Positions 1 through 33,991 of a stretch of 33,991 nucleotides of DNA are shown piece after piece (positions within the stretch are counted from its first letter, which is position 1; the number at the start of each line of letters is the position of its first letter). The notes under the pieces were generated by a model. It made no database searches and was not told the DNA's origin. It worked only from the letters and a program-made list of their open reading frames with translations. The stretch comes from an uncultured Ruminococcus sp. (GTDB lineage: Bacteria; Bacillota; Clostridia; Oscillospirales; Acutalibacteraceae), in the NCBI GenBank assembly GCA_902797065.1, contig CADBRK010000085.1, forward strand, positions 1-33,991, in the 5' to 3' direction. A program made the position numbers and the translations under genes.

Positions 1-19
1 AGATAATTAGATAATATGG

Positions 20-124
20 TTGTAGGGTTGTAGGGTTTGTAGGGTTTTTTATATAAGTGTGTATAGAAAATTTAAAATGTAAAAGGGTTTTATAAAACCC
101 TACGAACTATACGAACCCTACGAA
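20..124. repeat. Two convergent short tandem arrays around a perfect 16-bp palindrome. Left array: TTGTAGGG, TTGTAGGG, TTTGTAGGG at 20-44. Right array: CCCTACGAA, CTATACGAA, CCCTACGAA at 98-124, which is the reverse complement of TTCGTAGGG-type units. Palindrome: GGGTTTTATAAAACCC at 85-100.
   Basis: Read directly from the sequence. The region is non-coding and lies at the window edge, so the upstream context is unknown. Confidence 0.8.
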
Positions 125-221
125 TTCCGCCGCAAGTTTTAAGCATGATTAATTACTGTCAAGCGGCAATTATCGATATATTTATGCAAAATGACGATTT
201 GAAAAAATTAAAGAAATAATA

Positions 222-251
222 CTATATTTTGTTATAAGAAAGTGATATAAT
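222..251 (+). promoter_or_regulatory. Putative extended -10 promoter for the zinc-ribbon gene (TGaTATAAT at 243-251, weak -35).
   Basis: TG-n-TATAAT lies about 50 nt upstream of the ATG at 304. No good -35 hexamer is present. Confidence 0.3.
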
Positions 252-303
252 ACTATCGTATTTTTTAGAAATACAAAATTAGTAGAACAGGGAGGAATAA
301 AAA

Positions 304-783
304 ATGAGTTTATTTGATGACGTTATAGTTAACGTTGCGGCAGCAGTAGACGAGGTAAACAAAAAGACAACGCAGTTTGTCGACAGATCAAAGGTGAGAG
401 TGGCTTCGGCAGAACTCAGAAGCAAGATCTCGGCGCAGTTCGAGACGCTCGGAAGATATGTATATGATACTACCGTTGCAGGTACAACAGACAAGGAAGT
501 AGTAGATCAGTACGTTTCTGAGATCACGGCTCTGATCGGTGAGCTGAAGGCTCTCCAGGAGGCGCTTCTCAAGACTTCCGGAAAGATTATCTGCCAGAAG
601 TGCGAATGTGCCAATTCGTCAGACAGCCTTTTCTGCAAGAGATGCGGAAACACGCTTGATTTTGCTAATCTCTACACGGCTAAGAATCCCGTTCCTCAGC
701 CCGATAATGTTGAGGCGGAACAGGAGCCTGCAGCAGAGGCAGCACCCGAGTGCGACGACGAGACAAAGACTGAGGAAGAATAA
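304..783 (+). CDS. Zinc-ribbon domain protein of unknown function, with a helical or coiled-coil-like N-terminus and an acidic C-terminal tail.
   Basis: ATG is preceded by GGGAGG (290-295). It carries a CQKC...CKRCG zinc-ribbon motif and is followed by an intrinsic terminator. Confidence 0.75.
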   Translation: MSLFDDVIVNVAAAVDEVNKKTTQFVDRSKVRVASAELRSKISAQFETLGRYVYDTTVAGTTDKEVVDQYVSEITALIGELKALQEALLKTSGKIICQKCECANSSDSLFCKRCGNTLDFANLYTAKNPVPQPDNVEAEQEPAAEAAPECDDETKTEEE

Positions 784-800
784 TTATTGAACCCAATTAG

Positions 801-838
801 GTAATACGCCTGCATATCCTGCGGCGTATTACTTTTTG
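801..838 (+). terminator. Rho-independent terminator.
   Basis: Perfect 10-bp stem GTAATACGCC (801-810) / GGCGTATTAC (823-832) followed by TTTTT. Confidence 0.8.
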
Positions 839-884
839 GCTAATTTGACTGCATTAAATTTTTGATTCGAAAAGAGGAGATCTT

Positions 885-2621
885 TTGAAAAAGAACAGGC
901 TGAAAAGCGCAAGGAACAAACAAAGCTTTATGCTTGGCGCAACGATCATGACTTTCTGTTTGCTTATCGTTAAGATCATAGGAATGCTGTATAAGGTCAG
1001 CTTATCCAACTTGTACGGAGCGGTGGGCGCAGGGCTTCTTGGCAACGCCTACGAGCTGTATATACCGCTGTTTACGCTTGCAACGGCAGGATTCCCGATC
1101 GCAGTGTCGAGAATGGTGTCGGAAAGTATGTCGTCAAAGAGATACAAAGACGTCCGACGTATCAAAGATGTGGCGATACCTTTCTTTGTGATAGCCGGTA
1201 CGATCGCTTTGCTGCTGATGGTGCTGTTCAGTTTCTTCTATGTGCGGATAATCGACGCTCCGGGTTCGTTCGTCGCTATTCTGGTGCTTGCGCCCGCCAT
1301 ATTCTTCGGGTGCCTTGTATCGGCATACAGAGGCTACTACGAGGGTATGAGGAACATGGTGCCGACGTCCGTTTCCGAGATAGTCGAGGCATTTGTAAAG
1401 CTCCTTGTAGGTTACTCTTTTGCCGCATTCGTAATGAAAAACGGCGAACACCTTTTCGGCATTAAAGATGAATATACGCTTATCAAGTGGTCGGTTGCGG
1501 CGGCTATTTCGGGTATCACCCTCGGTTCGTTCTTCAGCTTTTTGTATATCTGGCTGAGATACAAGCGTGAGGGCGACGGCATTACACCCGAAATGCTCAA
1601 AAGCTCGCCGAAGCCCCGCACGAAAAAAGAGACATTCCGTATCCTGCTGCGCACAGCAATTCCGATAGGCCTTGGCGCGCTTATCATGAGCGTTGCCGGT
1701 ACGGTTGACGCAGCATTGATTCAGAGACGCCTTATCACAATGATGGGCAGAACGCCCGATCTGCTGCTCAGAGAATACCCCGGGCTTATACCCGACGAGA
1801 TCGTCGGCAAGGGCAAGGTTCATACATATCTCTGGGGCTGCTACAACTACGCAATGACGATCATGAATCTTGTCGTTACGGTGACACAGGCGTTCGGTAC
1901 AACTGCGCTGCCCAATGTTACAAACGCATTTATAAAGGGCAACAGAGAGTACCTTAAAAACAGTATCGAAACTGTTATGCGTGTTACTTTTGTGTTTACT
2001 ATCCCTGCAGGGCTGGGGCTTACAGTGCTTGCAGACCCGATCATGCACCTTATTTACGGCTTCAAGCCCGATACAGATGTTTCTGTCGATATTCTCAGAC
2101 TCATGGGTATCGCCGTTATCGTGTTCGCTGCGGCTACGCCGATGTGCAGTATGCTTCAGGCTATAGGCAGAATAGATATGCCGCTCAAGCTGTACGCAAT
2201 TGGAATGCTTATCAAAGTAGTATCTAACTATGTTTTTGTAGGTATCCCGCAGATCAACGTACAGGGCGGAAGTATCGGCACGCTGCTGTGCTATACGTTC
2301 GTTATGGTAGTATCTGTCTATGTGCTGATAAAAGAGACGAAAATTATCCCGAATTTCAGGGTGATCTTAATAAAGCCCGCAATTTCGTCTATAATATGTA
2401 TAACCGCTACGGGATTGCTTTATAAGCTGCTTTCGGGCATTTTTGCGGGAGCGAGCAGAACGAATGCGCTTATCATTACATTGGCTTGTGTGATGATTGC
2501 GTGTATTATGTATGTGCTTTGTCTGTTGATTTTCAGAGCAATTACCAAAGATGATTTGCTGGCTATGCCTAAAGGTAACAAAATTGTAACAATCCTTGAA
2601 AAATATCGTCTGATAAGGTAA
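885..2621 (+). CDS. MOP-superfamily polysaccharide / lipid-II flippase (MurJ/SpoVB/YabM-like).
   Basis: TTG start sits 6 nt after AGGAG (874-878). The 578-aa product is a polytopic membrane protein with the MurJ/SpoVB-type N-terminal pattern. It lies upstream of mazG-hup-yabO, as yabM does in Bacillus. Confidence 0.85.
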   Translation: MKKNRLKSARNKQSFMLGATIMTFCLLIVKIIGMLYKVSLSNLYGAVGAGLLGNAYELYIPLFTLATAGFPIAVSRMVSESMSSKRYKDVRRIKDVAIPFFVIAGTIALLLMVLFSFFYVRIIDAPGSFVAILVLAPAIFFGCLVSAYRGYYEGMRNMVPTSVSEIVEAFVKLLVGYSFAAFVMKNGEHLFGIKDEYTLIKWSVAAAISGITLGSFFSFLYIWLRYKREGDGITPEMLKSSPKPRTKKETFRILLRTAIPIGLGALIMSVAGTVDAALIQRRLITMMGRTPDLLLREYPGLIPDEIVGKGKVHTYLWGCYNYAMTIMNLVVTVTQAFGTTALPNVTNAFIKGNREYLKNSIETVMRVTFVFTIPAGLGLTVLADPIMHLIYGFKPDTDVSVDILRLMGIAVIVFAAATPMCSMLQAIGRIDMPLKLYAIGMLIKVVSNYVFVGIPQINVQGGSIGTLLCYTFVMVVSVYVLIKETKIIPNFRVILIKPAISSIICITATGLLYKLLSGIFAGASRTNALIITLACVMIACIMYVLCLLIFRAITKDDLLAMPKGNKIVTILEKYRLIR

Positions 2622-2683
2622 AATAAAATATGGTTCAAAAATAGTTGCTTTGTATATTAAAACAGCGTTATTCGGAGAAGAAA

Positions 2684-3478
2684 ATGGAATTTGAGTTTAA
2701 GGAAAGATATGATTTTGACGATCTTGTGGAGATAGTAAGATGTCTGAGGCTTCCCGACGGCTGCCCGTGGGATAAGGTACAGACGCATAAGTCTATCAGG
2801 CAGGATTTTATCGAAGAAACGTACGAGGTCATCGAAGCGATAGACAACGAAGATACCGCGCTTCTTCGCGAGGAACTCGGAGACGTACTTCTGCAGGTGG
2901 TTTTCCACACGCAGATCGAGCGTGAAAAGCAGAATTTTGATATTCACGACGTTGCAAACGACATCTGCCAAAAGCTTATAATCAGGCACCCTCATGTGTT
3001 CGGCACGGTGAAGGCCGATACTACCGAAAAGGTGCTCGATAACTGGGATAAGATCAAAATGCAGACAAAGTCGCAGACGAAGCTCTCCGAGAGTATGGAC
3101 AGTATAGCAAAGTCGCTGCCGTCTCTTATGCGCGCCTCAAAGATACAGAAAAAGGCTGCGAAGATAGGGTTTGACTTTGAGAATATCGACGACGCTGCCG
3201 CAAAGGTGACAGAGGAGCTTGCAGAGGTGAAGGAAGCCGTAAAGTCGGGCGACGAGCAGGCAAAAGCCGAAGAGGTCGGCGATTTGCTTTTCTCTGTGGT
3301 GAATGTTGCAAGATTTGCGGGAGTAAACAGCGAAAAGGCGTTGTATGACGCATGCGAGAAATTCCTTGCGCGCTTTAAGTCGATGGAGACAATGGCGGAA
3401 GAATCGGGCGAAGATATGAGCGCAATGACTCTGACGGAGCTTGACGCGCTGTGGAACAAGACAAAAGCATTATCGTGA
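2684..3478 (+). CDS. mazG: MazG nucleoside triphosphate pyrophosphohydrolase with tandem MazG domains.
   Basis: Contains the CPWDKVQTHKSIRQDFIEETYEVIEAID...EELGDVLLQVVFH signature. ATG 2684 has a GGAGAAG RBS. The upstream extension to 2645 in the ORF track is unlikely to be translated. Confidence 0.9.
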   Translation: MEFEFKERYDFDDLVEIVRCLRLPDGCPWDKVQTHKSIRQDFIEETYEVIEAIDNEDTALLREELGDVLLQVVFHTQIEREKQNFDIHDVANDICQKLIIRHPHVFGTVKADTTEKVLDNWDKIKMQTKSQTKLSESMDSIAKSLPSLMRASKIQKKAAKIGFDFENIDDAAAKVTEELAEVKEAVKSGDEQAKAEEVGDLLFSVVNVARFAGVNSEKALYDACEKFLARFKSMETMAEESGEDMSAMTLTELDALWNKTKALS

Positions 3479-3537
3479 GATGATGTTATCTATATATTTC
3501 AATAACACTTATTATCAGTAAGACGGAGGATTTATTT

Positions 3538-3819
3538 ATGAATAAGAGCGAATTGATCTCTGTAGTTGCAGAGAAGAACGACATTACCAAGAAGGACGCA
3601 GAGAAGATCGTAACGATGGTTTTCGATACTATCGTAGACGCAGTTAAAGAAGGAGAGAAGGTTTCTATCGTAGGTTTCGGTACATTCGAGCAGAAGATCC
3701 GCAAGGAGAGAACAGGTGTTGACCCGAGATCACACGAGTCGATCACAATTCCCGAGGCAAAAGTTCCGTCATTCAAGGCAGGCAAGGCTTTCAAGGAGAT
3801 CGTTGACGGCAAAGAGTAA
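3538..3819 (+). CDS. hup: HU family DNA-binding protein.
   Basis: The 93-aa product reads MNKSELI...GFGTFE...R.GR/VDP...I.IP....P.FKAGK.FK, a typical HU sequence. GGAGGA RBS is present. Confidence 0.95.
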   Translation: MNKSELISVVAEKNDITKKDAEKIVTMVFDTIVDAVKEGEKVSIVGFGTFEQKIRKERTGVDPRSHESITIPEAKVPSFKAGKAFKEIVDGKE

Positions 3820-3824
3820 TAACA

Positions 3825-3990
3825 AACGTCGATGTCCCCCGCCTCTTTAGGCGGCGGGTTCCATACGTATGTCGGTGGCGGGTTTAAATCCCCCGCCGAC
3901 GTACGCAGGAGCTAAAGCTCCCCGACGTTTGCCTAAGTCGTCGCTCGCTCCAATCAAGCGAGCTTGTTGGAGCTTAGCTCCTTGTTTAAT
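3825..3990 (+). other. GC-rich multi-hairpin element in the hup 3' region (structured 3' UTR, unclassified ncRNA or REP-like element).
   Basis: Hairpins are present at 3838-3858, 3866-3905, 3908-3921, 3943-3962 and 3969-3981. A possible closing helix pairs AACGTCG (3825-3831) with CGACGTT (3923-3929). Confidence 0.5.
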
Positions 3991-3995
3991 AAAAA

Positions 3996-4036
3996 GGGTG
4001 CAGGCCGATTATAAGACCCGCACCTTGATTTTTTTT
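3996..4036 (+). terminator. Rho-independent terminator.
   Basis: Stem GGTGCAGG (3997-4004) / CCCGCACC (4017-4024) has one mismatch and is followed by TTGATTTTTTTT. Confidence 0.7.
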
Positions 4037-4047
4037 GAGGTGATGTA

Positions 4048-4290
4048 ATGAGACTTGACAAATTTCTGAAGGTATCGAGAATTATCAAACGCAGAACGGT
4101 AGCGAATGAAGCTTGCGACGCAGGCAGAGTTCTTGTGAACGATAAGCCCGAACGCGCGTCGTACACCGTAAAGGTGGGGGATATTATCGAGGTGCAGCTC
4201 GGCACAAAGCCTTTCAAAGCAGAGGTGCTGAGCATTAACGAGTATGCAAAGAAGGACGAAGCGCCCATGATGTACAGAGTCATCGGGTGA
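4048..4290 (+). CDS. yabO: S4-domain RNA-binding protein (YabO/Hsp15-like).
   Basis: The 80-aa product starts MRLDKFLKVSRIIKRRT.A...C..G.V.VN, an S4 motif. Its position after mazG/hup matches yabO synteny. Confidence 0.85.
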   Translation: MRLDKFLKVSRIIKRRTVANEACDAGRVLVNDKPERASYTVKVGDIIEVQLGTKPFKAEVLSINEYAKKDEAPMMYRVIG

Positions 4291-4321
4291 TGACAGGGCA
4301 GAATAATCGAAATATATTATG

Positions 4322-4354
4322 GCGGCAGCGGCTTTTTCCGATGCCGCTTGTTTG
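4322..4354 (+). terminator. Probable intrinsic terminator.
   Basis: Stem GCGGCA (4322-4327) / TGCCGC (4342-4347) is followed by TTGTTTG. The stem is short and the loop is large. Confidence 0.45.
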
Positions 4355-4488
4355 CATAATAATGAAGGAGTCTGAGGTCAGCCGAAATACAAGCGGATAT
4401 GTCGGGCAAAGCAAAACGTAAGGATAAAATGAATTATCTGTGCAGCTTTCCCTGCTTATTTACCCGCTGCTTTTCTTTTGCCCGATAA

Positions 4489-4517
4489 TTGACAAAAGAT
4501 TTGCCTTGTGCTAAGAT
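4489..4517 (+). promoter_or_regulatory. Sigma-A-type promoter for the paralog array.
   Basis: TTGACA (4489-4494), a 17-nt spacer ending in TGc, then TAAGAT (4512-4517). It lies about 35 nt upstream of the ATG at 4552. Confidence 0.55.
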
Positions 4518-4551
4518 AATACTAAAAAACGGGAAATCGGAAGGTGTTTTT

Positions 4552-5175
4552 ATGGAAAAGATAAAGAAGTATTGTCTGCCGAGTAAGGCGGGCGGTATTA
4601 TTACAGGTGTGGTATTTTTGGCGGCGGCGGTTTTTATTCTCTGGGCTGAATTCGTTTCAGGTCACACTTTGGGCATGGGCAGGATAGGCGCATGTCTGTT
4701 GTCTTTGGTCTTGATTGTGATTGCGTTTATGATGTATTATGCCATATACGGCAGCGCTGCGTCGAAGTATAAGAAAAGGATAGCGTATTTCGGAAGCCTC
4801 GGCGTGGCAGGGGCATTGGTACCGGATTTCAACAGAGGTGTACGCCTGTTTGGAGGAAAGCTTGTTGCGGGTGAGAATTTCCTTTTCGGCAAAGGCGAGG
4901 GCATGATAGTCATGTATCGTGAGATTAACTCTCTGCGCAGGAATGAGCACAGAACCGATTACACCTCGGGCAATCTGCCGACATTCAGGTACAGCTTGAT
5001 TCTCACAGCCGGGGGTAAGGACTATACTCTCTGTAAACTCTCACGGGAAGACGTACTTTCTCCGGAGTGGTATCAGTTCAGCGCGTTTCTCTCGCTGAAA
5101 AACCCGGCTATTCGGGTGAACCAGATCATTTCTCAGACACACAGCACGATCGATGATTCGTCGGAAGATGATTGA
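4552..5175 (+). CDS. Paralog 1 of a 2-TM membrane protein family of unknown function (N-terminal K-K-[YF]-C-x-P-S motif, TM hairpin, about 140-aa cytoplasmic domain, acidic C-terminal tail).
   Basis: ATG 4552 has a GGAAGGTG RBS and aligns with the starts of the paralogs (MEKIKKYCLPS). It shares the motifs LV.G.NFLFG...GM.VMY.EI, NEHRTDYTSG, YTLC, EWYQF, LKNP and DDSSEDD. Confidence 0.8.
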   Translation: MEKIKKYCLPSKAGGIITGVVFLAAAVFILWAEFVSGHTLGMGRIGACLLSLVLIVIAFMMYYAIYGSAASKYKKRIAYFGSLGVAGALVPDFNRGVRLFGGKLVAGENFLFGKGEGMIVMYREINSLRRNEHRTDYTSGNLPTFRYSLILTAGGKDYTLCKLSREDVLSPEWYQFSAFLSLKNPAIRVNQIISQTHSTIDDSSEDD

Positions 5176-5193
5176 TCGAGGGGAGGTCTTTCT

Positions 5194-5823
5194 ATGAAAA
5201 AAGTAAAAAAGTTCTGCGTGCCGAGTGTTGTTCCTGCGGTGATCGTATCATGTTTGATAATTTTCGTCGGCGCAGCAGCGTGCCGGTTTGCAATTACTTC
5301 CAGAATCGCAAATATTTATTATAAATTGGGCGGCGTCGGCTTTTTAATCGCTATGCTTTTTGCGGCACGCTTTATGTTTAAAGAAATGTATCAATGCTAT
5401 GCGATTTTGTTCAAAAAACGGCTGGAGTATTTCAGAAAGATCGGTGTTATATCTCAGGTTGCGCCCGATTTTGAACAGGGAGTACGCATATTCGGCAAAA
5501 ACCTTGTCGTCGGGAAGAACTTCCTTTTCGGACGAGAAAACGGTATGGTCGTCATGTACAGCGAGATAGATGTTCTGTACAGGCATGAACATAAGACGGA
5601 CTATGAATCAGGCGCTCGACCTTTGTACAGCTTTTATGTCAAGTTCATGTCGCGCGGTGAGGAGTACACTTTGTGCAGCCTTGATCATCGTCAAGCAATT
5701 TCAGACGAGTGGGTTAAGTTATGCGAACTGGCTTCGCTCAAAAACCCAAATATCCGCATCAGACGGGATTTTCAGAAGTCCCGCAGCGTTAAAGACGATA
5801 CAGTCCCGATTGATGATGATTGA
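5194..5823 (+). CDS. Paralog 2 of the same 2-TM family.
   Basis: There is an 18-nt gap after paralog 1 and a GGGGAGG RBS. The 209-aa product shares the motifs listed for paralog 1. Confidence 0.85.
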   Translation: MKKVKKFCVPSVVPAVIVSCLIIFVGAAACRFAITSRIANIYYKLGGVGFLIAMLFAARFMFKEMYQCYAILFKKRLEYFRKIGVISQVAPDFEQGVRIFGKNLVVGKNFLFGRENGMVVMYSEIDVLYRHEHKTDYESGARPLYSFYVKFMSRGEEYTLCSLDHRQAISDEWVKLCELASLKNPNIRIRRDFQKSRSVKDDTVPIDDD

Positions 5824-5841
5824 TCGCAGGGAGGTATTCTT

Positions 5842-6468
5842 ATGAAAAAAGTAAGAAGATTCTGTATGCCGAGTGCCGTTCCGGCGGCGATAGCTTCGTC
5901 TCTTATTTTTGCGGTCGGTGCGGTTGTGTTCTTGTTTACAATGATTTCCGAAAACTCAAATATTTATATCAAACTGTTCGGCGGTGCTTTTTGTATCGGC
6001 ATGTTTTTTGCCGCGCGCGCTTTGTTTAAAGAGCTTTATCTTAACTATGCGGCTATGTTCAAAAAGCGGCTGGAGTATTTTAAACAGATCGGCGTTTTCC
6101 CGATGGTTGCGCCCGATTTTGAACAGGGGGTACGCTGGTTCGGCAAAAACTTAGTCGTCGGGAAGAACTTCCTTTTCGGACGAGAAAACGGTATGATCGT
6201 AATGTACGGCGAGATAGATCAGCTTTTCAGGAACGAACACCGAACTGATTACACATCGGGTGACAGCCCGTCTTTCGATTATTATCTCAAGATGGTTGCA
6301 AACGGGAAGGAGTATACCATTTGCAGCCTGAAAAAGCAGAATCTTAATTCAGATGAATGGTATCAGTTCTGCAATTTTCTCTCTATAAAAAATCCGAATG
6401 CTCATATAAGCCAGTATTTCCAGCAGACGCAGAGCCTTGTCGATGATTCTTCGTCAGGCGATGATTAA
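5842..6468 (+). CDS. Paralog 3 of the same 2-TM family.
   Basis: There is an 18-nt gap after paralog 2 with a near-identical junction (TGATTGATCg.agggagg). The product is 208 aa and shares long identical nucleotide tracts with paralog 2. Confidence 0.85.
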   Translation: MKKVRRFCMPSAVPAAIASSLIFAVGAVVFLFTMISENSNIYIKLFGGAFCIGMFFAARALFKELYLNYAAMFKKRLEYFKQIGVFPMVAPDFEQGVRWFGKNLVVGKNFLFGRENGMIVMYGEIDQLFRNEHRTDYTSGDSPSFDYYLKMVANGKEYTICSLKKQNLNSDEWYQFCNFLSIKNPNAHISQYFQQTQSLVDDSSSGDD

Positions 6469-6587
6469 ACTTTGCGGCCACGCGGCCGCAGGCAGATTCC
6501 GTCCGGGTGTAATGTAAACGAAAGACATTTCCGCATGGATGATTTTTATCAGACCATGATTAAATTTTTTTATTGGAGGAAAAAATA

Positions 6588-7204
6588 ATGTTCGGGATAA
6601 AGAGATATTGTCTGCCGTCAATCATACCGATGATCCTTGTTATGATGATAGGCATTCTGTTTGATACACTGCTTATGATCGGTATTATCAATACCGAGCC
6701 TGTATGGATCAAGTTAGTGACGCTGGTTTTTTTCTTGGGTATCCTTGCGGCTTTTGCAGTTATCGCATGGAGAATGTATATCAGGTATGCGTATTGCTGA
6801 GAAAGAGGCGTAAACACTACGCAAAAACGGAAATGACAGAGTTGATGAAAAGTGATTTCAAATCGGCAGAACACAGATTTAAAAAGAATTTAAAAACCGG
6901 CAAAAGCTTTATTTTCGGAAAATCAAACGGTAATCTTCTAAGATACAGCGATATAGACATACTGTACCGCAACTTGCTTGAAACAACATACACTTACAGC
7001 AACAGAGTAACCTATACATATTCTATCAAGGTCGTGTCAAGCAGAGATGAGTCCGAGCTGTGTATAATACCAAATGATATGGCAGAGTCGGACGAATGGT
7101 ACAAATTGTGTGACTTTCTCGCCGAAATTTGCCCGACTATAGAAGTCCGTCAGGAAATAGTCAGGACTTTCAAATTTGTTGATGATTCACCGAGCAAGGA
7201 TTGA
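6588..7204 (+). pseudogene. Paralog 4 of the 2-TM family, disrupted by a 1-nt frameshift near 6790-6800.
   Basis: ATG 6588 (RBS GGAGGA) encodes MFGIKRYCLPS plus two TM helices and stops at 6800. The homologous C-terminal domain (LLRKRRKHY...FIFGKSNG...SDEWYKLC...VDDSPSKD) continues in another frame to 7204. Confidence 0.7.
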
Positions 7205-7276
7205 TAGTGCTTAGAAGCAGAGTACAAACAAATGTTTGATTTTTTTATTTAAACTACATTTTTTGTACAGTCACAT

Positions 7277-7307
7277 AAAAGGGAGAGGTCGGAAAATGAC
7301 CTCTCTC
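7277..7307 (-). terminator. Rho-independent terminator of the GHL10 gene.
   Basis: Stem GAGAGGTC (7283-7290) / GACCTCTC (7298-7305) with a T-run on the minus strand (AAAA at 7277-7280 on the plus strand). Confidence 0.75.
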
Positions 7308-7312
7308 TGCGC

Positions 7313-8536
7313 TTAAAGCCTGTCAAGATATTCATATGAGTACAGAATATACCCGTCGGTTCCTTTTGTACGGGTGTACTCTATCTCTTTGCCGATAATG
7401 TCTTCTCCCGTTTTCCATGTGCCGTTGTCCTCGTCGCTGCCCGATTTGTACAGCGCAAGACCGATGTATAGATTAATCCTGCTGTCGGAGAGTATGTCTT
7501 TCCATGTGTCAACGGCGGTGTCAAACGGTAGGATCTCGTTTTCAAAATTTACATATATCTGAGGCGCAATATAGTCGAGATAGCCGTACTTTTCGCACCA
7601 TGTGTAGACGTCTGCGCCCATAGCAATGTCGTTGTCGATATTCCCCTGAGGTGAGATACCGAAAAGAATTGTGCTGTCGATGTTTTTTACTGCGGCGTAC
7701 ATTCCCGATACAAGTATGCTCACATTTGCGCAGCGCCATTTGTCGAGGGGCAGGACGGTAGTGCTTTGACCTACTGTTCCGTTGTACTCTTTGTAATCGG
7801 CGTCGTCGTACTCGCTTTCGGTGAACATATAGAAGTAGTCGTCGAGGTGGATACCGTCTACATCGTATTTTGCGGCGATCTCGCGCACACCGTCTATGAT
7901 AAGCTTCCTTGCTTCCGGGCGCGCAGGGTTGAGATACACTCCGCCGCTGCATTCTATCACGTTGCGGTCGTTTGTATCAATGCTGTCGTGCAGCCATTTA
8001 TAGCAGGGGCTTTCGGGCGGAATGTCGTTTAGTGTACCGTTCGACAATACTCTGTACGGGTTGACCCATGCGTGAAATTCAAGTCCTGCTTTGTGGGCGG
8101 CTTTTATCATGTATTCGAGCGGATCGTAGTCGGGCGCAGCGCTGCTCCCGGTAAAAATGGCTGAAAACGGGAATTCTTTAGAGGGGTATACGGCGTCGCA
8201 GTGCGAGCGTACATGTACGAACAGTGTGTTGATATTGCTGTCTTTTGCTTTTTGTACTATGCTGTCGAAATATGTATGGAACTCGTTTTCGCTCATGGTT
8301 TCGTTCCCGTTCGACAGCGAAAAATACGGTATCCATAAACCTCTCATTTCACCCTGATGAAAAACGTGTTCTTTTTTGGATACGGAGCTGCCTGAGGTTA
8401 CGGAGGGGTGCGCAGCGTCAACGGGCGTCATTGTTATTTTGTTGTCGCTTCCTCTGATACAGCACAGCATAACAATGACCGAAAACAGCGATACCGAGAG
8501 AAAAACAGGGAACAGCCTTTTTAAGTATTGTATCAA
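7313..8536 (-). CDS. Glycoside-hydrolase-like family 10 (GHL10/DUF187, YngK-like) exported protein.
   Basis: TTG start has an AAGGAAG RBS. The product has an N-terminal signal/TM segment and the motifs LWIPYFS, TLFVHVRSHCDAVYPS and LEFHAWVNPYRV. Confidence 0.8.
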   Translation of the reverse strand: MIQYLKRLFPVFLSVSLFSVIVMLCCIRGSDNKITMTPVDAAHPSVTSGSSVSKKEHVFHQGEMRGLWIPYFSLSNGNETMSENEFHTYFDSIVQKAKDSNINTLFVHVRSHCDAVYPSKEFPFSAIFTGSSAAPDYDPLEYMIKAAHKAGLEFHAWVNPYRVLSNGTLNDIPPESPCYKWLHDSIDTNDRNVIECSGGVYLNPARPEARKLIIDGVREIAAKYDVDGIHLDDYFYMFTESEYDDADYKEYNGTVGQSTTVLPLDKWRCANVSILVSGMYAAVKNIDSTILFGISPQGNIDNDIAMGADVYTWCEKYGYLDYIAPQIYVNFENEILPFDTAVDTWKDILSDSRINLYIGLALYKSGSDEDNGTWKTGEDIIGKEIEYTRTKGTDGYILYSYEYLDRL

Positions 8537-8609
8537 GTTACAGACTTCCTTTCGTCAATGATGAAGTTATTATATCACCGCTGAAGTGTCAAATGAGGTA
8601 AAAACGAGT

Positions 8610-9488
8610 ATGAGAATAAAATTTACAGTTCCCAAGGAATACGACGGAAAGCTTGTCAAAGAATTCCTGAGGAGAGAATGTCTGGTTTCTGCGACGCTTT
8701 TAACACAGCTCAAAAAAACCGGGAACGGCATCACGAATAACGGTGTTCATACACGATCAGTCGACAGAATAAAAACAGGCGACGTAATCGAAATAACTCT
8801 GCCCGAGGATAAAAACGAAATAAAACCCGTCGATCTCCCGATAAATATCATATATGAAGACGAGTACCTTATCGCAGTCGATAAGCCGCCCTATATGGCG
8901 GTACACCCTGTACACGGTCATATTGACGATACTCTTGCGAATGCACTTGCGTATTATTCAATGCAGAAGGGTGAGGTGTGGACATTCCGTGCGGTGAACC
9001 GGATAGACAGAGATACTTCGGGCGTGGTACTCATCGCAAAGAATATGTATTCTGCGCCCATACTATCATCAACGGCGAAGAAAAAGTATATAGCCGTATG
9101 CGAGGGCGAGATCAAACACGGCGGAACGGCAGATCAGCCGATCAGGCTCAAAGAAGGACATTCCATACAGAGAGAAACAGGCGAGGGCGGAGTCAATGCG
9201 GTGACGCACTATTACCCGATTAAGTACGGGAACGGTCATACGCTTACAGAGTTTGAGCTTGAAACAGGGCGGACTCATCAGATCAGAGTACATATGTCCG
9301 CAATTGGTCATCCGCTTGCGGGCGACGATATGTATGGCGGTTCTCTCGATAAGATAGGCAGACAGGCACTTCACTGCGCAAGCATTACCTTTGTGCACCC
9401 GAAAACACGCAAATATATGACGATCGAAAGTCCTGTTCCGAAGGAGTTCATCGAAATTATAGACGGGAGGTGTGCGTATGATACTTGA
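8610..9488 (+). CDS. RluA-family 23S rRNA pseudouridine synthase (RluD-like) with an N-terminal S4 domain.
   Basis: Motifs HRIDRDTSG-like (VNRIDRDTSGVVL) and GRTHQIRVHM. The start could be ATG 8610 or the upstream GTG 8586. Confidence 0.88.
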   Translation: MRIKFTVPKEYDGKLVKEFLRRECLVSATLLTQLKKTGNGITNNGVHTRSVDRIKTGDVIEITLPEDKNEIKPVDLPINIIYEDEYLIAVDKPPYMAVHPVHGHIDDTLANALAYYSMQKGEVWTFRAVNRIDRDTSGVVLIAKNMYSAPILSSTAKKKYIAVCEGEIKHGGTADQPIRLKEGHSIQRETGEGGVNAVTHYYPIKYGNGHTLTEFELETGRTHQIRVHMSAIGHPLAGDDMYGGSLDKIGRQALHCASITFVHPKTRKYMTIESPVPKEFIEIIDGRCAYDT

Positions 9489-9963
9489 ACATAAGTTTGA
9501 ACCTGTATTCGACAATAATTCAAAGGTGCTCATTCTCGGCAGTTTCCCGTCTGTGAAATCACGTGAACAGGGGTTTTATTACGGACATCCGCAAAACCGT
9601 TTCTGGCGGTTGATTGCCCAGATATGCTGCTGTGACGTGCCGTGTACCATAGACGAAAAGAAAGATCTGTGCATTTCAAACGGTATAGCGCTGTGGGATA
9701 CCGTTGCTTCGTGCGAGATAGAAGGGTCAAGCGACAGCAGTATAAAAAACGTAAAACCGAATGATCTTAGCGTCATTACGGGCAGCTGCGGCATAAAAGC
9801 GATATTCACAAACGGCGGTACTGCGTATAGGCTGTTTGTGAAGTATCAGCAGAATGTAATAAACAGAACGGCAGTAAAGCTGCCCTCGACAAGTCCTGCA
9901 AATGCCGCATGGAGCTTTGAACGTCTGTACAACGAATGGAAGATAATAGAAAAGTATTTATAG
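9472..9963 (+). CDS. DNA-deoxyinosine (hypoxanthine) glycosylase, UDG superfamily.
   Basis: Motifs ILGSFPS..S....FYYGHP.NRFW and LWD are present. It overlaps the upstream gene by 17 nt. Confidence 0.75.
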   Translation: MRMILEHKFEPVFDNNSKVLILGSFPSVKSREQGFYYGHPQNRFWRLIAQICCCDVPCTIDEKKDLCISNGIALWDTVASCEIEGSSDSSIKNVKPNDLSVITGSCGIKAIFTNGGTAYRLFVKYQQNVINRTAVKLPSTSPANAAWSFERLYNEWKIIEKYL

Positions 9964-9991
9964 CTGCGGCAGAAAATACCGCAGCTTTTTT
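9962..9991 (+). terminator. Rho-independent terminator.
   Basis: Stem AGCTGCGG (9962-9969) / CCGCAGCT (9979-9986) followed by TTTTT. Confidence 0.85.
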
Positions 9992-10020
9992 GCATAGTTG
10001 GGGAATTTCCGGAAATAATA
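9992..10020 (+). promoter_or_regulatory. Possible forespore sigma-G-type promoter for the ger operon.
   Basis: GCATA (9992-9996), a 17-nt spacer, then AATAATA (10014-10020). Compare the Bacillus sigma-G consensus GHATR-N17/18-CATNNTA. Ger receptor operons are sigma-G dependent in Bacillus. Confidence 0.35.
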
Positions 10021-10038
10021 CCGACAGGAGGCGAGAGA

Positions 10039-11568
10039 ATGAAAAGAATACTGTCTGCATTTAAGCGATTTTATAACCCGCCGAAGCACCCCGACCGCAA
10101 AACAAAACCTATCCCGATAAGCGATGATCTTCGGACGAATATTGAAACGCTGAAAGAATTATTCGACAATTCAAGCGACCTTACGATAAAAGAGATCGCT
10201 CTGAAAGCCGGAGATCGTGAGACGAGAATTGCAGTCGTCACGATGGAAGGGCTTGTCGATAAAGAAACTCTCGCCGCAAGCATAACGAACCCCATTTCAA
10301 ATTATATCGGGATAACCGCCGATCATGATGATATTACAACTCTGCTTGAAAACGACGTTATCACGTGCAGCGACCATACCGAAGTAACCGACCTTTCGGA
10401 GCTGTCAAAGCTCGTTATGTCCGGCTTTGCGGCAGTGCTGCCCGACGGAGCAAATAAAGCCGTTGCAGTCGGCGTGCAGGGGTTTGCGTACAGGGGAGTT
10501 GAAGAACCCGATACGGAATCGGTGCAGCGAGGTTCGAGAGAGGGTTTCGTCGAACCGCTGCGGATAAACATCTCGATGATACGCCGCAGGCTAAAAACGC
10601 CCATGCTGAAATTCGAGACAATGACTCTGGGATATACGTCAAACACCGACATATGTATTTGTTATCTGAGGAATGCCGTATCCGACGAGATACTCGACAC
10701 GCTCAGAACACGATTGAAGAAAGTCGATCTGAACACGCTGTTTGCGTCGGGTTATCTGCTGTCTTATATCGACGACGACGGCGACAATACCATGTTCCCG
10801 ACGGTTGGTGTGACCGAACGACCCGACACCGCCTGCGCCAAACTCTGTGAGGGGCGTATAGTTATAATTGTAGACGGCACTCCGAGCGTATTGTATGTGC
10901 CGCATCTTATGACCGAAAATTTCCACACCTTTGACGATTACACAAACAGACCGTTCTTCTCTACAATAGCCCGTCTGCTTAAATATCTGTCGTTTTTCAC
11001 GGCGATACTTCTTCCGGCGGTGTATGTTGCGTTTGCGTCGTACAATCCCGAATTCTTCCCGGCGCAGCTGCTGACGAAGGTTTCCGGGGCGGTATCGCAC
11101 ACGCCGTTTTCGATCTTCTCCGAGGTGCTGCTGTTTACATTCATATACGAGATCATGCGTGAGGCGGGGCTGCGGCTTCCGAAAACTCTCGGGCATGCGG
11201 TGAGTATTATCGGCGGTCTTGTCATCGGCGACACTGCAGTTAATTCGGGGTTTATCGGTGCGCCTACTCTTATGATCGTTGCGCTGACGGTGATATGCTC
11301 GTATATCATACCCGATCTGTACGCGTCCGTTGCGATACTCAGAGTGTTGTTTATAATTGCGGCTGGTGCGTTCGGCATATGGGGCGTTGTGATTCTGCTG
11401 TGTATGCTGCTGACGTACCTGTCGTCGAAATCAAGCTTCGGAATACCGTTTTTTGCGCCTGTATCGCCGTTCGGTCTGTTCGGTATGCGGGATACTGTCG
11501 TTCGGGCAAGCTGGAGTACGCTGTCAAGACGTAATATGAAGGTTCAGGAAATTGGTATTCAGGAATAA
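10039..11568 (+). CDS. Spore germinant receptor A subunit (GerAA/GerKA family).
   Basis: The 509-aa product has a soluble N-terminal domain plus a C-terminal multi-TM region typical of GerA-family A subunits. AGGAGG RBS is present. Confidence 0.88.
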   Translation: MKRILSAFKRFYNPPKHPDRKTKPIPISDDLRTNIETLKELFDNSSDLTIKEIALKAGDRETRIAVVTMEGLVDKETLAASITNPISNYIGITADHDDITTLLENDVITCSDHTEVTDLSELSKLVMSGFAAVLPDGANKAVAVGVQGFAYRGVEEPDTESVQRGSREGFVEPLRINISMIRRRLKTPMLKFETMTLGYTSNTDICICYLRNAVSDEILDTLRTRLKKVDLNTLFASGYLLSYIDDDGDNTMFPTVGVTERPDTACAKLCEGRIVIIVDGTPSVLYVPHLMTENFHTFDDYTNRPFFSTIARLLKYLSFFTAILLPAVYVAFASYNPEFFPAQLLTKVSGAVSHTPFSIFSEVLLFTFIYEIMREAGLRLPKTLGHAVSIIGGLVIGDTAVNSGFIGAPTLMIVALTVICSYIIPDLYASVAILRVLFIIAAGAFGIWGVVILLCMLLTYLSSKSSFGIPFFAPVSPFGLFGMRDTVVRASWSTLSRRNMKVQEIGIQE

Positions 11569-11581
11569 GGAGATCAGATAT

Positions 11582-13681
11582 ATGCTTCACAAAAACAATC
11601 CGACTTCTCTCGAATGGGTATGTATCCTGCTTTCGGGTTCGCTGTTCACTGCGCTGTCGTACTCTGTGTTTACCGCAGGGAGGATCAATATTCTGATATA
11701 CGCCGTATCGCAGGCTGCGGTTTTTATTTTTATGTTCTTGATTACGCTGCCGCTCAAACGCTATTTCGGGAAATTCGATAGCCCGATAGTATTACAGGCT
11801 AAATCGGGGAGTGCCGTTTTAAATGCGGTGTTGTCCGTTGTCTATTCGCTCTATTTTATGTACGCCGCTGCCGTGACGATAATTATCGGCGCAATATTCA
11901 TAAAAACGTATATCGACAATAATCTTCCCGTTACTCTGTTCGCCGTTCTGGTAGCCGTATGCGGTTATCTGTCTGCAAAGAGGGGAATAAACGGTATCGC
12001 AGGAAGTACGGTCATACTCACAATGCTGTCGGGCGCAGCCGTGCTGTTTGTTTTTATTTCGCTGATATTTCGTGCGGATATGCTGAACTTCTCGTATGTC
12101 TATTCGCTTGATTTTTCCGATATAAGCCGATCGGCGGTGTATTCGCTGTCGGGTGCGGTGCTGCTGCCGTGTGTGCTTATGTTCGGGAGAACCGCAGAAG
12201 AAAAACCGCACAAGGGCGTCAATATCTGGATAACACTGTCGTTTGCTTTGTGTATTTCGATAGCCGTAATGACATATGCCGTATCGGGCGAGTATTCAAA
12301 TTATACAAAGTTCCCGTTTTATACATCTGCGCAGCTGCTTGAGGCAGGTTCGTTCAAAAGGCTTGACGTGCTTTTCCTTATGCTGTGGGTGATAGGTATA
12401 TATATAAATATATCGGTGTTGCTTTCGTCGCTCAAAGAGGTTATGTATATGACGTATGAATCGGTAACGGCAAAAAGAGTATTTGTTGCAGGGGTGATAA
12501 CAGTGACGGCAGTTTCGGCAGTATCGTTCAAATACGATGAATTGAGAGATATTCTGCTCGATCACTTTTTTGTTACGCTGCTGATAATTCTGACAGTGTT
12601 TATACTGCCCGGGCTGTTCCTTGTCTTTAACAGACCACGCAGGAAAAAGCGTACTGCTGCGGCTGTGCTGGCACTATTGACTGTTCTTTCGTCGTTTGCG
12701 CTGTCGGGCTGCGGAAAAACCGAGATACAGGACAGACTTATCGTCAAGGGCATAGGCGTAGATAAAACTACAGACGGGTATGACGTCACGGTACAGTATA
12801 CAGATACATCTTCGGGCGAAGATAAGCAGGAAAACAGATGTTTTGCCGTGTCGGGCGCGAGTATAGCGGACGCTGTGGGGAAGATAAAGAACAGTATCGG
12901 TCTTGAACCGTTTTTCGGGCAGCTCAGCGCGGTAACGGTGGGTTACGATTCGGCGGAGGATATGGATATTGCCGCCGACTATTTCATGAGAAGATCGGAT
13001 GTGCGCCCTTCCGTTAAGCTGTATCTGAGCCGGACGACCGCCGGGGATATTCTGAGATTCGAGAAGGACGGCTCAGTCATGCCGATAGATACGCTGACGT
13101 CTATATCTCCCGAATTCTCGGTCAAAAGCAACGATTACACATTGTTAAGCTATATAAACGCACGTATCGACCCATGCAGGACTCCTGCCGTAACGGTGCT
13201 GAAATGCGCCGATACCATACGATTGGCGACCGTGGCGGTGTTCGGCTGTGAGGGCGTATATATGCTTGATGACGATAGCTTCACCGCATATAAGCTTCTG
13301 CACGGCAAGCTTGATGAAAGCGTTCTTTCGGCGCAAGGCGTTTCATGCCGTGTGGAGAAGTGCAGAAATCATATTTCCGTCGATTATAACGGCGGCGGGA
13401 TCGCTTTCTACACCGTCAGTGATCTGAATATCGTTATCTCGGAAAACGCCGGTCATCTGCACGATGATGAAGTCTGCGGCATTATTGAACGGTACCTCGA
13501 ACGTCTCGTTAATGATTCTGCGGAAACAATACTGAAAAATAATCGTGACGACGTCTTTGAGTTGGGGCGTCATTTGGTGAATTTTAACAGGAATAGCGAT
13601 AATGCGTATGAGGTGTACAGAGAATTATTATCCGACTGCGAAGTTAATGTTAACGTCAAATGCAAAATTGTTAATAATTAG
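11582..13681 (+). CDS. Fused germinant receptor B subunit (APC-like permease, about 10 TM) and C subunit (GerAC lipoprotein domain) in a single ORF.
   Basis: ATG 11582 has an AAGGAG RBS. The first roughly 350 aa are polytopic. The sequence then reads RRKKRTAAAVLALLTVLSSFALSGC (Cys codon 12710-12712), a lipoprotein signal with lipobox, followed by a GerAC-like IVKGIGVDK...YDVTVQ domain. Confidence 0.8.
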   Translation: MLHKNNPTSLEWVCILLSGSLFTALSYSVFTAGRINILIYAVSQAAVFIFMFLITLPLKRYFGKFDSPIVLQAKSGSAVLNAVLSVVYSLYFMYAAAVTIIIGAIFIKTYIDNNLPVTLFAVLVAVCGYLSAKRGINGIAGSTVILTMLSGAAVLFVFISLIFRADMLNFSYVYSLDFSDISRSAVYSLSGAVLLPCVLMFGRTAEEKPHKGVNIWITLSFALCISIAVMTYAVSGEYSNYTKFPFYTSAQLLEAGSFKRLDVLFLMLWVIGIYINISVLLSSLKEVMYMTYESVTAKRVFVAGVITVTAVSAVSFKYDELRDILLDHFFVTLLIILTVFILPGLFLVFNRPRRKKRTAAAVLALLTVLSSFALSGCGKTEIQDRLIVKGIGVDKTTDGYDVTVQYTDTSSGEDKQENRCFAVSGASIADAVGKIKNSIGLEPFFGQLSAVTVGYDSAEDMDIAADYFMRRSDVRPSVKLYLSRTTAGDILRFEKDGSVMPIDTLTSISPEFSVKSNDYTLLSYINARIDPCRTPAVTVLKCADTIRLATVAVFGCEGVYMLDDDSFTAYKLLHGKLDESVLSAQGVSCRVEKCRNHISVDYNGGGIAFYTVSDLNIVISENAGHLHDDEVCGIIERYLERLVNDSAETILKNNRDDVFELGRHLVNFNRNSDNAYEVYRELLSDCEVNVNVKCKIVNN

Positions 13682-13825
13682 CCTGCGTTATTTGTAGTTA
13701 TTTAACAAAAAATTAAGAAACTATTTTTTGAAATACCCCTTTAAAAAAATATGAAAATATTGTATAATAGATTTAAGATGAAGAAAGTGTACGTTTCATT
13801 TTTTTTTTAGAAGGGGAATGGTTAT

Positions 13826-14764
13826 ATGGCAAACTCGGTAACGTTGGGAACCATCATCGAAGAATTTTCTCTGGAGATCATCTATACTCCGAAAGACCCG
13901 AAGGATATTCTCGTGACGGTTGCGGATTACAACAGACCCGGACTTGAACTGACGGGTTATCTTGATTATTTTGACAAAAACAGACTTATCATAATAGGAC
14001 TTAAAGAATACTATTACTTTGAGCGAATGACCCCGGAAGAGCGTACCGAGTCTCTGGAGAGATTTTTGTCGCTCGTTCCGCCTGCAATGATCTTCTGCCG
14101 AGGGCTGCTGCCCTTTGACGAGATGAAGAACGTCGCCGCAATGTACGGCGTTGCGCTGCTTGTATCTTCCGAGGCAACGTCCGACCTTACCGCTTCGCTT
14201 GTATCATCTCTTAATGTACACCTTGCGCCCACGGTAACACGTCACGGCGTACTCGTTGAAGTATACGGCGAAGGTCTGCTTCTGATGGGCGACAGCGGTA
14301 TCGGTAAGAGCGAAACGGCGATCGAGCTTATCAAGAGAGGTCACCGTCTTATCGCAGACGACGCCGTGGAGATAAAAAGAGTGTCGAGCAAAACGCTTGT
14401 AGGTTCAGCCCCCGAAAATATACGCCACTTCATCGAGCTGAGAGGTATCGGCATTATCAACGCAAGGCGTATTTACGGTATGGGCGCCGTTAAGATGACC
14501 GAAAGAATTGATATGGTAATCAAGCTTGAGCTTTGGGACAATACCAAGATATACGACAGAATGGGCATGGATACGGAGTTTATCGAGATACTCGGCAACA
14601 AGGTACCTACGATAACCATACCCGTGAAGCCCGGACGTAACCTTGCGGTTATTATCGAAGCGGCCGCCATGAATAACAGACAGAAGAAGATGGGCTACAA
14701 TGCGGCTAAAGAGCTGCTTTCAAAACTCGGGATGGCGTACGATCTCGGCGCAGGCAACGAGTAA
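13826..14764 (+). CDS. hprK: HPr kinase/phosphorylase.
   Basis: Walker A GDSGIGKSE and the ADD.V, ELRG.GI signature are present. The product is 312 aa. Confidence 0.93.
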   Translation: MANSVTLGTIIEEFSLEIIYTPKDPKDILVTVADYNRPGLELTGYLDYFDKNRLIIIGLKEYYYFERMTPEERTESLERFLSLVPPAMIFCRGLLPFDEMKNVAAMYGVALLVSSEATSDLTASLVSSLNVHLAPTVTRHGVLVEVYGEGLLLMGDSGIGKSETAIELIKRGHRLIADDAVEIKRVSSKTLVGSAPENIRHFIELRGIGIINARRIYGMGAVKMTERIDMVIKLELWDNTKIYDRMGMDTEFIEILGNKVPTITIPVKPGRNLAVIIEAAAMNNRQKKMGYNAAKELLSKLGMAYDLGAGNE

Positions 14765-14775
14765 GGAGGCAGTAT

Positions 14776-15513
14776 ATGAAAATAATTGCAGATATGCATA
14801 CTCATACCATCGCGTCTACACATGCGTACGGCACGGTAAACGAGATGGTACGGCAGGCGGCGGATATAGGTCTGTATGCGATAGGTATCACCGACCACGG
14901 CCCTGCTATGCCCGGCTGCCCGAGAGAATGGTATTTCAATAACTTCGCCGCTATACCCTCTACATATCTCGGAGTGAGAGTTCTTATGGGCGCAGAGGCG
15001 AACATAACAGATTTTGACGGTAATCTCGATCTTCCCAAAGAGAATCTCGACAGGCTCGAATGGATAGTGGCGTCGCTCCACTTGCCCACGCTCGACATGA
15101 GCATTATCAAGCCCACTATAGAAACCTGTACTGCTCTGTATCTCAATGCGGCGGAGAATCCGTACATCAATGTGATAGGCCACAGCGACTCGCCGTTCTT
15201 TGCATATGATTACGAGAAGGTAATACCTGTTTTTGCCGAGAAGGGCAAGCTTGTGGAGATAAACGACGCAACGTTCAAGAGAAAAAGGGACTGCGTCGAA
15301 AACTGTATCAGAATAGCAAAGATATGCAAAAAAGTCGGCGCGCCCGTAATTGTGAACACCGACGCGCATTTTATGACAGACCTTGGCAAAGCAGAAGGTT
15401 CGCTTCGTATGCTTGAGGAGATAAACTTCCCCGAAGAACTGGTAGTTAATTCACCTGTCGAGAGATTCGAGAAGTATCTTACCGAGCATAATTTGCCGCT
15501 CAGACAATTATAA
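14776..15513 (+). CDS. PHP-domain phosphoesterase (YcdX-like).
   Basis: N-terminal DMHTHT motif plus ITDHGP and NTDAH. AAGGAGG RBS is present. Confidence 0.8.
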   Translation: MKIIADMHTHTIASTHAYGTVNEMVRQAADIGLYAIGITDHGPAMPGCPREWYFNNFAAIPSTYLGVRVLMGAEANITDFDGNLDLPKENLDRLEWIVASLHLPTLDMSIIKPTIETCTALYLNAAENPYINVIGHSDSPFFAYDYEKVIPVFAEKGKLVEINDATFKRKRDCVENCIRIAKICKKVGAPVIVNTDAHFMTDLGKAEGSLRMLEEINFPEELVVNSPVERFEKYLTEHNLPLRQL

Positions 15514-15544
15514 ATATAACAAAACGATTAATGCGAGGATATAT

Positions 15545-16456
15545 ATGAATAATAATAAAAACACAGAACATGTCATTTCGGCTGCCGAAGCTTTGGGCTG
15601 CTGCGTAAAGCGTGACGAACCGCTGTCGAAGTACACTACATTCAAGATCGGCGGGGCTGCGTCTGCGGTTATCACTGTCGAGAGTATAACGGTGCTTTCT
15701 CAGCTGCTCGCACTTTGCAGAGAGCACGGTGTACAGCGCATGATAATCGGCAACGGCTCGAACCTTCTTGCGGATGACGACGGTTATGACGGCGTTGTCC
15801 TAAAGCTTGAAGGCGACTTCAAAAGCATCACTTCCGACGGCGAGATCGTCAGGTGCGGCTCGGGCGTTACTCTTGCGACGCTGTGCAAATTTGCGAGAGA
15901 TCACAGCCTCGGCGGAATAGAATTCGCATGGGGCATTCCGGGAACAGTCGGCGGCGCAGCGTTTATGAATGCAGGTGCGTACGGCGGAGAGATGAAGGAC
16001 GTTATTCTCTCCACATCATACATAACAAGCGACGGCATTACCGGATCATATGTCGGAGGAGAGAACGACTTTTCATACCGTCACAGCGTATATTCGGATA
16101 AAGATTACGTCATCACTGCTGTTACTTTTAAGCTTGCAGTCGATGATCCCGTGCTGATAAAGGAACGCATGGACGATTTCATGACACGAAGAAAAACAAA
16201 GCAGCCGCTTGATTACCCGAGCGCAGGCAGCGTTTTCAAACGCCCGGAAGGGTTCTATGCCGGTCAGCTGATCGAAGAATGCGGACTCAAAGGGTACAGT
16301 ATCGGAGGAGCGCAGGTAAGCGAAAAACACGCAGGATTTATTATCAACAAGGGCGGCGCAACGTGCAGCGACGTCTGCCGCCTGGTAGAACACATACAGA
16401 AAACCGTCAAAGAAAACAAAGGCGTCACGCTTGAATGCGAGATCAGAAGAATATAA
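15545..16456 (+). CDS. murB: UDP-N-acetylenolpyruvoylglucosamine reductase.
   Basis: FAD-binding pattern TTFKIGG.A, GNGSNLL and the C-terminal SAGSVFKRP motif. The product is 303 aa. Confidence 0.92.
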   Translation: MNNNKNTEHVISAAEALGCCVKRDEPLSKYTTFKIGGAASAVITVESITVLSQLLALCREHGVQRMIIGNGSNLLADDDGYDGVVLKLEGDFKSITSDGEIVRCGSGVTLATLCKFARDHSLGGIEFAWGIPGTVGGAAFMNAGAYGGEMKDVILSTSYITSDGITGSYVGGENDFSYRHSVYSDKDYVITAVTFKLAVDDPVLIKERMDDFMTRRKTKQPLDYPSAGSVFKRPEGFYAGQLIEECGLKGYSIGGAQVSEKHAGFIINKGGATCSDVCRLVEHIQKTVKENKGVTLECEIRRI

Positions 16457-16474
16457 TTTAAGGTAGTGATTTGT

Positions 16475-17341
16475 ATGGAGTTTATTATAGTAAGCGGTAT
16501 CTCGGGCGCGGGCAAAACGTCGGCTCTCCACGCCATGGAGGATATAGGCTTTTACTGCGTTGACAATATCCCGCCCGCACTTCTGAGTACTTTTTACGAG
16601 CTGTGCGATAAATCTTCGGATATGCGAATGAAGCGTATCGCCGTGGTCCTCGATATCCGTGTGGGTAATTTCTACGAGGAGTTCTCGGCGGCTGTCGCAA
16701 AGCTGAGGAAAGATAATTACCACTATAAGACGCTGTTCCTTGACGCAAGCAACGATGTTATCGTCAGACGGTTCCGCGCTACGAGAAGAAAACACCCGCT
16801 TTGCCCGGACGCGTCCATATACACTATAAGCGACGCTGTAGACCTGGAAAGAGGTCTGCTGATGAAGCTAAAGCAGTCTGCCGATTATCTGATAGATACT
16901 TCGTATCTTTCGAGCGCACAGCTTAAAGAGAGAATTTCGACTTTGTTCCTGGAAAACGAAATATCTGCGCTTGCCGTTACATGCGTATCGTTCGGATTCA
17001 AGTACGGAGTACCGACGGAAGCGGATATTATGTTCGACGTAAGGTGTCTGCCCAATCCGTTCTATATCGAAGAACTGAAATACAAAAACGGTCTTGACGC
17101 GCCTGTCAGGGATTATGTTATGAAGTGGGAGCAGACGCAGGGGCTGATGGCAAAGATGATAGATTACATAGACTACACGCTGCCGCTTTACGCAGACGAG
17201 GGCAAAGCCCAGCTTGTGATAGCGATCGGCTGTACGGGAGGAAAGCACCGTTCGGTTGCGCTCACGCAGGCTGTTTACGATCATCTGATAGAGAACAAGC
17301 ATAAAGTCAGCGTACATCACAGGGACATCGGAAAGGCTTAA
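16475..17341 (+). CDS. rapZ: RNase adapter / nucleotide-binding protein RapZ (YvcJ).
   Basis: MEFIIVSGISGAGKTSA P-loop, VDN.P and a C-terminal GCTGGKHRSV motif. The alternative GTG start at 16466 is less likely. Confidence 0.9.
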   Translation: MEFIIVSGISGAGKTSALHAMEDIGFYCVDNIPPALLSTFYELCDKSSDMRMKRIAVVLDIRVGNFYEEFSAAVAKLRKDNYHYKTLFLDASNDVIVRRFRATRRKHPLCPDASIYTISDAVDLERGLLMKLKQSADYLIDTSYLSSAQLKERISTLFLENEISALAVTCVSFGFKYGVPTEADIMFDVRCLPNPFYIEELKYKNGLDAPVRDYVMKWEQTQGLMAKMIDYIDYTLPLYADEGKAQLVIAIGCTGGKHRSVALTQAVYDHLIENKHKVSVHHRDIGKA

Positions 17342-17352
17342 GGTGGATCTCA

Positions 17353-18279
17353 GTGTCTTTTTCATCGGAGACAAAAAAAGAATTAAGCGAAGCAAAACTC
17401 AACCCTCCCGAACTTGGGTGGGCTGAGGCGTACGGGCTGTTGCTGTTTGCAAAAAAATTTACGCCCAAAGAGATATATTTCCGTACGGAGAGCAAAGATG
17501 CTGCCAACCGCTTTGCGGATATTATTACATCTGAGACGGGCGCAATAGTCGAAATAAGCAAAACACTGTCGGCAAGAGGCAATGACAGTATAAAGTATAG
17601 GGTCGCTGTCGTTTCGGAGAATGACTGTGAGAAAGTGTTCTGCGAGTGCGGGCACAGCGTAACCGATATAAACCTCAGGATCAACAGAGCAAATATCGGC
17701 TTTGAGGTCTGTATGGGCGCATTCCTTCGAGGGGCGTTCCTTACATGCGGAAATGTTTCTTCACCCGAGACGGAATACAGGCTTGAGTTCTGCGTGAGGC
17801 ACAAGGTGCTTTCGGAGGAGCTTTGCAGGTTCATCGAAGAAGCGGGGGAGAGCGTTATCGGCAGGCGCATTACGCCGAAGATCTCTGTAAGACGTGGCAA
17901 TTATATAGTATATATCAAGGACAGCGAGGATATTTCCGATCTGCTCACGATGATGGGCGCAGGCGGCGCAAGCATGACGATCATGCAGGTCAAGATCCTG
18001 CGCAATGCCGAGAATAACCGTATCAGGGCGATAAATTCTCAGATCGCAAATACGGACAAAACGCTTTCGGCTGCGGCAAAACAGGTGCAAGCGATTGAAA
18101 TACTCCGTTCCGACGGACGTCTCGGCGAACTCAGCGACGAACTGAGAGAAGCCGCCGAGATGAGAGAGAGATACCCTCTCGTATCGCTGAAAGAATTATG
18201 TGAACATTTTGACAAGCCCATCAGCAAATCGGGGCTTAATCACCGATTGAATAAACTGATCGAGCTTGCGGGATTATAA
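17353..18279 (+). CDS. whiA: DNA-binding protein WhiA.
   Basis: GTG start has an AAGGTGGA RBS. The product starts MSFSSETKKEL, has LAGLIDADG-like repeats and a C-terminal HTH (SKSGLNHRL.KL). Confidence 0.9.
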   Translation: MSFSSETKKELSEAKLNPPELGWAEAYGLLLFAKKFTPKEIYFRTESKDAANRFADIITSETGAIVEISKTLSARGNDSIKYRVAVVSENDCEKVFCECGHSVTDINLRINRANIGFEVCMGAFLRGAFLTCGNVSSPETEYRLEFCVRHKVLSEELCRFIEEAGESVIGRRITPKISVRRGNYIVYIKDSEDISDLLTMMGAGGASMTIMQVKILRNAENNRIRAINSQIANTDKTLSAAAKQVQAIEILRSDGRLGELSDELREAAEMRERYPLVSLKELCEHFDKPISKSGLNHRLNKLIELAGL

Positions 18280-18298
18280 TAAAAAGGAGATAATGACA

Positions 18299-19258
18299 AT
18301 GGGCTTATTTGATAAGTTTTCAAAGAAAAACACAGAAAAAGAAACAAAAGAGGAAACTAAAGAAGTCAAGGAAGAAGTAAAAGAGGAAGCTAAGGCTGAT
18401 GAGAACAAGGTCATAGATATTAATTCAAAGAGCAAGGAGGAAGATAACACTTCCGAGAAGCCGCAAACAACTCGCTTTACACTTGTTATCGACTGCATTA
18501 AGGAGCTTGACAACAACGAGGGCGTTATCGTGGGCGGCAATCTGCACGGTACGATCAACACGGGCGACAAGGTGTTCATACTGCACCCGATGTTCAAGGA
18601 GAGCAAGGTCATTTCGGTTGATGAGATCGAACTTCTCGAAGGCGAGAGCATAGGTGAGGGTGAAAAGGTTGACTTTGTCACCGATAAGCGTGTCGGGCTG
18701 AAACTGTCCGCAGTAACAGAAAAGGAAAAAGCGCCGAAGTATTCCGTCGTTACGAATATCATTCCCCAGCTTGCGATACATCCGACAAAGCCGCTTGACA
18801 ATCCGTTCCTGCTCGGACTTACATATGAATATCACCGCCTGATAAACGACAGAATGTTTGCCGATCTCTTTACATTCACCGTATTCTCGACCGGTTACCT
18901 TACTCCCGTAGAGCTTGAAAAGAAGCCTCTTGCAACGGAAAACGGCGCAATGAGGATCCCGCCGAACACAAAAGTCGGTTTCAAGCTGCTTACAAATCCC
19001 GAGGACAAAGACGAGAAGATGCTTGCGGTGTTCACGGACTTTGCCGCGCTCGGCAGATGGAAATCGCTTTTCGAGGGCGGAAAGACGCCTAATTCTATCG
19101 TTCTGAACTTCGACAAGTGCGCCGAGATAGGTCTTGCGCACAGCGGATATATCATCAATCCTTTCGGCCCTGCGCCGGTATTTGTGGCAAAGAACAATAT
19201 CGAGTACGCAAAACATATGAAGGCAGAGATGGATAAGAGGATAGCAGAGAAAAAATAA
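18299..19258 (+). CDS. SseB-family protein with an N-terminal Lys/Glu-rich repeat and a small beta-barrel-like segment.
   Basis: The C-terminal LAVFTDFAALGRW...IVLNF...GYIINPFGP pattern resembles the SseB domain. The start was chosen at ATG 18299, 9 nt after GGAG. Confidence 0.65.
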   Translation: MGLFDKFSKKNTEKETKEETKEVKEEVKEEAKADENKVIDINSKSKEEDNTSEKPQTTRFTLVIDCIKELDNNEGVIVGGNLHGTINTGDKVFILHPMFKESKVISVDEIELLEGESIGEGEKVDFVTDKRVGLKLSAVTEKEKAPKYSVVTNIIPQLAIHPTKPLDNPFLLGLTYEYHRLINDRMFADLFTFTVFSTGYLTPVELEKKPLATENGAMRIPPNTKVGFKLLTNPEDKDEKMLAVFTDFAALGRWKSLFEGGKTPNSIVLNFDKCAEIGLAHSGYIINPFGPAPVFVAKNNIEYAKHMKAEMDKRIAEKK

Positions 19259-19269
19259 TCTGAAAAATC

Positions 19270-19300
19270 AAGGAGGGCATTGTGACCCTCCTTTTGCTTT
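19270..19300 (+). terminator. Rho-independent terminator (+ strand).
   Basis: Stem AGGAGGG (19271-19277) / CCCTCCT (19286-19292) followed by TTTGCTTT. Confidence 0.75.
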
Positions 19301-19309
19301 GATTATGAT

Positions 19310-19342
19310 AAAAAAAGGGGCGCTTCGGTGAAAAGCGTCCCT
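19310..19342 (-). terminator. Rho-independent terminator (- strand) of the glycopolymer operon.
   Basis: Stem GGGGCGCTT (19317-19325) / AAGCGTCCC (19333-19341), with a T7 run on the minus strand (A-run 19310-19316). Confidence 0.8.
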
Positions 19343-19350
19343 TAAATATA

Positions 19351-22032
19351 TTATTTATCTGCAAGTCTGAGAACATCTTCGTATACTCTCTTACAGCTGT
19401 CCTCGTCAAAGAACGGATAGAATTCTTCGATCCTTTTGATGTACTTATCGCTGTTTTTGCAGTCGTTCTCGATGTATTTGCACACGGCATTTACCGTGCT
19501 TTCGAGATCGCGGCATACAGGACCGAATCCGTTGTCGTCGTAGCTGAAATAACCCTCGGAATAAGAGTGACCTTTGAAGAACGCTTCTTTATCGAACTGC
19601 GAGTATACAACAGGCTTTTTCAGATAGCCGAAGTCAAAGAATACGCTGGAATAGTCGGTGACGAGAAGCGCGCTTTCGGCAAACTGAGTCTGATAATCAA
19701 CATATCCGTGGTTTACCTTGAAAACATCGTTCTCGGTAAAGTCAACGTACTGCTCCGTGAACAGCGGATGCAGGCAGAATAGACCTTCATAGCCGTTCTT
19801 CTTCATGCATTCAACAAGCTTGGGGTTGTTGATAAGTCCGTTATAGAATTTAAAGAAATCGCTTTCCTTAAACTTATCGTAGTACACGCTGGTATCTGTT
19901 TTGGGATCAACGCACTTGTAGAGAGATTTTCTCCATGTCGGAATGATAAGTATCTTCTTCTTGACATTCTTGCTCATTCTTGTGAGATTATCAAATCTCG
20001 GGAATCCCGTAAGCCTTACCTCTTCTTCGGTATAGAAGTATTCCCCGTCAATAATCGATCTGTACTCGGGCTTACCTGCCGTAACGAAAAGCTTTATGTT
20101 CTTGTTTGTCTTGTTGAGCCAGCCTGAGATGTCGTCTTTTGTTATTCCGTGCTGAAGGAACACAAAGTTGAAGTTGAACAGATCGGACATACAGAGTCTG
20201 TCGCCGCCGTAGGGGTTAAGAACGTATTCGCTTGCCTGAGACGAAATGACGTTTTCGCTCTGGAGAGTCATAAGTCTGAACTTTGCGGTACCGAAATCTA
20301 TGATCTTGCCGATTTTTGACATTCTCTCATAGTCCTCGCTGTCCTTCTGAAGAACAAAGTACGGCTTGATGCCCCTGTGCTTTATACTCTGAACATATTT
20401 GAAGAAGTGCTCGCCGTTATCGCCTGCTTTGTTGGGTCTGTCAGAGATAAGCCATACGTGCTTGTTGAACGGACGCATCAGGAAGTAGAGCAGACGGTGT
20501 TTTATCAGATAGCCTCGCTTTATTCTCCTGAGATGAGACCAGTACTGAAGCTCGTACTTCAAATGCCTTCTCTTTTTATAAGGAATAACTTTAAGCGTTT
20601 TACCGACTCTTTTCAGGATATAATCGCCCGTGCAGTAGTATCCGAAATCTTTGCCGAGCGTCGGGATATGGGCAAATTTACCCATTTCAACATATATCCT
20701 GGTAATGTAGGTATCCTTATATTTCAGGAAGAATTCAATGCTGTCTTCTCTGCCTTTTTTTACGGGTATCGCAAACTTAAAGCCCTTGCCGTCAAAAGCT
20801 TTAAGCCCCATGATCGGCGTGTCGTACTTTTCGGTGAGGTACAGCTCGGGTGTGTACTCTTTTCCGTTTACCGTCGCATAGAAAGAATAATCCGCACGAT
20901 CAAGGAAGAGATTGTCTTTTCCTTCGATGTACAGCACGTCGTCCTGAATTTCCATAAAAGTGAAAATGAGCAGCGATCTCACTTCGAGAAGATTCATCAC
21001 GATAATATTATTGAAGAACAGCTTTCCGTGATCGTATTCAAGTTCTTTGGTAATATCTCTCCGGTATTTAATGCCGAGAGCATATACCTTCGCTCCGACA
21101 CCCATATTCTTCTGAGTGAGAATGATCCTGTCGTCAATTTCGAGAAGTAGACTGTTAATGATGCTTTTGTACTGCTCCAATTTCTCGTTGGTAAGCATAC
21201 CTTTCAGGTCTTTGCCGAGTCTCCAACGCAGATCATACATTACGATGTACTGAATGAACTCGAGAACACGGCCGTAACGCTTTTTGGACTGTTCGATAAG
21301 ATCCTTATGGAAATACTTCGGCGAATCGAAATAATAGCTGTCGGATTTCAGCTCGTTCTGGAGAGCCGAGCTTTCGTCGCTTCTTTTTCTGTAAAGGTGA
21401 ACAGCCTCGCGGATAACGCCGAGTTTGCACTTGTCGAGAATGATCGAGTTGATAAACTGAGAGTCCTCGCCGTATTTAAGATTAGTCGAGAATCTGATGT
21501 CACCGATAGCCGAGGCTTTTATAAATGCGCCTGTAACGTCCATCTGGATCATTTCGTAGTAGGTGAGGAGATCAACGACTCTGGTGCTGCTGAATTTATA
21601 GTCAAGGTAGTGATAGCCCGTTGTTGCATCAAAAAACTGTTTTCTTGCACCTACAACGTCTATCTGATCCTGGTTTTCTTCAAAGAAATCATATACGAGC
21701 TTAAACGCGTCCTTCTTCCAGCAGTCGTCGGAGTCAAGGAAGTTTACGTATTTTCCCTCGATGTATTTTATGCCGTTATTCCTTGCGGAGCTTACGCCGC
21801 CGTTTTCCTGAAGAACATATACGATATTATCGGGGTACTTGCTCTGATATTTCTTGCATATCTCTTCGCTGTTGTCGGGGCTTCCGTCGTTGACAAATAT
21901 TATCTGAATATTCTCCTTGAATCCGATTGTCTGAGCGATTACAGAATCTACGGTTTCTTTCAGATATTTCTCTACATTGTAAACCGGTATAACTACCGAA
22001 AACTTGAATTTGTAATCGTTTTTGTTTGACAT
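19351..22032 (-). CDS. Bifunctional family-2 glycosyltransferase (N-terminal) and CDP-glycerol glycerophosphotransferase (TagF-like, C-terminal).
   Basis: N-terminus: FSVVIPVYNVEKYL...VNDGSPDNS (GT2). C-terminus: FLQHGI and IIPTWR motifs of the TagF/TagB family. The product is 893 aa. Confidence 0.88.
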   Translation of the reverse strand: MSNKNDYKFKFSVVIPVYNVEKYLKETVDSVIAQTIGFKENIQIIFVNDGSPDNSEEICKKYQSKYPDNIVYVLQENGGVSSARNNGIKYIEGKYVNFLDSDDCWKKDAFKLVYDFFEENQDQIDVVGARKQFFDATTGYHYLDYKFSSTRVVDLLTYYEMIQMDVTGAFIKASAIGDIRFSTNLKYGEDSQFINSIILDKCKLGVIREAVHLYRKRSDESSALQNELKSDSYYFDSPKYFHKDLIEQSKKRYGRVLEFIQYIVMYDLRWRLGKDLKGMLTNEKLEQYKSIINSLLLEIDDRIILTQKNMGVGAKVYALGIKYRRDITKELEYDHGKLFFNNIIVMNLLEVRSLLIFTFMEIQDDVLYIEGKDNLFLDRADYSFYATVNGKEYTPELYLTEKYDTPIMGLKAFDGKGFKFAIPVKKGREDSIEFFLKYKDTYITRIYVEMGKFAHIPTLGKDFGYYCTGDYILKRVGKTLKVIPYKKRRHLKYELQYWSHLRRIKRGYLIKHRLLYFLMRPFNKHVWLISDRPNKAGDNGEHFFKYVQSIKHRGIKPYFVLQKDSEDYERMSKIGKIIDFGTAKFRLMTLQSENVISSQASEYVLNPYGGDRLCMSDLFNFNFVFLQHGITKDDISGWLNKTNKNIKLFVTAGKPEYRSIIDGEYFYTEEEVRLTGFPRFDNLTRMSKNVKKKILIIPTWRKSLYKCVDPKTDTSVYYDKFKESDFFKFYNGLINNPKLVECMKKNGYEGLFCLHPLFTEQYVDFTENDVFKVNHGYVDYQTQFAESALLVTDYSSVFFDFGYLKKPVVYSQFDKEAFFKGHSYSEGYFSYDDNGFGPVCRDLESTVNAVCKYIENDCKNSDKYIKRIEEFYPFFDEDSCKRVYEDVLRLADK

Positions 22033-22047
22033 GCGATACTCCTTTTA

Positions 22048-23058
22048 TTACTTTTCAAAGCTTGATTTATCGGGAAGAAGTTTTGTAAACGAATCTATTA
22101 CCTGCTGTTTTTGTTTTTCAAAGTCGGATGTGTTTATCGTATCATTAACGCAGATCTGCTTATATCTGCCTTTCTCTATTGATCTGAGCAGCTCGTCAAA
22201 GAGGGAATCTGTGATGTGGAAACATCTTCCGCCCTTTGTGCTTTTCGGGATCGGAATTCCTTCCGCAAGCTGCCAGTATTTTATAAGCCACTGATTGCAG
22301 TTGTTCTTTGTGCGGAACTTATCGCTGCATGTTTCGTCAAGAACATCTCCTTCAATATCCCAGACCGTTTCGTAGGTACTTTTCAAAAAGTTGCTCGGAA
22401 GATGATTGTAGTACATTCCCGGGAACCACGGCCACATACTCAGGGCGATGGTCTTGATATTTCTCTTTATACCGTTTGCGGGGGTGTACCATTTGAAGAA
22501 ATGCTTTTTCATGACCTGCGTGCGTACAAAATGTGTGTTGATAAGCTCGATGTCGTTGCCGTTGAAGAAACCTGCGCTCTTTTTCCTGAAAAAGATGCAG
22601 TCTAAAGCGTATGTATCGCGGGGACGTCCGTCCTTGAAAAAGTCTTCGGGCTTAACGGGTGCGGTTATGAACATATCGTCGTTGAAATACACAAACTGCT
22701 CGGCAAGCCCTTCGATCCTGTGGAGATTCAGCTCAATGGTATTTGCGTTGAAGGTAGGCAGATATTTCTCGGGTATATAGTCTTTGTGATTAACAACATT
22801 AAGCTTCGGGTTGTCCGTATTCAGCCACGGGGGAAGATGTCCCCATGTGACGAAGTGGATCTTGTTTACCCACGGCGCAAACTTCTCGACACCTCTGAAC
22901 CAGAACTGGAGATTATCCCAGCTTCTGTATCGTATCTCGGTGCTGTCACCCGTTTTATTCGATTTGTCGTATAAATTCTTTTCTTTCTGCCACTCGGGAT
23001 CGTTTCCGTCGACCCAGATAATAACAAAATCAATTTTATCCAAGATCTTCACCACCAT
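22048..23058 (-). CDS. Stealth-family capsular polysaccharide (hexose-1-phosphate) phosphotransferase.
   Basis: Stealth CR1 is IDFVIIWVDGNDPEW. CR2 is EIRYRS...APWVNKIHFVTWGHLPPWLN...VVNHKDY...LPTFN. CR3 is FVYFNDDMF. Confidence 0.85.
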   Translation of the reverse strand: MVVKILDKIDFVIIWVDGNDPEWQKEKNLYDKSNKTGDSTEIRYRSWDNLQFWFRGVEKFAPWVNKIHFVTWGHLPPWLNTDNPKLNVVNHKDYIPEKYLPTFNANTIELNLHRIEGLAEQFVYFNDDMFITAPVKPEDFFKDGRPRDTYALDCIFFRKKSAGFFNGNDIELINTHFVRTQVMKKHFFKWYTPANGIKRNIKTIALSMWPWFPGMYYNHLPSNFLKSTYETVWDIEGDVLDETCSDKFRTKNNCNQWLIKYWQLAEGIPIPKSTKGGRCFHITDSLFDELLRSIEKGRYKQICVNDTINTSDFEKQKQQVIDSFTKLLPDKSSFEK

Positions 23059-23154
23059 TGTTAAAAACCGGACGGTATGAAAACGACTGCTTTAATTGAA
23101 GAAAAACCGCATCACACATAACCGCCCGTTTTAAATCTATTGCGTACTTTGTTC

Positions 23155-23183
23155 ATTATATCATATTTGATGATTGTGTACAA
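23155..23183 (-). promoter_or_regulatory. Sigma-A-type promoter on the minus strand for the Stealth / GT2-TagF genes.
   Basis: On the minus strand: TTGTAC (23183-23178), a 17-nt spacer ending in TGa, then TATAAT (23160-23155). Confidence 0.5.
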
Positions 23184-23285
23184 TTAGCAAATACTACAAG
23201 AAATTTTAGAAATATTGCTCAATTATCATTTTTTCCTTATATGATTCGACAAAATCATGATGAAAATACTGTGCGGAAACACAAA

Positions 23286-24359
23286 TTATACAGCTTTTTT
23301 TCGACATGCGCCGAGCTTATTTTTGTACAGCGAACAGAGCTTTTCTATGGGTATATGTATGACTGCGGCGGCAGGTATCGAAATAACAAGCACCGACAGC
23401 GTAAATACAGGTTCATCTGTATTCAGAATGCTTATTTTTTGGACGATCTCTATTATCAGACCGTGGAGCAGGTACAGTTCAAGCGAGAATACGCCGATCT
23501 TGTTCATCAGAGTGTTTCCGGAAAAATCAACCTTCATGCATATAAGAGGTATAAACACCGCCATCGCAAACGAAAAAAAGAGCGTGATAAAATAGTTTAT
23601 ACCGCTGCCCCTTTTCGTGGATGCCTTCGCCGCATATAAAGCCGCTATCAGCGCAAGGTTTATAATCAGCGGCAGTGTGTAATGCTTTTTGAGAGCTTTC
23701 AGGATTTTCTTTTCACAGACAGACAGTACGACGCCCGCCCAGAAGCAGGGAGCTGTGTTGTACCACCACATGCCGTAGTGCAATCTCCGGCACATCAGCA
23801 TATATATAATAACTCCGGTCAGATTGCCGATCATAAACAGTACGGTCTTATTCTTTGTGAAAAACAGCTTCGCATTTATGTAGTACACGATATACAGATA
23901 GATGATCGCAAGGATATACCACGAGTTCTTTACGATCGGATCGCCGTTATAAAGCGAGATCAGCGCTTTTTGTATCGTGCAGCCGTTTGCGAAATGCTCG
24001 TACAGATAATATATCACAAAGAAAATGACATAAGGAATAACGATCACACCGAGACGCTTGGGGATAAACCCTTTCAGGTATGCTTCACGCTTCGTTTTGA
24101 GCTGCACGGTGAGTCCGTACCCCGATATGATAAAAAAGCCCGCTGTGCCGAGAACACCGAAATGGTACAGCCTGTCAAATAAAAACCCGCCTTCGGTTAT
24201 GTTTGAAATATGGTGAAGAACAACTACAACGGCAAATATTCCCCTTAATGCCCTGCACTGTCCGGGCGAAAAATAGTCGTCTGCGAATTGCTTGCCCGGC
24301 TTTTTTATTTTGAGGCGGTACAATACAGTCATTATAAATAACGCTATGAATATATCCAT
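23286..24359 (-). CDS. Acyltransferase family 3 (membrane O-acyltransferase, OatA/WecH-like).
   Basis: The 357-aa product has about 10 TM segments and the LRGIFAVVVVLHHI motif typical of the acyltransferase_3 family. Confidence 0.85.
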   Translation of the reverse strand: MDIFIALFIMTVLYRLKIKKPGKQFADDYFSPGQCRALRGIFAVVVVLHHISNITEGGFLFDRLYHFGVLGTAGFFIISGYGLTVQLKTKREAYLKGFIPKRLGVIVIPYVIFFVIYYLYEHFANGCTIQKALISLYNGDPIVKNSWYILAIIYLYIVYYINAKLFFTKNKTVLFMIGNLTGVIIYMLMCRRLHYGMWWYNTAPCFWAGVVLSVCEKKILKALKKHYTLPLIINLALIAALYAAKASTKRGSGINYFITLFFSFAMAVFIPLICMKVDFSGNTLMNKIGVFSLELYLLHGLIIEIVQKISILNTDEPVFTLSVLVISIPAAAVIHIPIEKLCSLYKNKLGACRKKAV

Positions 24360-24471
24360 TTCTCTGTTATCCCCTTAAAATCGGCTTGATGTGATTTTTT
24401 CGATCATATTATGCTATGCGTTACTACGCAGGAATTCGGGTATTCGCAAAAAATGTTCCGTACGCTGCCGC

Positions 24472-24510
24472 ATAAAAATAAAGCGGAACAACTCTCCGTG
24501 TGTTCCGCTT
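24472..24510 (-). terminator. Strong intrinsic terminator, minus-strand specific.
   Basis: Perfect 10-bp stem AAGCGGAACA / TGTTCCGCTT (24481-24490 and 24501-24510) with a 10-nt loop. On the minus strand it is followed by TATTTTTAT. Confidence 0.8.
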
Positions 24511-24536
24511 TGAGTAATTATTATTACCCTCAAACT
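24472..24536 (-). ncRNA. Predicted roughly 64-nt transcript, either a small RNA or a terminated leader of the acyltransferase gene.
   Basis: It is bounded by the consensus promoter (24543-24571) and the terminator (24472-24510). It contains a 5' hairpin UUUGA-GG-GUAAU aaua AUUAC-UCAAA and has no ATG. Confidence 0.45.
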
Positions 24537-24542
24537 ATACCT

Positions 24543-24571
24543 ATTATACAACTCACAGACATTGTTGTCAA
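24543..24571 (-). promoter_or_regulatory. Perfect-consensus sigma-A promoter on the minus strand.
   Basis: The reverse complement reads TTGACA (24571-24566), a 17-nt spacer acaatgtctgtgagttg, then TATAAT (24548-24543). Confidence 0.7.
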
Positions 24572-24630
24572 TAATCCGACATTAAAATTTTTCTAAAATG
24601 TGAATTAATAATTAAGAATATAAAAAATCA

Positions 24631-24659
24631 TAGACATATCCATCACAATAGGATATAAT
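24631..24659 (+). promoter_or_regulatory. Sigma-A-type promoter for the macrodomain gene.
   Basis: TAGACA (24631-24636), 17-nt spacer, TATAAT (24654-24659). An AAGGGGG RBS precedes the ATG at 24684. Confidence 0.6.
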
Positions 24660-24683
24660 ATATAAGAAAAGGGGGCGGATCGG

Positions 24684-25499
24684 ATGACGCAGGATCAGAG
24701 GAGAGTTTATCTGATAAAAGAATTGCTTGCGGAAAAGAAAAACGCAAAGATAGTGAGGATTCCCACAAGCGCCGTTCAGCAAAAAAACCTGCTCAGAACG
24801 CTTATGAACGAGAGAGAGCCTGCTCCGATAAGCGATGAGTTTTTGAAAATACAGGACGAATACCTGAAATACGCCATAGCGCAGAAGGGTATCACGCATA
24901 TAAACGATCTTGAACCGATCGAAAAGGAGATGTATCTCTGGCAGGGCGATATTACCACGCTTGACTGCGACGCCGTCGTCAATGCCGCCAACTCGGAGAT
25001 GCTCGGCTGCTTTCAGCCGCTTCATAACTGCATAGATAACTGCATACATACATATTCGGGCGTACAGCTCAGAAATTACTGCGACGAGATGATGAAAGAG
25101 CAGGGTCACGAAGAACCGTCGGGACAGGCAAAAATTACGCCTGCATTCAATCTTCCCGCAAAGTACATAATACATACGGTGGGTCCGAGAATAAACGGCT
25201 TTGTGCGCGAGAAGCATAAAAAAACGCTCGAATCGTGCTATAACAAGTGCCTTGAGACAGCAGAGAAAAACGGCTGCCTCAGCATAGCGTTCTGCTGTAT
25301 CTCTACGGGTGTGTTCGGGTTTCCTCAGTATGACGCCGCAAAGATAGCCTTAAAAACAGTGTCGTCATATAAAAAGAAGCATAAAAGCAGTATCAAGGTC
25401 ATATTCAATGTGTTCAAGTACGAAGACCTGATGATATACGAAGAATTATTTGAAGAAAAGAAATTGCTGGAGCATATTGTCGAGCTTGCCGAACAGTAA
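24684..25499 (+). CDS. Macrodomain protein-ADP-ribose hydrolase (Firmicute roughly 270-aa type with an N-terminal helical extension).
   Basis: LWQGDITTLDCDAVVNAANS.MLGCF and ISTGVFGFP macro-domain motifs are present. Confidence 0.85.
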   Translation: MTQDQRRVYLIKELLAEKKNAKIVRIPTSAVQQKNLLRTLMNEREPAPISDEFLKIQDEYLKYAIAQKGITHINDLEPIEKEMYLWQGDITTLDCDAVVNAANSEMLGCFQPLHNCIDNCIHTYSGVQLRNYCDEMMKEQGHEEPSGQAKITPAFNLPAKYIIHTVGPRINGFVREKHKKTLESCYNKCLETAEKNGCLSIAFCCISTGVFGFPQYDAAKIALKTVSSYKKKHKSSIKVIFNVFKYEDLMIYEELFEEKKLLEHIVELAEQ

Positions 25500-25544
25500 T
25501 ATCGTTACTTACAAAACTGTAATCATTAATGACGTTATTAGTGG

Positions 25545-25574
25545 TTGTAATCAATGCCCGGTATGTGATATAAT
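25545..25574 (+). promoter_or_regulatory. Extended -10 sigma-A-type promoter for the PASTA pseudokinase gene.
   Basis: TTGTAA (25545-25550), an 18-nt spacer, then TGaTATAAT (25566-25574). Confidence 0.55.
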
Positions 25575-25642
25575 TCATTAGAATAGAGTAATTTTGTTTT
25601 TTGGAAAAGAATTATCATTATAAAGTTTTATGGAGTGATTAG

Positions 25643-27328
25643 ATGTCAAAGATTTGTTACGGATGCTTCAGACCACTCGATGACGAAAGTTCAAAGTGTC
25701 CGCGCTGCGGTTTTGACGCAGCCACAAAACAGAATATGCCGTTCCTGCCGCTCGGCGCAGAGCTTCAGAAGGGCAGATATACTATTGGCAAAAAGATTCT
25801 CAGCAGCAACGAGAGTACAAGATATATCGCATACGACAACAGTATGGACGCCGTTGTAAATATCAGAGAGTTTCTTCCCAACGGATTGTGCGCAAGGAAG
25901 AAGGAGAGCAACAAGATCGTTCTTAATGCCGAGAAAGCCGCTGCGTACAAGCGTTTGCTCAGCAAGTATCTCGATTATAACAGAACGCTTGCAAGGCTGA
26001 AGGATTGTTCTGCTGTTATCAGGGTGTCCGATATTTTTGTCGAGAACAACACAGCGTACGTTGTAGAGGAGAGAGAGTCGCTTCTTCCCTTTGCGGATTA
26101 TATCAAAAAGTGCGGCGATCATATAAGCTGGGAGACCGCAAGATCGCTGTTTATGCCGCTTCTCTCCACTCTTGAGAAAATGCACAAAAACGGCATTTCT
26201 CACTACGGAGTAGGCCCCGGAAATCTCAAGATCAATTCGGAAGGACAGTTAAAGCTGCAGAATTTCTCGATCTCCGATATGAGAAAAAAGGGCACCGATC
26301 TCAAACCTATGCTTATTTCGGGCTGTTCCGCACCCGAACAGTATGACGATTATTCCGTGCTTGACGAAAGCACAGAGATATACGGCTTCACCGCAACGCT
26401 TTTCTATGCGCTTACGGGCAGCGTTCCCGAAGATGTGGAAAAGCGCCGCAAGGATAACAGACTGCTTATCAGCACGGCTATCAACAAGAATCTGCCGTCT
26501 TATGTGCGTCAGGCTTTGTCGAGCGGTTTACAGTTCGATCAGGAGAAAAGACTTGCCACATTTGCGGATCTCAGGGCGGAGCTTTCTGCCGCGCCTACCG
26601 CAAAGGCGATCAAAGAAGAGATGTCTCAGCCCGATATGGACGACGATGACGACGATATGCCCTCAAAAAAGAGGAAGAAAAAGTCCAGCAGCAGTATCTA
26701 CGGCGTTATCTCCTGCATAGTTTCTCTTGTAATATTCGTTATTATCGGTACGCTGTGGCTGCAGGAAAATCCGTTCGCAAAAATGTTTGAACCCGAGAAC
26801 GTAAGCTCCGACAGCGAAGTCGAGGCAACGGGCGAGGTGGTTACCGTGCCCAACCTTGTAGGAGTAAAATACGAGATCGCAGTCGAAGAAGCAGGCAAGA
26901 CTTCCGACTATCAGCTGCTTAAAGCTGTCGAGGAGGAGTTCAGCGACGACGTTCCCGAAGGATATATCGCGTCGCAGTTCCCCGAGGCTTATTCCGACGA
27001 GATACAGGGTTATTCACTCTATATCACGGTAAGCAAGGGCGCAAAGCAGAGAGAATTGCCGAAGATCGAGGGCAAAACTGTAGATCAGGTAGCGCAGCTC
27101 CTCGGAGACGAAAGCTTTGTTACAACTCAGATATACGAGTACAGCGAAACGATTAAAAAAGGTCTTGTTATAGGTTATGACGCGCACGTGCCGGGCGATA
27201 AGCTTGAGTACGGTTCGTCTTTGGTAATAAAAGTAAGTAAGGGCGCAGAACCCAAGGCAACGGATACCGAGAGAAGAACGTCGGATTCGGACGCCGTGAG
27301 CAGCGCCGACGAAAACCCCGAAGAGTAA
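25643..27328 (+). CDS. Membrane protein with an N-terminal zinc ribbon, a degenerate Hanks-type kinase-like domain (predicted pseudokinase), one TM helix and two extracellular PASTA domains.
   Basis: CYGC...CPRC zinc ribbon. The kinase fold is recognisable (APE and LTG..P retained) but the catalytic motifs are replaced; see findings. The TM helix is IYGVISCIVSLVIFVIIGTLWL. PASTA repeats read VPNLVG...ITVSKG and LPKIEGKTVDQV...VIKVSKG. Confidence 0.8.
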   Translation: MSKICYGCFRPLDDESSKCPRCGFDAATKQNMPFLPLGAELQKGRYTIGKKILSSNESTRYIAYDNSMDAVVNIREFLPNGLCARKKESNKIVLNAEKAAAYKRLLSKYLDYNRTLARLKDCSAVIRVSDIFVENNTAYVVEERESLLPFADYIKKCGDHISWETARSLFMPLLSTLEKMHKNGISHYGVGPGNLKINSEGQLKLQNFSISDMRKKGTDLKPMLISGCSAPEQYDDYSVLDESTEIYGFTATLFYALTGSVPEDVEKRRKDNRLLISTAINKNLPSYVRQALSSGLQFDQEKRLATFADLRAELSAAPTAKAIKEEMSQPDMDDDDDDMPSKKRKKKSSSSIYGVISCIVSLVIFVIIGTLWLQENPFAKMFEPENVSSDSEVEATGEVVTVPNLVGVKYEIAVEEAGKTSDYQLLKAVEEEFSDDVPEGYIASQFPEAYSDEIQGYSLYITVSKGAKQRELPKIEGKTVDQVAQLLGDESFVTTQIYEYSETIKKGLVIGYDAHVPGDKLEYGSSLVIKVSKGAEPKATDTERRTSDSDAVSSADENPEE

Positions 27329-27333
27329 AAATC

Positions 27334-27392
27334 AAAAAGGAGTTCTGATCTGAGTTACAATAGGAATTAAGCTTGATCGGAACTCCGTTTTT
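27334..27392. terminator. Bidirectional intrinsic terminator between convergent genes.
   Basis: Stem GGAGTTCTGATC (27339-27350) / GATCGGAACTCC (27375-27386) with one G-U pair. It is flanked by AAAAA upstream and TTTTT downstream. Confidence 0.7.
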
Positions 27393-27394
27393 GT

Positions 27395-28096
27395 CTATTT
27401 CATCATTCTTTTTTCGGTACTCTGTATCAGCGTGAACAGTGATTCCGACATTGCGGAGTATTGTTCCTCTATTGTCTCCGGGGACATCTCAACTTGCTTC
27501 GTGCGGTCAAGGCTGCGGTATTCGGAGATCGGCAGACCGTGAGTTATGCTTTCGGTATTGCTTTCGGTTATTGACTGCATCGCATGTACACGCCCTTTAT
27601 AAGTATGTTCGGGGACAGAGAAGATACCCTTCGGGTTTTTCGGGTTAGACGAATATATCGTCCTGAACATGGTGTATACCGAACCGAAGAGATATGACGA
27701 GCATTCGTGTATAAGCCCGATGTTATCAAGGCGGTCGATCTGATCGAACAGTATCGTGAGCGAGTGGAACACGGTACGCTTGTTGAAATTCACAATGGGG
27801 CTTATTTTGCTGCTGCCCGTGTATGTGTCCTCTGTTATGAGATCGTCTTCGTTATAATTGTTTGCGCCTGCGTTTGCAGTACGGCTGACGCTCCTGCCAA
27901 GCAGATAGTCGCATGTCACGCCGTAATAATCGGCAGCTTTTACAACAAAATCAAGACTGCATTCACGTATGCCCTTCTCATAGTGAGACAGCAGCGGCTG
28001 AGATATACCTAAGTCGGACGCCGCACGCTTCTGGCTGAGCCCCTTTTCTTCACGGAGAAGCGTTATTATTCTCGGAAAATCCTTGTTCAATCCCAA
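27395..28096 (-). CDS. XRE-family helix-turn-helix transcriptional regulator with a C-terminal domain of about 160 aa of unknown function.
   Basis: LREEKGLSQKRAASDLGISQPLLSHYEKG HTH motif. TTG start. Confidence 0.8.
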   Translation of the reverse strand: MGLNKDFPRIITLLREEKGLSQKRAASDLGISQPLLSHYEKGIRECSLDFVVKAADYYGVTCDYLLGRSVSRTANAGANNYNEDDLITEDTYTGSSKISPIVNFNKRTVFHSLTILFDQIDRLDNIGLIHECSSYLFGSVYTMFRTIYSSNPKNPKGIFSVPEHTYKGRVHAMQSITESNTESITHGLPISEYRSLDRTKQVEMSPETIEEQYSAMSESLFTLIQSTEKRMMK

Positions 28097-28172
28097 ACAC
28101 CCTTTCTATATTTAAATATACTATCAGTATAATTGAATTATTACAATTTGTAAAGAGAAAAGAGAAATAAAT

Positions 28173-28865
28173 ATGAAATCATACCGGATACATTTTATCA
28201 GGCACGGCGCGTGCGAAGAATCACGCAGGGGAGTGTACGTCGGCACAAAAGACGTTCCACTCAGCGAAGAGGGTATCCGTGAACTCAAAGAGCTTGACGA
28301 AGCTTTTGACTATCCCGGAACGCCCGTTGTCTTTACAAGCCCGCTGAAAAGATGTACGCAGACCTGCAATATACTCTATCCCGCTATTCCGCCGATAGTT
28401 ATAAACGAGCTGTGCGAGTGCAGCTTCGGCGAGTGGGAGGGCAGGACTGCAGATAGTCTCAGCGCAAACGAGGACTTCAAAAAATGGCTTGCGGGCGACA
28501 CATCTGTCAAACCGCCGAAGGGCGAGAGCGGAGCGGAGTTTACACGCAGAGTATGCAATATTTTTCAGAAGATCGTTGACGGTCTGATCTCAACGGGTAA
28601 TACCAATGCCGTAATAGTTACTCACGGCGGCGTTATCATGACGCTGCTGTCCGTGTACGGTCTGCCGCAGGCAAAGCCGTTCGACTGGGTGTGCGACGAC
28701 GGCTGCGGATATTCGATGAGGATCACGCCGTCTCTCTGGATGCGTGACAGAGTCGGAGAAGTGTACGCGAAGCTGCCGTACCCCAAACGCGATGACGAGT
28801 ACGAAGACGACAGCTTCAAAAGAGAATTTTTTGGCGACGACACGGTATTATTTGATGATGTCTGA
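28173..28865 (+). CDS. Histidine phosphatase superfamily protein (phosphoglycerate mutase / CobC-like).
   Basis: N-terminal RHG motif (IHFIRHGA) and the downstream VTHGGVI histidine. Confidence 0.8.
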   Translation: MKSYRIHFIRHGACEESRRGVYVGTKDVPLSEEGIRELKELDEAFDYPGTPVVFTSPLKRCTQTCNILYPAIPPIVINELCECSFGEWEGRTADSLSANEDFKKWLAGDTSVKPPKGESGAEFTRRVCNIFQKIVDGLISTGNTNAVIVTHGGVIMTLLSVYGLPQAKPFDWVCDDGCGYSMRITPSLWMRDRVGEVYAKLPYPKRDDEYEDDSFKREFFGDDTVLFDDV

Positions 28866-28901
28866 GCCGTTATTATAAATTTAAAACAGGAGTGGTACAT
28901 T

Positions 28902-30479
28902 ATGAACAAAAAGACCGTAAGCATATTATTGGCACTGCTTACAACTGCGTCGGCTGTATTGGCAGGCTGCGGAGGAACACCCCCGGGAATTGCTCCGCCG
29001 AGAGACCCGAGCCTTTATTCTACGGCGGCTTCGTCCGAAAGCACAACGAAGGATTCGACAAGCACTGCGGCTTCGTCCGAGAGTACATCGAAGGAAACAG
29101 AAAGTTCGACAAGCTCCGCCGATTCGTCATCAGCGTCCGAGCCGGAGGAGAAGAAGCCTTTTGACGGTTCGTATCAGAAGAACGACGACGGCACTATCGC
29201 CATGAACTACGGCGCAATACTGCACGCATGGTCATGGAGCTTTGAAACGATCACCGAACATCTTGACGACATAAAAGAAGCAGGCTATACTTCGATCCAG
29301 ACGTCGCCGATCAACCTCTGCAAAGTCGGCGAAAAAGCCGGAATGTGCCTTTACAGCGACGACGATAAGGGCAAGTGGTACTATCACTATCAGCCTACCG
29401 ATTATACGATCGGCAATTATCAGCTCGGTTCAAAGGATAAGTTCAAGACTCTCTGCGAAGAGGCTGAGAAGAGAGGGCTTAAGATCATCGTTGACGTACC
29501 GCTTAATCACGTTTCGAGCGACCGTTCGGTTGTTTCGCGAAATATTCTCGATCTGTGCGAAAAGCCTTTCCACGACAGAGGCGAGATCGGCAGCACATCG
29601 AGCCGCAAGCAGGTTACGCAGAACGATCTTCTCGGACTTGCCGACCTCAATACGCAGGATCCCGCCATTCAGCAGTATGAGCTGAATTACCTTAAAGAAG
29701 TAATCGAAACAGGCGCGTCGGGTTTCAGATTTGACGCCGCTAAGCATATCGAACTGCCCGACGACGACCCCGAGTATGCGTCCGATTTCTGGACTGTCGT
29801 TCTCGATAACGGCGCAGAGTTCCAGTACGGCGAGATACTCCAGGGCGAGTGCGACAGAATAGCCGATTATTCAAAGATCATGGGCGTTACGGCATCGGCG
29901 TACGGCAAGAATATCAGAACAGCAGCCGCAGGCAACATGAGCGTTTCGGTAATAGAATCTTATTCCGCAAAGGACGTTGACCCGTCCGTCATGGTAACAT
30001 GGGTAGAGTCTCACGACAATTACTGCAACGACGGCACATGGGAGACTCTCGAGGAATCCGACGTTGAGTTCGGCTGGGCTGTCATCGCCGCAAGAAGCGG
30101 CGGCGCACCGCTGTTCTTCAGCAGACCCGACGGAAGCTCTCTTGACAGCCAGTGGGGCAAGAATGTAATAGGCAACGTCGGTTCGGACGGCTACAAGAGT
30201 CCCAACGTATCTGCGCTCAACCACTTCCGCAACGAGATGGCAGGGCTTGACGAAACACTCTCAAATCTCGATTCGGATAAGAAGGTACTTATGATAGAGA
30301 GAGGTGACAAGGGCGCAGTTATCATCAACAAAAGCTCGGGCGAGTTCAAGATCGACGGAGCTGCGACAGTCCTTGCAGACGGTACTTACAAGGATAAGGT
30401 CACGGGCGCTGAATTTACCGCTGCGGGCGGCAAGCTGAGCGGTACTGTTCCGCAGGACGGAATTATTGTAATATATTGA
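28902..30479 (+). CDS. GH13 alpha-amylase, AmyE-like lipoprotein.
   Basis: Lipobox LAGC. ILHAWSWSF...AGYTSIQTSPIN, VDVPLNH, GFRFDAAKH, YGEIL and WVESHDN correspond to GH13 conserved regions I-IV. Confidence 0.9.
   Translation: MNKKTVSILLALLTTASAVLAGCGGTPPGIAPPRDPSLYSTAASSESTTKDSTSTAASSESTSKETESSTSSADSSSASEPEEKKPFDGSYQKNDDGTIAMNYGAILHAWSWSFETITEHLDDIKEAGYTSIQTSPINLCKVGEKAGMCLYSDDDKGKWYYHYQPTDYTIGNYQLGSKDKFKTLCEEAEKRGLKIIVDVPLNHVSSDRSVVSRNILDLCEKPFHDRGEIGSTSSRKQVTQNDLLGLADLNTQDPAIQQYELNYLKEVIETGASGFRFDAAKHIELPDDDPEYASDFWTVVLDNGAEFQYGEILQGECDRIADYSKIMGVTASAYGKNIRTAAAGNMSVSVIESYSAKDVDPSVMVTWVESHDNYCNDGTWETLEESDVEFGWAVIAARSGGAPLFFSRPDGSSLDSQWGKNVIGNVGSDGYKSPNVSALNHFRNEMAGLDETLSNLDSDKKVLMIERGDKGAVIINKSSGEFKIDGAATVLADGTYKDKVTGAEFTAAGGKLSGTVPQDGIIVIY
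29025..29114 (+). repeat. Imperfect tandem duplication (39 nt and 48 nt) encoding the Ser/Thr-rich linker (AASSEST.K..) of the amylase.
   Basis: GCGGCTTCGTCCGA.AG.ACA.CGAAGGA...GACAAGC occurs twice (29025-29063 and 29067-29114). Confidence 0.7.
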
Positions 30480-30489
30480 TTGTATGATT

Positions 30490-30523
30490 AAGGACGCAGA
30501 ATTCTTTGCGTCCTTATTTTTTT
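30490..30523 (+). terminator. Rho-independent terminator.
   Basis: Stem AAGGACGCA (30490-30498) / TGCGTCCTT (30507-30515) followed by ATTTTTTT. Confidence 0.85.
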
Positions 30524-30608
30524 AAGTCAATTTAAAGTGCGTTTTTAAGTTTTTTTAAAGGAATGTAATGTAAAATAAATACAGAGAGAAAAAGAGAGGG
30601 TGATACAC

Positions 30609-31205
30609 TTGAAAATACTGTTTGCCGTATCGGACAGAGATCTCCTGCATTCATACAGCAGGCTGCTCGAACTTGACGGCGCAGACGTATGCACATCGTT
30701 TGACGGTACACAAACGATAACGCTCATAGAGTCGCATAAGTTTGACGTTGCAGTGATCGGCGAAAGCTTACCGAGAGTCGAAAACAGCCGTATCCTCGGT
30801 ATGCTGTACGGCAAGGGCGTTCCGACGATCGTCATATCGGGCAAACGTGTGACGTCAAAAATGCTGTGCGGTTCTCAGATAGCTTGTTCATATCTTCCCG
30901 TACCGTTCCTGCCCGAAGAGATGAGATCGCTCATAAAAACGCTGCTTGAGAAAAAGCAGTCGGGCAAGGTGTTCAGGACAGGCGAAGTCAGCATAGATAC
31001 AAGCTGCTTTTCGATGGAGGGCGTCCGTGTAACAAACGAGGAGATAGATGTTCTCAGGGCAGTTTGCGAAGATACGCCGATAAATGTGAGATCGGAGAGC
31101 GTGTATATCAGCGCGCTTAACAGCAAGCTCGGCAGCCTTAACAAGCATTCAAGGATAAAATATATATTGGGAAAGGGCTATAGGTTGGTGAATAATAATG
31201 GATAA
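30609..31205 (+). CDS. OmpR/PhoB-type response regulator homolog with a degenerate receiver domain (no phospho-acceptor Asp).
   Basis: TTG 30609 lies 8 nt after GAGAGGG and gives MKILFAVSDRD. The position of the acceptor Asp reads FDVAVIGESLP. The conserved Lys position reads YLPVPF. The C-terminal winged-helix segment reads GKGYRLV. Confidence 0.8.
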   Translation: MKILFAVSDRDLLHSYSRLLELDGADVCTSFDGTQTITLIESHKFDVAVIGESLPRVENSRILGMLYGKGVPTIVISGKRVTSKMLCGSQIACSYLPVPFLPEEMRSLIKTLLEKKQSGKVFRTGEVSIDTSCFSMEGVRVTNEEIDVLRAVCEDTPINVRSESVYISALNSKLGSLNKHSRIKYILGKGYRLVNNNG

Positions 31206-32475
31206 AGTCAGAAGAAAAATCGTGTTGTATTCGCTGGCGTCGATATTTGTTCTGCTTACGGTCATGCTTACCGTTATAAACGGACTCAATTTCACAATGG
31301 CGGCGGACGACGCAGACAAGATCACGCAGATACTTGCGGAGAGACACGGAACATTCGAGGGCGAGGACAATAAGAACAAACCTCCCGAACATTCCGATCA
31401 GGACAATAAAACCGAAACTAACGATGAAGCCGCACGAGGTTCGGCGGCTGCGCCGAAGGGTATGGGACCTATGGGTCCGCAGTCTCCCGAGATGAATAAA
31501 TCGGTAAGATATTTTACGTACAGATTCGACGAAAAGGGCAGAGCGAAGAATATCGCTTACAATTTATCGGCTGTCGATCAGTACGACGGGGCTGTCTGGG
31601 CAAGGAAACTTCTGGAGGAGAACAGCGTAAACTCCACGGGCTGGACAAACGGAACATACCGCTACAGAATATATAAGATCAAAGACAAAACGTACGTTAC
31701 GGTCATAGATCAGGGGCGCGAGCTTTCGCCGTCTTACAGAATACTCATAATCTCGGTATGCGGAGAACTGATAGGTTTGCTCGTAAGCTTCTTCATACTG
31801 GAGCTTATCAGCAAAAAACTTGTTCGTCCGCTCGAGGACGCAGACCGCAAGCAAAGGCAGTTTATCGCAAATGTCGAGAACGAATTCAAGCTTCCGCTGA
31901 CGATAATCAATGCCGATACCGAGATAATCGAAAAGGAGAGCGGCTGCACCGATTACACAAGCTCGATAAACAGGCAGGTTCGCAAAATGACGTCTCTCGT
32001 CAAAGACCTCAGAGCGTTGTCTGTCATTGATTACGACCAAAAGAACGCAGAGGAGATAGACCTCTCGGAGATCGCAGCGGCGGTCATCGACGGCAGCAAA
32101 ACGAAGTTCGACGAGAAGAAGATTGACCTTTGCATGGATATAGAGGATAATATCACCGTTCACGGCGACGAGGACAGAATACGCAGAGTTCTGAGGGAGC
32201 TTGTGAATAACTCGCTGATGTTCGCAAAGACAAAAGCTAAGTTCACACTTCTGCGTGATAACGAAAGAATAAAGCTGATTCAGACAAACGATACCGATCT
32301 TCCTTCCGGTTCGCTCGATATAGTGTTCGACAGGTTTGTTACTCTCGATAATGCCGACACTCTCGACACCGCAGGGCTGGGGCTTTCGTTCGTGAAGGAC
32401 GCCGTAAGATCAATGGACGGCAGAGTAAAAGCAGAGGTAACAAGCGGAGAATTTATTCTCACGATCGCTTTGTAA
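31198..32475 (+). CDS. Sensor histidine-kinase homolog lacking the phospho-acceptor His and with a degenerate G1 box.
   Basis: Two TM helices flank a loop of about 130 aa. The H-box reads FIANVENEFKLPLT (N in place of H). The N-box LVNNSLMFA and G2 box AGLGLSFV are retained. It overlaps the regulator gene by 8 nt. Confidence 0.8.
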   Translation: MDKVRRKIVLYSLASIFVLLTVMLTVINGLNFTMAADDADKITQILAERHGTFEGEDNKNKPPEHSDQDNKTETNDEAARGSAAAPKGMGPMGPQSPEMNKSVRYFTYRFDEKGRAKNIAYNLSAVDQYDGAVWARKLLEENSVNSTGWTNGTYRYRIYKIKDKTYVTVIDQGRELSPSYRILIISVCGELIGLLVSFFILELISKKLVRPLEDADRKQRQFIANVENEFKLPLTIINADTEIIEKESGCTDYTSSINRQVRKMTSLVKDLRALSVIDYDQKNAEEIDLSEIAAAVIDGSKTKFDEKKIDLCMDIEDNITVHGDEDRIRRVLRELVNNSLMFAKTKAKFTLLRDNERIKLIQTNDTDLPSGSLDIVFDRFVTLDNADTLDTAGLGLSFVKDAVRSMDGRVKAEVTSGEFILTIAL

Positions 32476-32489
32476 CGGGGGGTGACGTC

Positions 32490-33203
32490 ATGGCAGAAGT
32501 TCAGAAGCCGATCGTAGTAATGAAGCGCTACGAGATGAAATATATCCTTACGGCGGAACAGACGGAGTATTTCAAAGAGGCTGTGAAGGGTCATATGGAG
32601 ATCGACAAGTTCGGTCTTACGTCAATAGCCTCACTCTATTACGATACGCCCGATTACCGCCTGATACGCACGTCCATAGAGAAGCCGAAGTTCAAAGAAA
32701 AGATCAGGCTTCGTTCTTACGGACTTGCTACCGAGAGTTCGCCCGTATTCCTGGAGCTTAAACGCAAGGCTTACGGTATAGTTTACAAACGCAGAGTACA
32801 GTCCACGATACCGCTTGTGAATAAGTTCTTTGACGGCGAGGGCGACATCTGCGCGGGCGGACAGATAAACAGCGAGATAACTTATTTCCGTGATTATTAC
32901 AAAGAGCTTGCGCCCGCATGTCTGATTATATATGACAGGGTGGCATATTTTCAGCCCGACGGCGATCTCAGACTCACCATCGACCACAACCCGAGATACA
33001 GAGCGGACGAGCTGAATCTCACTCATTCAATGGACGGGATTTCGCTTCTGCCCGAGGGCAGCACGATACTCGAAGTCAAGGTTCAGCAGGCAGTGCCGAT
33101 ATGGCTGGCGACGATACTCTCCGAGGGGAAGATATATAAAGGCAGCTTTTCAAAGTACGGCACGGCGTACAAAATGCAAATGGAAAAAATAAGAAATATT
33201 TGA
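32490..33203 (+). CDS. VTC-domain protein (polyphosphate polymerase-type triphosphate-tunnel / CYTH-like domain).
   Basis: N-terminal KRYEMKYIL, SLYYDTPDY, KIRLRSYG, LELKRK and VYKRR basic tunnel strands are typical of bacterial VTC (PF09359-type) proteins. The product is 237 aa. Confidence 0.8.
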   Translation: MAEVQKPIVVMKRYEMKYILTAEQTEYFKEAVKGHMEIDKFGLTSIASLYYDTPDYRLIRTSIEKPKFKEKIRLRSYGLATESSPVFLELKRKAYGIVYKRRVQSTIPLVNKFFDGEGDICAGGQINSEITYFRDYYKELAPACLIIYDRVAYFQPDGDLRLTIDHNPRYRADELNLTHSMDGISLLPEGSTILEVKVQQAVPIWLATILSEGKIYKGSFSKYGTAYKMQMEKIRNI

Positions 33204-33220
33204 GGATAGGAGTAATACTT

Positions 33221-33892
33221 ATGTTTGATTCGATTTATACAACAACGGTGACTGCGCCGCAGTTCTTTATAATGGCGGGCGCTGCCCTGATCTCGGGCTT
33301 TATCTATGCATGGCTGATGTCGTTCAGAGTGCGTTCGGCAAAAAGGTTCTTTACGGTGGCTGCGGTGCTGCCGTTCATGATAGCTGCGGTAATTACATTT
33401 GTCAACGGCAATATAGGCGCAGGCGTTGCTATCGGCGGCGCATTCAGCCTGATACGTTTCAGGAGTGCACAGGGCAGCTCCGACGAGCTTGTGACGATAC
33501 TCATCGCTATGGGTTCGGGCATAGCCTTCGGTATGGGCTACATAGGCTACGGCATTGTAATACTCCTCGGAATGGCGGCAATATACTTCATACTTTCGCT
33601 TATACCCGTATTCGAGCATAAGAGTATGTCTATGGATAAGCTGCTCAGAGTGACTATCCCCGAATCGCTTGAATATACGGACGTGTTCGACGATACATTT
33701 GCGCACTTCCTCTCAAGCTATGAGAACGTCGGCGTAAAAACAACAGGCATGGGCTCAATGTTCAGACTCTCGTTCAAGATACGCATGAAAGACCCTTCCG
33801 AAGAGAAGCGCTTCATTGACGAGCTGAGACTTAAAAACGGCAATCTCGAGATCTCTATCCTGCCGTACACCGAGCCGCAGAATCAGCTGTAA
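33221..33892 (+). CDS. DUF4956-family membrane protein, the usual genomic partner of bacterial VTC-domain proteins.
   Basis: ATG 33221 lies 8 nt after AGGAG. The motif VNGNIGAGVAIGGAFSLIRFRSA...GMGYIGYG matches my recollection of DUF4956. Confidence 0.75.
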   Translation: MFDSIYTTTVTAPQFFIMAGAALISGFIYAWLMSFRVRSAKRFFTVAAVLPFMIAAVITFVNGNIGAGVAIGGAFSLIRFRSAQGSSDELVTILIAMGSGIAFGMGYIGYGIVILLGMAAIYFILSLIPVFEHKSMSMDKLLRVTIPESLEYTDVFDDTFAHFLSSYENVGVKTTGMGSMFRLSFKIRMKDPSEEKRFIDELRLKNGNLEISILPYTEPQNQL

Positions 33893-33991
33893 TACGGAAA
33901 GATAGGCTCAACCCCAAAAATCGTTGAAACTTGAAAACAGGGATAAAAAGGTGTATTCTAATAACGGTGATGAAAATGTCGATAACAGTAG

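Follow-up and report, generated by a model that had tools for sequence, protein, structure and literature searches.

The window, the whole 33,991-nt stretch of DNA from an uncultured Ruminococcus sp. that was analysed, carries a chromosomal, lineage-specific operon of paralogous ~205-aa modules between yabO and a convergent GHL10 gene, driven by a conserved sigma-70-type promoter. The locus comprises the following features:

4324-4352, + strand: hairpin 3' of yabO, a possible terminator dividing yabO from the array (fold 4315-4362, MFE -19.1 kcal/mol, z -2.6).
4489-4517, + strand: sigma-70-type promoter, with -35 TTGACA (4489-4494), a 17-nt spacer ending in TGC and -10 TAAGAT (4512-4517).
4552-5175, + strand: copy 1, 207 aa, intact; E 9.6e-60 against the family profile.
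5194-5823, + strand: copy 2, 209 aa, intact; 59% identity with copy 3 (dS 0.95, dN/dS 0.32).
5842-6468, + strand: copy 3, 208 aa, intact; source of the structure models.
6538-6563, + strand: candidate remnant (26-27 nt) of a lost copy's 3' end, GATGATT-TTTATCAGACCATGATTAA; alignment score 27.
6588-7204, + strand: copy 4, a pseudogene in this strain, with a 1-nt deletion near 6790 and a stop at 6798-6800; intact allele 205 aa.
7280-7308, no strand assigned: strong hairpin separating the array from the convergent GHL10 gene and likely to serve both as terminator (7205-7312 folded as a whole, z -4.1).

Copies 1-3, each with a ribosome-binding site (GGAGG or GGAAGG) ahead of it, are clear paralogues with pairwise identities of 36-59%. 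The gaps between copies 1 and 2 and between copies 2 and 3 measure exactly 18 nt each, as the initial annotation had reported. All three proteins possess a K[YF]C.PS N-terminus, two hydrophobic segments, a set of conserved blocks and an acidic DD tail, with Cys8 and His133 invariant among them. The 59% identity between copies 2 and 3 suggests that they duplicated recently. Copies 1-3 have a GC content of ~0.44-0.48, inside the local range, and the copy-4 region one of ~0.40; horizontal acquisition of copies 1-3 was considered and dropped on this base composition.

The locus had been described as four paralogous genes of one architecture. Three intact paralogues bear out this description, whereas the fourth gene is a frameshifted pseudogene in this strain, its length of 617 nt being no multiple of three. 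Frame A of copy 4 ends after 70 codons at 6798-6800, with the remainder lying in another frame, and comparison with the intact 205-aa allele of another strain (L014, 2544-3161) reveals that the window lacks one C near 6790. An identical frameshift is present in three independently assembled metagenome contigs (L013, L015 and L017), each matching the window at 2653 of 2653 nt, and is therefore a real mutation rather than an assembly error. Frameshifted and intact copy-4 alleles coexist in the population. Programmed frameshifting was rejected: inspection by eye revealed no slippery heptamer, and a simple 1-nt indel distinguishes the intact allele. Copy 4 is also far more diverged, its identity to the remaining array proteins, in the window and in the related species, being 24-32%, and lacks the NEHRTDY.SG and EYTLC blocks that had been attributed to all four copies. 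The short segment at 6538-6563 scores 27, against a mean of 15 (sd 2.2, maximum 23) over 500 shuffles, and is possibly the relic of a further lost copy.

The promoter is present as originally described. The match by itself is not significant (14 promoter-like sites in the region versus 9.5 expected); the call carries weight because orthologous loci conserve it, both hexamers, the spacing and the TG extension being kept in two related species, RUG080 (L002) and a second one (L003). RUG080 also keeps a copy of the post-yabO hairpin (L002, 51-1). In these related genomes, promoter and array occupy the same GHL10(-)/RluD locus, 3' of a cobW gene. Because both species have the promoter and genes between cobW and GHL10/RluD, the locus is the ancestral site of the array, contrary to the insertion after yabO that was first proposed. 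The window itself has no cobW but retains the 14-nt GATAATTGACAAAA, which in RUG080 includes the last cobW codons, and its persistence identifies the left flank as the rearranged part. A scan of species genomes returned one locus only, that of RUG080, and a metagenome scan returned no matches. Copy number is one in RUG080, three in the second species, and three plus one frameshifted in the window: the array gains and loses copies by birth-and-death evolution.

Between species, the flanking proteins are 77-81% identical, compared with 40-51% for the array proteins. This corresponds to a dN of 0.40 for the array proteins versus 0.12-0.13 for their neighbours, a roughly threefold faster divergence, with dN/dS below 1 throughout (0.32 for copies 2 versus 3). 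The array proteins are fast-evolving, yet still under purifying selection.

Such divergence at three times the dN of the neighbours, together with copy numbers of 1, 3 and 4 in different species, the coexistence of frameshifted and intact copy-4 alleles and the possible lost-copy relic, would suit an orphan immunity, defence or decoy array, in which paralogues shield the membrane from toxin, bacteriocin or phage variants and diversify in an arms race. Tandem orphan immunity arrays exist, for example the DUF600/EsaG arrays adjoining T7SS toxins, and the window array resembles these in its tandem paralogues, in a copy number that differs among strains or species, in rapid divergence and in copies undergoing decay. 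It differs from them in having no linked toxin or secretion system, in a housekeeping location kept across species, in a conserved part formed by a cytoplasmic domain, and in matching no defence or immunity model. PADLOC and PHROGs yield no match for the four window proteins and four relatives, and tblastn finds none among 50,697 phage or 72,556 plasmid records. Toxin, secretion-system, integrase and transposase genes are absent near the array in the window, RUG080 and the second species, where the flanks are housekeeping genes. The local-range GC of copies 1-3, a predicted exposed loop of ~7 residues, dN/dS below 1 throughout and the mostly single-copy state of the relatives argue further against such a role, leaving variable copy number and fast divergence as the only compatible features. 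We consider the immunity, defence or receptor-decoy function suggested in the initial annotation unlikely; no evidence ties the array proteins to phage defence or toxin immunity.

The initial annotation could name no family for these proteins, and the window copies indeed have no direct match in Pfam or NCBIfam, nor in the PHROGs or PADLOC models. Word-indexed homologue searches retrieved just 3 and 7 proteins, and an exhaustive HMM search was needed to reveal the family, comprising ~325 representative relatives at E<=1e-3 and 80 at E<=1e-10. A TPR/CHAT protein, P0134, was discarded as a spurious repeat match. Pfam PF20456 (DUF6709) is matched by 13 of 60 relatives, three of which exceed its gathering threshold of 27 bits (P0030, for example, at 38.1 bits), and by no window copy, even at E<=1. 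The DUF6709-positive relatives score E ~1e-13 in the family HMM search, and hhalign of the window clade (A6) against these relatives (A8) gives 99.8% with E 4e-28 across residues 67-189. At the level of sequence profiles, the window family belongs, as a divergent branch, to a superfamily that also contains DUF6709, an uncharacterised family of Firmicutes membrane proteins that is mentioned, as DUF6709 or PF20456, nowhere in the papers covered by our literature search.

The relatives examined align solely to positions ~173-333 of the 339-position DUF6709 model, its C-terminal half. Both groups share a homologous soluble domain and the same order of a pre-membrane [KR][YF]..PS helix, a two-helix membrane hairpin and a cytoplasmic domain, with conserved DF, G, G, E-I, LC and NP positions common to both. 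The window clade is distinguished by an extra C-terminal strand, the acidic DD tail, a Cys in the N-terminal motif and tandem amplification. Gly and hydrophobic residues make up most of the conserved positions, joined by D92, K/R114, E/D124 and C161, the last being Cys in 48 of 60 family members. The array is not a universal single-copy gene of established role: most relatives in the wider family are single-copy, but the family is uncharacterised.

Lys/Arg counts of 55 family members, 3.8 in the N-tail, 0.76 in the loop and 3.0 in the 15 residues after TM2, favour an N-in/C-in topology, in agreement with the cytoplasmic C-terminal domain previously predicted by the positive-inside rule. The predicted module is composed of a short basic pre-membrane helix ([KR][YF]..PS), a two-helix hairpin with a very short outside loop (median 7 aa) and a ~135-aa cytoplasmic alpha/beta domain. 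Models of copy 3 reach a pLDDT of 82.9 at full length and 96.1 for the domain alone, in which seven strands are followed by a helix.

This layout, in which a membrane hairpin precedes a small beta-rich domain in the cytoplasm, is that of bacterial PH-domain membrane proteins of the YdbS/YdbT (bPH_2, PF03703) or YcxB type, to which the initial annotation had likened the proteins. A PH-like fold would accommodate the order of seven strands and a helix, and the PH-like entries 4xuu (E 0.12) and 2q13 (E 1.4) appear among the matches of the full-length model in a Foldseek search of the PDB that gave nothing significant. However, the window proteins have no sequence similarity and no detectable structural similarity to YdbS/YdbT. 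bPH and YcxB Pfam models give no match even at E<=1, and the family profile retrieves no PH protein from PDB sequences, where it finds membrane-helix noise only. The domain model, at a pLDDT of 96, has no PDB match at E<=1e-3; its top TM-score is ~0.27, with no bPH entry listed. Because the domain model lacks a significant PDB match, the likeness is unsupported, and membership of the PH-domain proteins appears very unlikely. Foldseek against BFVD returned one marginal match, an uncharacterised jumbo-phage protein (E 2e-4, TM 0.43), which is uninformative.

The genomic setting had also prompted comparison with yabP-yabQ-divIC, whose place after yabO the array was thought to occupy. By Pfam, the array proteins have no similarity to YabP, YabQ or DivIC, none of these was seen among the other window ORFs scanned, and the array adjoins yabO in this species only. 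A sporulation or germination membrane protein filling this place, with a role in the spore envelope or cortex, would fit a host that looks like a spore former, with a gerA-type operon 2.8 kb downstream in the window and RUG080, the yabM, mazG and yabO block upstream, and a neighbour, GHL10, of a glycoside-hydrolase-like family. One relative lies 3' of spmA-spmB, and another faces a SleB-like hydrolase gene in convergent orientation. The conserved promoter is nonetheless of the vegetative sigma-70 type, with no match to the sigma E, F, G or K types, and we regard a spore-related role as distinctly unlikely. A broader cell-wall theme among neighbours (GHL10, SleB-like, PG_binding, spmAB and DAP dehydrogenase) was abandoned when three further neighbourhoods were found to contain no cell-wall or spore genes.

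The presence of cobW directly upstream in two of three species raises the possibility that the array proteins are partners of a CobW-type metallochaperone GTPase in the homeostasis of zinc or another metal, which would accord with the occurrence in L003 of znuA and two ABC genes 2 kb downstream, with Cys8 and His133 being invariant in copies 1-3, and with the prevalence of Cys at position 161. We judge this highly improbable: the array's own promoter overlaps the cobW stop codon, the window manages without any cobW, cobW adjoins none of nine more distant single-copy relatives, and no Zur-box-like palindrome was seen by eye in the aligned promoters. A 308-aa gene 5' of relative P0011, taken as a candidate cobW, turned out otherwise. 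The neighbourhoods of distant relatives share no genes, and genomic context therefore gives no functional anchor.

Distant relatives reveal several fusions of the module. P0092 is a Hanks (Ser/Thr) kinase fused to the module, its gene lying within a cluster of kinase, FHA and PrsW-FHA genes; P0097 combines FHA with the module, and P0137 carries a Pfam zinc ribbon N-terminal to it. In P0091, a zinc-ribbon-like Cys motif was read by eye, with no Pfam match, and P0138 contains two whole modules in a single chain. These fusions are rare; about five of the 150 listed proteins were examined, all distant relatives at ~20% identity.

With low confidence, at a probability of roughly 40%, we favour the reading that each array protein serves as an adaptor or sensor on the cytoplasmic side, tethered to the membrane and able to oligomerise. 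The conserved residues form no visible catalytic constellation, which makes an enzymatic role improbable; the module probably acts at the membrane as an oligomer, an arrangement suggested by the two fused modules of P0138. If it is oligomeric, the tandem paralogues may therefore form mixed assemblies. In some lineages, the module may be coupled to Ser/Thr-kinase and FHA phospho-signalling, as P0092 and P0097 would suggest. Weighing against the adaptor or sensor reading, a conflict-related role would account equally well for the rapid divergence, the changing number of copies and the pseudogene segregating in the population, the fusions examined all belong to distant relatives, and no annotated homologue assigns a function. 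A bolder extension, which we hold to be doubtful, is that the domain fold is new to the PDB and forms, with the hairpin, a new signalling or adaptor module repeatedly captured by Hanks kinases and FHA proteins, in which mixed paralogue oligomers would tune the signal by their composition.

As it stands, this is an uncharacterised family from an uncultured organism, and its practical value does not go beyond better annotation and a target for structural genomics. The locus illustrates neatly, and on a small scale, how genes are born and lost within a chromosomal operon, with 1, 3 or 4 copies and the promoter kept throughout. If the module is a membrane-proximal signalling or adaptor unit, several hundred clusters in gut and rumen Firmicutes (DUF6709 and its relatives) would thereby gain a function, and a fold without a solved counterpart would be added.

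The array, composed of a promoter, three intact genes and a pseudogene, is arranged on the forward strand as follows.

4489-4517, +, promoter, TTGACA-17-TAAGAT with a TG extension
4552-5175, +, copy 1, intact ORF, 207 aa
5194-5823, +, copy 2, intact ORF, 209 aa
5842-6468, +, copy 3, intact ORF, 208 aa
6588-7204, +, copy 4, 617 nt, not a single ORF; pseudogene

Copies 1-3 are paralogues (36-59% pairwise identity) with exactly 18 nt between neighbours, and each has a GGAGG or GGAAGG ribosome-binding site ahead of it. Common to all three are a K[YF]C.PS motif at the N-terminus, a pair of hydrophobic segments, an acidic DD tail and the conserved blocks described in the initial annotation. The four-gene array proposed there thus holds for three intact ORFs of shared architecture, the fourth being a frameshifted pseudogene. 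Frame A of copy 4 runs for 70 codons to a TGA at 6798-6800, with the rest in another frame, and one added base yields a 205-aa protein in register with the other copies. Three independently assembled metagenome contigs from this species (L013, L015, L017) are identical to the window over 2653/2653 nt, frameshift included. Another, L014, has 13 further differences from the window within the array and encodes an intact 205-aa copy 4, reading TATGCCGTATTG where the window reads TATGCGTATTG. These contigs identify the frameshift as a genuine 1-nt deletion near 6790, with both alleles present in the population. GC content lies within the local range for copies 1-3 and is lower, about 0.40, for copy 4. 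Between copies 3 and 4, a short sequence at 6538-6563 resembles the 3' end of an array copy (alignment score 27; the highest-scoring of 500 shuffles reached 23), possibly a relic of a lost copy's 3' end.

Promoter-like consensus sites number 14 against 9.5 expected, a single match carrying little weight. In two related genomes, that of RUG080 (L001, L002; an uncultured Clostridiales MAG from the rumen) and that of a second species (L003-L006), the orthologues have 5' of them an identical -35 box, spacing and TG, with TAAGAT or TAATAT as the -10 box, bearing out the claim that the array has its own promoter. In both, the promoter sits directly 3' of a cobW-family GTPase gene, overlapping its stop codon, and the downstream neighbours in all three genomes are a convergent GHL10 gene and an RluD-type pseudouridine synthase gene; RUG080 carries one array copy and the second species three. 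No cobW was found in the window by tblastn, and the window keeps a 14-nt sequence, GATAATTGACAAAA, that spans the last codons of cobW in RUG080. The shared GHL10/RluD position and this retained sequence show that the array and its promoter are ancestral there, and that a rearrangement of the left flank brought the yabM, mazG, hup, yabO block up against the array. Insertion of the array after yabO, as first proposed, is contradicted by the related genomes, where promoter and array follow cobW at the same locus. YabP, YabQ and DivIC are absent among the scanned window ORFs.

Further elements on the same strand of the window include the following.

304-783, +, 159-aa ORF, no Pfam match, C-terminal CxxC...CxxC zinc-ribbon-like motif
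3815-3930, +, GC-rich structured element between hup (3538-3819) and yabO (4048-4290)
4305-4355, +, terminator-like hairpin after yabO, 88% identical to L002 51-1
11552-13681, +, 709-aa ORF, GerAB-type spore permease with GerAC N- and C-terminal domains
30600-31205, +, 201-aa ORF, no Pfam match

The element at 3815-3930, single-copy in the window, folds into a closed three-hairpin junction (MFE -62.1 kcal/mol, z -7.2; 0/200 shuffles fold equally well) and is about 74-80% identical to L002 3834-3731, there on the opposite strand 5' of an ABC exporter gene pair. No Rfam family matches it even at E<=1 and ARAGORN finds no tRNA in it; it may represent a structured RNA or leader that is not yet catalogued. 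L002 51-1 lies at the far end of that exporter pair, so the same two non-coding elements bracket yabO in the window and two ABC genes in RUG080. The 709-aa ORF, which follows a GerA gene (10039-11568), encodes a germinant receptor subunit in which B and C are fused.

The array copies match no model in Pfam, NCBIfam, PHROGs or PADLOC. A word-indexed homologue search returned only three proteins; an HMM profile built from five sequences and searched exhaustively returned 325 representatives at E<=1e-3, of which 80 reach E<=1e-10; almost all are 175-225 aa and aligned over their full length. DUF6709 (PF20456) is matched by 13 of 60 aligned relatives, with a top score of 38 bits and each match confined to the C-terminal half of the model, which has 339 positions. 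When the profile of the window clade is compared with that of DUF6709-positive relatives, the probability is 99.8% (E 4e-28, residues 67-189). Both results indicate a DUF6709-like superfamily of which the window proteins are a divergent branch. They themselves fall below the Pfam threshold and carry an additional C-terminal strand and the acidic tail. DUF6709 or PF20456 was mentioned in no paper in the literature searched.

Across 55 members, the N-tail has a Lys/Arg count of 3.8 and the 15-residue stretch past the second helix one of 3.0, against 0.76 for the inter-helix loop (median length 7 residues), a distribution that supports an N-in/C-in hairpin and agrees with the cytoplasmic C-terminal domain predicted initially. 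AF2 modelled full-length copy 3 at pLDDT 82.9 and the domain alone (residues 70-208, 62-sequence alignment) at pLDDT 96.1 and pTM 0.86. The domain begins with two helices, followed by four short and three long strands, another helix and a last long strand. Foldseek searches of the PDB with both models gave no match at E<=1e-3 (top TM-score about 0.27) and returned no bacterial PH structures; with no PH fold recognisable in the models, the suggested PH-domain likeness is not supported. BFVD yielded a single marginal match, to an uncharacterised phage protein, and the family profile matched no PDB sequence. Conserved positions among 60 sequences comprise [KR]6, [YF]7, D92, F93, K/R114, G117, E/D124, I125 and P185, with G107 kept in 60/60 and Cys at position 161 in 48/60, a pattern that looks structural or binding-related rather than catalytic.

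Flanking GHL10, RluD, GerA and CobW proteins are 76-81% identical between the three species, and the best cross-species identity of array proteins is 40-51%. Because dN between copy 3 and RUG080 is 0.40, versus 0.12-0.13 for flanking genes, and copies 2 and 3, the least saturated paralogue pair (dS 0.95), have a dN/dS of 0.32, the array genes are under purifying selection that is relaxed, and their duplications and losses are lineage-specific. Relative to RUG080, the membrane hairpin changes about 1.6-2x faster than the domain. An immunity, defence or decoy role, as initially suggested, keeps some weight from copy-number variation, fast divergence and the segregating copy-4 pseudogene, but no positive evidence for it and no link to defence was found: PADLOC and PHROGs gave no match, and phage and plasmid collections contain no homologues.

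In each of nine more distant lineages the gene is single-copy, and the neighbours have no common theme: spmAB and DAP dehydrogenase, an ABC-F gene and trk genes, transposases, serS and a SleB-like hydrolase, a Ter-type biosynthetic cluster, and genes of unknown function. The Ter-associated set (L023 5636-9817, minus strand), convergent with the single-copy relative P0018, encodes ATPgrasp_Ter, StiP/PELOTA_1, PRTase_2/TRSP and C-C_Bond_Lyase. Sporulation-linked and CobW/metal-linked roles are both drawn only from gene neighbourhood, a basis that fails across this wider family. Fusions to the module (basic N-tail, membrane hairpin and soluble domain) are rare but informative.

P0092, L011 6001-7620, Hanks Ser/Thr kinase, then hairpin and domain
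P0097, FHA domain and module
P0137, Pfam zinc ribbon N-terminal to the module
P0091, zinc-ribbon-like Cys motif by eye, no Pfam match
P0138, two complete modules in one chain

Besides an FHA protein and a PrsW-protease/FHA fusion, the P0092 cluster (L011 328-8201) encodes two or three Hanks kinases. In P0092, the DUF6709-like hairpin and domain stand at the kinase end where a PASTA repeat is usual.

A promoter-driven operon of paralogous membrane-tethered DUF6709-like proteins with a cytoplasmic domain is well supported, as is its birth-and-death evolution at a conserved chromosomal site. The array is a divergent, amplified variant within an already catalogued superfamily. Its module may be a non-enzymatic adaptor or sensor that would work as an oligomer, given the fused double module of P0138, and in some lineages it may plug into Ser/Thr-kinase and FHA signalling.

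Follow-up and report, generated by a model that had tools for sequence, protein, structure and literature searches.

The window analysed here is the whole stretch of 33,991 nucleotides from an uncultured Ruminococcus sp. (contig CADBRK010000085.1). It contains a complete gene for a protein of 561 amino acid residues, which begins with an ATG codon and has GGAG 7 nt 5' of it. The protein consists, in order, of a zinc ribbon, a Hanks-fold domain, one transmembrane helix and two PASTA repeats. This layout had been proposed in the initial annotation, and every motif quoted there was found in its place, including the juxtamembrane segment at residues 331-351. The features of the locus are collected in Table 1. 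The NCBI name of the protein, 'PASTA domain-containing protein', is generic, and the family is hidden by this automatic annotation. In the region upstream of the gene, the consensus scan gave no excess of promoter-like sites over shuffled sequence, and the Rfam and tRNA scans found zero RNA genes in the window.

Table 1. Features of the pseudokinase locus (positions in the window; residues of the encoded protein)
Feature	Residues	Position	Strand	Basis or remark
Promoter-like site TTGTAA-N18-TATAAT with TG extension		25545..25574	+	Consensus scan only; about 70 nt 5' of the start codon
Pseudokinase ORF, complete	561 aa	25643..27328	+	Pfam, alignments, further rumen contigs with an identical protein
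N-terminal zinc ribbon, C5-x2-C8 ... C19-P-x-C22-G-F	5-24	25655..25714	+	Cys conservation
Linker motif PFLPLG, from ribbon to first N-lobe strand	33-38	25739..25756	+	Alignment
Hanks-fold pseudokinase domain	~40-315	25760..26587	+	Pfam Pkinase, Foldseek, dN/dS
Degenerate glycine loop GKKILSSNEST, replacing GxGxxG	49-59	25787..25819	+	Structure-sequence alignments
β3 strand VVNIREFLP, ATP-anchoring Lys to Arg75	71-79	25853..25879	+	PpkA alignment
Catalytic loop SHYGVGPGN, HRD to HYG, catalytic Asp to Gly189	186-194	26198..26224	+	Alignments to 5hnv and 4eqm
NFS replacing DFG, metal-binding Asp to Asn207	207-209	26261..26269	+	Alignments
Retained APE motif SAPEQY	229-234	26327..26344	+	Glu232 pairs with retained subdomain XI Arg303
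Juxtamembrane acidic-then-basic low-complexity segment DMDDDDDDMPSKKRKKKSSSS	331-351	26633..26695	+	pLDDT <50
Single transmembrane helix	352-373	26696..26761	+	Kyte-Doolittle; model helix 351-374
PASTA repeat 1	~400-466	26840..27040	+	PF03793 best stretch 400-465; aligns to Stk1 PASTA 3py9
PASTA repeat 2	~467-535	27041..27247	+	Second Pfam PASTA stretch; 3py9 alignment
XRE-family HTH regulator, helical C-terminal domain without assignment		27395..28096	-	Pfam HTH_3; convergent with pseudokinase gene
Histidine-phosphatase superfamily (branch 1) protein		28173..28865	+	Pfam His_Phos_1, 128.8 bits; divergent from HTH gene

The central domain has a Hanks-type kinase fold. Pfam Pkinase (PF00069) matches residues 108-305 with 48.1 bits, above its gathering threshold of 31.7, and the bilobal fold was recognized by Foldseek. 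The cytoplasmic module models as a single compact body (pTM 0.80), for which the best Foldseek match is PpkA (PDB code 5hnv; TM 0.79, target-normalised), followed by PknB, Stk1 and PknA; the E-values for PpkA, PknB and Stk1 range from 1e-13 to 1e-17. The ribbon, with the motifs CYGC (residues 5-8) and CPRCGF (residues 19-24), matches Pfam DZR with an E-value of only 0.15. Despite this value it is far beyond chance, because the four cysteines are invariant wherever the N-terminus is present: in alignments A1, A2 and A3, and in 128-136 of the 138 representatives of the degraded family described below, the remainder being N-terminally truncated. The pLDDT of the ribbon within the compact model is 77-85, and that of the linker is 85-95, with P33, F34, L35 and G38 invariant in a 20-sequence alignment. 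The ribbon is predicted to pack on the N-lobe.

The cytoplasmic module is followed by a juxtamembrane segment in which Lys and Arg cluster at the cytoplasmic side of the transmembrane helix. In the clade of the window protein the composition of this segment is conserved but its sequence is not. The best Kyte-Doolittle 19-mers lie at residues 351-355, and the helix is followed by the invariant motif W-x3-N-P-F, in which W372, N376 and P377 are invariant in the 20-sequence alignment. The two PASTA repeats (PF03793, 51.6 bits, cutoff 23.2) carry the motifs VPNLVG...ITVSKG and LPKIEG...VIKVSKG.

The catalytic positions were placed by residue-by-residue alignment to PpkA (5hnv) and S. aureus Stk1 (PDB code 4eqm). 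A pseudokinase is defined here operationally as a kinase fold without at least one of the VAIK Lys, the HRD Asp and the DFG Asp; the window protein has lost all three. The glycine loop is also replaced, and the αC Glu corresponds to Tyr112. No alternative intact set of Lys, Asp and Asp was found in these alignments. The loss of catalytic motifs read from the sequence in the initial annotation is therefore borne out by alignment, with two corrections. It had been claimed that both the Asp and the Lys of HRDxKPxN are gone. The Asp is indeed replaced, but Asn194 of the catalytic loop is kept, and the missing Lys is no loss within this lineage because the active relatives read HRDISPDN. Structural motifs are retained, namely the APE Glu, the αF Asp and the subdomain XI Arg (R303, invariant in alignment A1). 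We propose from these replacements that the domain would be incapable of canonical phosphotransfer, while the C-lobe may be intact as a docking platform.

It is important to compare the window protein with its relatives. Full-length orthologues were found in at least 80 species-level genomes of Ruminococcus and other Acutalibacteraceae, drawn from 266 candidate relatives, and a family profile search gave 2121 database proteins at E<=1e-20. The degraded family was represented by 138 sequences at 50% identity. The HRD Asp is present in none of them, its position being occupied by Gly in 105 and Ala in 26, and the αC Glu is likewise absent from all 138. At the β3 Lys position there are 94 Arg, 17 Lys and 27 other residues; at the DFG Asp position, 88 Gly, 27 Asp and 10 Asn. 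By contrast with the varying former catalytic positions, the APE Glu (E232) and His187 are invariant, E232 in 138 of 138. The glycine loop has the family consensus G-x4-N-G-E-G against GQGGFG in the active relatives. Two PASTA repeats were found in all eight distant degraded members that were tested. Judged from these sequences, catalytic degradation is common to a large Clostridia family with the same architecture beyond Ruminococcus.

A particular question is whether the domain might be an atypical enzyme with non-canonical catalysis, through an odd mode of ATP binding or some other reaction that depends on a nucleotide, in the manner of WNK, CASK, SelO or the proposed ATP-binding DYD family. 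His187 persists, as do Asn194 (Asn or Thr across the family) and the conserved N-G-E-G remnant of the glycine loop, and the DFG Asp is kept in the 27 members mentioned above. Arg at β3 also occurs in the DYD pseudokinases, which are predicted ATP binders (PMC12599244). However, about 95% of members have Gly or Ala in place of the catalytic base and none has Asp, the αC Glu is missing throughout, and an acidic residue stands where the glycine-loop Phe would be. The window protein has in addition lost the glycines of this loop (SSNEST) and has Asn at DFG. The former catalytic positions also vary between clades (R/K/H/S/T/Y/C at β3 and G/D/N/E at DFG), so that no alternative conserved catalytic constellation is visible. 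Catalysis of this kind appears very improbable.

The dN/dS values are approximately 0.04-0.1 for the pseudokinase domain and 0.02-0.05 for the PASTA repeats. In four rumen metatranscriptomes there are contigs that tile the gene, which is probably transcribed; DNA carry-over is possible in such contigs. Three runs from pure-culture R. bromii are almost certainly DNA, because the depth is flat and the contigs reach 60 kb, and they are uninformative on expression or on co-transcription with prkC. The loss of all catalytic motifs and the generic NCBI name could suggest a relic, either a kinase gene in decay or an artefact of annotation. This is hardly credible for an intact ORF known from thousands of database entries and no fewer than 80 species, with dN/dS far below 1, invariant non-catalytic motifs and RNA contigs covering the gene. 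A pseudogene or chance ORF is ruled out by the conservation, the dN/dS values and the RNA contigs, and the gene encodes a conserved functional protein.

The origin of the cytoplasmic module was traced by profile comparison. Against active zinc-ribbon kinases the profile of this module scores 150-200 bits per module over positions ~1-320, the ribbon included. Against the neighbouring PrkC of relatives the same profile scores about 75 bits, in the core only (positions 87-265), with 27% identity. The window protein also has the marks of the zinc-ribbon Hanks kinases: the Cys4 ribbon, the signature [KR]-E-[FY]-x-P still present in the β3 region, and an end-to-end alignment. The ribbon is therefore ancestral to a kinase lineage separate from PrkC. 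By these comparisons the cytoplasmic module belongs to a zinc-ribbon kinase lineage with active members and is not a broken PrkC, while the PASTA ectodomain is, by sequence, the part common to the pseudokinase and PrkC. The cutoff of the PASTA kinase model NF033483 (450 bits) is not reached by the window protein (118.7 bits) or by its R. bromii orthologue (131.4 bits), while the neighbouring R. bromii PrkC, taken as control, scores 552.9 bits. A recent degenerate duplicate of the adjacent PrkC is ruled out by the scores and the identity, which point to different kinase lineages. The architecture, the loss of motifs, the conservation and the coexistence with PrkC in relatives, as interpreted initially, have thus held up, but the idea of a PrkC-like kinase that gained a zinc ribbon has not.

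The coexistence with PrkC is seen in the gene neighbourhood. Of the related loci, 59 include sufficient sequence upstream, and at 35 of these the gene is located just downstream of the operon for PP2C, PrkC, RsgA and thiamine diphosphokinase, in the order fmt-rsmB-rlmN-Stp1(PP2C)-PrkC-RsgA-thiamine diphosphokinase-pseudokinase. This order occurs in R. bromii ATCC 27255, in Eubacterium sp. OM08-24, in Ruminococcus sp. JE7B6, whose genome is complete, and in a further 32 species. The pseudokinase is an extra gene in this position, about 1.7 kb downstream of PrkC, and does not replace it. As it adjoins a canonical PrkC operon, a true PrkC coexists with it in these relatives, as the initial annotation had suggested. 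Co-transcription with the operon is only a possibility, because a gap of about 240-290 bp separates thiN from the pseudokinase gene. Only one clade shows the adjacency, at 35 of its 47 loci; it was found at none of the 12 loci in the clade of the window protein and in none of the six distant lineages sampled. It may thus reflect a single ancestral arrangement and not repeated selection. There is no prkC within the window, and the PP2C pairing of the rsmB-rlmN-prpC-prkC-rsgA operon is absent from it.

The neighbours of the pseudokinase gene in the window code for an ADP-ribose hydrolase, an XRE HTH protein and a His_Phos_1 protein. The last of these scores 116 bits as CobC, below the cutoff of 162.9. 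In the HTH protein only the XRE HTH part matched a solved structure; its conserved C-terminal domain, which has no assigned function, matched nothing solved. These neighbours might suggest a sensor independent of PrkC, in which the pseudokinase and ribbon would signal elsewhere, for example by sequestering or releasing a downstream XRE regulator according to the status of the wall, with or without the histidine-phosphatase-fold protein. The HTH gene, on the minus strand, and the His_Phos_1 gene, which always co-occurs with it, follow the pseudokinase gene at 45 of 68 loci, including all 19 in the clade of the window protein. The pair recurs in the distant P0133 lineage, and in the P0324 lineage it lies 7 kb away. 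This association is more persistent than that with PrkC. However, the HTH and pseudokinase genes are convergent and not co-oriented, and the divergent pairing of the HTH gene with the phosphatase gene suggests that the HTH protein regulates the latter. The pair is missing in R. bromii and in four of the six distant lineages, residual synteny is sufficient to explain it since all carriers are related Clostridia, and there is no domain logic between an XRE repressor and a kinase fold. A pathway of this kind is unlikely.

The explanation that we prefer, with somewhat more confidence than doubt, is that the protein is a non-catalytic, bitopic receptor pseudokinase that senses peptidoglycan and modulates PrkC signalling. 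We infer the binding of a ligand by the PASTA repeats, an interaction with PrkC, a direction of regulation and a role of the ribbon. The two PASTA repeats outside the membrane would bind a ligand derived from peptidoglycan (lipid II or a muropeptide), and through this binding the protein would be positioned where the wall is made, as for PrkC, PknB and StkP. Inside the cell, the Hanks fold capped by the zinc ribbon would lack phosphotransfer and would offer its intact C-lobe as a docking platform. Its most likely mode of action is non-catalytic docking on the kinase domain of PrkC, on substrates of PrkC/PrpC, or on both. It may then tune the signals of PrkC on wall growth, division or spore germination, whether as allosteric partner, as scaffold or as phospho-acceptor.

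A more specific form of PrkC modulation would be a heterodimer, formed inside the membrane, outside it or on both sides, in which the pseudokinase allosterically gates the sensing of peptidoglycan in the manner of HER3 with kinases of the EGFR family or of BIR2 with BAK1 in plants. This can be put forward only tentatively. Heterodimerisation through a PknB-type interface is not to be assumed, because the pseudokinase domain is no paralogue of PrkC, as the low identity given above indicates. Alternatively, the protein could act mainly outside the cell as a competitor or ligand sink: its PASTA repeats would bind lipid II or muropeptide in competition with PrkC or PBPs, or form dimers with the PASTA repeats of PrkC, and the cytoplasmic domain would be no more than a folded anchor. 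No other part of the protein is as strongly constrained as the PASTA repeats, and they alone resemble PrkC (32% identity). Overexpression of just the PASTA domain of PknB is reported to disturb the growth of mycobacteria (PMC4632501), which counts for such a role. However, purifying selection is also strong on the pseudokinase domain and ribbon, where dozens of residues, both surface and core, are invariant among members that are 26-41% identical. This is not expected of a mere anchor, and the ligand sink is quite improbable.

PASTA kinases are master regulators of wall synthesis, division, β-lactam tolerance and muropeptide-triggered germination in Gram-positive bacteria, and how they are tuned is debated. 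A PASTA receptor that is widespread and strongly conserved but carries a dead kinase domain would add a new regulatory layer to their pathway, and the family would be a natural experiment that parts ligand sensing from catalysis. It would be the eighth conserved family of bacterial pseudokinases, the first linked to PASTA and the first mostly from Clostridia, the seven known families being compared by description. A heterodimer with PrkC, if true, would be the first bacterial receptor pseudokinase paired with a receptor kinase, and it would work in thousands of Clostridia from gut and rumen, among them R. bromii, a keystone degrader of starch. Carriers in culture are R. bromii ATCC 27255, Ruminococcus sp. 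JE7B6 and Eubacterium sp. OM08-24, in which the proposals are directly testable.

A full-text literature search for the ribbon-pseudokinase-PASTA architecture found nothing specific. Mentions of PASTA and of a zinc ribbon in a heliorhodopsin preprint are unrelated to the family. None of the seven published families of bacterial pseudokinases (ActPs1, ActPs2, ActPs3, GLW, CP1, DYD and DLHK) fits, as far as their published descriptions allow comparison. GLW replaces HRD, DYD replaces DFG but keeps HRD, DLHK keeps the HRD Asp, CP1 is cytosolic with COG3899, and the ActPs families are actinobacterial (PMC12599244). The window protein lies outside them because it combines HYG with NFS, comes from a Clostridia genome, is bound to the membrane and bears PASTA repeats. 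Kinases of defence systems and lanthipeptide synthesis were also rejected: the NCBIfam matches to MADS6, LanL and PglW score far under the respective cutoffs and can be put down to the generic kinase fold alone.

The PASTA kinases (PrkC, PknB, StkP, IreK and Stk1; NF033483) share with the window protein the N-in topology, the cytoplasmic Hanks fold, the single transmembrane helix and the external PASTA repeats. The repeats are similar to those of Stk1 (PDB code 3py9) and of PrkC in genomes that carry both proteins, and in many relatives the gene lies near the prpC-prkC operon. In the pseudokinase, unlike these kinases, the glycine loop, the αC Glu, the catalytic Lys and both catalytic Asp residues are missing, and its score is 119 bits against a cutoff of 450; it has an N-terminal zinc ribbon, and two PASTA repeats where they have three or four. 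The uncharacterised zinc-ribbon Hanks kinases of Clostridia (for example P0144, P0156 and P0121) share the CxxC...CxxC ribbon, the H-x-x-I-S-P-x-N-type loop and A-P-x-E-Q-Y. They are presumably active because they keep GQGGFG, VAIK, HRD and DFG. They differ in having no PASTA repeats and often two to four tandem ribbon-kinase modules, or ectodomains such as choline-binding repeats. The nearest solved fold, by sequence and by structure, is PpkA, a T6SS kinase that signals in type VI secretion; its match starts at residue 27 and leaves out the ribbon.

In PknG a Cys4 metal-binding module lies directly N-terminal to the Hanks domain and packs on it. This likeness is an analogy only. PknG, from actinobacteria, is soluble, is active as a kinase and carries a TPR domain. 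PknG was outside the top 50 Foldseek matches, of which the best span about 285-300 columns and cover the kinase domain only. M. tuberculosis MviN/MurJ (ActPs3) and EssB/YukC (T7SSb) are, like the window protein, membrane proteins with fully degraded Hanks domains, which serve as docking modules. The pseudokinase domain of MviN is phosphorylated by PknB, and recruits FhaA to regulate peptidoglycan synthesis. EssB/YukC scaffolds a secretion machine (PMC12599244). Both differ in lineage, taxa and partner domains (a flippase and a T7SS component, respectively), and neither has PASTA repeats or a zinc ribbon.

The best functional analogue of the proposed mechanism is CD2148 of C. difficile, also a second membrane Hanks protein beside PrkC. 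CD2148 is membrane-anchored, enriched at the septum and catalytically doubtful, without the Asp and Asn of the catalytic loop, and has no PASTA domains (PMC9674922). It does not autophosphorylate and is phosphorylated only by PrkC, and it modulates CwlA's PrkC-dependent phosphorylation as well as cell separation (PMC9674922).

The pseudokinase protein consists of 561 amino acid residues encoded in an uninterrupted reading frame, with a GGAG ribosome-binding site 7 nt 5' of the ATG. The motifs quoted in the initial annotation are all found in their places, and the PASTA-kinase-like layout proposed there, a Hanks fold followed by one transmembrane (TM) helix and two PASTA repeats, agrees with Pfam matches to PF00069 (48.1 bits, cutoff 31.7) and to the PASTA repeats (51.6 bits, cutoff 23.2) and with a single strongly hydrophobic segment, residues 352-373. 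The KKRKKK cluster directly before this segment indicates an N-in, PASTA-out topology. The N-terminal CxxC...CxxC has marginal likeness to the Pfam double zinc ribbon model (E=0.15). The features of the window are collected in the table.

Features of the window and of related loci
Feature	Position	Strand	Remark
Four tandem paralogous ORFs	4489-7204	+	228, 209, 208 and 166 aa
Spore germinant receptor locus	10039-13681	+	GerA (509 aa), then one 709-aa ORF: GerAB-type Spore_permease fused to GerAC N- and C-terminal domains, normally two separate proteins
Wall-glycopolymer cluster	19351-24359	-	Just upstream of pseudokinase gene; 893-aa GT2 + CDP-glycerol glycerophosphotransferase fusion, Stealth-family protein (CR1, CR2, CR4 regions), Acyl_transf_3 membrane acyltransferase
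Macro-domain protein-ADP-ribose hydrolase	24684-25499	+	Directly upstream of pseudokinase gene; NF003163, 356 bits (cutoff 272)
Metatranscriptome contig X6	25109-26021		Covers hydrolase 3' end and pseudokinase 5' end, so read-through is possible
Promoter-like element	25545-25574	+	Sigma-70-like TTGTAA-N18-TATAAT with TG extension; consensus match only
Pseudokinase ORF	25643-27328	+	
XRE-family HTH gene	27395-28096	-	Convergent with pseudokinase gene
His_Phos_1 gene	28173-28865	+	Divergent from HTH gene
HTH/His_Phos_1 pair	window 27395-28865; L089 8690-10198; L084 704-2099		L089 and L084, loci of relatives; pair stays linked while wider context differs
Possible polyphosphate-related two-component unit	30600-33892	+	Response-regulator-like protein (weak receiver match, 19.9 bits, below cutoff), HisKA/HATPase histidine kinase, VTC-domain protein, 230-aa ORF

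The four tandem paralogues have no Pfam match. The three longer ones have a common N-terminal hydrophobic region, and all four carry a C-terminal domain G+NF[LI]FG..NG..[VL].Y.[ED]ID.L.RN...T.Y...DEWY followed by a short acidic Ser/Asp-rich tail. By sequence they look like a tandem expansion of an uncharacterised small membrane-protein family.

The residue-level correspondence was taken from phmmer alignments to the solved kinases PpkA (5hnv) and S. aureus Stk1 (4eqm). H187-Y-G189 lies opposite HRD, N207-F-S opposite DFG, R75 opposite the β3 Lys, Y112 opposite the αC Glu and SSNEST opposite GxGxxG, in accordance with the earlier claim that the canonical catalytic elements are replaced. Among the residues kept are N194, the Asn of the catalytic loop, and the αF Asp, together with E232 of APE and R303 of subdomain XI, these last two within structural motifs already reported as retained. 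Judged from these alignments, the protein appears unable to use the canonical Lys/Glu/Asp/Asp machinery while its kinase scaffold is preserved, above all in the C-lobe, the αF helix and the APE-Arg anchor. Cryptic non-canonical catalysis, with N194 kept and no substitute Lys/Asp/Asp set offered in any alignment to the solved kinases, is very improbable.

AlphaFold2 with the family alignment, the modelling proposed earlier, yielded a model in which the kinase fold, the TM helix and both PASTA domains are confident (mean pLDDT 75.8). The cytoplasmic part modelled alone (residues 1-332) has a pTM of 0.80, with pLDDT of 77-95 for the ribbon and linker and a disordered activation segment (residues 221-236). 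From these values, the zinc ribbon and N-lobe are predicted to form one body. In a Foldseek search of the PDB the top match is the T6SS kinase PpkA (E 5e-17, TM 0.79 on target), followed by PknB, PknA and Stk1; PknG is not among the top matches, and no solved structure covers both ribbon and kinase.

When 1.84 billion representatives at 50% identity were searched with a profile of the cytoplasmic module, 7486 proteins matched at E<=1e-30. In nearly all of the best 150 the alignment starts at about position 3 and so takes in the ribbon; 149 of these were aligned, and the counts describe a sample of best-scoring representatives, not a census. Eleven look active, with GQGGFG, VAIKE[YF]xP, HRDISPDN, DFG and, in 11/11, the αC Glu. 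In the 138 degraded members the HRD Asp (G in 105, A in 26) and the αC Glu are both 0/138, the β3 Lys position holds R in 94 and K in 17, the DFG Asp position holds G in 88, D in 27 and N in 10, and an N-G-E-G remnant is left of the G-loop, while H187, the APE Glu and the ribbon cysteines are invariant. The initial annotation counted both the Asp and the Lys of HRDxKPxN as lost; the Asp is indeed absent, but the missing Lys is a trait of the lineage, since active members have Ser there.

The active ribbon-kinases match the profile over their full length with 150-200 bits per module, while PrkC proteins of the same genomes reach about 75 bits in the core only. The zinc ribbon is thus an ancestral feature of a separate ribbon-kinase lineage and was not gained on a PrkC-like kinase, as had been supposed. 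A broken PrkC as origin of the module is ruled out by these scores and by a BLASTP comparison of the pseudokinase and the PrkC of R. bromii, with 27% identity in the kinase core; the PASTA identity is 32%, and PASTA is the module common to both. Two PASTA repeats occur in 8/8 distant degraded members examined; none of the active ribbon-kinases examined has them, and one bears choline-binding repeats instead. A second search, with 14 distant members, gave 2121 proteins at E<=1e-20, of which the named ones are all "PASTA domain-containing protein" from Clostridia, Clostridiales or Acutalibacteraceae, mostly MAGs. The phylogenetic distribution of the architecture thus extends well beyond the Ruminococcus clade across Clostridia.

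In active relatives (P0121, P0144, P0145, P0168 and others) one polypeptide often has 2-4 [zinc ribbon + kinase] modules in tandem, with four in the 1291 aa of P0121; choline-binding repeats stand at the end of the ribbon-kinase P0156. This multi-kinase architecture does not seem to have been described.

Three independent rumen metagenome contigs carry the identical protein with the gene order unchanged. Among 5.8 billion proteins searched there are relatives of 65-84% identity, together with a large group from Ruminococcus at about 43%; where they have a name at all, it is only "PASTA domain-containing protein". In a 20-sequence alignment covering 41-84% identity, the HRD Asp, DFG Asp, β3 Lys and glycine loop are each 0/20, while the four ribbon cysteines, the PFLPxG linker, APEQY, the αF segment, R303 and the post-TM WxxxNPF are invariant or nearly so. 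In comparison with the closest orthologues, the pseudokinase domain has a dN/dS of about 0.04-0.1 and the PASTA repeats one of 0.02-0.05; these values are approximate because dS is near saturation, but dN lies far below dS in all cases. Four bovine gut metatranscriptomes contain contigs that tile the gene at low depth. This is compatible with expression, but carry-over of DNA is possible; the R. bromii sequencing runs found are almost certainly DNA and uninformative on expression. This is a maintained gene and not a wreck; that it is a relic is hardly credible. Purely ectodomain action, as a competitor or ligand sink, would fit the constrained PASTA repeats and is unlikely beside the ribbon and pseudokinase domain, which are also strongly conserved.

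One genome per GTDB species was scanned, which gave 266 candidate relatives. The best 80 all come from Ruminococcus/Acutalibacteraceae genomes of rumen and gut and are full-length orthologues; carriers include R. bromii ATCC 27255, Ruminococcus sp. JE7B6 (complete genome), Ruminococcus sp. zg-924 and Eubacterium sp. OM08-24. The flanking ORFs of 84 loci were clustered. Each has one ribbon-bearing pseudokinase (84/84), and in 36/84 an extra canonical, ribbon-less kinase lies about 1.6-1.9 kb upstream, in the order def-fmt-(Zn peptidase)-rsmB-rlmN-PP2C-kinase-rsgA-216 aa gene-pseudokinase. By NCBIfam this kinase is of Stk1/PrkC type (552.9 bits, cutoff 450), the PP2C of Stp1 type (257 bits, cutoff 230), and the last two products before the pseudokinase are RsgA and thiamine diphosphokinase; pseudokinases score 131 and 119 bits, below the PrkC cutoff. 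The canonical PrkC expected to be encoded elsewhere is therefore found in relatives, with none in the window. Counted over the loci whose upstream sequence reaches 4.5 kb or more, the adjacency occurs in 35/59, with 35/47 in the group of about 43% identity and 0/12 in the window's own clade. It is absent from the six more distant lineages sampled, where the contexts are a glycogen operon, BacA-YebC, alaS, GdpP and others.

The HTH/His_Phos_1 pair lies 3' of the pseudokinase in 45/68 loci (19/19 in the window's clade, the window included) and in the distant pseudokinase lineage P0133, and 7 kb away in another, P0324. This association is more persistent than PrkC adjacency. An output that bypasses PrkC, with the conserved HTH neighbour as a possible route, would suit this pattern; it is unlikely, yet the least improbable of the alternatives. 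Both associations may partly be residual synteny, because the carriers are all related Clostridia. The HTH regulator (about 230 aa) has a highly conserved HTH and a helical C-domain without assigned identity; the His_Phos_1 protein is nearest to CobC, scoring under its cutoff.

PASTA repeats of PrkC, PknB and StkP bind lipid II or muropeptides and direct the kinase to the places where wall is synthesised; the kinase domains of these proteins are regulated through dimerisation. The pseudokinase is a conserved receptor-like protein with a Cys4 ribbon predicted to be fixed to the N-lobe and two PASTA repeats outside the cell. In the best-supported reading, which we hold somewhat better than even, it would be a non-catalytic partner of the PrkC/PrpC module, acting as allosteric regulator, scaffold or phospho-acceptor. 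This reading draws on that knowledge of PASTA and dimerisation, on coexistence with PrkC, on the operon-proximal placement in 36 species and on a precedent in Clostridioides difficile.

Seven bacterial pseudokinase families are listed in the 2025 Atlas of bacterial STKs and its accompanying review, and none fits by its published description: ActPs1-3 belong to actinobacteria and GLW to proteobacteria, CP1 proteins are cytosolic and occur with COG3899, and HRD and/or DFG are kept in DYD and DLHK. The sole PASTA-linked family in these sources, KAPD, is canonical. Neither source mentions a zinc ribbon, and no description of the ribbon-pseudokinase-TM-PASTA architecture was found in the literature. 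The sequences are not new, since they are public under a generic name. What appears undescribed is a large PASTA-linked, ribbon-capped pseudokinase family that originated from a non-PrkC lineage and is operon-proximal to prkC in R. bromii and relatives; it belongs to the known kind of bacterial membrane pseudokinases and PASTA receptors. The precedent is CD2148 of C. difficile, a second Hanks kinase of doubtful catalytic competence, which PrkC alone phosphorylates and which modulates PrkC-dependent CwlA phosphorylation (PMC9674922).

Follow-up and report, generated by a model that had tools for sequence, protein, structure and literature searches.

The analysed window, a stretch of 33,991 nucleotides, covered positions 1 to 33,991 (forward strand) of contig CADBRK010000085.1 from an uncultured Ruminococcus sp. 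(GCA_902797065.1). Four tightly packed plus-strand genes, located 3' of a strong terminator, encoded a response regulator homologue, a histidine kinase homologue, a VTC-domain protein and a DUF4956 membrane protein. The following features were recorded:

30489–30526, plus strand: intrinsic terminator, closing a lipoprotein alpha-amylase gene (28902–30479) and forming the 5' boundary of the operon
30521–30561, plus strand: operator-like array of four direct TTWAAG repeats (starts at 30521, 30532, 30544 and 30556)
30571–30576, plus strand: -10-like hexamer TAAAAT of the candidate operon promoter, with no recognisable -35
30609–31205, plus strand: pseudo-response regulator gene (198 aa, TTG start)
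31198–32475, plus strand: pseudo-histidine kinase gene (425 aa), overlapping the regulator gene by 8 nt
32490–33203, plus strand: VTC gene (237 aa), 14 nt after the kinase gene
33208–33212, plus strand: AGGAG, read from the sequence as the ribosome-binding site of the DUF4956 gene, 8 nt 5' of its ATG
33221–33892, plus strand: DUF4956 gene (223 aa), with its ATG at 33221, 17 nt past the VTC stop
33905–33991, plus strand: beginning of an ISL3-family insertion sequence (IS), comprising its left inverted repeat and the transposase start, 12 nt past the DUF4956 stop

All coordinates given in an earlier note on this DNA agreed with the sequence, and the tight layout described there (overlap, both gaps and ribosome-binding site) was reproduced. 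The terminator consisted of a 12-bp stem with five GC pairs and a 4-nt loop (30489–30516), followed by a T-run, and was also kept in a sibling contig (L001). The longest open reading frame (ORF) of the regulator started with GTG at 30600; the TTG start at 30609 was set by orthologues and by the gene call in L001 (198 aa). Domains were searched with Pfam profiles (cut-offs: VTC 23, DUF4956 30.6, HisKA 26.9, HATPase_c 26.4 and Response_reg 30.2 bits). The four domain assignments of the note were borne out, with VTC, DUF4956, HisKA and HATPase_c above cut-off and the regulator assigned by alignment to OmpR-family receivers. In both the window and L001, the operon was flanked by amylase and housekeeping genes.

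No terminator was found between the four genes or before the window end. The earlier note had made the latter observation and proposed that the operon may continue, but the last 87 nt (33905–33991) were not operon sequence. The window end fell inside the ISL3-family insertion: 85 of these 87 nt were identical to the IS end in contig L092, whose IS ORF matched DDE_Tnp_ISL3 (216 bits). The element separated DUF4956 from downstream sequence in the window strain. Six contigs with an identical VTC protein lacked the IS and ran on into a gene for a secreted Cthe_2159/Flg_new/dockerin protein, and not into the CotH gene that had been expected downstream. Cthe_2159 was immediately downstream in 31 of 57 loci and absent there in 26. 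Sequence features of the partner proteins (signal peptide, lipoprotein box or membrane anchor) place every recurrent third partner outside the cytoplasm. The dockerin protein hints at a location on the surface of vegetative cells. The suggested link to spores or the spore envelope found no support, the sole relevant fact being the presence of GerA genes in the organism.

The VTC protein (PF09359, 137.4 bits, E = 7.5e-40) was a stand-alone, cytoplasmic domain of the Vtc4-like triphosphate-tunnel type, and the bacterial VTC profile matched Vtc4 (3g3q) at E = 1.8e-17. Residues K17, R73, R75, K91, Y148, R150 and E195 aligned to Vtc4 K200, R264, R266, K281, Y359, R361 and E426, as compared with the published list of Vtc4 catalytic residues (bioRxiv 10.1101/2023.01.27.525886). 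The SKY motif at 221–223 probably corresponds to Vtc4 S457/K458, based on motif and spacing rather than on alignment. Where active Vtc4 has Lys, the inactive Vtc2/3 have Ile or Leu (bioRxiv 10.1101/2023.01.27.525886). Among 141 diverse bacterial representatives, the Vtc4-type catalytic residues were retained in 119–141 and Lys222 of the SKY motif in 138. The analogy to Vtc4 drawn earlier held at residue level, with seven aligned residues plus the discriminating Lys, and by sequence the protein is a candidate polyphosphate polymerase with the full Vtc4 catalytic set. Additionally, Glu15 in strand beta1 was invariant in bacterial VTC proteins, at a position occupied by Thr in Vtc4. This position belongs to the classical ExExK metal-binding motif of the CYTH/TTM fold, and the invariant Glu would also allow a hydrolase or another TTM reaction. 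The predicted structure of the VTC protein had a pLDDT of 39.

The DUF4956 protein matched PF16316 with 31.9 bits (cut-off 30.6), as did all 17 close homologues (best E = 6e-11). An AF2 model of moderate confidence (mean pLDDT 68), with the topology inferred by the positive-inside rule, contained four to five helices, at 12–36, 41–60, 65–76 (short), 87–104 and 108–127, followed by a C-terminal beta-alpha-beta-beta-alpha-beta domain (139–215) of ferredoxin/ACT-like type. Residues G73, A74, R79, F80, R81, G100 and G104 were invariant down to 14% identity. The loop that joins the short helix to helix 87–104 contained R79-F80-R81, whose two arginines, beside the membrane helices, were the only invariant charged residues. 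No sequence or fold similarity was detected to the membrane domains of Vtc1/Vtc4 or to solved membrane proteins; a channel role of DUF4956 is therefore an analogy only. MgtC/SapB/YhiD proteins (five TM helices and an ACT-like C-terminal domain) likewise combine a small helical membrane domain with a cytoplasmic ferredoxin/ACT-like domain, but the likeness is a resemblance only, with no significant sequence relationship. An MgtC assignment was not reproduced (Pfam MgtC, E = 3.7 in 1/17 homologues; hhalign versus E. coli YhiD, probability 1.7%).

The regulator consisted of a degenerate receiver and a shortened OmpR/PhoB-type winged helix. Response_reg scored 19.9 bits, under the 30.2 cut-off; the solved OmpR-family receivers PrrA and MtrA aligned at E = 1e-7. 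In the receiver, Gly replaced the acceptor Asp, Ser stood at the first acidic-pair position and Val replaced the conserved Lys. The winged helix retained the recognition helix (YIxALNxKL) and wing (RIKYxxxxGYRLV) and had an 18-aa deletion between helices a2 and a3. PhoB contacts sigma-70 through the a2-a3 loop, so that the regulator, which lacks this loop, may repress rather than activate. The kinase homologue (HisKA 28.1 bits, HATPase_c 43.3 bits) was ordered as TM1, an extracytoplasmic region of ~140 aa, TM2, DHp and CA, with hydrophobic segments at 6–36 and 178–209. Its H-box read VENEFKLPLT versus ISHELRTPLT in HK853, with Asn aligned to H260. The kinase His was retained in 5/81 sequences and the acceptor Asp in 27/73, whereas the acidic-pocket Asp and the Lys were missing in all; none of 72 loci retained both His and Asp. 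These losses, found on both sides and clade-wide in ~80 related rumen species, indicate a sensor pair incapable of His-Asp phosphotransfer, and the "degenerate" two-component system (TCS) of the earlier note was confirmed.

Over its whole length, the kinase homologue aligned to a canonical, VTC-linked Acetoanaerobium kinase (E = 8e-34), and canonical OmpR-type pairs flanked VTC-DUF4956 in Paenibacillus and E. faecalis. According to these sequences, the kinase family is tied to VTC-DUF4956 in canonical form in more distant Firmicutes. The pair shared with these systems the domain order, the kinase sensor architecture, overlapping genes and a direct-repeat operator of 11-bp periodicity and pho-box-like placement, but differed by the His/Asp/Lys losses and the winged-helix deletion. 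HP1043, ChxR, GlnR and DivL are phosphorylation-independent response regulators or pseudo-histidine kinases whose folds are kept for protein-protein or DNA-binding roles; most are orphans or have one degenerate partner. The pair described here resembles them in retaining the folds without phosphotransfer. In contrast, it is a translationally coupled cognate pair in which both members lost the chemistry and which was kept clade-wide.

Upstream of the operon, we describe a new pho-box-like array of four TTWAAG repeats, spaced by 11–12 bp and overlapping the expected position of the -35 box. TTWAAG-N5-6-TTWAAG pairs occurred nowhere else in the 34-kb window on either strand, and half of the pairs in 1 Mb of loci were directly upstream of the regulator gene. 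In 64 orthologous upstream regions, TTTAAG was counted 32 times (9.4 ± 3.0 in shuffles) with a modal spacing of 11, and its reverse complement was not enriched. An exact TTWAAG pair was present in only 8 of ~65 loci. The distance from array to -10 was fixed in six species, with TAAAAT, TATTAT, TATATT or TATAAT 9–10 nt past the last repeat, and TAAAAT is the candidate -10 of the operon promoter.

DUF4956 was directly 3' of VTC in 78 of the 79 rumen loci with sequence there, and the two were adjacent in 5/5 distant taxa. The median identity to the window was 80% for VTC and 75% for DUF4956, compared with 50% for the kinase homologue and 38% for the regulator. The module itself is already known and, as the earlier note had stated, functionally uncharacterised; here it is present as a variant with a phospho-dead sensor pair. 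In Gram-positive bacteria, pel operons carry an accessory group of CotH, "polyphosphate polymerase" (VTC) and DUF4956 (plus DUF4832) genes (Whitfield et al., bioRxiv 10.1101/768473), and the VTC-DUF4956 pair also occurs in C. perfringens NELoc-2 (PMC2879425). The trio of S. intermedius (SIR_1592–1594) was subject to the single genetic test in the literature surveyed, in which deletion mutants showed no phenotype under the conditions used; its authors found no instance of the trio other than in pel operons (bioRxiv 10.1101/2024.04.20.589940). The operon shares with the pel group and NELoc-2 an adjacent, co-oriented VTC-DUF4956 pair with an extracytoplasmic third partner, but lacks pel and CotH and has the sensor/regulator pair 5' and, in sibling strains, Cthe_2159/Flg_new/dockerin 3'. 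The rumen clade places the VTC-DUF4956 core in another context than pel.

We tentatively interpret the operon as a cell-envelope module conserved among Acutalibacteraceae/Ruminococcus-like Clostridia of the rumen and, with equal reserve, as a candidate for PPK-independent, membrane-coupled bacterial polyphosphate synthesis. The analogy is to yeast VTC, with which it shares the catalytic domain, the triphosphate- and Mn-binding residues, the Lys distinguishing Vtc4 from Vtc2/3 and the genetic tie of the enzyme to a small multi-helix membrane protein. Unlike the yeast complex, the bacterial enzyme has no SPX domain, no fused membrane helices and an extra invariant Glu, no homology of DUF4956 to the Vtc membrane subunits was detected, and control would lie with a TCS-like pair rather than with inositol pyrophosphates. 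Synthesis and export of polyphosphate are plausible on this analogy. The VTC protein, docked to the cytoplasmic side of oligomeric DUF4956, would convert ATP to a polyphosphate or oligophosphate chain. DUF4956 would then do the work of the Vtc1/3/4 membrane ring without being homologous to it. The RFR motif and the ferredoxin/ACT-like domain would receive the anionic product and take it into or across the membrane. The product would serve extracytoplasmic partners: in sibling strains, the secreted beta-helix/dockerin protein Cthe_2159, and in lineages outside the clade, CotH kinases or a PLD-like protein. Expression would be set by the regulator on the four TTWAAG repeats, in place of a -35 box, with the membrane pseudo-kinase steering it by direct protein-protein contact, not phosphorylation.

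A somewhat unlikely alternative is cytoplasmic signalling or homeostasis, in which VTC would be a tri/polyphosphatase or produce a small phosphorylated or cyclic product, nothing would be exported, and the DUF4956 C-terminal domain would sense this ligand and alter a membrane function, for example the handling of ions or phosphate, in the manner of MgtC. Glu15 at ExExK, as usual in hydrolases and cyclases of the TTM type, and the modelled ligand-binding-type ferredoxin/ACT/PII-like fold are consistent with this, and the S. intermedius authors gave a CDD MgtC assignment and suggested cytoplasmic polyphosphate (bioRxiv 10.1101/2024.04.20.589940). However, all Vtc4-specific polymerase residues were conserved, the MgtC link was not reproduced and the third partners were all extracytoplasmic.

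Less probable is an accessory role in exopolysaccharide or cell-wall polymer formation, where the pair would supply phosphate to a surface glycan or attach it there, the beta-helix (Cthe_2159), CotH or glycosyl-hydrolase-like partners would act on this glycan, and polyphosphate would not be the end product. The pel-accessory genes, a Pseudobutyrivibrio CotH-VTC-DUF4956 set within an EPS glycosyltransferase/pyruvyl-transferase cluster, and the binding of cellulose and polygalacturonate by Cthe_2159 (Close et al. 2014, as given in a citing source) favour such a role. No pel or glycosyltransferase genes were found beside the operon in the window or L001, though, and S. intermedius produced Pel independently of these genes (bioRxiv 10.1101/2024.04.20.589940).

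It is improbable that VTC and DUF4956 serve the sensor system as input or accessory parts (compare LiaF and BceAB), generating or relaying a signal that the pseudo-kinase passes to the regulator, instead of being its regulated output. The ancient link of the kinase family to VTC-DUF4956, the variable gene order (VTC-DUF4956-RR-HK in E. faecalis) and the tight packing of both pairs in one operon would fit; but VTC-DUF4956 occurred without an adjacent TCS in Pseudobutyrivibrio and in pel-linked trios, and its far higher conservation accords with an enzyme core whose regulator is exchangeable. A decaying relic, in which non-functional passengers accompany a dead two-component system, might be read from the lost catalytic residues and the IS at the 3' end, but is effectively refuted by conservation: all four ORFs were intact and in constant order in ~80 species-level genomes, identity to the window was 73–93% for VTC and 65–92% for DUF4956, and the H-box segment was among the best-conserved parts of the pseudo-kinase although its His was gone.

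The 3' end of the window (30489–33991) carries a terminator followed by four tightly packed genes on the + strand, which confirms the description in the earlier note:

30489–30526: terminator (12-bp stem and T-run), ending the upstream lipoprotein alpha-amylase gene
30571–30576: TAAAAT, the window's version of a -10-like hexamer conserved in six species
30609–31205, + strand: regulator homologue, first gene of the operon
31198–32475, + strand: kinase homologue, overlapping the regulator gene by 8 nt
32490–33203, + strand: VTC-domain protein, after a 14-nt gap behind the kinase gene
33221–33892, + strand: DUF4956 protein, after a 17-nt gap behind the VTC gene, with AGGAG at 33208–33212

The longest open reading frame of the regulator gene begins with GTG at 30600; the TTG start at 30609 was set based on orthologues and the gene call on a sibling contig. 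Both domain assignments were supported by hidden Markov model (HMM) searches, in which VTC (PF09359) and DUF4956 (PF16316) scored above their curated cut-offs. No riboswitch or other RNA family of Rfam was matched across the window, leader included, no tRNAs were found there, and the four operon proteins gave no match to the PADLOC models of anti-phage defence at E ≤ 0.01.

The VTC match covered residues 12–228 of 237 with 137.4 bits (cut-off 23, E = 7.5e-40). A profile of diverse bacterial VTC proteins (A5) matched yeast Vtc4 (3g3q; E = 1.8e-17), Vtc2 (1.6e-11) and Vtc3 (2.4e-08). Vtc4 was reached only with this profile; single-sequence phmmer searches of the PDB with the full protein and with its C-terminal 78 aa returned only spurious WD40-repeat matches. 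Cryo-EM of the yeast VTC complex assigned triphosphate binding to K200, R264, R266, K281, Y359, R361, S457 and K458 and Mn binding to E426, with K458 replaced by Ile or Leu in the inactive Vtc2/3 (bioRxiv 10.1101/2023.01.27.525886). In the HMM alignment, Vtc4 K200, R264, R266, K281, Y359, R361 and E426 corresponded to K17, R73, R75, K91, Y148, R150 and E195 of the window protein. The Vtc4-equivalent ligand positions were kept in 119–141 of 141 diverse representatives (36–65% identical to the window protein), and the analogy to Vtc4 drawn previously thus holds at the level of the active site. An invariant S221-K222-Y223 motif (K222 in 138/141) lies outside the HMM alignments at the expected distance from E195; from motif and spacing, S221 and K222 presumably represent S457 and K458. 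Because the ligand positions and K222 are conserved in the 141 representatives, the predicted active site is that of an active polymerase subunit, the S457/K458 part by inference. An AlphaFold2 (AF2) model of the VTC protein, based on 15 close homologues of at least 71% identity, had a mean pLDDT of 39.

For DUF4956, the Pfam match of the window protein was marginal (31.9 bits, cut-off 30.6), and all 17 close homologues examined matched (best E = 6.1e-11). The AF2 model, of moderate confidence (pLDDT 68), contained helices at 12–36, 41–60, 65–76 (short, followed by a loop), 87–104 and 108–127, and a C-terminal beta-alpha-beta-beta-alpha-beta domain at 139–215. It agreed with the '4 TM + ACT' description of SIR_1592, the homologue encoded beside pel in S. 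intermedius (bioRxiv 10.1101/2024.04.20.589940). Residues G73, A74, R79, F80, R81, G100 and G104 were invariant down to 14% identity; R79 and R81 are the sole invariant charges and, by the positive-inside rule, would face the cytoplasm. No PDB relative was found by sequence, and the membrane part had no Foldseek match, Vtc membrane subunits included. The C-terminal domain gave weak, non-significant matches to S6/ACT/PII/CutA ferredoxin-like folds (best E = 8.8e-3). Kinship with MgtC (PF02308) was not reproduced: one of the 17 members matched at a Pfam E of 3.7, and hhalign against E. coli YhiD gave a probability of 1.7%, a weak test with a single-sequence template. By analogy, DUF4956 may work like the Vtc channel, yet it is not a member of the Vtc membrane family. 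The eukaryotic VTC complex has an SPX domain and Vtc1-type (DUF202) channel subunits, whereas the window VTC protein is a single 237-aa domain with DUF4956 as its partner.

When one genome per GTDB species was scanned, the best 80 loci were from MAGs of rumen and gut Clostridia (under labels such as Ruminococcus, Acutalibacteraceae and Clostridia), and their VTC proteins were 73–93% identical to that of the window; as best matches from one clade, they provide depth, not breadth. The order regulator-kinase-VTC-DUF4956 was kept on one strand wherever the contig extent allowed, and DUF4956 directly followed VTC in 78 of 79 informative loci. The exception, locus L073, carries the same ~45-nt sequence (CCGTCATCTTGCACAGAAATTCCTTGACTTGCGCCAGCAA) twice, ahead of the regulator gene and just behind VTC (about 1–60 and 2790–2850), which points to either a rearrangement mediated by the repeat or an artefact of MAG assembly. 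A Cthe_2159-like gene came directly after DUF4956 in 31 of the 57 loci with enough sequence, and upstream in a few. Median identity to the window was 80% (VTC), 75% (DUF4956), 50% (kinase homologue) and 38% (regulator). Because their median identities are the highest in the operon, the enzyme/membrane pair VTC-DUF4956 is its strongly constrained core.

The best 120 matches in VTC protein searches all came from the clade of the window. Five distant VTC-DUF4956 pairs were found by tblastn of a plasmid/chromid collection (RR, regulator; HK, kinase):

Acetoanaerobium: RR-HK-VTC-DUF4956-PLD-like
Paenibacillus: divergent RR/HK, then VTC-DUF4956-Cthe_2159
E. faecalis plasmid: VTC-DUF4956-RR-HK-CotH
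Pseudobutyrivibrio plasmid: CotH-VTC-DUF4956 within a glycosyltransferase cluster
Nonomuraea: VTC-DUF4956

The Acetoanaerobium locus (L087) encodes after VTC-DUF4956, at 9492–11048, a membrane-anchored PLD/cardiolipin-synthase-like protein (PLDc_N and two PLDc domains) and neither CotH nor Cthe_2159. PLD-fold domains also occur in PPK1. A profile search of 1.84 billion representatives yielded 6338 VTC clusters (50% identity) at E ≤ 1e-3, the best 150 of which were almost all stand-alone proteins of 225–300 aa; the window VTC protein is one member of this large bacterial family.

Six other public contigs encode an identical VTC protein, and the window diverges from these siblings 12 nt past the DUF4956 stop. 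Positions 33905–33991 were identical in 85 of 87 nt to the left end of an ISL3-family insertion sequence (IS), whose transposase matched DDE_Tnp_ISL3 with 216 bits. This left end, missing from the six sibling contigs, consists of the inverted repeat GGCTCAACCCC...CGTTGAAA followed by the transposase start. The element landed in the DUF4956/Cthe_2159 intergenic spacer of the window strain, and the contig end inside it is probably a repeat-induced assembly break. The observation that no terminator is visible before the window ends was correct, because the contig stops inside this repeated IS. That the operon may continue, as the earlier note supposed, applies to the six sibling contigs; the tail of the window itself is IS and not operon sequence. 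In 6/6 siblings, a fifth gene begins 57 nt past the DUF4956 stop. Its product is a secreted protein of 1334 aa that combines a Cthe_2159 beta-helix domain (192.7 bits) and a Listeria-Bacteroides repeat with a type I dockerin at the C-terminus. Convergent dockerin-bearing amylase genes lie beyond it. On the sibling contig L001, these are two convergent alpha-amylase genes with dockerin (and CBM26) modules downstream of the operon (15540–20714). The dockerins on the L001 amylases and on the fifth gene product suggest a cohesin-dockerin 'amylosome'-type surface assembly in the organism. CotH, expected previously as a companion gene, was encountered neither in the window nor in 20 kb of L001, and the same held for pel genes.

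The first two genes had been described as a degenerate two-component system (TCS), a description borne out across the clade; in the window, the kinase His is replaced by Asn, and the receiver Asp and Lys by Gly and Val. The kinase homologue matched HisKA (28.1 bits, cut-off 26.9), HATPase_c (43.3 bits, cut-off 26.4) and the kinase HK853 (E = 8e-16). Its H-box reads FIANVENEFKLPLT versus FIANISHELRTPLT in HK853, with Asn at the position of His260. Among 81 sequences, this position was occupied by Asn (30), Ser (15), Lys (12), Gln (10), Arg (5) and His (5). The N-box Asn was present in 81/81 and the G2 motif GLGL in 80/81, and G1 reads NDTxL in place of DxGxG. The degenerate G1 was rejected as proof of lost ATP binding; because G1 is likewise non-canonical (SNSCEL) in the canonical, His-containing Acetoanaerobium kinase, the pseudo-kinase may retain ATP binding. 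Its extracytoplasmic region matched no known sensor-domain family.

The regulator scored 19.9 bits for Response_reg, under the cut-off of 30.2, and solved OmpR-family regulators aligned with it at E = 1e-7. Alignment with PrrA, MtrA and PhoB placed V/S/G/S/V at the PhoB positions E9/D10/D53/T83/K105. In the orthologues, D10 was never Asp and K105 never Lys, D53 was Asp in 27/73, and none of 72 loci kept both the kinase His and the receiver Asp. All canonical residues were present in the other two-component systems of the same loci. The C-terminus had no Pfam Trans_reg_C match; compared with canonical relatives, the winged helix-turn-helix (wHTH) has an 18-residue deletion between helices a2 and a3, with the recognition helix (YIxALNxKL) and the wing (RIKYxxxxGYRLV) kept. 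The phospho-dead pair (both homologues lacking phosphotransfer residues) is not decaying: no operon gene is disrupted, and within the kinase homologue the DHp H-box segment ranks among the best conserved stretches. The Acetoanaerobium kinase aligned with residues 2 to 414 of the window kinase, extracytoplasmic region included (E = 8e-34). That pair is canonical, with the H-box SHEIKTPL in the kinase and the full D-D-T-K set and a normal Trans_reg_C in the regulator. The simplest reading of these sequences would be an ancestral canonical TCS dedicated to VTC-DUF4956 that the rumen clade made phosphorylation-independent.

Four direct TTWAAG repeats with a spacing of 11–12 bp (30521, 30532, 30544 and 30556) lie between the terminator and the regulator gene, and no other TTWAAG-N5-6-TTWAAG pair was found on either strand of the 34-kb window. 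Across 64 orthologous upstream regions, TTTAAG occurred 32 times, compared with 9.4 ± 3.0 in dinucleotide shuffles, with a modal spacing of 11 bp; its reverse complement was not enriched (6 versus 5.5). The exact pair motif was limited to 8 loci, and half of the TTWAAG pairs in the 1 Mb of locus sequence retrieved lay no more than ~280 nt upstream of the regulator gene. The distance from the end of the last repeat to the -10-like hexamer was 9–10 nt in six species, and there was no -35 box. We take this layout to be the geometry of a pho box. Because of this repeat geometry, the candidate operator suggests that the regulator has kept the ability to bind DNA and governs the operon to which it belongs. 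With the a2–a3 loop deleted, the pseudo-regulator might repress and not activate.

As the best-supported reading, we tentatively propose a chain of four steps, which as a whole we rate as somewhat short of probable; the membrane-coupled polyphosphate synthesis or translocation suggested in the earlier note thus stays a good hypothesis. The VTC enzyme would build poly- or oligophosphate from ATP; DUF4956, as its obligate membrane partner, would take the anionic product at its RFR/ACT-like face; the product would serve proteins outside the membrane; and transcription would be regulated by the phospho-dead pair via the TTWAAG array. The step outside the membrane is proposed because every recurrent third partner has a signal peptide, lipoprotein box or membrane anchor, and because Cthe_2159 reportedly binds polyanionic glycans in a Ca-dependent manner (Close et al., 2014). 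A more specific form of the chain is conceivable but doubtful: a PPK-independent bacterial polyphosphate (polyP) route in which a Vtc4-like polymerase and a DUF4956 conduit would supply surface polyP to be bound or used by Cthe_2159 or CotH partners, for example as an extracellular phosphoryl donor, the module being switched by a contact-signalling phospho-dead pair.

We consider it unlikely that the operon has a purely cytoplasmic role in signalling or homeostasis with hydrolase chemistry. Glu15 is invariant in the bacterial VTC proteins, where Vtc4 has Thr198. Because this position is part of the ExExK motif by which hydrolytic TTM enzymes bind metal, chemistry other than that of a polymerase may be possible for the bacterial VTC proteins. 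Phosphorylation or modification of a surface glycan, to which the pel and EPS contexts of VTC-DUF4956 elsewhere point, seems distinctly improbable; deletions of the CotH, VTC and DUF4956 homologues of S. intermedius caused no Pel or aggregation phenotype (bioRxiv 10.1101/2024.04.20.589940). These deletions were the only genetic experiments on bacterial VTC or DUF4956 members found in the literature searched, which agrees with the view of the earlier note that both are functionally uncharacterised; no report of ATP-dependent polyP polymerase activity was found there for any bacterial VTC member. It is very unlikely that VTC and DUF4956 are input components of the sensor. The notion that the operon is a relic, with a next to negligible probability, was rejected on conservation.

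The bare VTC-DUF4956 gene pair is not new, because the association, with or without CotH, was already noted beside Gram-positive pel operons (bioRxiv 10.1101/768473; 10.1101/2024.04.20.589940) and in C. perfringens NELoc-2 (PMC2879425). The pel-linked CotH-VTC-DUF4956 group has CotH and pel, whereas the window operon is without both; CotH occurs in the E. faecalis and Pseudobutyrivibrio loci. Undescribed in the literature searched are a dedicated TCS family linked to VTC-DUF4956, the clade-wide conversion of that TCS into a pair without both His and Asp, a pho-box-like operator of a VTC-DUF4956 operon, and a Cthe_2159/dockerin partner in a pel-free, CotH-free setting. Bacterial polyP is textbook PPK1/PPK2 chemistry, and VTC is regarded as an invention of eukaryotes; an evolutionary review from 2023 covered the VTC domain in eukaryotes only. 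If the VTC protein makes polyP, it would be a second bacterial polyP synthase and could supply surface or extracellular polyP in Firmicutes of the gut and rumen, in streptococci and enterococci, and from the pathogenicity loci of C. perfringens. The secreted CotH kinases, for which no extracellular phosphoryl donor is otherwise obvious, would also gain a rationale. With two genes and a defined candidate promoter and operator, the system is compact enough for a direct test in a ppk-null host. The clade-wide loss of His and Asp in a conserved cognate pair, with canonical relatives at hand, represents a clean natural experiment in the rewiring of a TCS to signalling without phosphorylation.

Elsewhere in the window, a spore germination receptor locus at 10039–13681 (+ strand) encodes GerA (509 aa, 515 bits), followed by a 709-aa open reading frame with Spore_permease (GerAB-like) and GerAC N- and C-terminal domains, an apparent GerAB-GerAC fusion. 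These GerA genes were the sole fact related to the spore-coat or spore-polyP link raised previously, and the idea was rejected. Four tandem paralogous genes at 4489–7204 (+ strand) encode proteins of 228, 209, 208 and 166 aa with 31–59% pairwise identity, each with hydrophobic segments at the N-terminus, a conserved domain in the C-terminal part and an acidic tail, and without a Pfam match. Cell-wall phospho-glycopolymer genes at 19351–24359 (- strand) encode a fusion of GT2 and CDP-glycerol glycerophosphotransferase (893 aa), a Stealth-family protein (336 aa) and an Acyl_transf_3 protein; their orientation is unrelated to that of the operon, and they represent another phosphate-containing surface polymer nearby.

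Follow-up and report, generated by a model that had tools for sequence, protein, structure and literature searches.

A two-component-like pair lacking phosphotransfer residues at the head of a VTC-DUF4956 operon in an uncultured Ruminococcus sp.

The locus and its operon

We analysed a contig of an uncultured Ruminococcus sp. (CADBRK010000085.1, assembly GCA_902797065.1) from position 1 to 33,991, a stretch referred to below as the window, in which a regulator-like and a kinase-like gene lie directly upstream of genes for a VTC-domain protein, a DUF4956 membrane protein and a Cthe_2159 protein (Table 1). The regulator-like open reading frame spans 30600/30609-31205, and both the homologues and the public gene call put its start at the TTG codon at 30609. 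The overlap of 8 nt between the regulator-like and the kinase-like gene, which had been noticed originally, was confirmed and recurs in 35 of 44 related loci; the two genes are translationally coupled.

Table 1. Features of the pseudo two-component locus, with positions in the window
Feature	Position	Strand	Details or basis
Intrinsic terminator of the upstream alpha-amylase gene	30489..30526	+	12-bp stem, T-run
Four direct repeats TTTAAG/TTAAAG	30521..30560	+	starts 30521, 30532, 30544, 30555; 11-12 bp period
-10-like hexamer TAAAAT, inferred promoter element	30571..30576	+	read from sequence
Pseudo-response regulator, receiver fold and shortened winged-helix domain	30609..31205	+	198 aa, TTG start
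Codon GGC, Gly51, phospho-acceptor Asp position	30759..30761	+	PrrA/MtrA/PhoP and PhoB/OmpR alignments
Codon GTA, Val98, conserved Lys position (K-P-F is V-P-F)	30900..30902	+	same alignments; never Lys in 100 family clusters
8-nt overlap ATGGATAA, regulator-like stop and kinase-like start	31198..31205	+	ORF coordinates
Pseudo-histidine kinase, 425 aa	31198..32475	+	Pfam, HK853 alignment, family alignment, model
Codon AAC, Asn228, phospho-acceptor His position of the H-box	31879..31881	+	HK853 alignment
G1-box region T363-N-D-T-D-L-P369	32284..32304	+	Asn364 at adenine-contacting position, first Gly is Thr
VTC-domain protein (polyphosphate polymerase domain in other annotations)	32490..33203	+	Pfam PF09359, E 7.5e-40
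DUF4956 membrane protein	33221..33892	+	Pfam PF16316, gene call
Start of Cthe_2159 beta-helix protein, 1334 aa	33949..33991	+	L001 gene call; cut by window end

The VTC gene follows the kinase-like gene after 14 nt (median gap across the related loci, 15 nt) and was found directly downstream of the pair in all 50 related loci that reach far enough. A DUF4956 gene was present in 46 of the 47 loci with sequence available, and about 30 loci have a Cthe_2159 gene beside the cassette; the genes around the four-gene cassette vary from locus to locus. The 1334-aa protein matched the Pfam families Cthe_2159 (9e-57), Flg_new (Listeria-Bacteroides repeat) and Dockerin_1 (type I dockerin). The assignment to the VTC family is that of Pfam alone, as sequence searches of the PDB returned spurious WD40 matches and Vtc2 at E 0.72 for the VTC protein, and no match for DUF4956. 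In the literature on these genes we found no established biochemical activity for the bacterial VTC and DUF4956 proteins. The pair is the head of a VTC-DUF4956 operon rather than a free-standing signalling system.

The terminator of the alpha-amylase gene forms the 5' boundary of the transcription unit of the pair, and no terminator-like site with a long stem was found within the four-gene cassette. The direct repeats next to it are arranged in the manner of an OmpR/PhoB-type operator, overlapping the -35 region. The pattern TTWAAG-N5-TTWAAG matched twice in the window, both times within these repeats, where 0.05 matches were expected, and in the related loci (1.22 Mb) 19 of 23 matches lay 64-114 nt upstream of a regulator-like gene. 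A simple sigma-70 consensus scan of 30524-30608 called no promoter, and the promoter was inferred from the repeats together with the -10-like hexamer; in locus L007 the repeats are followed by 'aatgtaaaat', as here, and in other loci by TATAAT-like hexamers. The same repeats precede an adjacent canonical regulator in L016 and the VTC gene in L089. Judged by these sequences, the operon promoter looks like a candidate target of a canonical paralogous regulator, although neither the 34-kb window nor the adjoining 10 kb yielded a canonical paralogue.

The arrangement of a regulator and a kinase upstream of target genes is a classic one, and with the promoter carrying four direct repeats of 11-bp period it speaks for the reading that had been put forward originally, namely a self-contained phosphorylation-independent transcription switch, in which the pseudo-regulator would bind the TTWAAG repeats and autoregulate, and the pseudo-kinase would control it by signal-dependent binding and release. 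Taken with the protein and family data given below, we consider such a switch decidedly unlikely.

Residues and folds of the two proteins

The regulator residues are numbered on the 198-aa protein and were placed by alignment to the solved PrrA, MtrA and PhoP and to PhoB/OmpR. The alignments bore out the substitutions reported in the original prediction: Gly51 stands at the position of the acceptor Asp (FDVAVIGESLP), Val98 at that of the Lys of the K-P-F motif (YLPVPF), and the N-terminal acidic pair (SDRD) is reduced to Val7/Ser8, followed by DRD. None of the acceptor Asp, the acidic pair and the Lys is present; the Thr/Ser position at the end of beta4 is retained (Ser77). A 2025 review (PMC12632262) defines a pseudo-receiver as a recognisable receiver without at least one of the residues DD, D, T and K, a definition that covers the regulator-like protein.

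The AlphaFold model of this protein (pLDDT 94.6) has the (beta-alpha)5 receiver fold, and Foldseek matched it to PrrA (TM 0.71), to RitR (5vfa, TM 0.67, a top structural match) and to MtrA, and to receiver domains at rmsd 1.7-2.5. The OmpR-type fold that had been predicted is upheld by the model and these matches, but the winged helix appears to be incomplete: helix alpha2 is missing, with a gap of about 17 residues relative to PhoB/OmpR, and the modelled C-terminal domain has two helices and a hairpin after an N-terminal sheet. It retains the wing and a portion of the recognition helix (VYISALNxKL versus the canonical VEVYISFIRKKL). The pseudo-regulator keeps the receiver fold without the Lys or the metal-binding Asp and, in this particular copy, without the acceptor Asp as well. 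For the transcription switch these results cut both ways, since the model is similar to PrrA, MtrA and RitR in their closed state, from which these proteins open when they bind DNA, and the wing and partial recognition helix are conserved, whereas the absence of alpha2 and the weak match to the Trans_reg_C profile speak against it.

The comparison with Pfam profiles, which had been proposed as a check, placed the kinase-like protein above threshold for HisKA (28.1 bits, cut-off 26.9) and HATPase_c (43.3 bits, cut-off 26.4), but left the regulator-like protein below it for Response_reg (19.9 bits, cut-off 30.2) and for Trans_reg_C (13.6 bits, cut-off 26.2, E 0.074, profile positions 36-77 only). 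The kinase-like protein consists of TM1, a disordered acidic and Pro-containing linker, an alpha/beta extracytoplasmic domain, TM2 running straight into the DHp domain, and the CA domain. The low-complexity acidic and proline-rich loop described originally is real (about residues 50-98, predicted to be disordered); the host, however, is related to Clostridium and Gram-positive, which makes the loop extracytoplasmic rather than periplasmic. A long DHp hairpin and a CA domain are seen in the AlphaFold model, which Foldseek matched to CpxA and HK853; searched at full length, the model retrieved kinase cores only and no match for the fold of the extracytoplasmic domain. NCBIfam gave weak, non-specific matches (PnpS, CreC, PhoR, BaeS, WalK), all far below their cut-offs; no named orthologue group applies.

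Alignment of the H-box of the kinase-like protein, FIANISHELRTPLT, with that of HK853, FIANVENEFKLPLT, placed Asn228 opposite His260, in agreement with the Asn that had been read at the phospho-acceptor position. No His occurs between residues 66 and 321, dimerisation domain included, and no DHp column contains His in more than 9 of 120 homologues, which excludes a shifted acceptor. The phosphatase motif E/D-x-x-T/N is incomplete: Glu229 is kept, and the equivalent of Thr264 is Leu232 (M/L/V/I in the family). The N-box Asn338 and the G2 box GLGL393-396 are retained, as had been predicted, and the N-box Lys/Arg is Met341 in the protein of this window. The pseudo-kinase keeps a membrane sensor, dimerisation helices and the fold of the ATP domain, and has no phosphorylatable His.

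The G1 box had been taken as a further sign of degeneration, a claim that did not survive comparison, as its form is typical of the whole lineage. VanS (VanA/VanC type) gave the best solved CA-domain match (8dvq, E 6e-9; FKNTGSIP versus QTNDTDLP), and TNDTDLP aligns without gaps to its KNTGSIP, in which an active kinase has Asn for Asp and no second G1 Gly. VanS, which together with related VanS-like/PhoR-like HisKA kinases of Firmicutes is one of the closest known systems, shares with the kinase-like protein this non-canonical G1 box of the same length, the HisKA class and the two-TM architecture. VanS has the His and autophosphorylates, whereas in the window protein Asn228 takes the place of the His, the phosphatase Thr/Asn position is hydrophobic, and the first G1 Gly and the N-box Lys are replaced by Thr and Met. 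The G1 boxes of His-containing relatives are equally odd (CDNDAEGI, CRNDAKNI, VTNDGEEIP). Since this form of G1 is common to active VanS and to His-containing relatives, ATP binding by the kinase-like protein is conceivable, and the proposal that the G1 box is destroyed and ATP binding lost was rejected on the same grounds.

Conservation of the pair and its canonical relatives

Family statistics for the kinase-like protein were taken from the best 120 of 522 homologue clusters. These are full length, and 119 of the 120 lack the phospho-acceptor His, the column being occupied by S (36), N (27), K (22), Q (14), R (11), A (7), I (1), T (1) and H (1). Conservation was seen in every one of the sensor, TM, DHp and CA regions; N338 and G393/L394/L396 are invariant (120/120), as are FDRF and GLGL, and the invariant residues of the nucleotide pocket are N338, N364, G393-L396 and R409. 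The regulator-like family comprises 100 clusters from a search with a 33-sequence alignment of related loci, while a search with the single sequence yielded 7. The Lys is missing in all 100 clusters and the second acidic residue in 99, but the acceptor Asp is kept in 59 (otherwise S/N/E/G), and the Thr/Ser position has T in 59 and S in 12. The loss of the acceptor Asp was accordingly rejected as a family trait, and the family-wide losses of the regulator are those of the Lys and the metal-binding Asp. As to whether orthologues share the substitutions of the window, the losses of the His, the Lys and the second acidic residue proved common to the family, and that of the Asp did not. The winged helix is absent in 32 of the 100 regulator-like clusters, and a precomputed PF00486 hit was found in none of 68 full-length relatives.

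The dN/dS values, which are rough upper bounds because dS is saturated, lay at 0.10-0.20 in the regulator-like gene and at about 0.10 in the kinase-like gene; VTC and DUF4956 gave 0.02-0.06. Intact full-length ORFs of the pair occur in more than 50 species-level genomes, in hundreds of clusters and in dozens of rumen Clostridia. The original prediction had argued against random decay, and the full-length homologues, invariant motifs, dN/dS of about 0.1-0.2 and maintained overlap agree with a selected state. Although key catalytic residues are missing from both proteins, a decaying pseudogene pair with no function is already refuted by these comparative data (intact ORFs, invariant motifs, dN/dS no higher than 0.2, conserved overlap). 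In the definition of Collins and Childers, as relayed in PMC12632262, a pseudo-histidine kinase is a homologue without a core function that is kept by selection; the kinase-like protein corresponds to it in the family-wide absence of the His, the conserved ORFs and a dN/dS of about 0.1. As far as can be read from the sequences, both partners are without phosphotransfer residues, and this state is under selection.

The same alignments bear on whether the pair could still act by phosphorylation, the CA domain binding ATP and phosphorylating a non-His residue or another protein, or Asp-keeping pseudo-regulators being phosphorylated by a canonical kinase or small donors. The invariant nucleotide pocket, the G1 form shared with active VanS and His-containing relatives, and the Asp kept in more than half of the regulator-like clusters point in this direction. 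However, the family offers no conserved alternative acceptor (S/N/K/Q/R/A in the His column, no His-rich DHp column), the Lys and the metal-binding Asp, on which receiver phosphorylation depends, are absent from essentially the whole family, and the window copy in addition has neither the Asp nor the N-box Lys/Arg (Met341); we regard continued phosphorylation as very improbable.

Related loci supplied a series that leads from a canonical pair through intermediates to the family of the window as its most diverged form. In L089 a canonical regulator and kinase are followed, after a gap of 464 nt (about 15 nt behind the pseudo pairs), by VTC-DUF4956-Cthe_2159; L091 has a kinase with His and a regulator with Glu for Asp, 14 nt from VTC; and in L087 and L088 Arg or Phe replaces the His in an otherwise canonical H-box, with VTC directly after. 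The canonical paralogues (L089, L016, L022, L045) share with the pair the sensor motifs GPxSPE, RYFT, GW[ST]KTxYRY and TYVTVID.SREL.PSYR; they also have their DHp docking helix, neighbouring genes and promoter repeats in common with it. What sets them apart is that the His, the Asp, the acidic pair and the Lys are all present, along with a complete Trans_reg_C domain. Roughly one locus in four has a canonical regulator and kinase from this lineage beside the cassette (L016, L021, L022, L027, L041, L043, L045, L048, L050, L053, L055, L059).

These relatives may indicate that the pair is a feedback or decoy module for the parent canonical two-component system, which would induce the operon. The pseudo-kinase would titrate the signal, form mixed dimers with the canonical kinase or sequester the canonical regulator, and the pseudo-regulator would compete at the kinase or at the repeats, where, without the alpha2-alpha3 activation loop, it could act as an anti-activator. 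Besides the adjacency of the two systems and the same direct repeats before both operons, the DHp alpha1 helix past the His position (PLTVINANTE) is nearly identical to that of the canonical paralogues, and part of the recognition helix of the lineage is kept in the pseudo-regulator. The constant partner of the pair is nevertheless VTC-DUF4956, most loci have no canonical system within 6-10 kb of the cassette, and receiver-only forms would be unable to compete on DNA, so that we hold such a module to be a rather unlikely explanation.

The family data also return to the transcription switch. One third of the family lacks a DNA-binding domain, but such loci have not lost the repeats (L005, L036, L022), and the helix of the pseudo-regulator is the same in TTTAAG-type and TTCAAT-type loci, whereas the helices of the canonical regulators differ. 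As the winged helix is truncated and is missing from a third of the clusters, a DNA-binding output is doubtful and unlikely to be the core function of the pseudo-regulator; DNA binding is still conceivable from the wing and the part of the recognition helix that are kept.

Proposed role and known systems

Our preferred reading, to which we give a probability of about 0.45, is that the pair is a phosphorylation-independent accessory module of the VTC/DUF4956 machinery, a selected phosphotransfer-dead derivative under the control of a canonical regulator. Its ancestor would have been an ordinary OmpR-type/VanS-like two-component system beside a VTC-DUF4956-Cthe_2159 gene set. Transcription of the operon would be driven from the four direct repeats of 11-bp period, probably read by a canonical paralogous response regulator. 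The pseudo-kinase would sense an extracytoplasmic cue with the sensor domain that it has in common with its canonical relatives, and the cue would be relayed through the pseudo-receiver, by conformational change and binding, to the membrane machinery of VTC and DUF4956, putatively a polyphosphate-type polymerase with its membrane partner, so that the pseudo pair would serve as a post-translational regulatory subunit with no phosphorelay.

We infer that the pair acts through protein-protein interaction. The contact with VTC/DUF4956 is suggested by gene linkage and tight spacing only, and the near-canonical DHp helix is equally compatible with the proposed VTC/DUF4956 model and with interaction with a canonical regulator. 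A tentative and more specific form of the accessory-module reading, which we consider possible, is that a whole two-component system has been turned into non-phosphorylating subunits, with the sensor gating the VTC-type polymerase and DUF4956 via the pseudo-receiver, the CA pocket perhaps reading a phosphate-chain ligand or the ATP level in place of catalysing transfer, and the canonical sister controlling transcription. Under such gating, the ATP pocket of the pseudo-kinase would be one with its Mg- and phosphate-binding elements kept and its adenine site weakened.

The kinase-like protein resembles DivL of Caulobacter crescentus (4q20, among the structural matches of the model), which has a HisKA/HATPase_c fold with Tyr in place of the phospho-acceptor His and signals by binding a receiver protein with no phosphotransfer, a mode of action proposed here for the pair as well. 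DivL is cytoplasmic, carries multiple PAS domains, is essential for the cell cycle, and has in DivK a normal phosphorylated receiver as its partner, whereas the protein in the window is a sensor with two TM segments, its pair is bound to a VTC/DUF4956 operon, and its partner is itself catalytically dead. On the regulator side, RitR, ChxR, HP1043/HsrA, GlnR and CmrT are OmpR-family proteins in which receiver active-site residues are missing and which act independently of phosphorylation. According to PMC12632262, 18 of 20 characterised atypical regulators are orphans, and the partners, where present, are real kinases; CmrT (C. difficile CmrRST) is among the few encoded with a kinase. The pseudo-receiver of the window differs from them in being translationally coupled to a His-less kinase homologue and in a winged helix without alpha2 that is dispensable in a third of the family.

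The uncharacterised VTC and DUF4956 pair itself is also found in the Gram-positive pel loci (cotH-VTC('PPP')-DUF4956-DUF4832) and in C. perfringens NELoc-2, with CotH, DUF4832 or a sigma factor as partners and no pseudo two-component pair described. In Streptococcus intermedius, mutants of the DUF4956-like SIR_1592 and of the CotH protein SIR_1594 showed changed Pel levels and aggregated less.

Bacteria commonly encode pseudo-kinases and pseudo-receivers, whose workings are largely obscure; PMC12632262 calls their mechanisms a mystery. The family described here is rare in combining a cognate pair that is dead on both sides, a path from the canonical ancestor that can be reconstructed through intermediates, a canonical sister system with a shared operator in some genomes, and fixed candidate targets (VTC, DUF4956 and Cthe_2159), a combination that makes two-component function after the loss of phosphotransfer directly testable. 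The pair also offers the first means of approaching the regulation of the bacterial VTC/DUF4956 module, itself uncharacterised and linked to Pel-dependent aggregation in streptococci.

Residues and folds of the two proteins

The regulator-like protein was aligned pairwise (HMMER) with the solved OmpR-family regulators PrrA, MtrA and PhoP. Gly51 was found at the position of the acceptor Asp (DVAVIGESLP versus DAIVLDINMP), Val98 at that of the conserved Lys (YLPVPF versus YLVKPF) and Val7/Ser8 at that of the acidic pair (FAVSD versus VVDDD). MAFFT alignments with PhoB and OmpR agreed on all these residues, in accordance with the original prediction of a regulator lacking the acceptor Asp, the Lys and an intact acidic pair. 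The AlphaFold model (75 input sequences, pLDDT 94.6, pTM 0.90) had a receiver and, C-terminal to it, a sheet of four strands, two helices and a hairpin. Its best full-length Foldseek matches, PrrA (TM 0.71), RitR (0.67) and MtrA (0.62), are OmpR-family structures of the compact 'closed' kind. The C-terminal domain, as modelled, is a winged helix without helix alpha2, at whose place the alignment with PhoB and OmpR has a gap of about 17 residues. Both Pfam profiles stayed under threshold (Response_reg 19.9 bits, Trans_reg_C 13.6 bits). The proposed OmpR-type fold with a winged-helix C-terminus was thus recovered in the model and in the match to PrrA, but lacking helix alpha2 and below Pfam significance.

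In the kinase-like protein, alignment with HK853 placed Asn228 at the phospho-acceptor His260 ('FIANISHELRTPLT' in HK853 versus 'FIANVENEFKLPLT'), and Leu232 replaces the Thr of the HisKA phosphatase motif. The N-box with Asn338 (LVNNSLMFA versus LLNNGVKYS) and the G2 box (TAGLGLSF versus GTGLGLAI) are kept, so that the earlier reading of a His-to-Asn change beside two retained boxes was borne out. A shifted acceptor His, which had been raised as a counter-case, is excluded, because residues 66-321 contain no His and no DHp column has His in more than nine of 120 family sequences. HisKA and HATPase_c were above the Pfam threshold; of the three profiles suggested as a check, only Response_reg fell short. 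Judging from the residues of both partners, His-Asp transfer should be impossible for the pair, and residual phosphorylation through another route is very improbable.

The AlphaFold model of the kinase-like protein (pLDDT 84.6) consists of TM1, a disordered acidic and Pro-rich linker (residues ~50-98, the low-complexity loop of the original prediction), an alpha/beta extracytoplasmic domain (99-171), TM2, DHp and CA. TM2 runs uninterrupted into DHp, and the CA domain matches CpxA, HK853 and DivL. In conservation the TM helices (mean consensus fractions of 0.71 and 0.70) are on a par with DHp (0.73). Asn28, Phe32 and Asp40 of TM1 (window 31198-31340) are invariant and may make intramembrane contacts, e.g. 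with DUF4956.

For the CA domain alone, the best solved match was VanS of VanA-type enterococci (8dvq), whose G1 box, likewise with Asn, aligns without gaps (FKNTGSIP versus QTNDTDLP). In VanSA and VanSC the G1 Asp is replaced by Asn and the second Gly is missing; they are nonetheless genuine kinases, with millimolar ATP affinity (PMC10017428). The G1 boxes of His-containing relatives are equally odd (CDNDAEGI, CRNDAKNI, VTNDGEEIP). The claim that TNDTDLP marks a degenerate G1 box was therefore not upheld, since an active kinase and the His-containing relatives carry comparable boxes. In view of the VanS alignment and of these boxes, the likely adenine contact is Asn364, a residue that 119 of 120 homologues have. 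Specific to the His-less forms is a Thr instead of Gly/Ala two residues after Asn364, and in the window copy the N-box Lys/Arg is gone as well (Met341). ATP binding has possibly been lost; the invariant pocket residues suggest that some ligand is still bound.

Conservation and selection

A search of 5.8 billion proteins (E < 1e-10) gave 522 clusters of kinase-like homologues, the best 120 of which, full length and 43-100% identical, were aligned. Among these 120, the His column reads S36 N27 K22 Q14 R11 A7 I1 T1 H1, the adjacent E227 is kept in 118, and F222, P233-L-T, N338, F377-D-R-F380, N385, G393-L-G-L396 and R409 show little or no variation. Searching with a regulator profile gave 100 clusters of the family: 68 have ~198 aa, 32 (109-136 aa) consist of the receiver only, and a clear score gap sets them all apart from ordinary OmpR-type regulators. 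The Lys position is never Lys (Y48 L32 F11 M4 H3 V1 I1) and the second acidic position is acidic once (P70 S18 A5 Q4). From these column counts, the hallmark of the family is the loss of the Lys and of the metal-binding Asp. The acceptor Asp is free to vary (D59 S18 N12 E7 G3 R1), being present in 30 of the 32 short forms but in 29 of the 68 long ones; Gly is rare, and the window copy is one of the few that have it. The substitutions were thus common to the homologues for the His (lost in 119 of 120) and the Lys (lost in all 100), but not for the acceptor Asp, kept in 59 of 100.

dN/dS was computed by the Nei-Gojobori method with the two nearest loci. The regulator-like gene has 0.10-0.20, the kinase-like gene ~0.10, and VTC and DUF4956 have 0.02-0.06; dS being saturated, these values are rough upper bounds. 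The full-length family, the invariant motifs and these ratios agree with the original view of retained folds rather than random decay. By these sequence measures the pair is under purifying selection, and the probability of decay is negligible.

The VTC/DUF4956 operon and its upstream repeats

Features of the cassette and its surroundings in the window
Feature	Position	Strand	Remark
Neighbouring genes	19351-28865		upstream; large glycosyltransferase/Glyphos_transf gene and Stealth-family gene on the minus strand, acyltransferase, Macro-domain protein, PASTA Ser/Thr kinase (25643-27328), HTH regulator, His_Phos_1 phosphatase; none kept beside the cassette in other loci
Alpha-amylase ORF	28902-30479		lipoprotein-type signal peptide, catalytic domain, Ser/Thr-rich linker; stops at the strong terminator immediately upstream of the cassette
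Strong intrinsic terminator	about 30489-30516		closes the alpha-amylase gene
Half-sites TTTAAG/TTAAAG	30521, 30532, 30544, 30555		
TAAAAT	30571-30576		after the half-sites
Regulator-like ORF	30600/30609-31205	+	ORF reading
Kinase-like ORF	31198-32475	+	ORF reading
VTC-domain gene	32490-33203		14 nt past the kinase-like gene; Pfam PF09359, E 7.5e-40
DUF4956 gene	33221-33892		
Cthe_2159/dockerin protein	33949-33991 (start only)		1334 aa; continues in the overlapping locus L001:12752-16756

The two ORFs overlap by 8 nt (ATGGATAA), and TTG 30609 is the start of the regulator-like protein (MKILFAV..., 198 aa) in homologues and in the public gene call. A terminator scan found nothing inside the cassette comparable to the alpha-amylase terminator. 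Among public sequences, the window has its match in contig JBGUWP010000102.1 of assembly GCA_045221315.1. We read the context of 52 species-level genome loci, nearly all rumen MAGs of Clostridia (Ruminococcus, Oscillospiraceae, Acutalibacteraceae, Lachnospiraceae, one Erysipelotrichaceae). VTC directly follows the kinase-like gene in 50 of 50 loci long enough, at a median gap of 15 nt, and is followed by DUF4956 in 46 of 47; the 8-nt overlap is retained in 35 of 44. The sole exception for DUF4956 (L023:2071-3677, next ORF 3018-3677) may be due to a lost gene or to an artificial join in the assembly. Identity to the window is highest for VTC (67-93%) and decreases through DUF4956 (65-90%; 41-43% in two loci) and the kinase-like protein (36-71%) to the regulator-like protein (28-60%). 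The wider neighbourhood varies from locus to locus, and in ~30 loci a Cthe_2159 beta-helix gene lies directly 3' of DUF4956 or directly 5' of the regulator-like gene. The pair is co-translated and integral to the VTC-DUF4956 operon.

In the Cthe_2159 protein of this contig, a beta-helix is accompanied by a type I dockerin, a Listeria-Bacteroides repeat and long linkers rich in Thr and Asp. Two alpha-amylases with dockerin are encoded downstream of it, which suggests that the host is an amylosome-type starch degrader.

The motif TTWAAG-N5-TTWAAG has two matches in the window, both at the half-sites listed above (0.05 expected), and 23 in 1.22 Mb of related loci, 19 of them on the coding strand 64-114 nt upstream of a regulator-like start. 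In one related locus (L016) the same repeat pair and TATAAT precede both a neighbouring canonical regulator and the pseudo operon. In a second subclade the repeat is TTCAAT-N5-TTCAAT, for which 1.15 Mb gave 24 matches, every one of them on the coding strand. These precede the canonical regulator by ~55 nt and recur 5' of the Cthe_2159 gene with which the pseudo cassette begins; L022:1808-3860, L059:1556-3640 and eight further loci are of this operator type. Most simply, the repeats would be read by a canonical paralogue, because receiver-only loci (L005, L036, L022) keep them and the pseudo-regulator helix YIsALNxKL is identical in both subclades, whereas the canonical recognition helices differ (VEVYISFIRKKL versus VEVYMSFARKKL). 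No canonical paralogue was found in the 44 kb covered for this genome. That the pair is a self-contained autoregulatory switch, as first proposed, is quite unlikely.

Origin and proposed role of the pair

The kinase profile was searched against 1.84 billion representatives, and the contexts of four proteins were read. The top ~37 representatives are His-less (AExEFKxPLT), the next tier mixes His-containing forms with His-less ones of otherwise canonical H-box (DASRELKNP, DASFELKNP, DASYELKTP, SASNELKTP), and below ~330 bits every H-box readable by pattern is canonical (F[IV][TS]DA[SG]HELKTPLTII). This second His-less group includes P0262, P0270, P0278, P0281, P0287, P0290, P0291 and others. 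VTC is directly 3' of both P0278 (His to Arg) and P0291 (His to Phe). P0279 (L089:7331-12879) is a canonical kinase whose 228-aa partner regulator is canonical throughout; VTC-DUF4956-Cthe_2159 follow after a gap of 464 nt, and four TTTTAAG-like repeats lie upstream of this VTC. P0295 (L091:5240-10737) keeps the His, lies 14 nt from VTC and has a 196-aa regulator in which Glu replaces the acceptor Asp and Gly stands at the second acidic position. From their sequences, both loci look like evolutionary intermediates. Since canonical and His-less kinases have the DHp helix PLT[VI]I[NS]AN[TN]E and the motifs of the sensor domain in common, the pair derives from a canonical system already tied to the VTC/DUF4956/Cthe_2159 genes. 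The pair might then act as feedback on this parent system; the docking helix, nearly unchanged from the canonical kinases, and the operator common to pseudo and canonical operons speak for such a role, which we consider rather doubtful.

Pseudo-histidine kinases (DivL) and pseudo-receivers (RitR, ChxR, HP1043, CmrT) are known. According to a 2025 review, the His is missing from 0.9% of HisKA domains, and 18 of 20 characterised atypical regulators are orphans; how these atypical regulators work is, in its words, still a mystery (PMC12632262). We found no description in the literature of a conserved cognate pair with both partners dead, or of a pseudo-kinase or pseudo-receiver tied to VTC/DUF4956. 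All that is known of this gene pair is that it accompanies Gram-positive pel loci and C. perfringens NELoc-2 as an uncharacterised accessory. We infer that the pair acts through binding. Because VTC/DUF4956 is the sole invariant association, the spacing of the genes is as tight as in operons for complexes, and the DNA-binding domain is both degenerate and not essential to the family, we tentatively favour, at a probability of roughly 0.45, a regulatory module of the VTC/DUF4956 machinery, on which the pair would act by binding in response to a signal.
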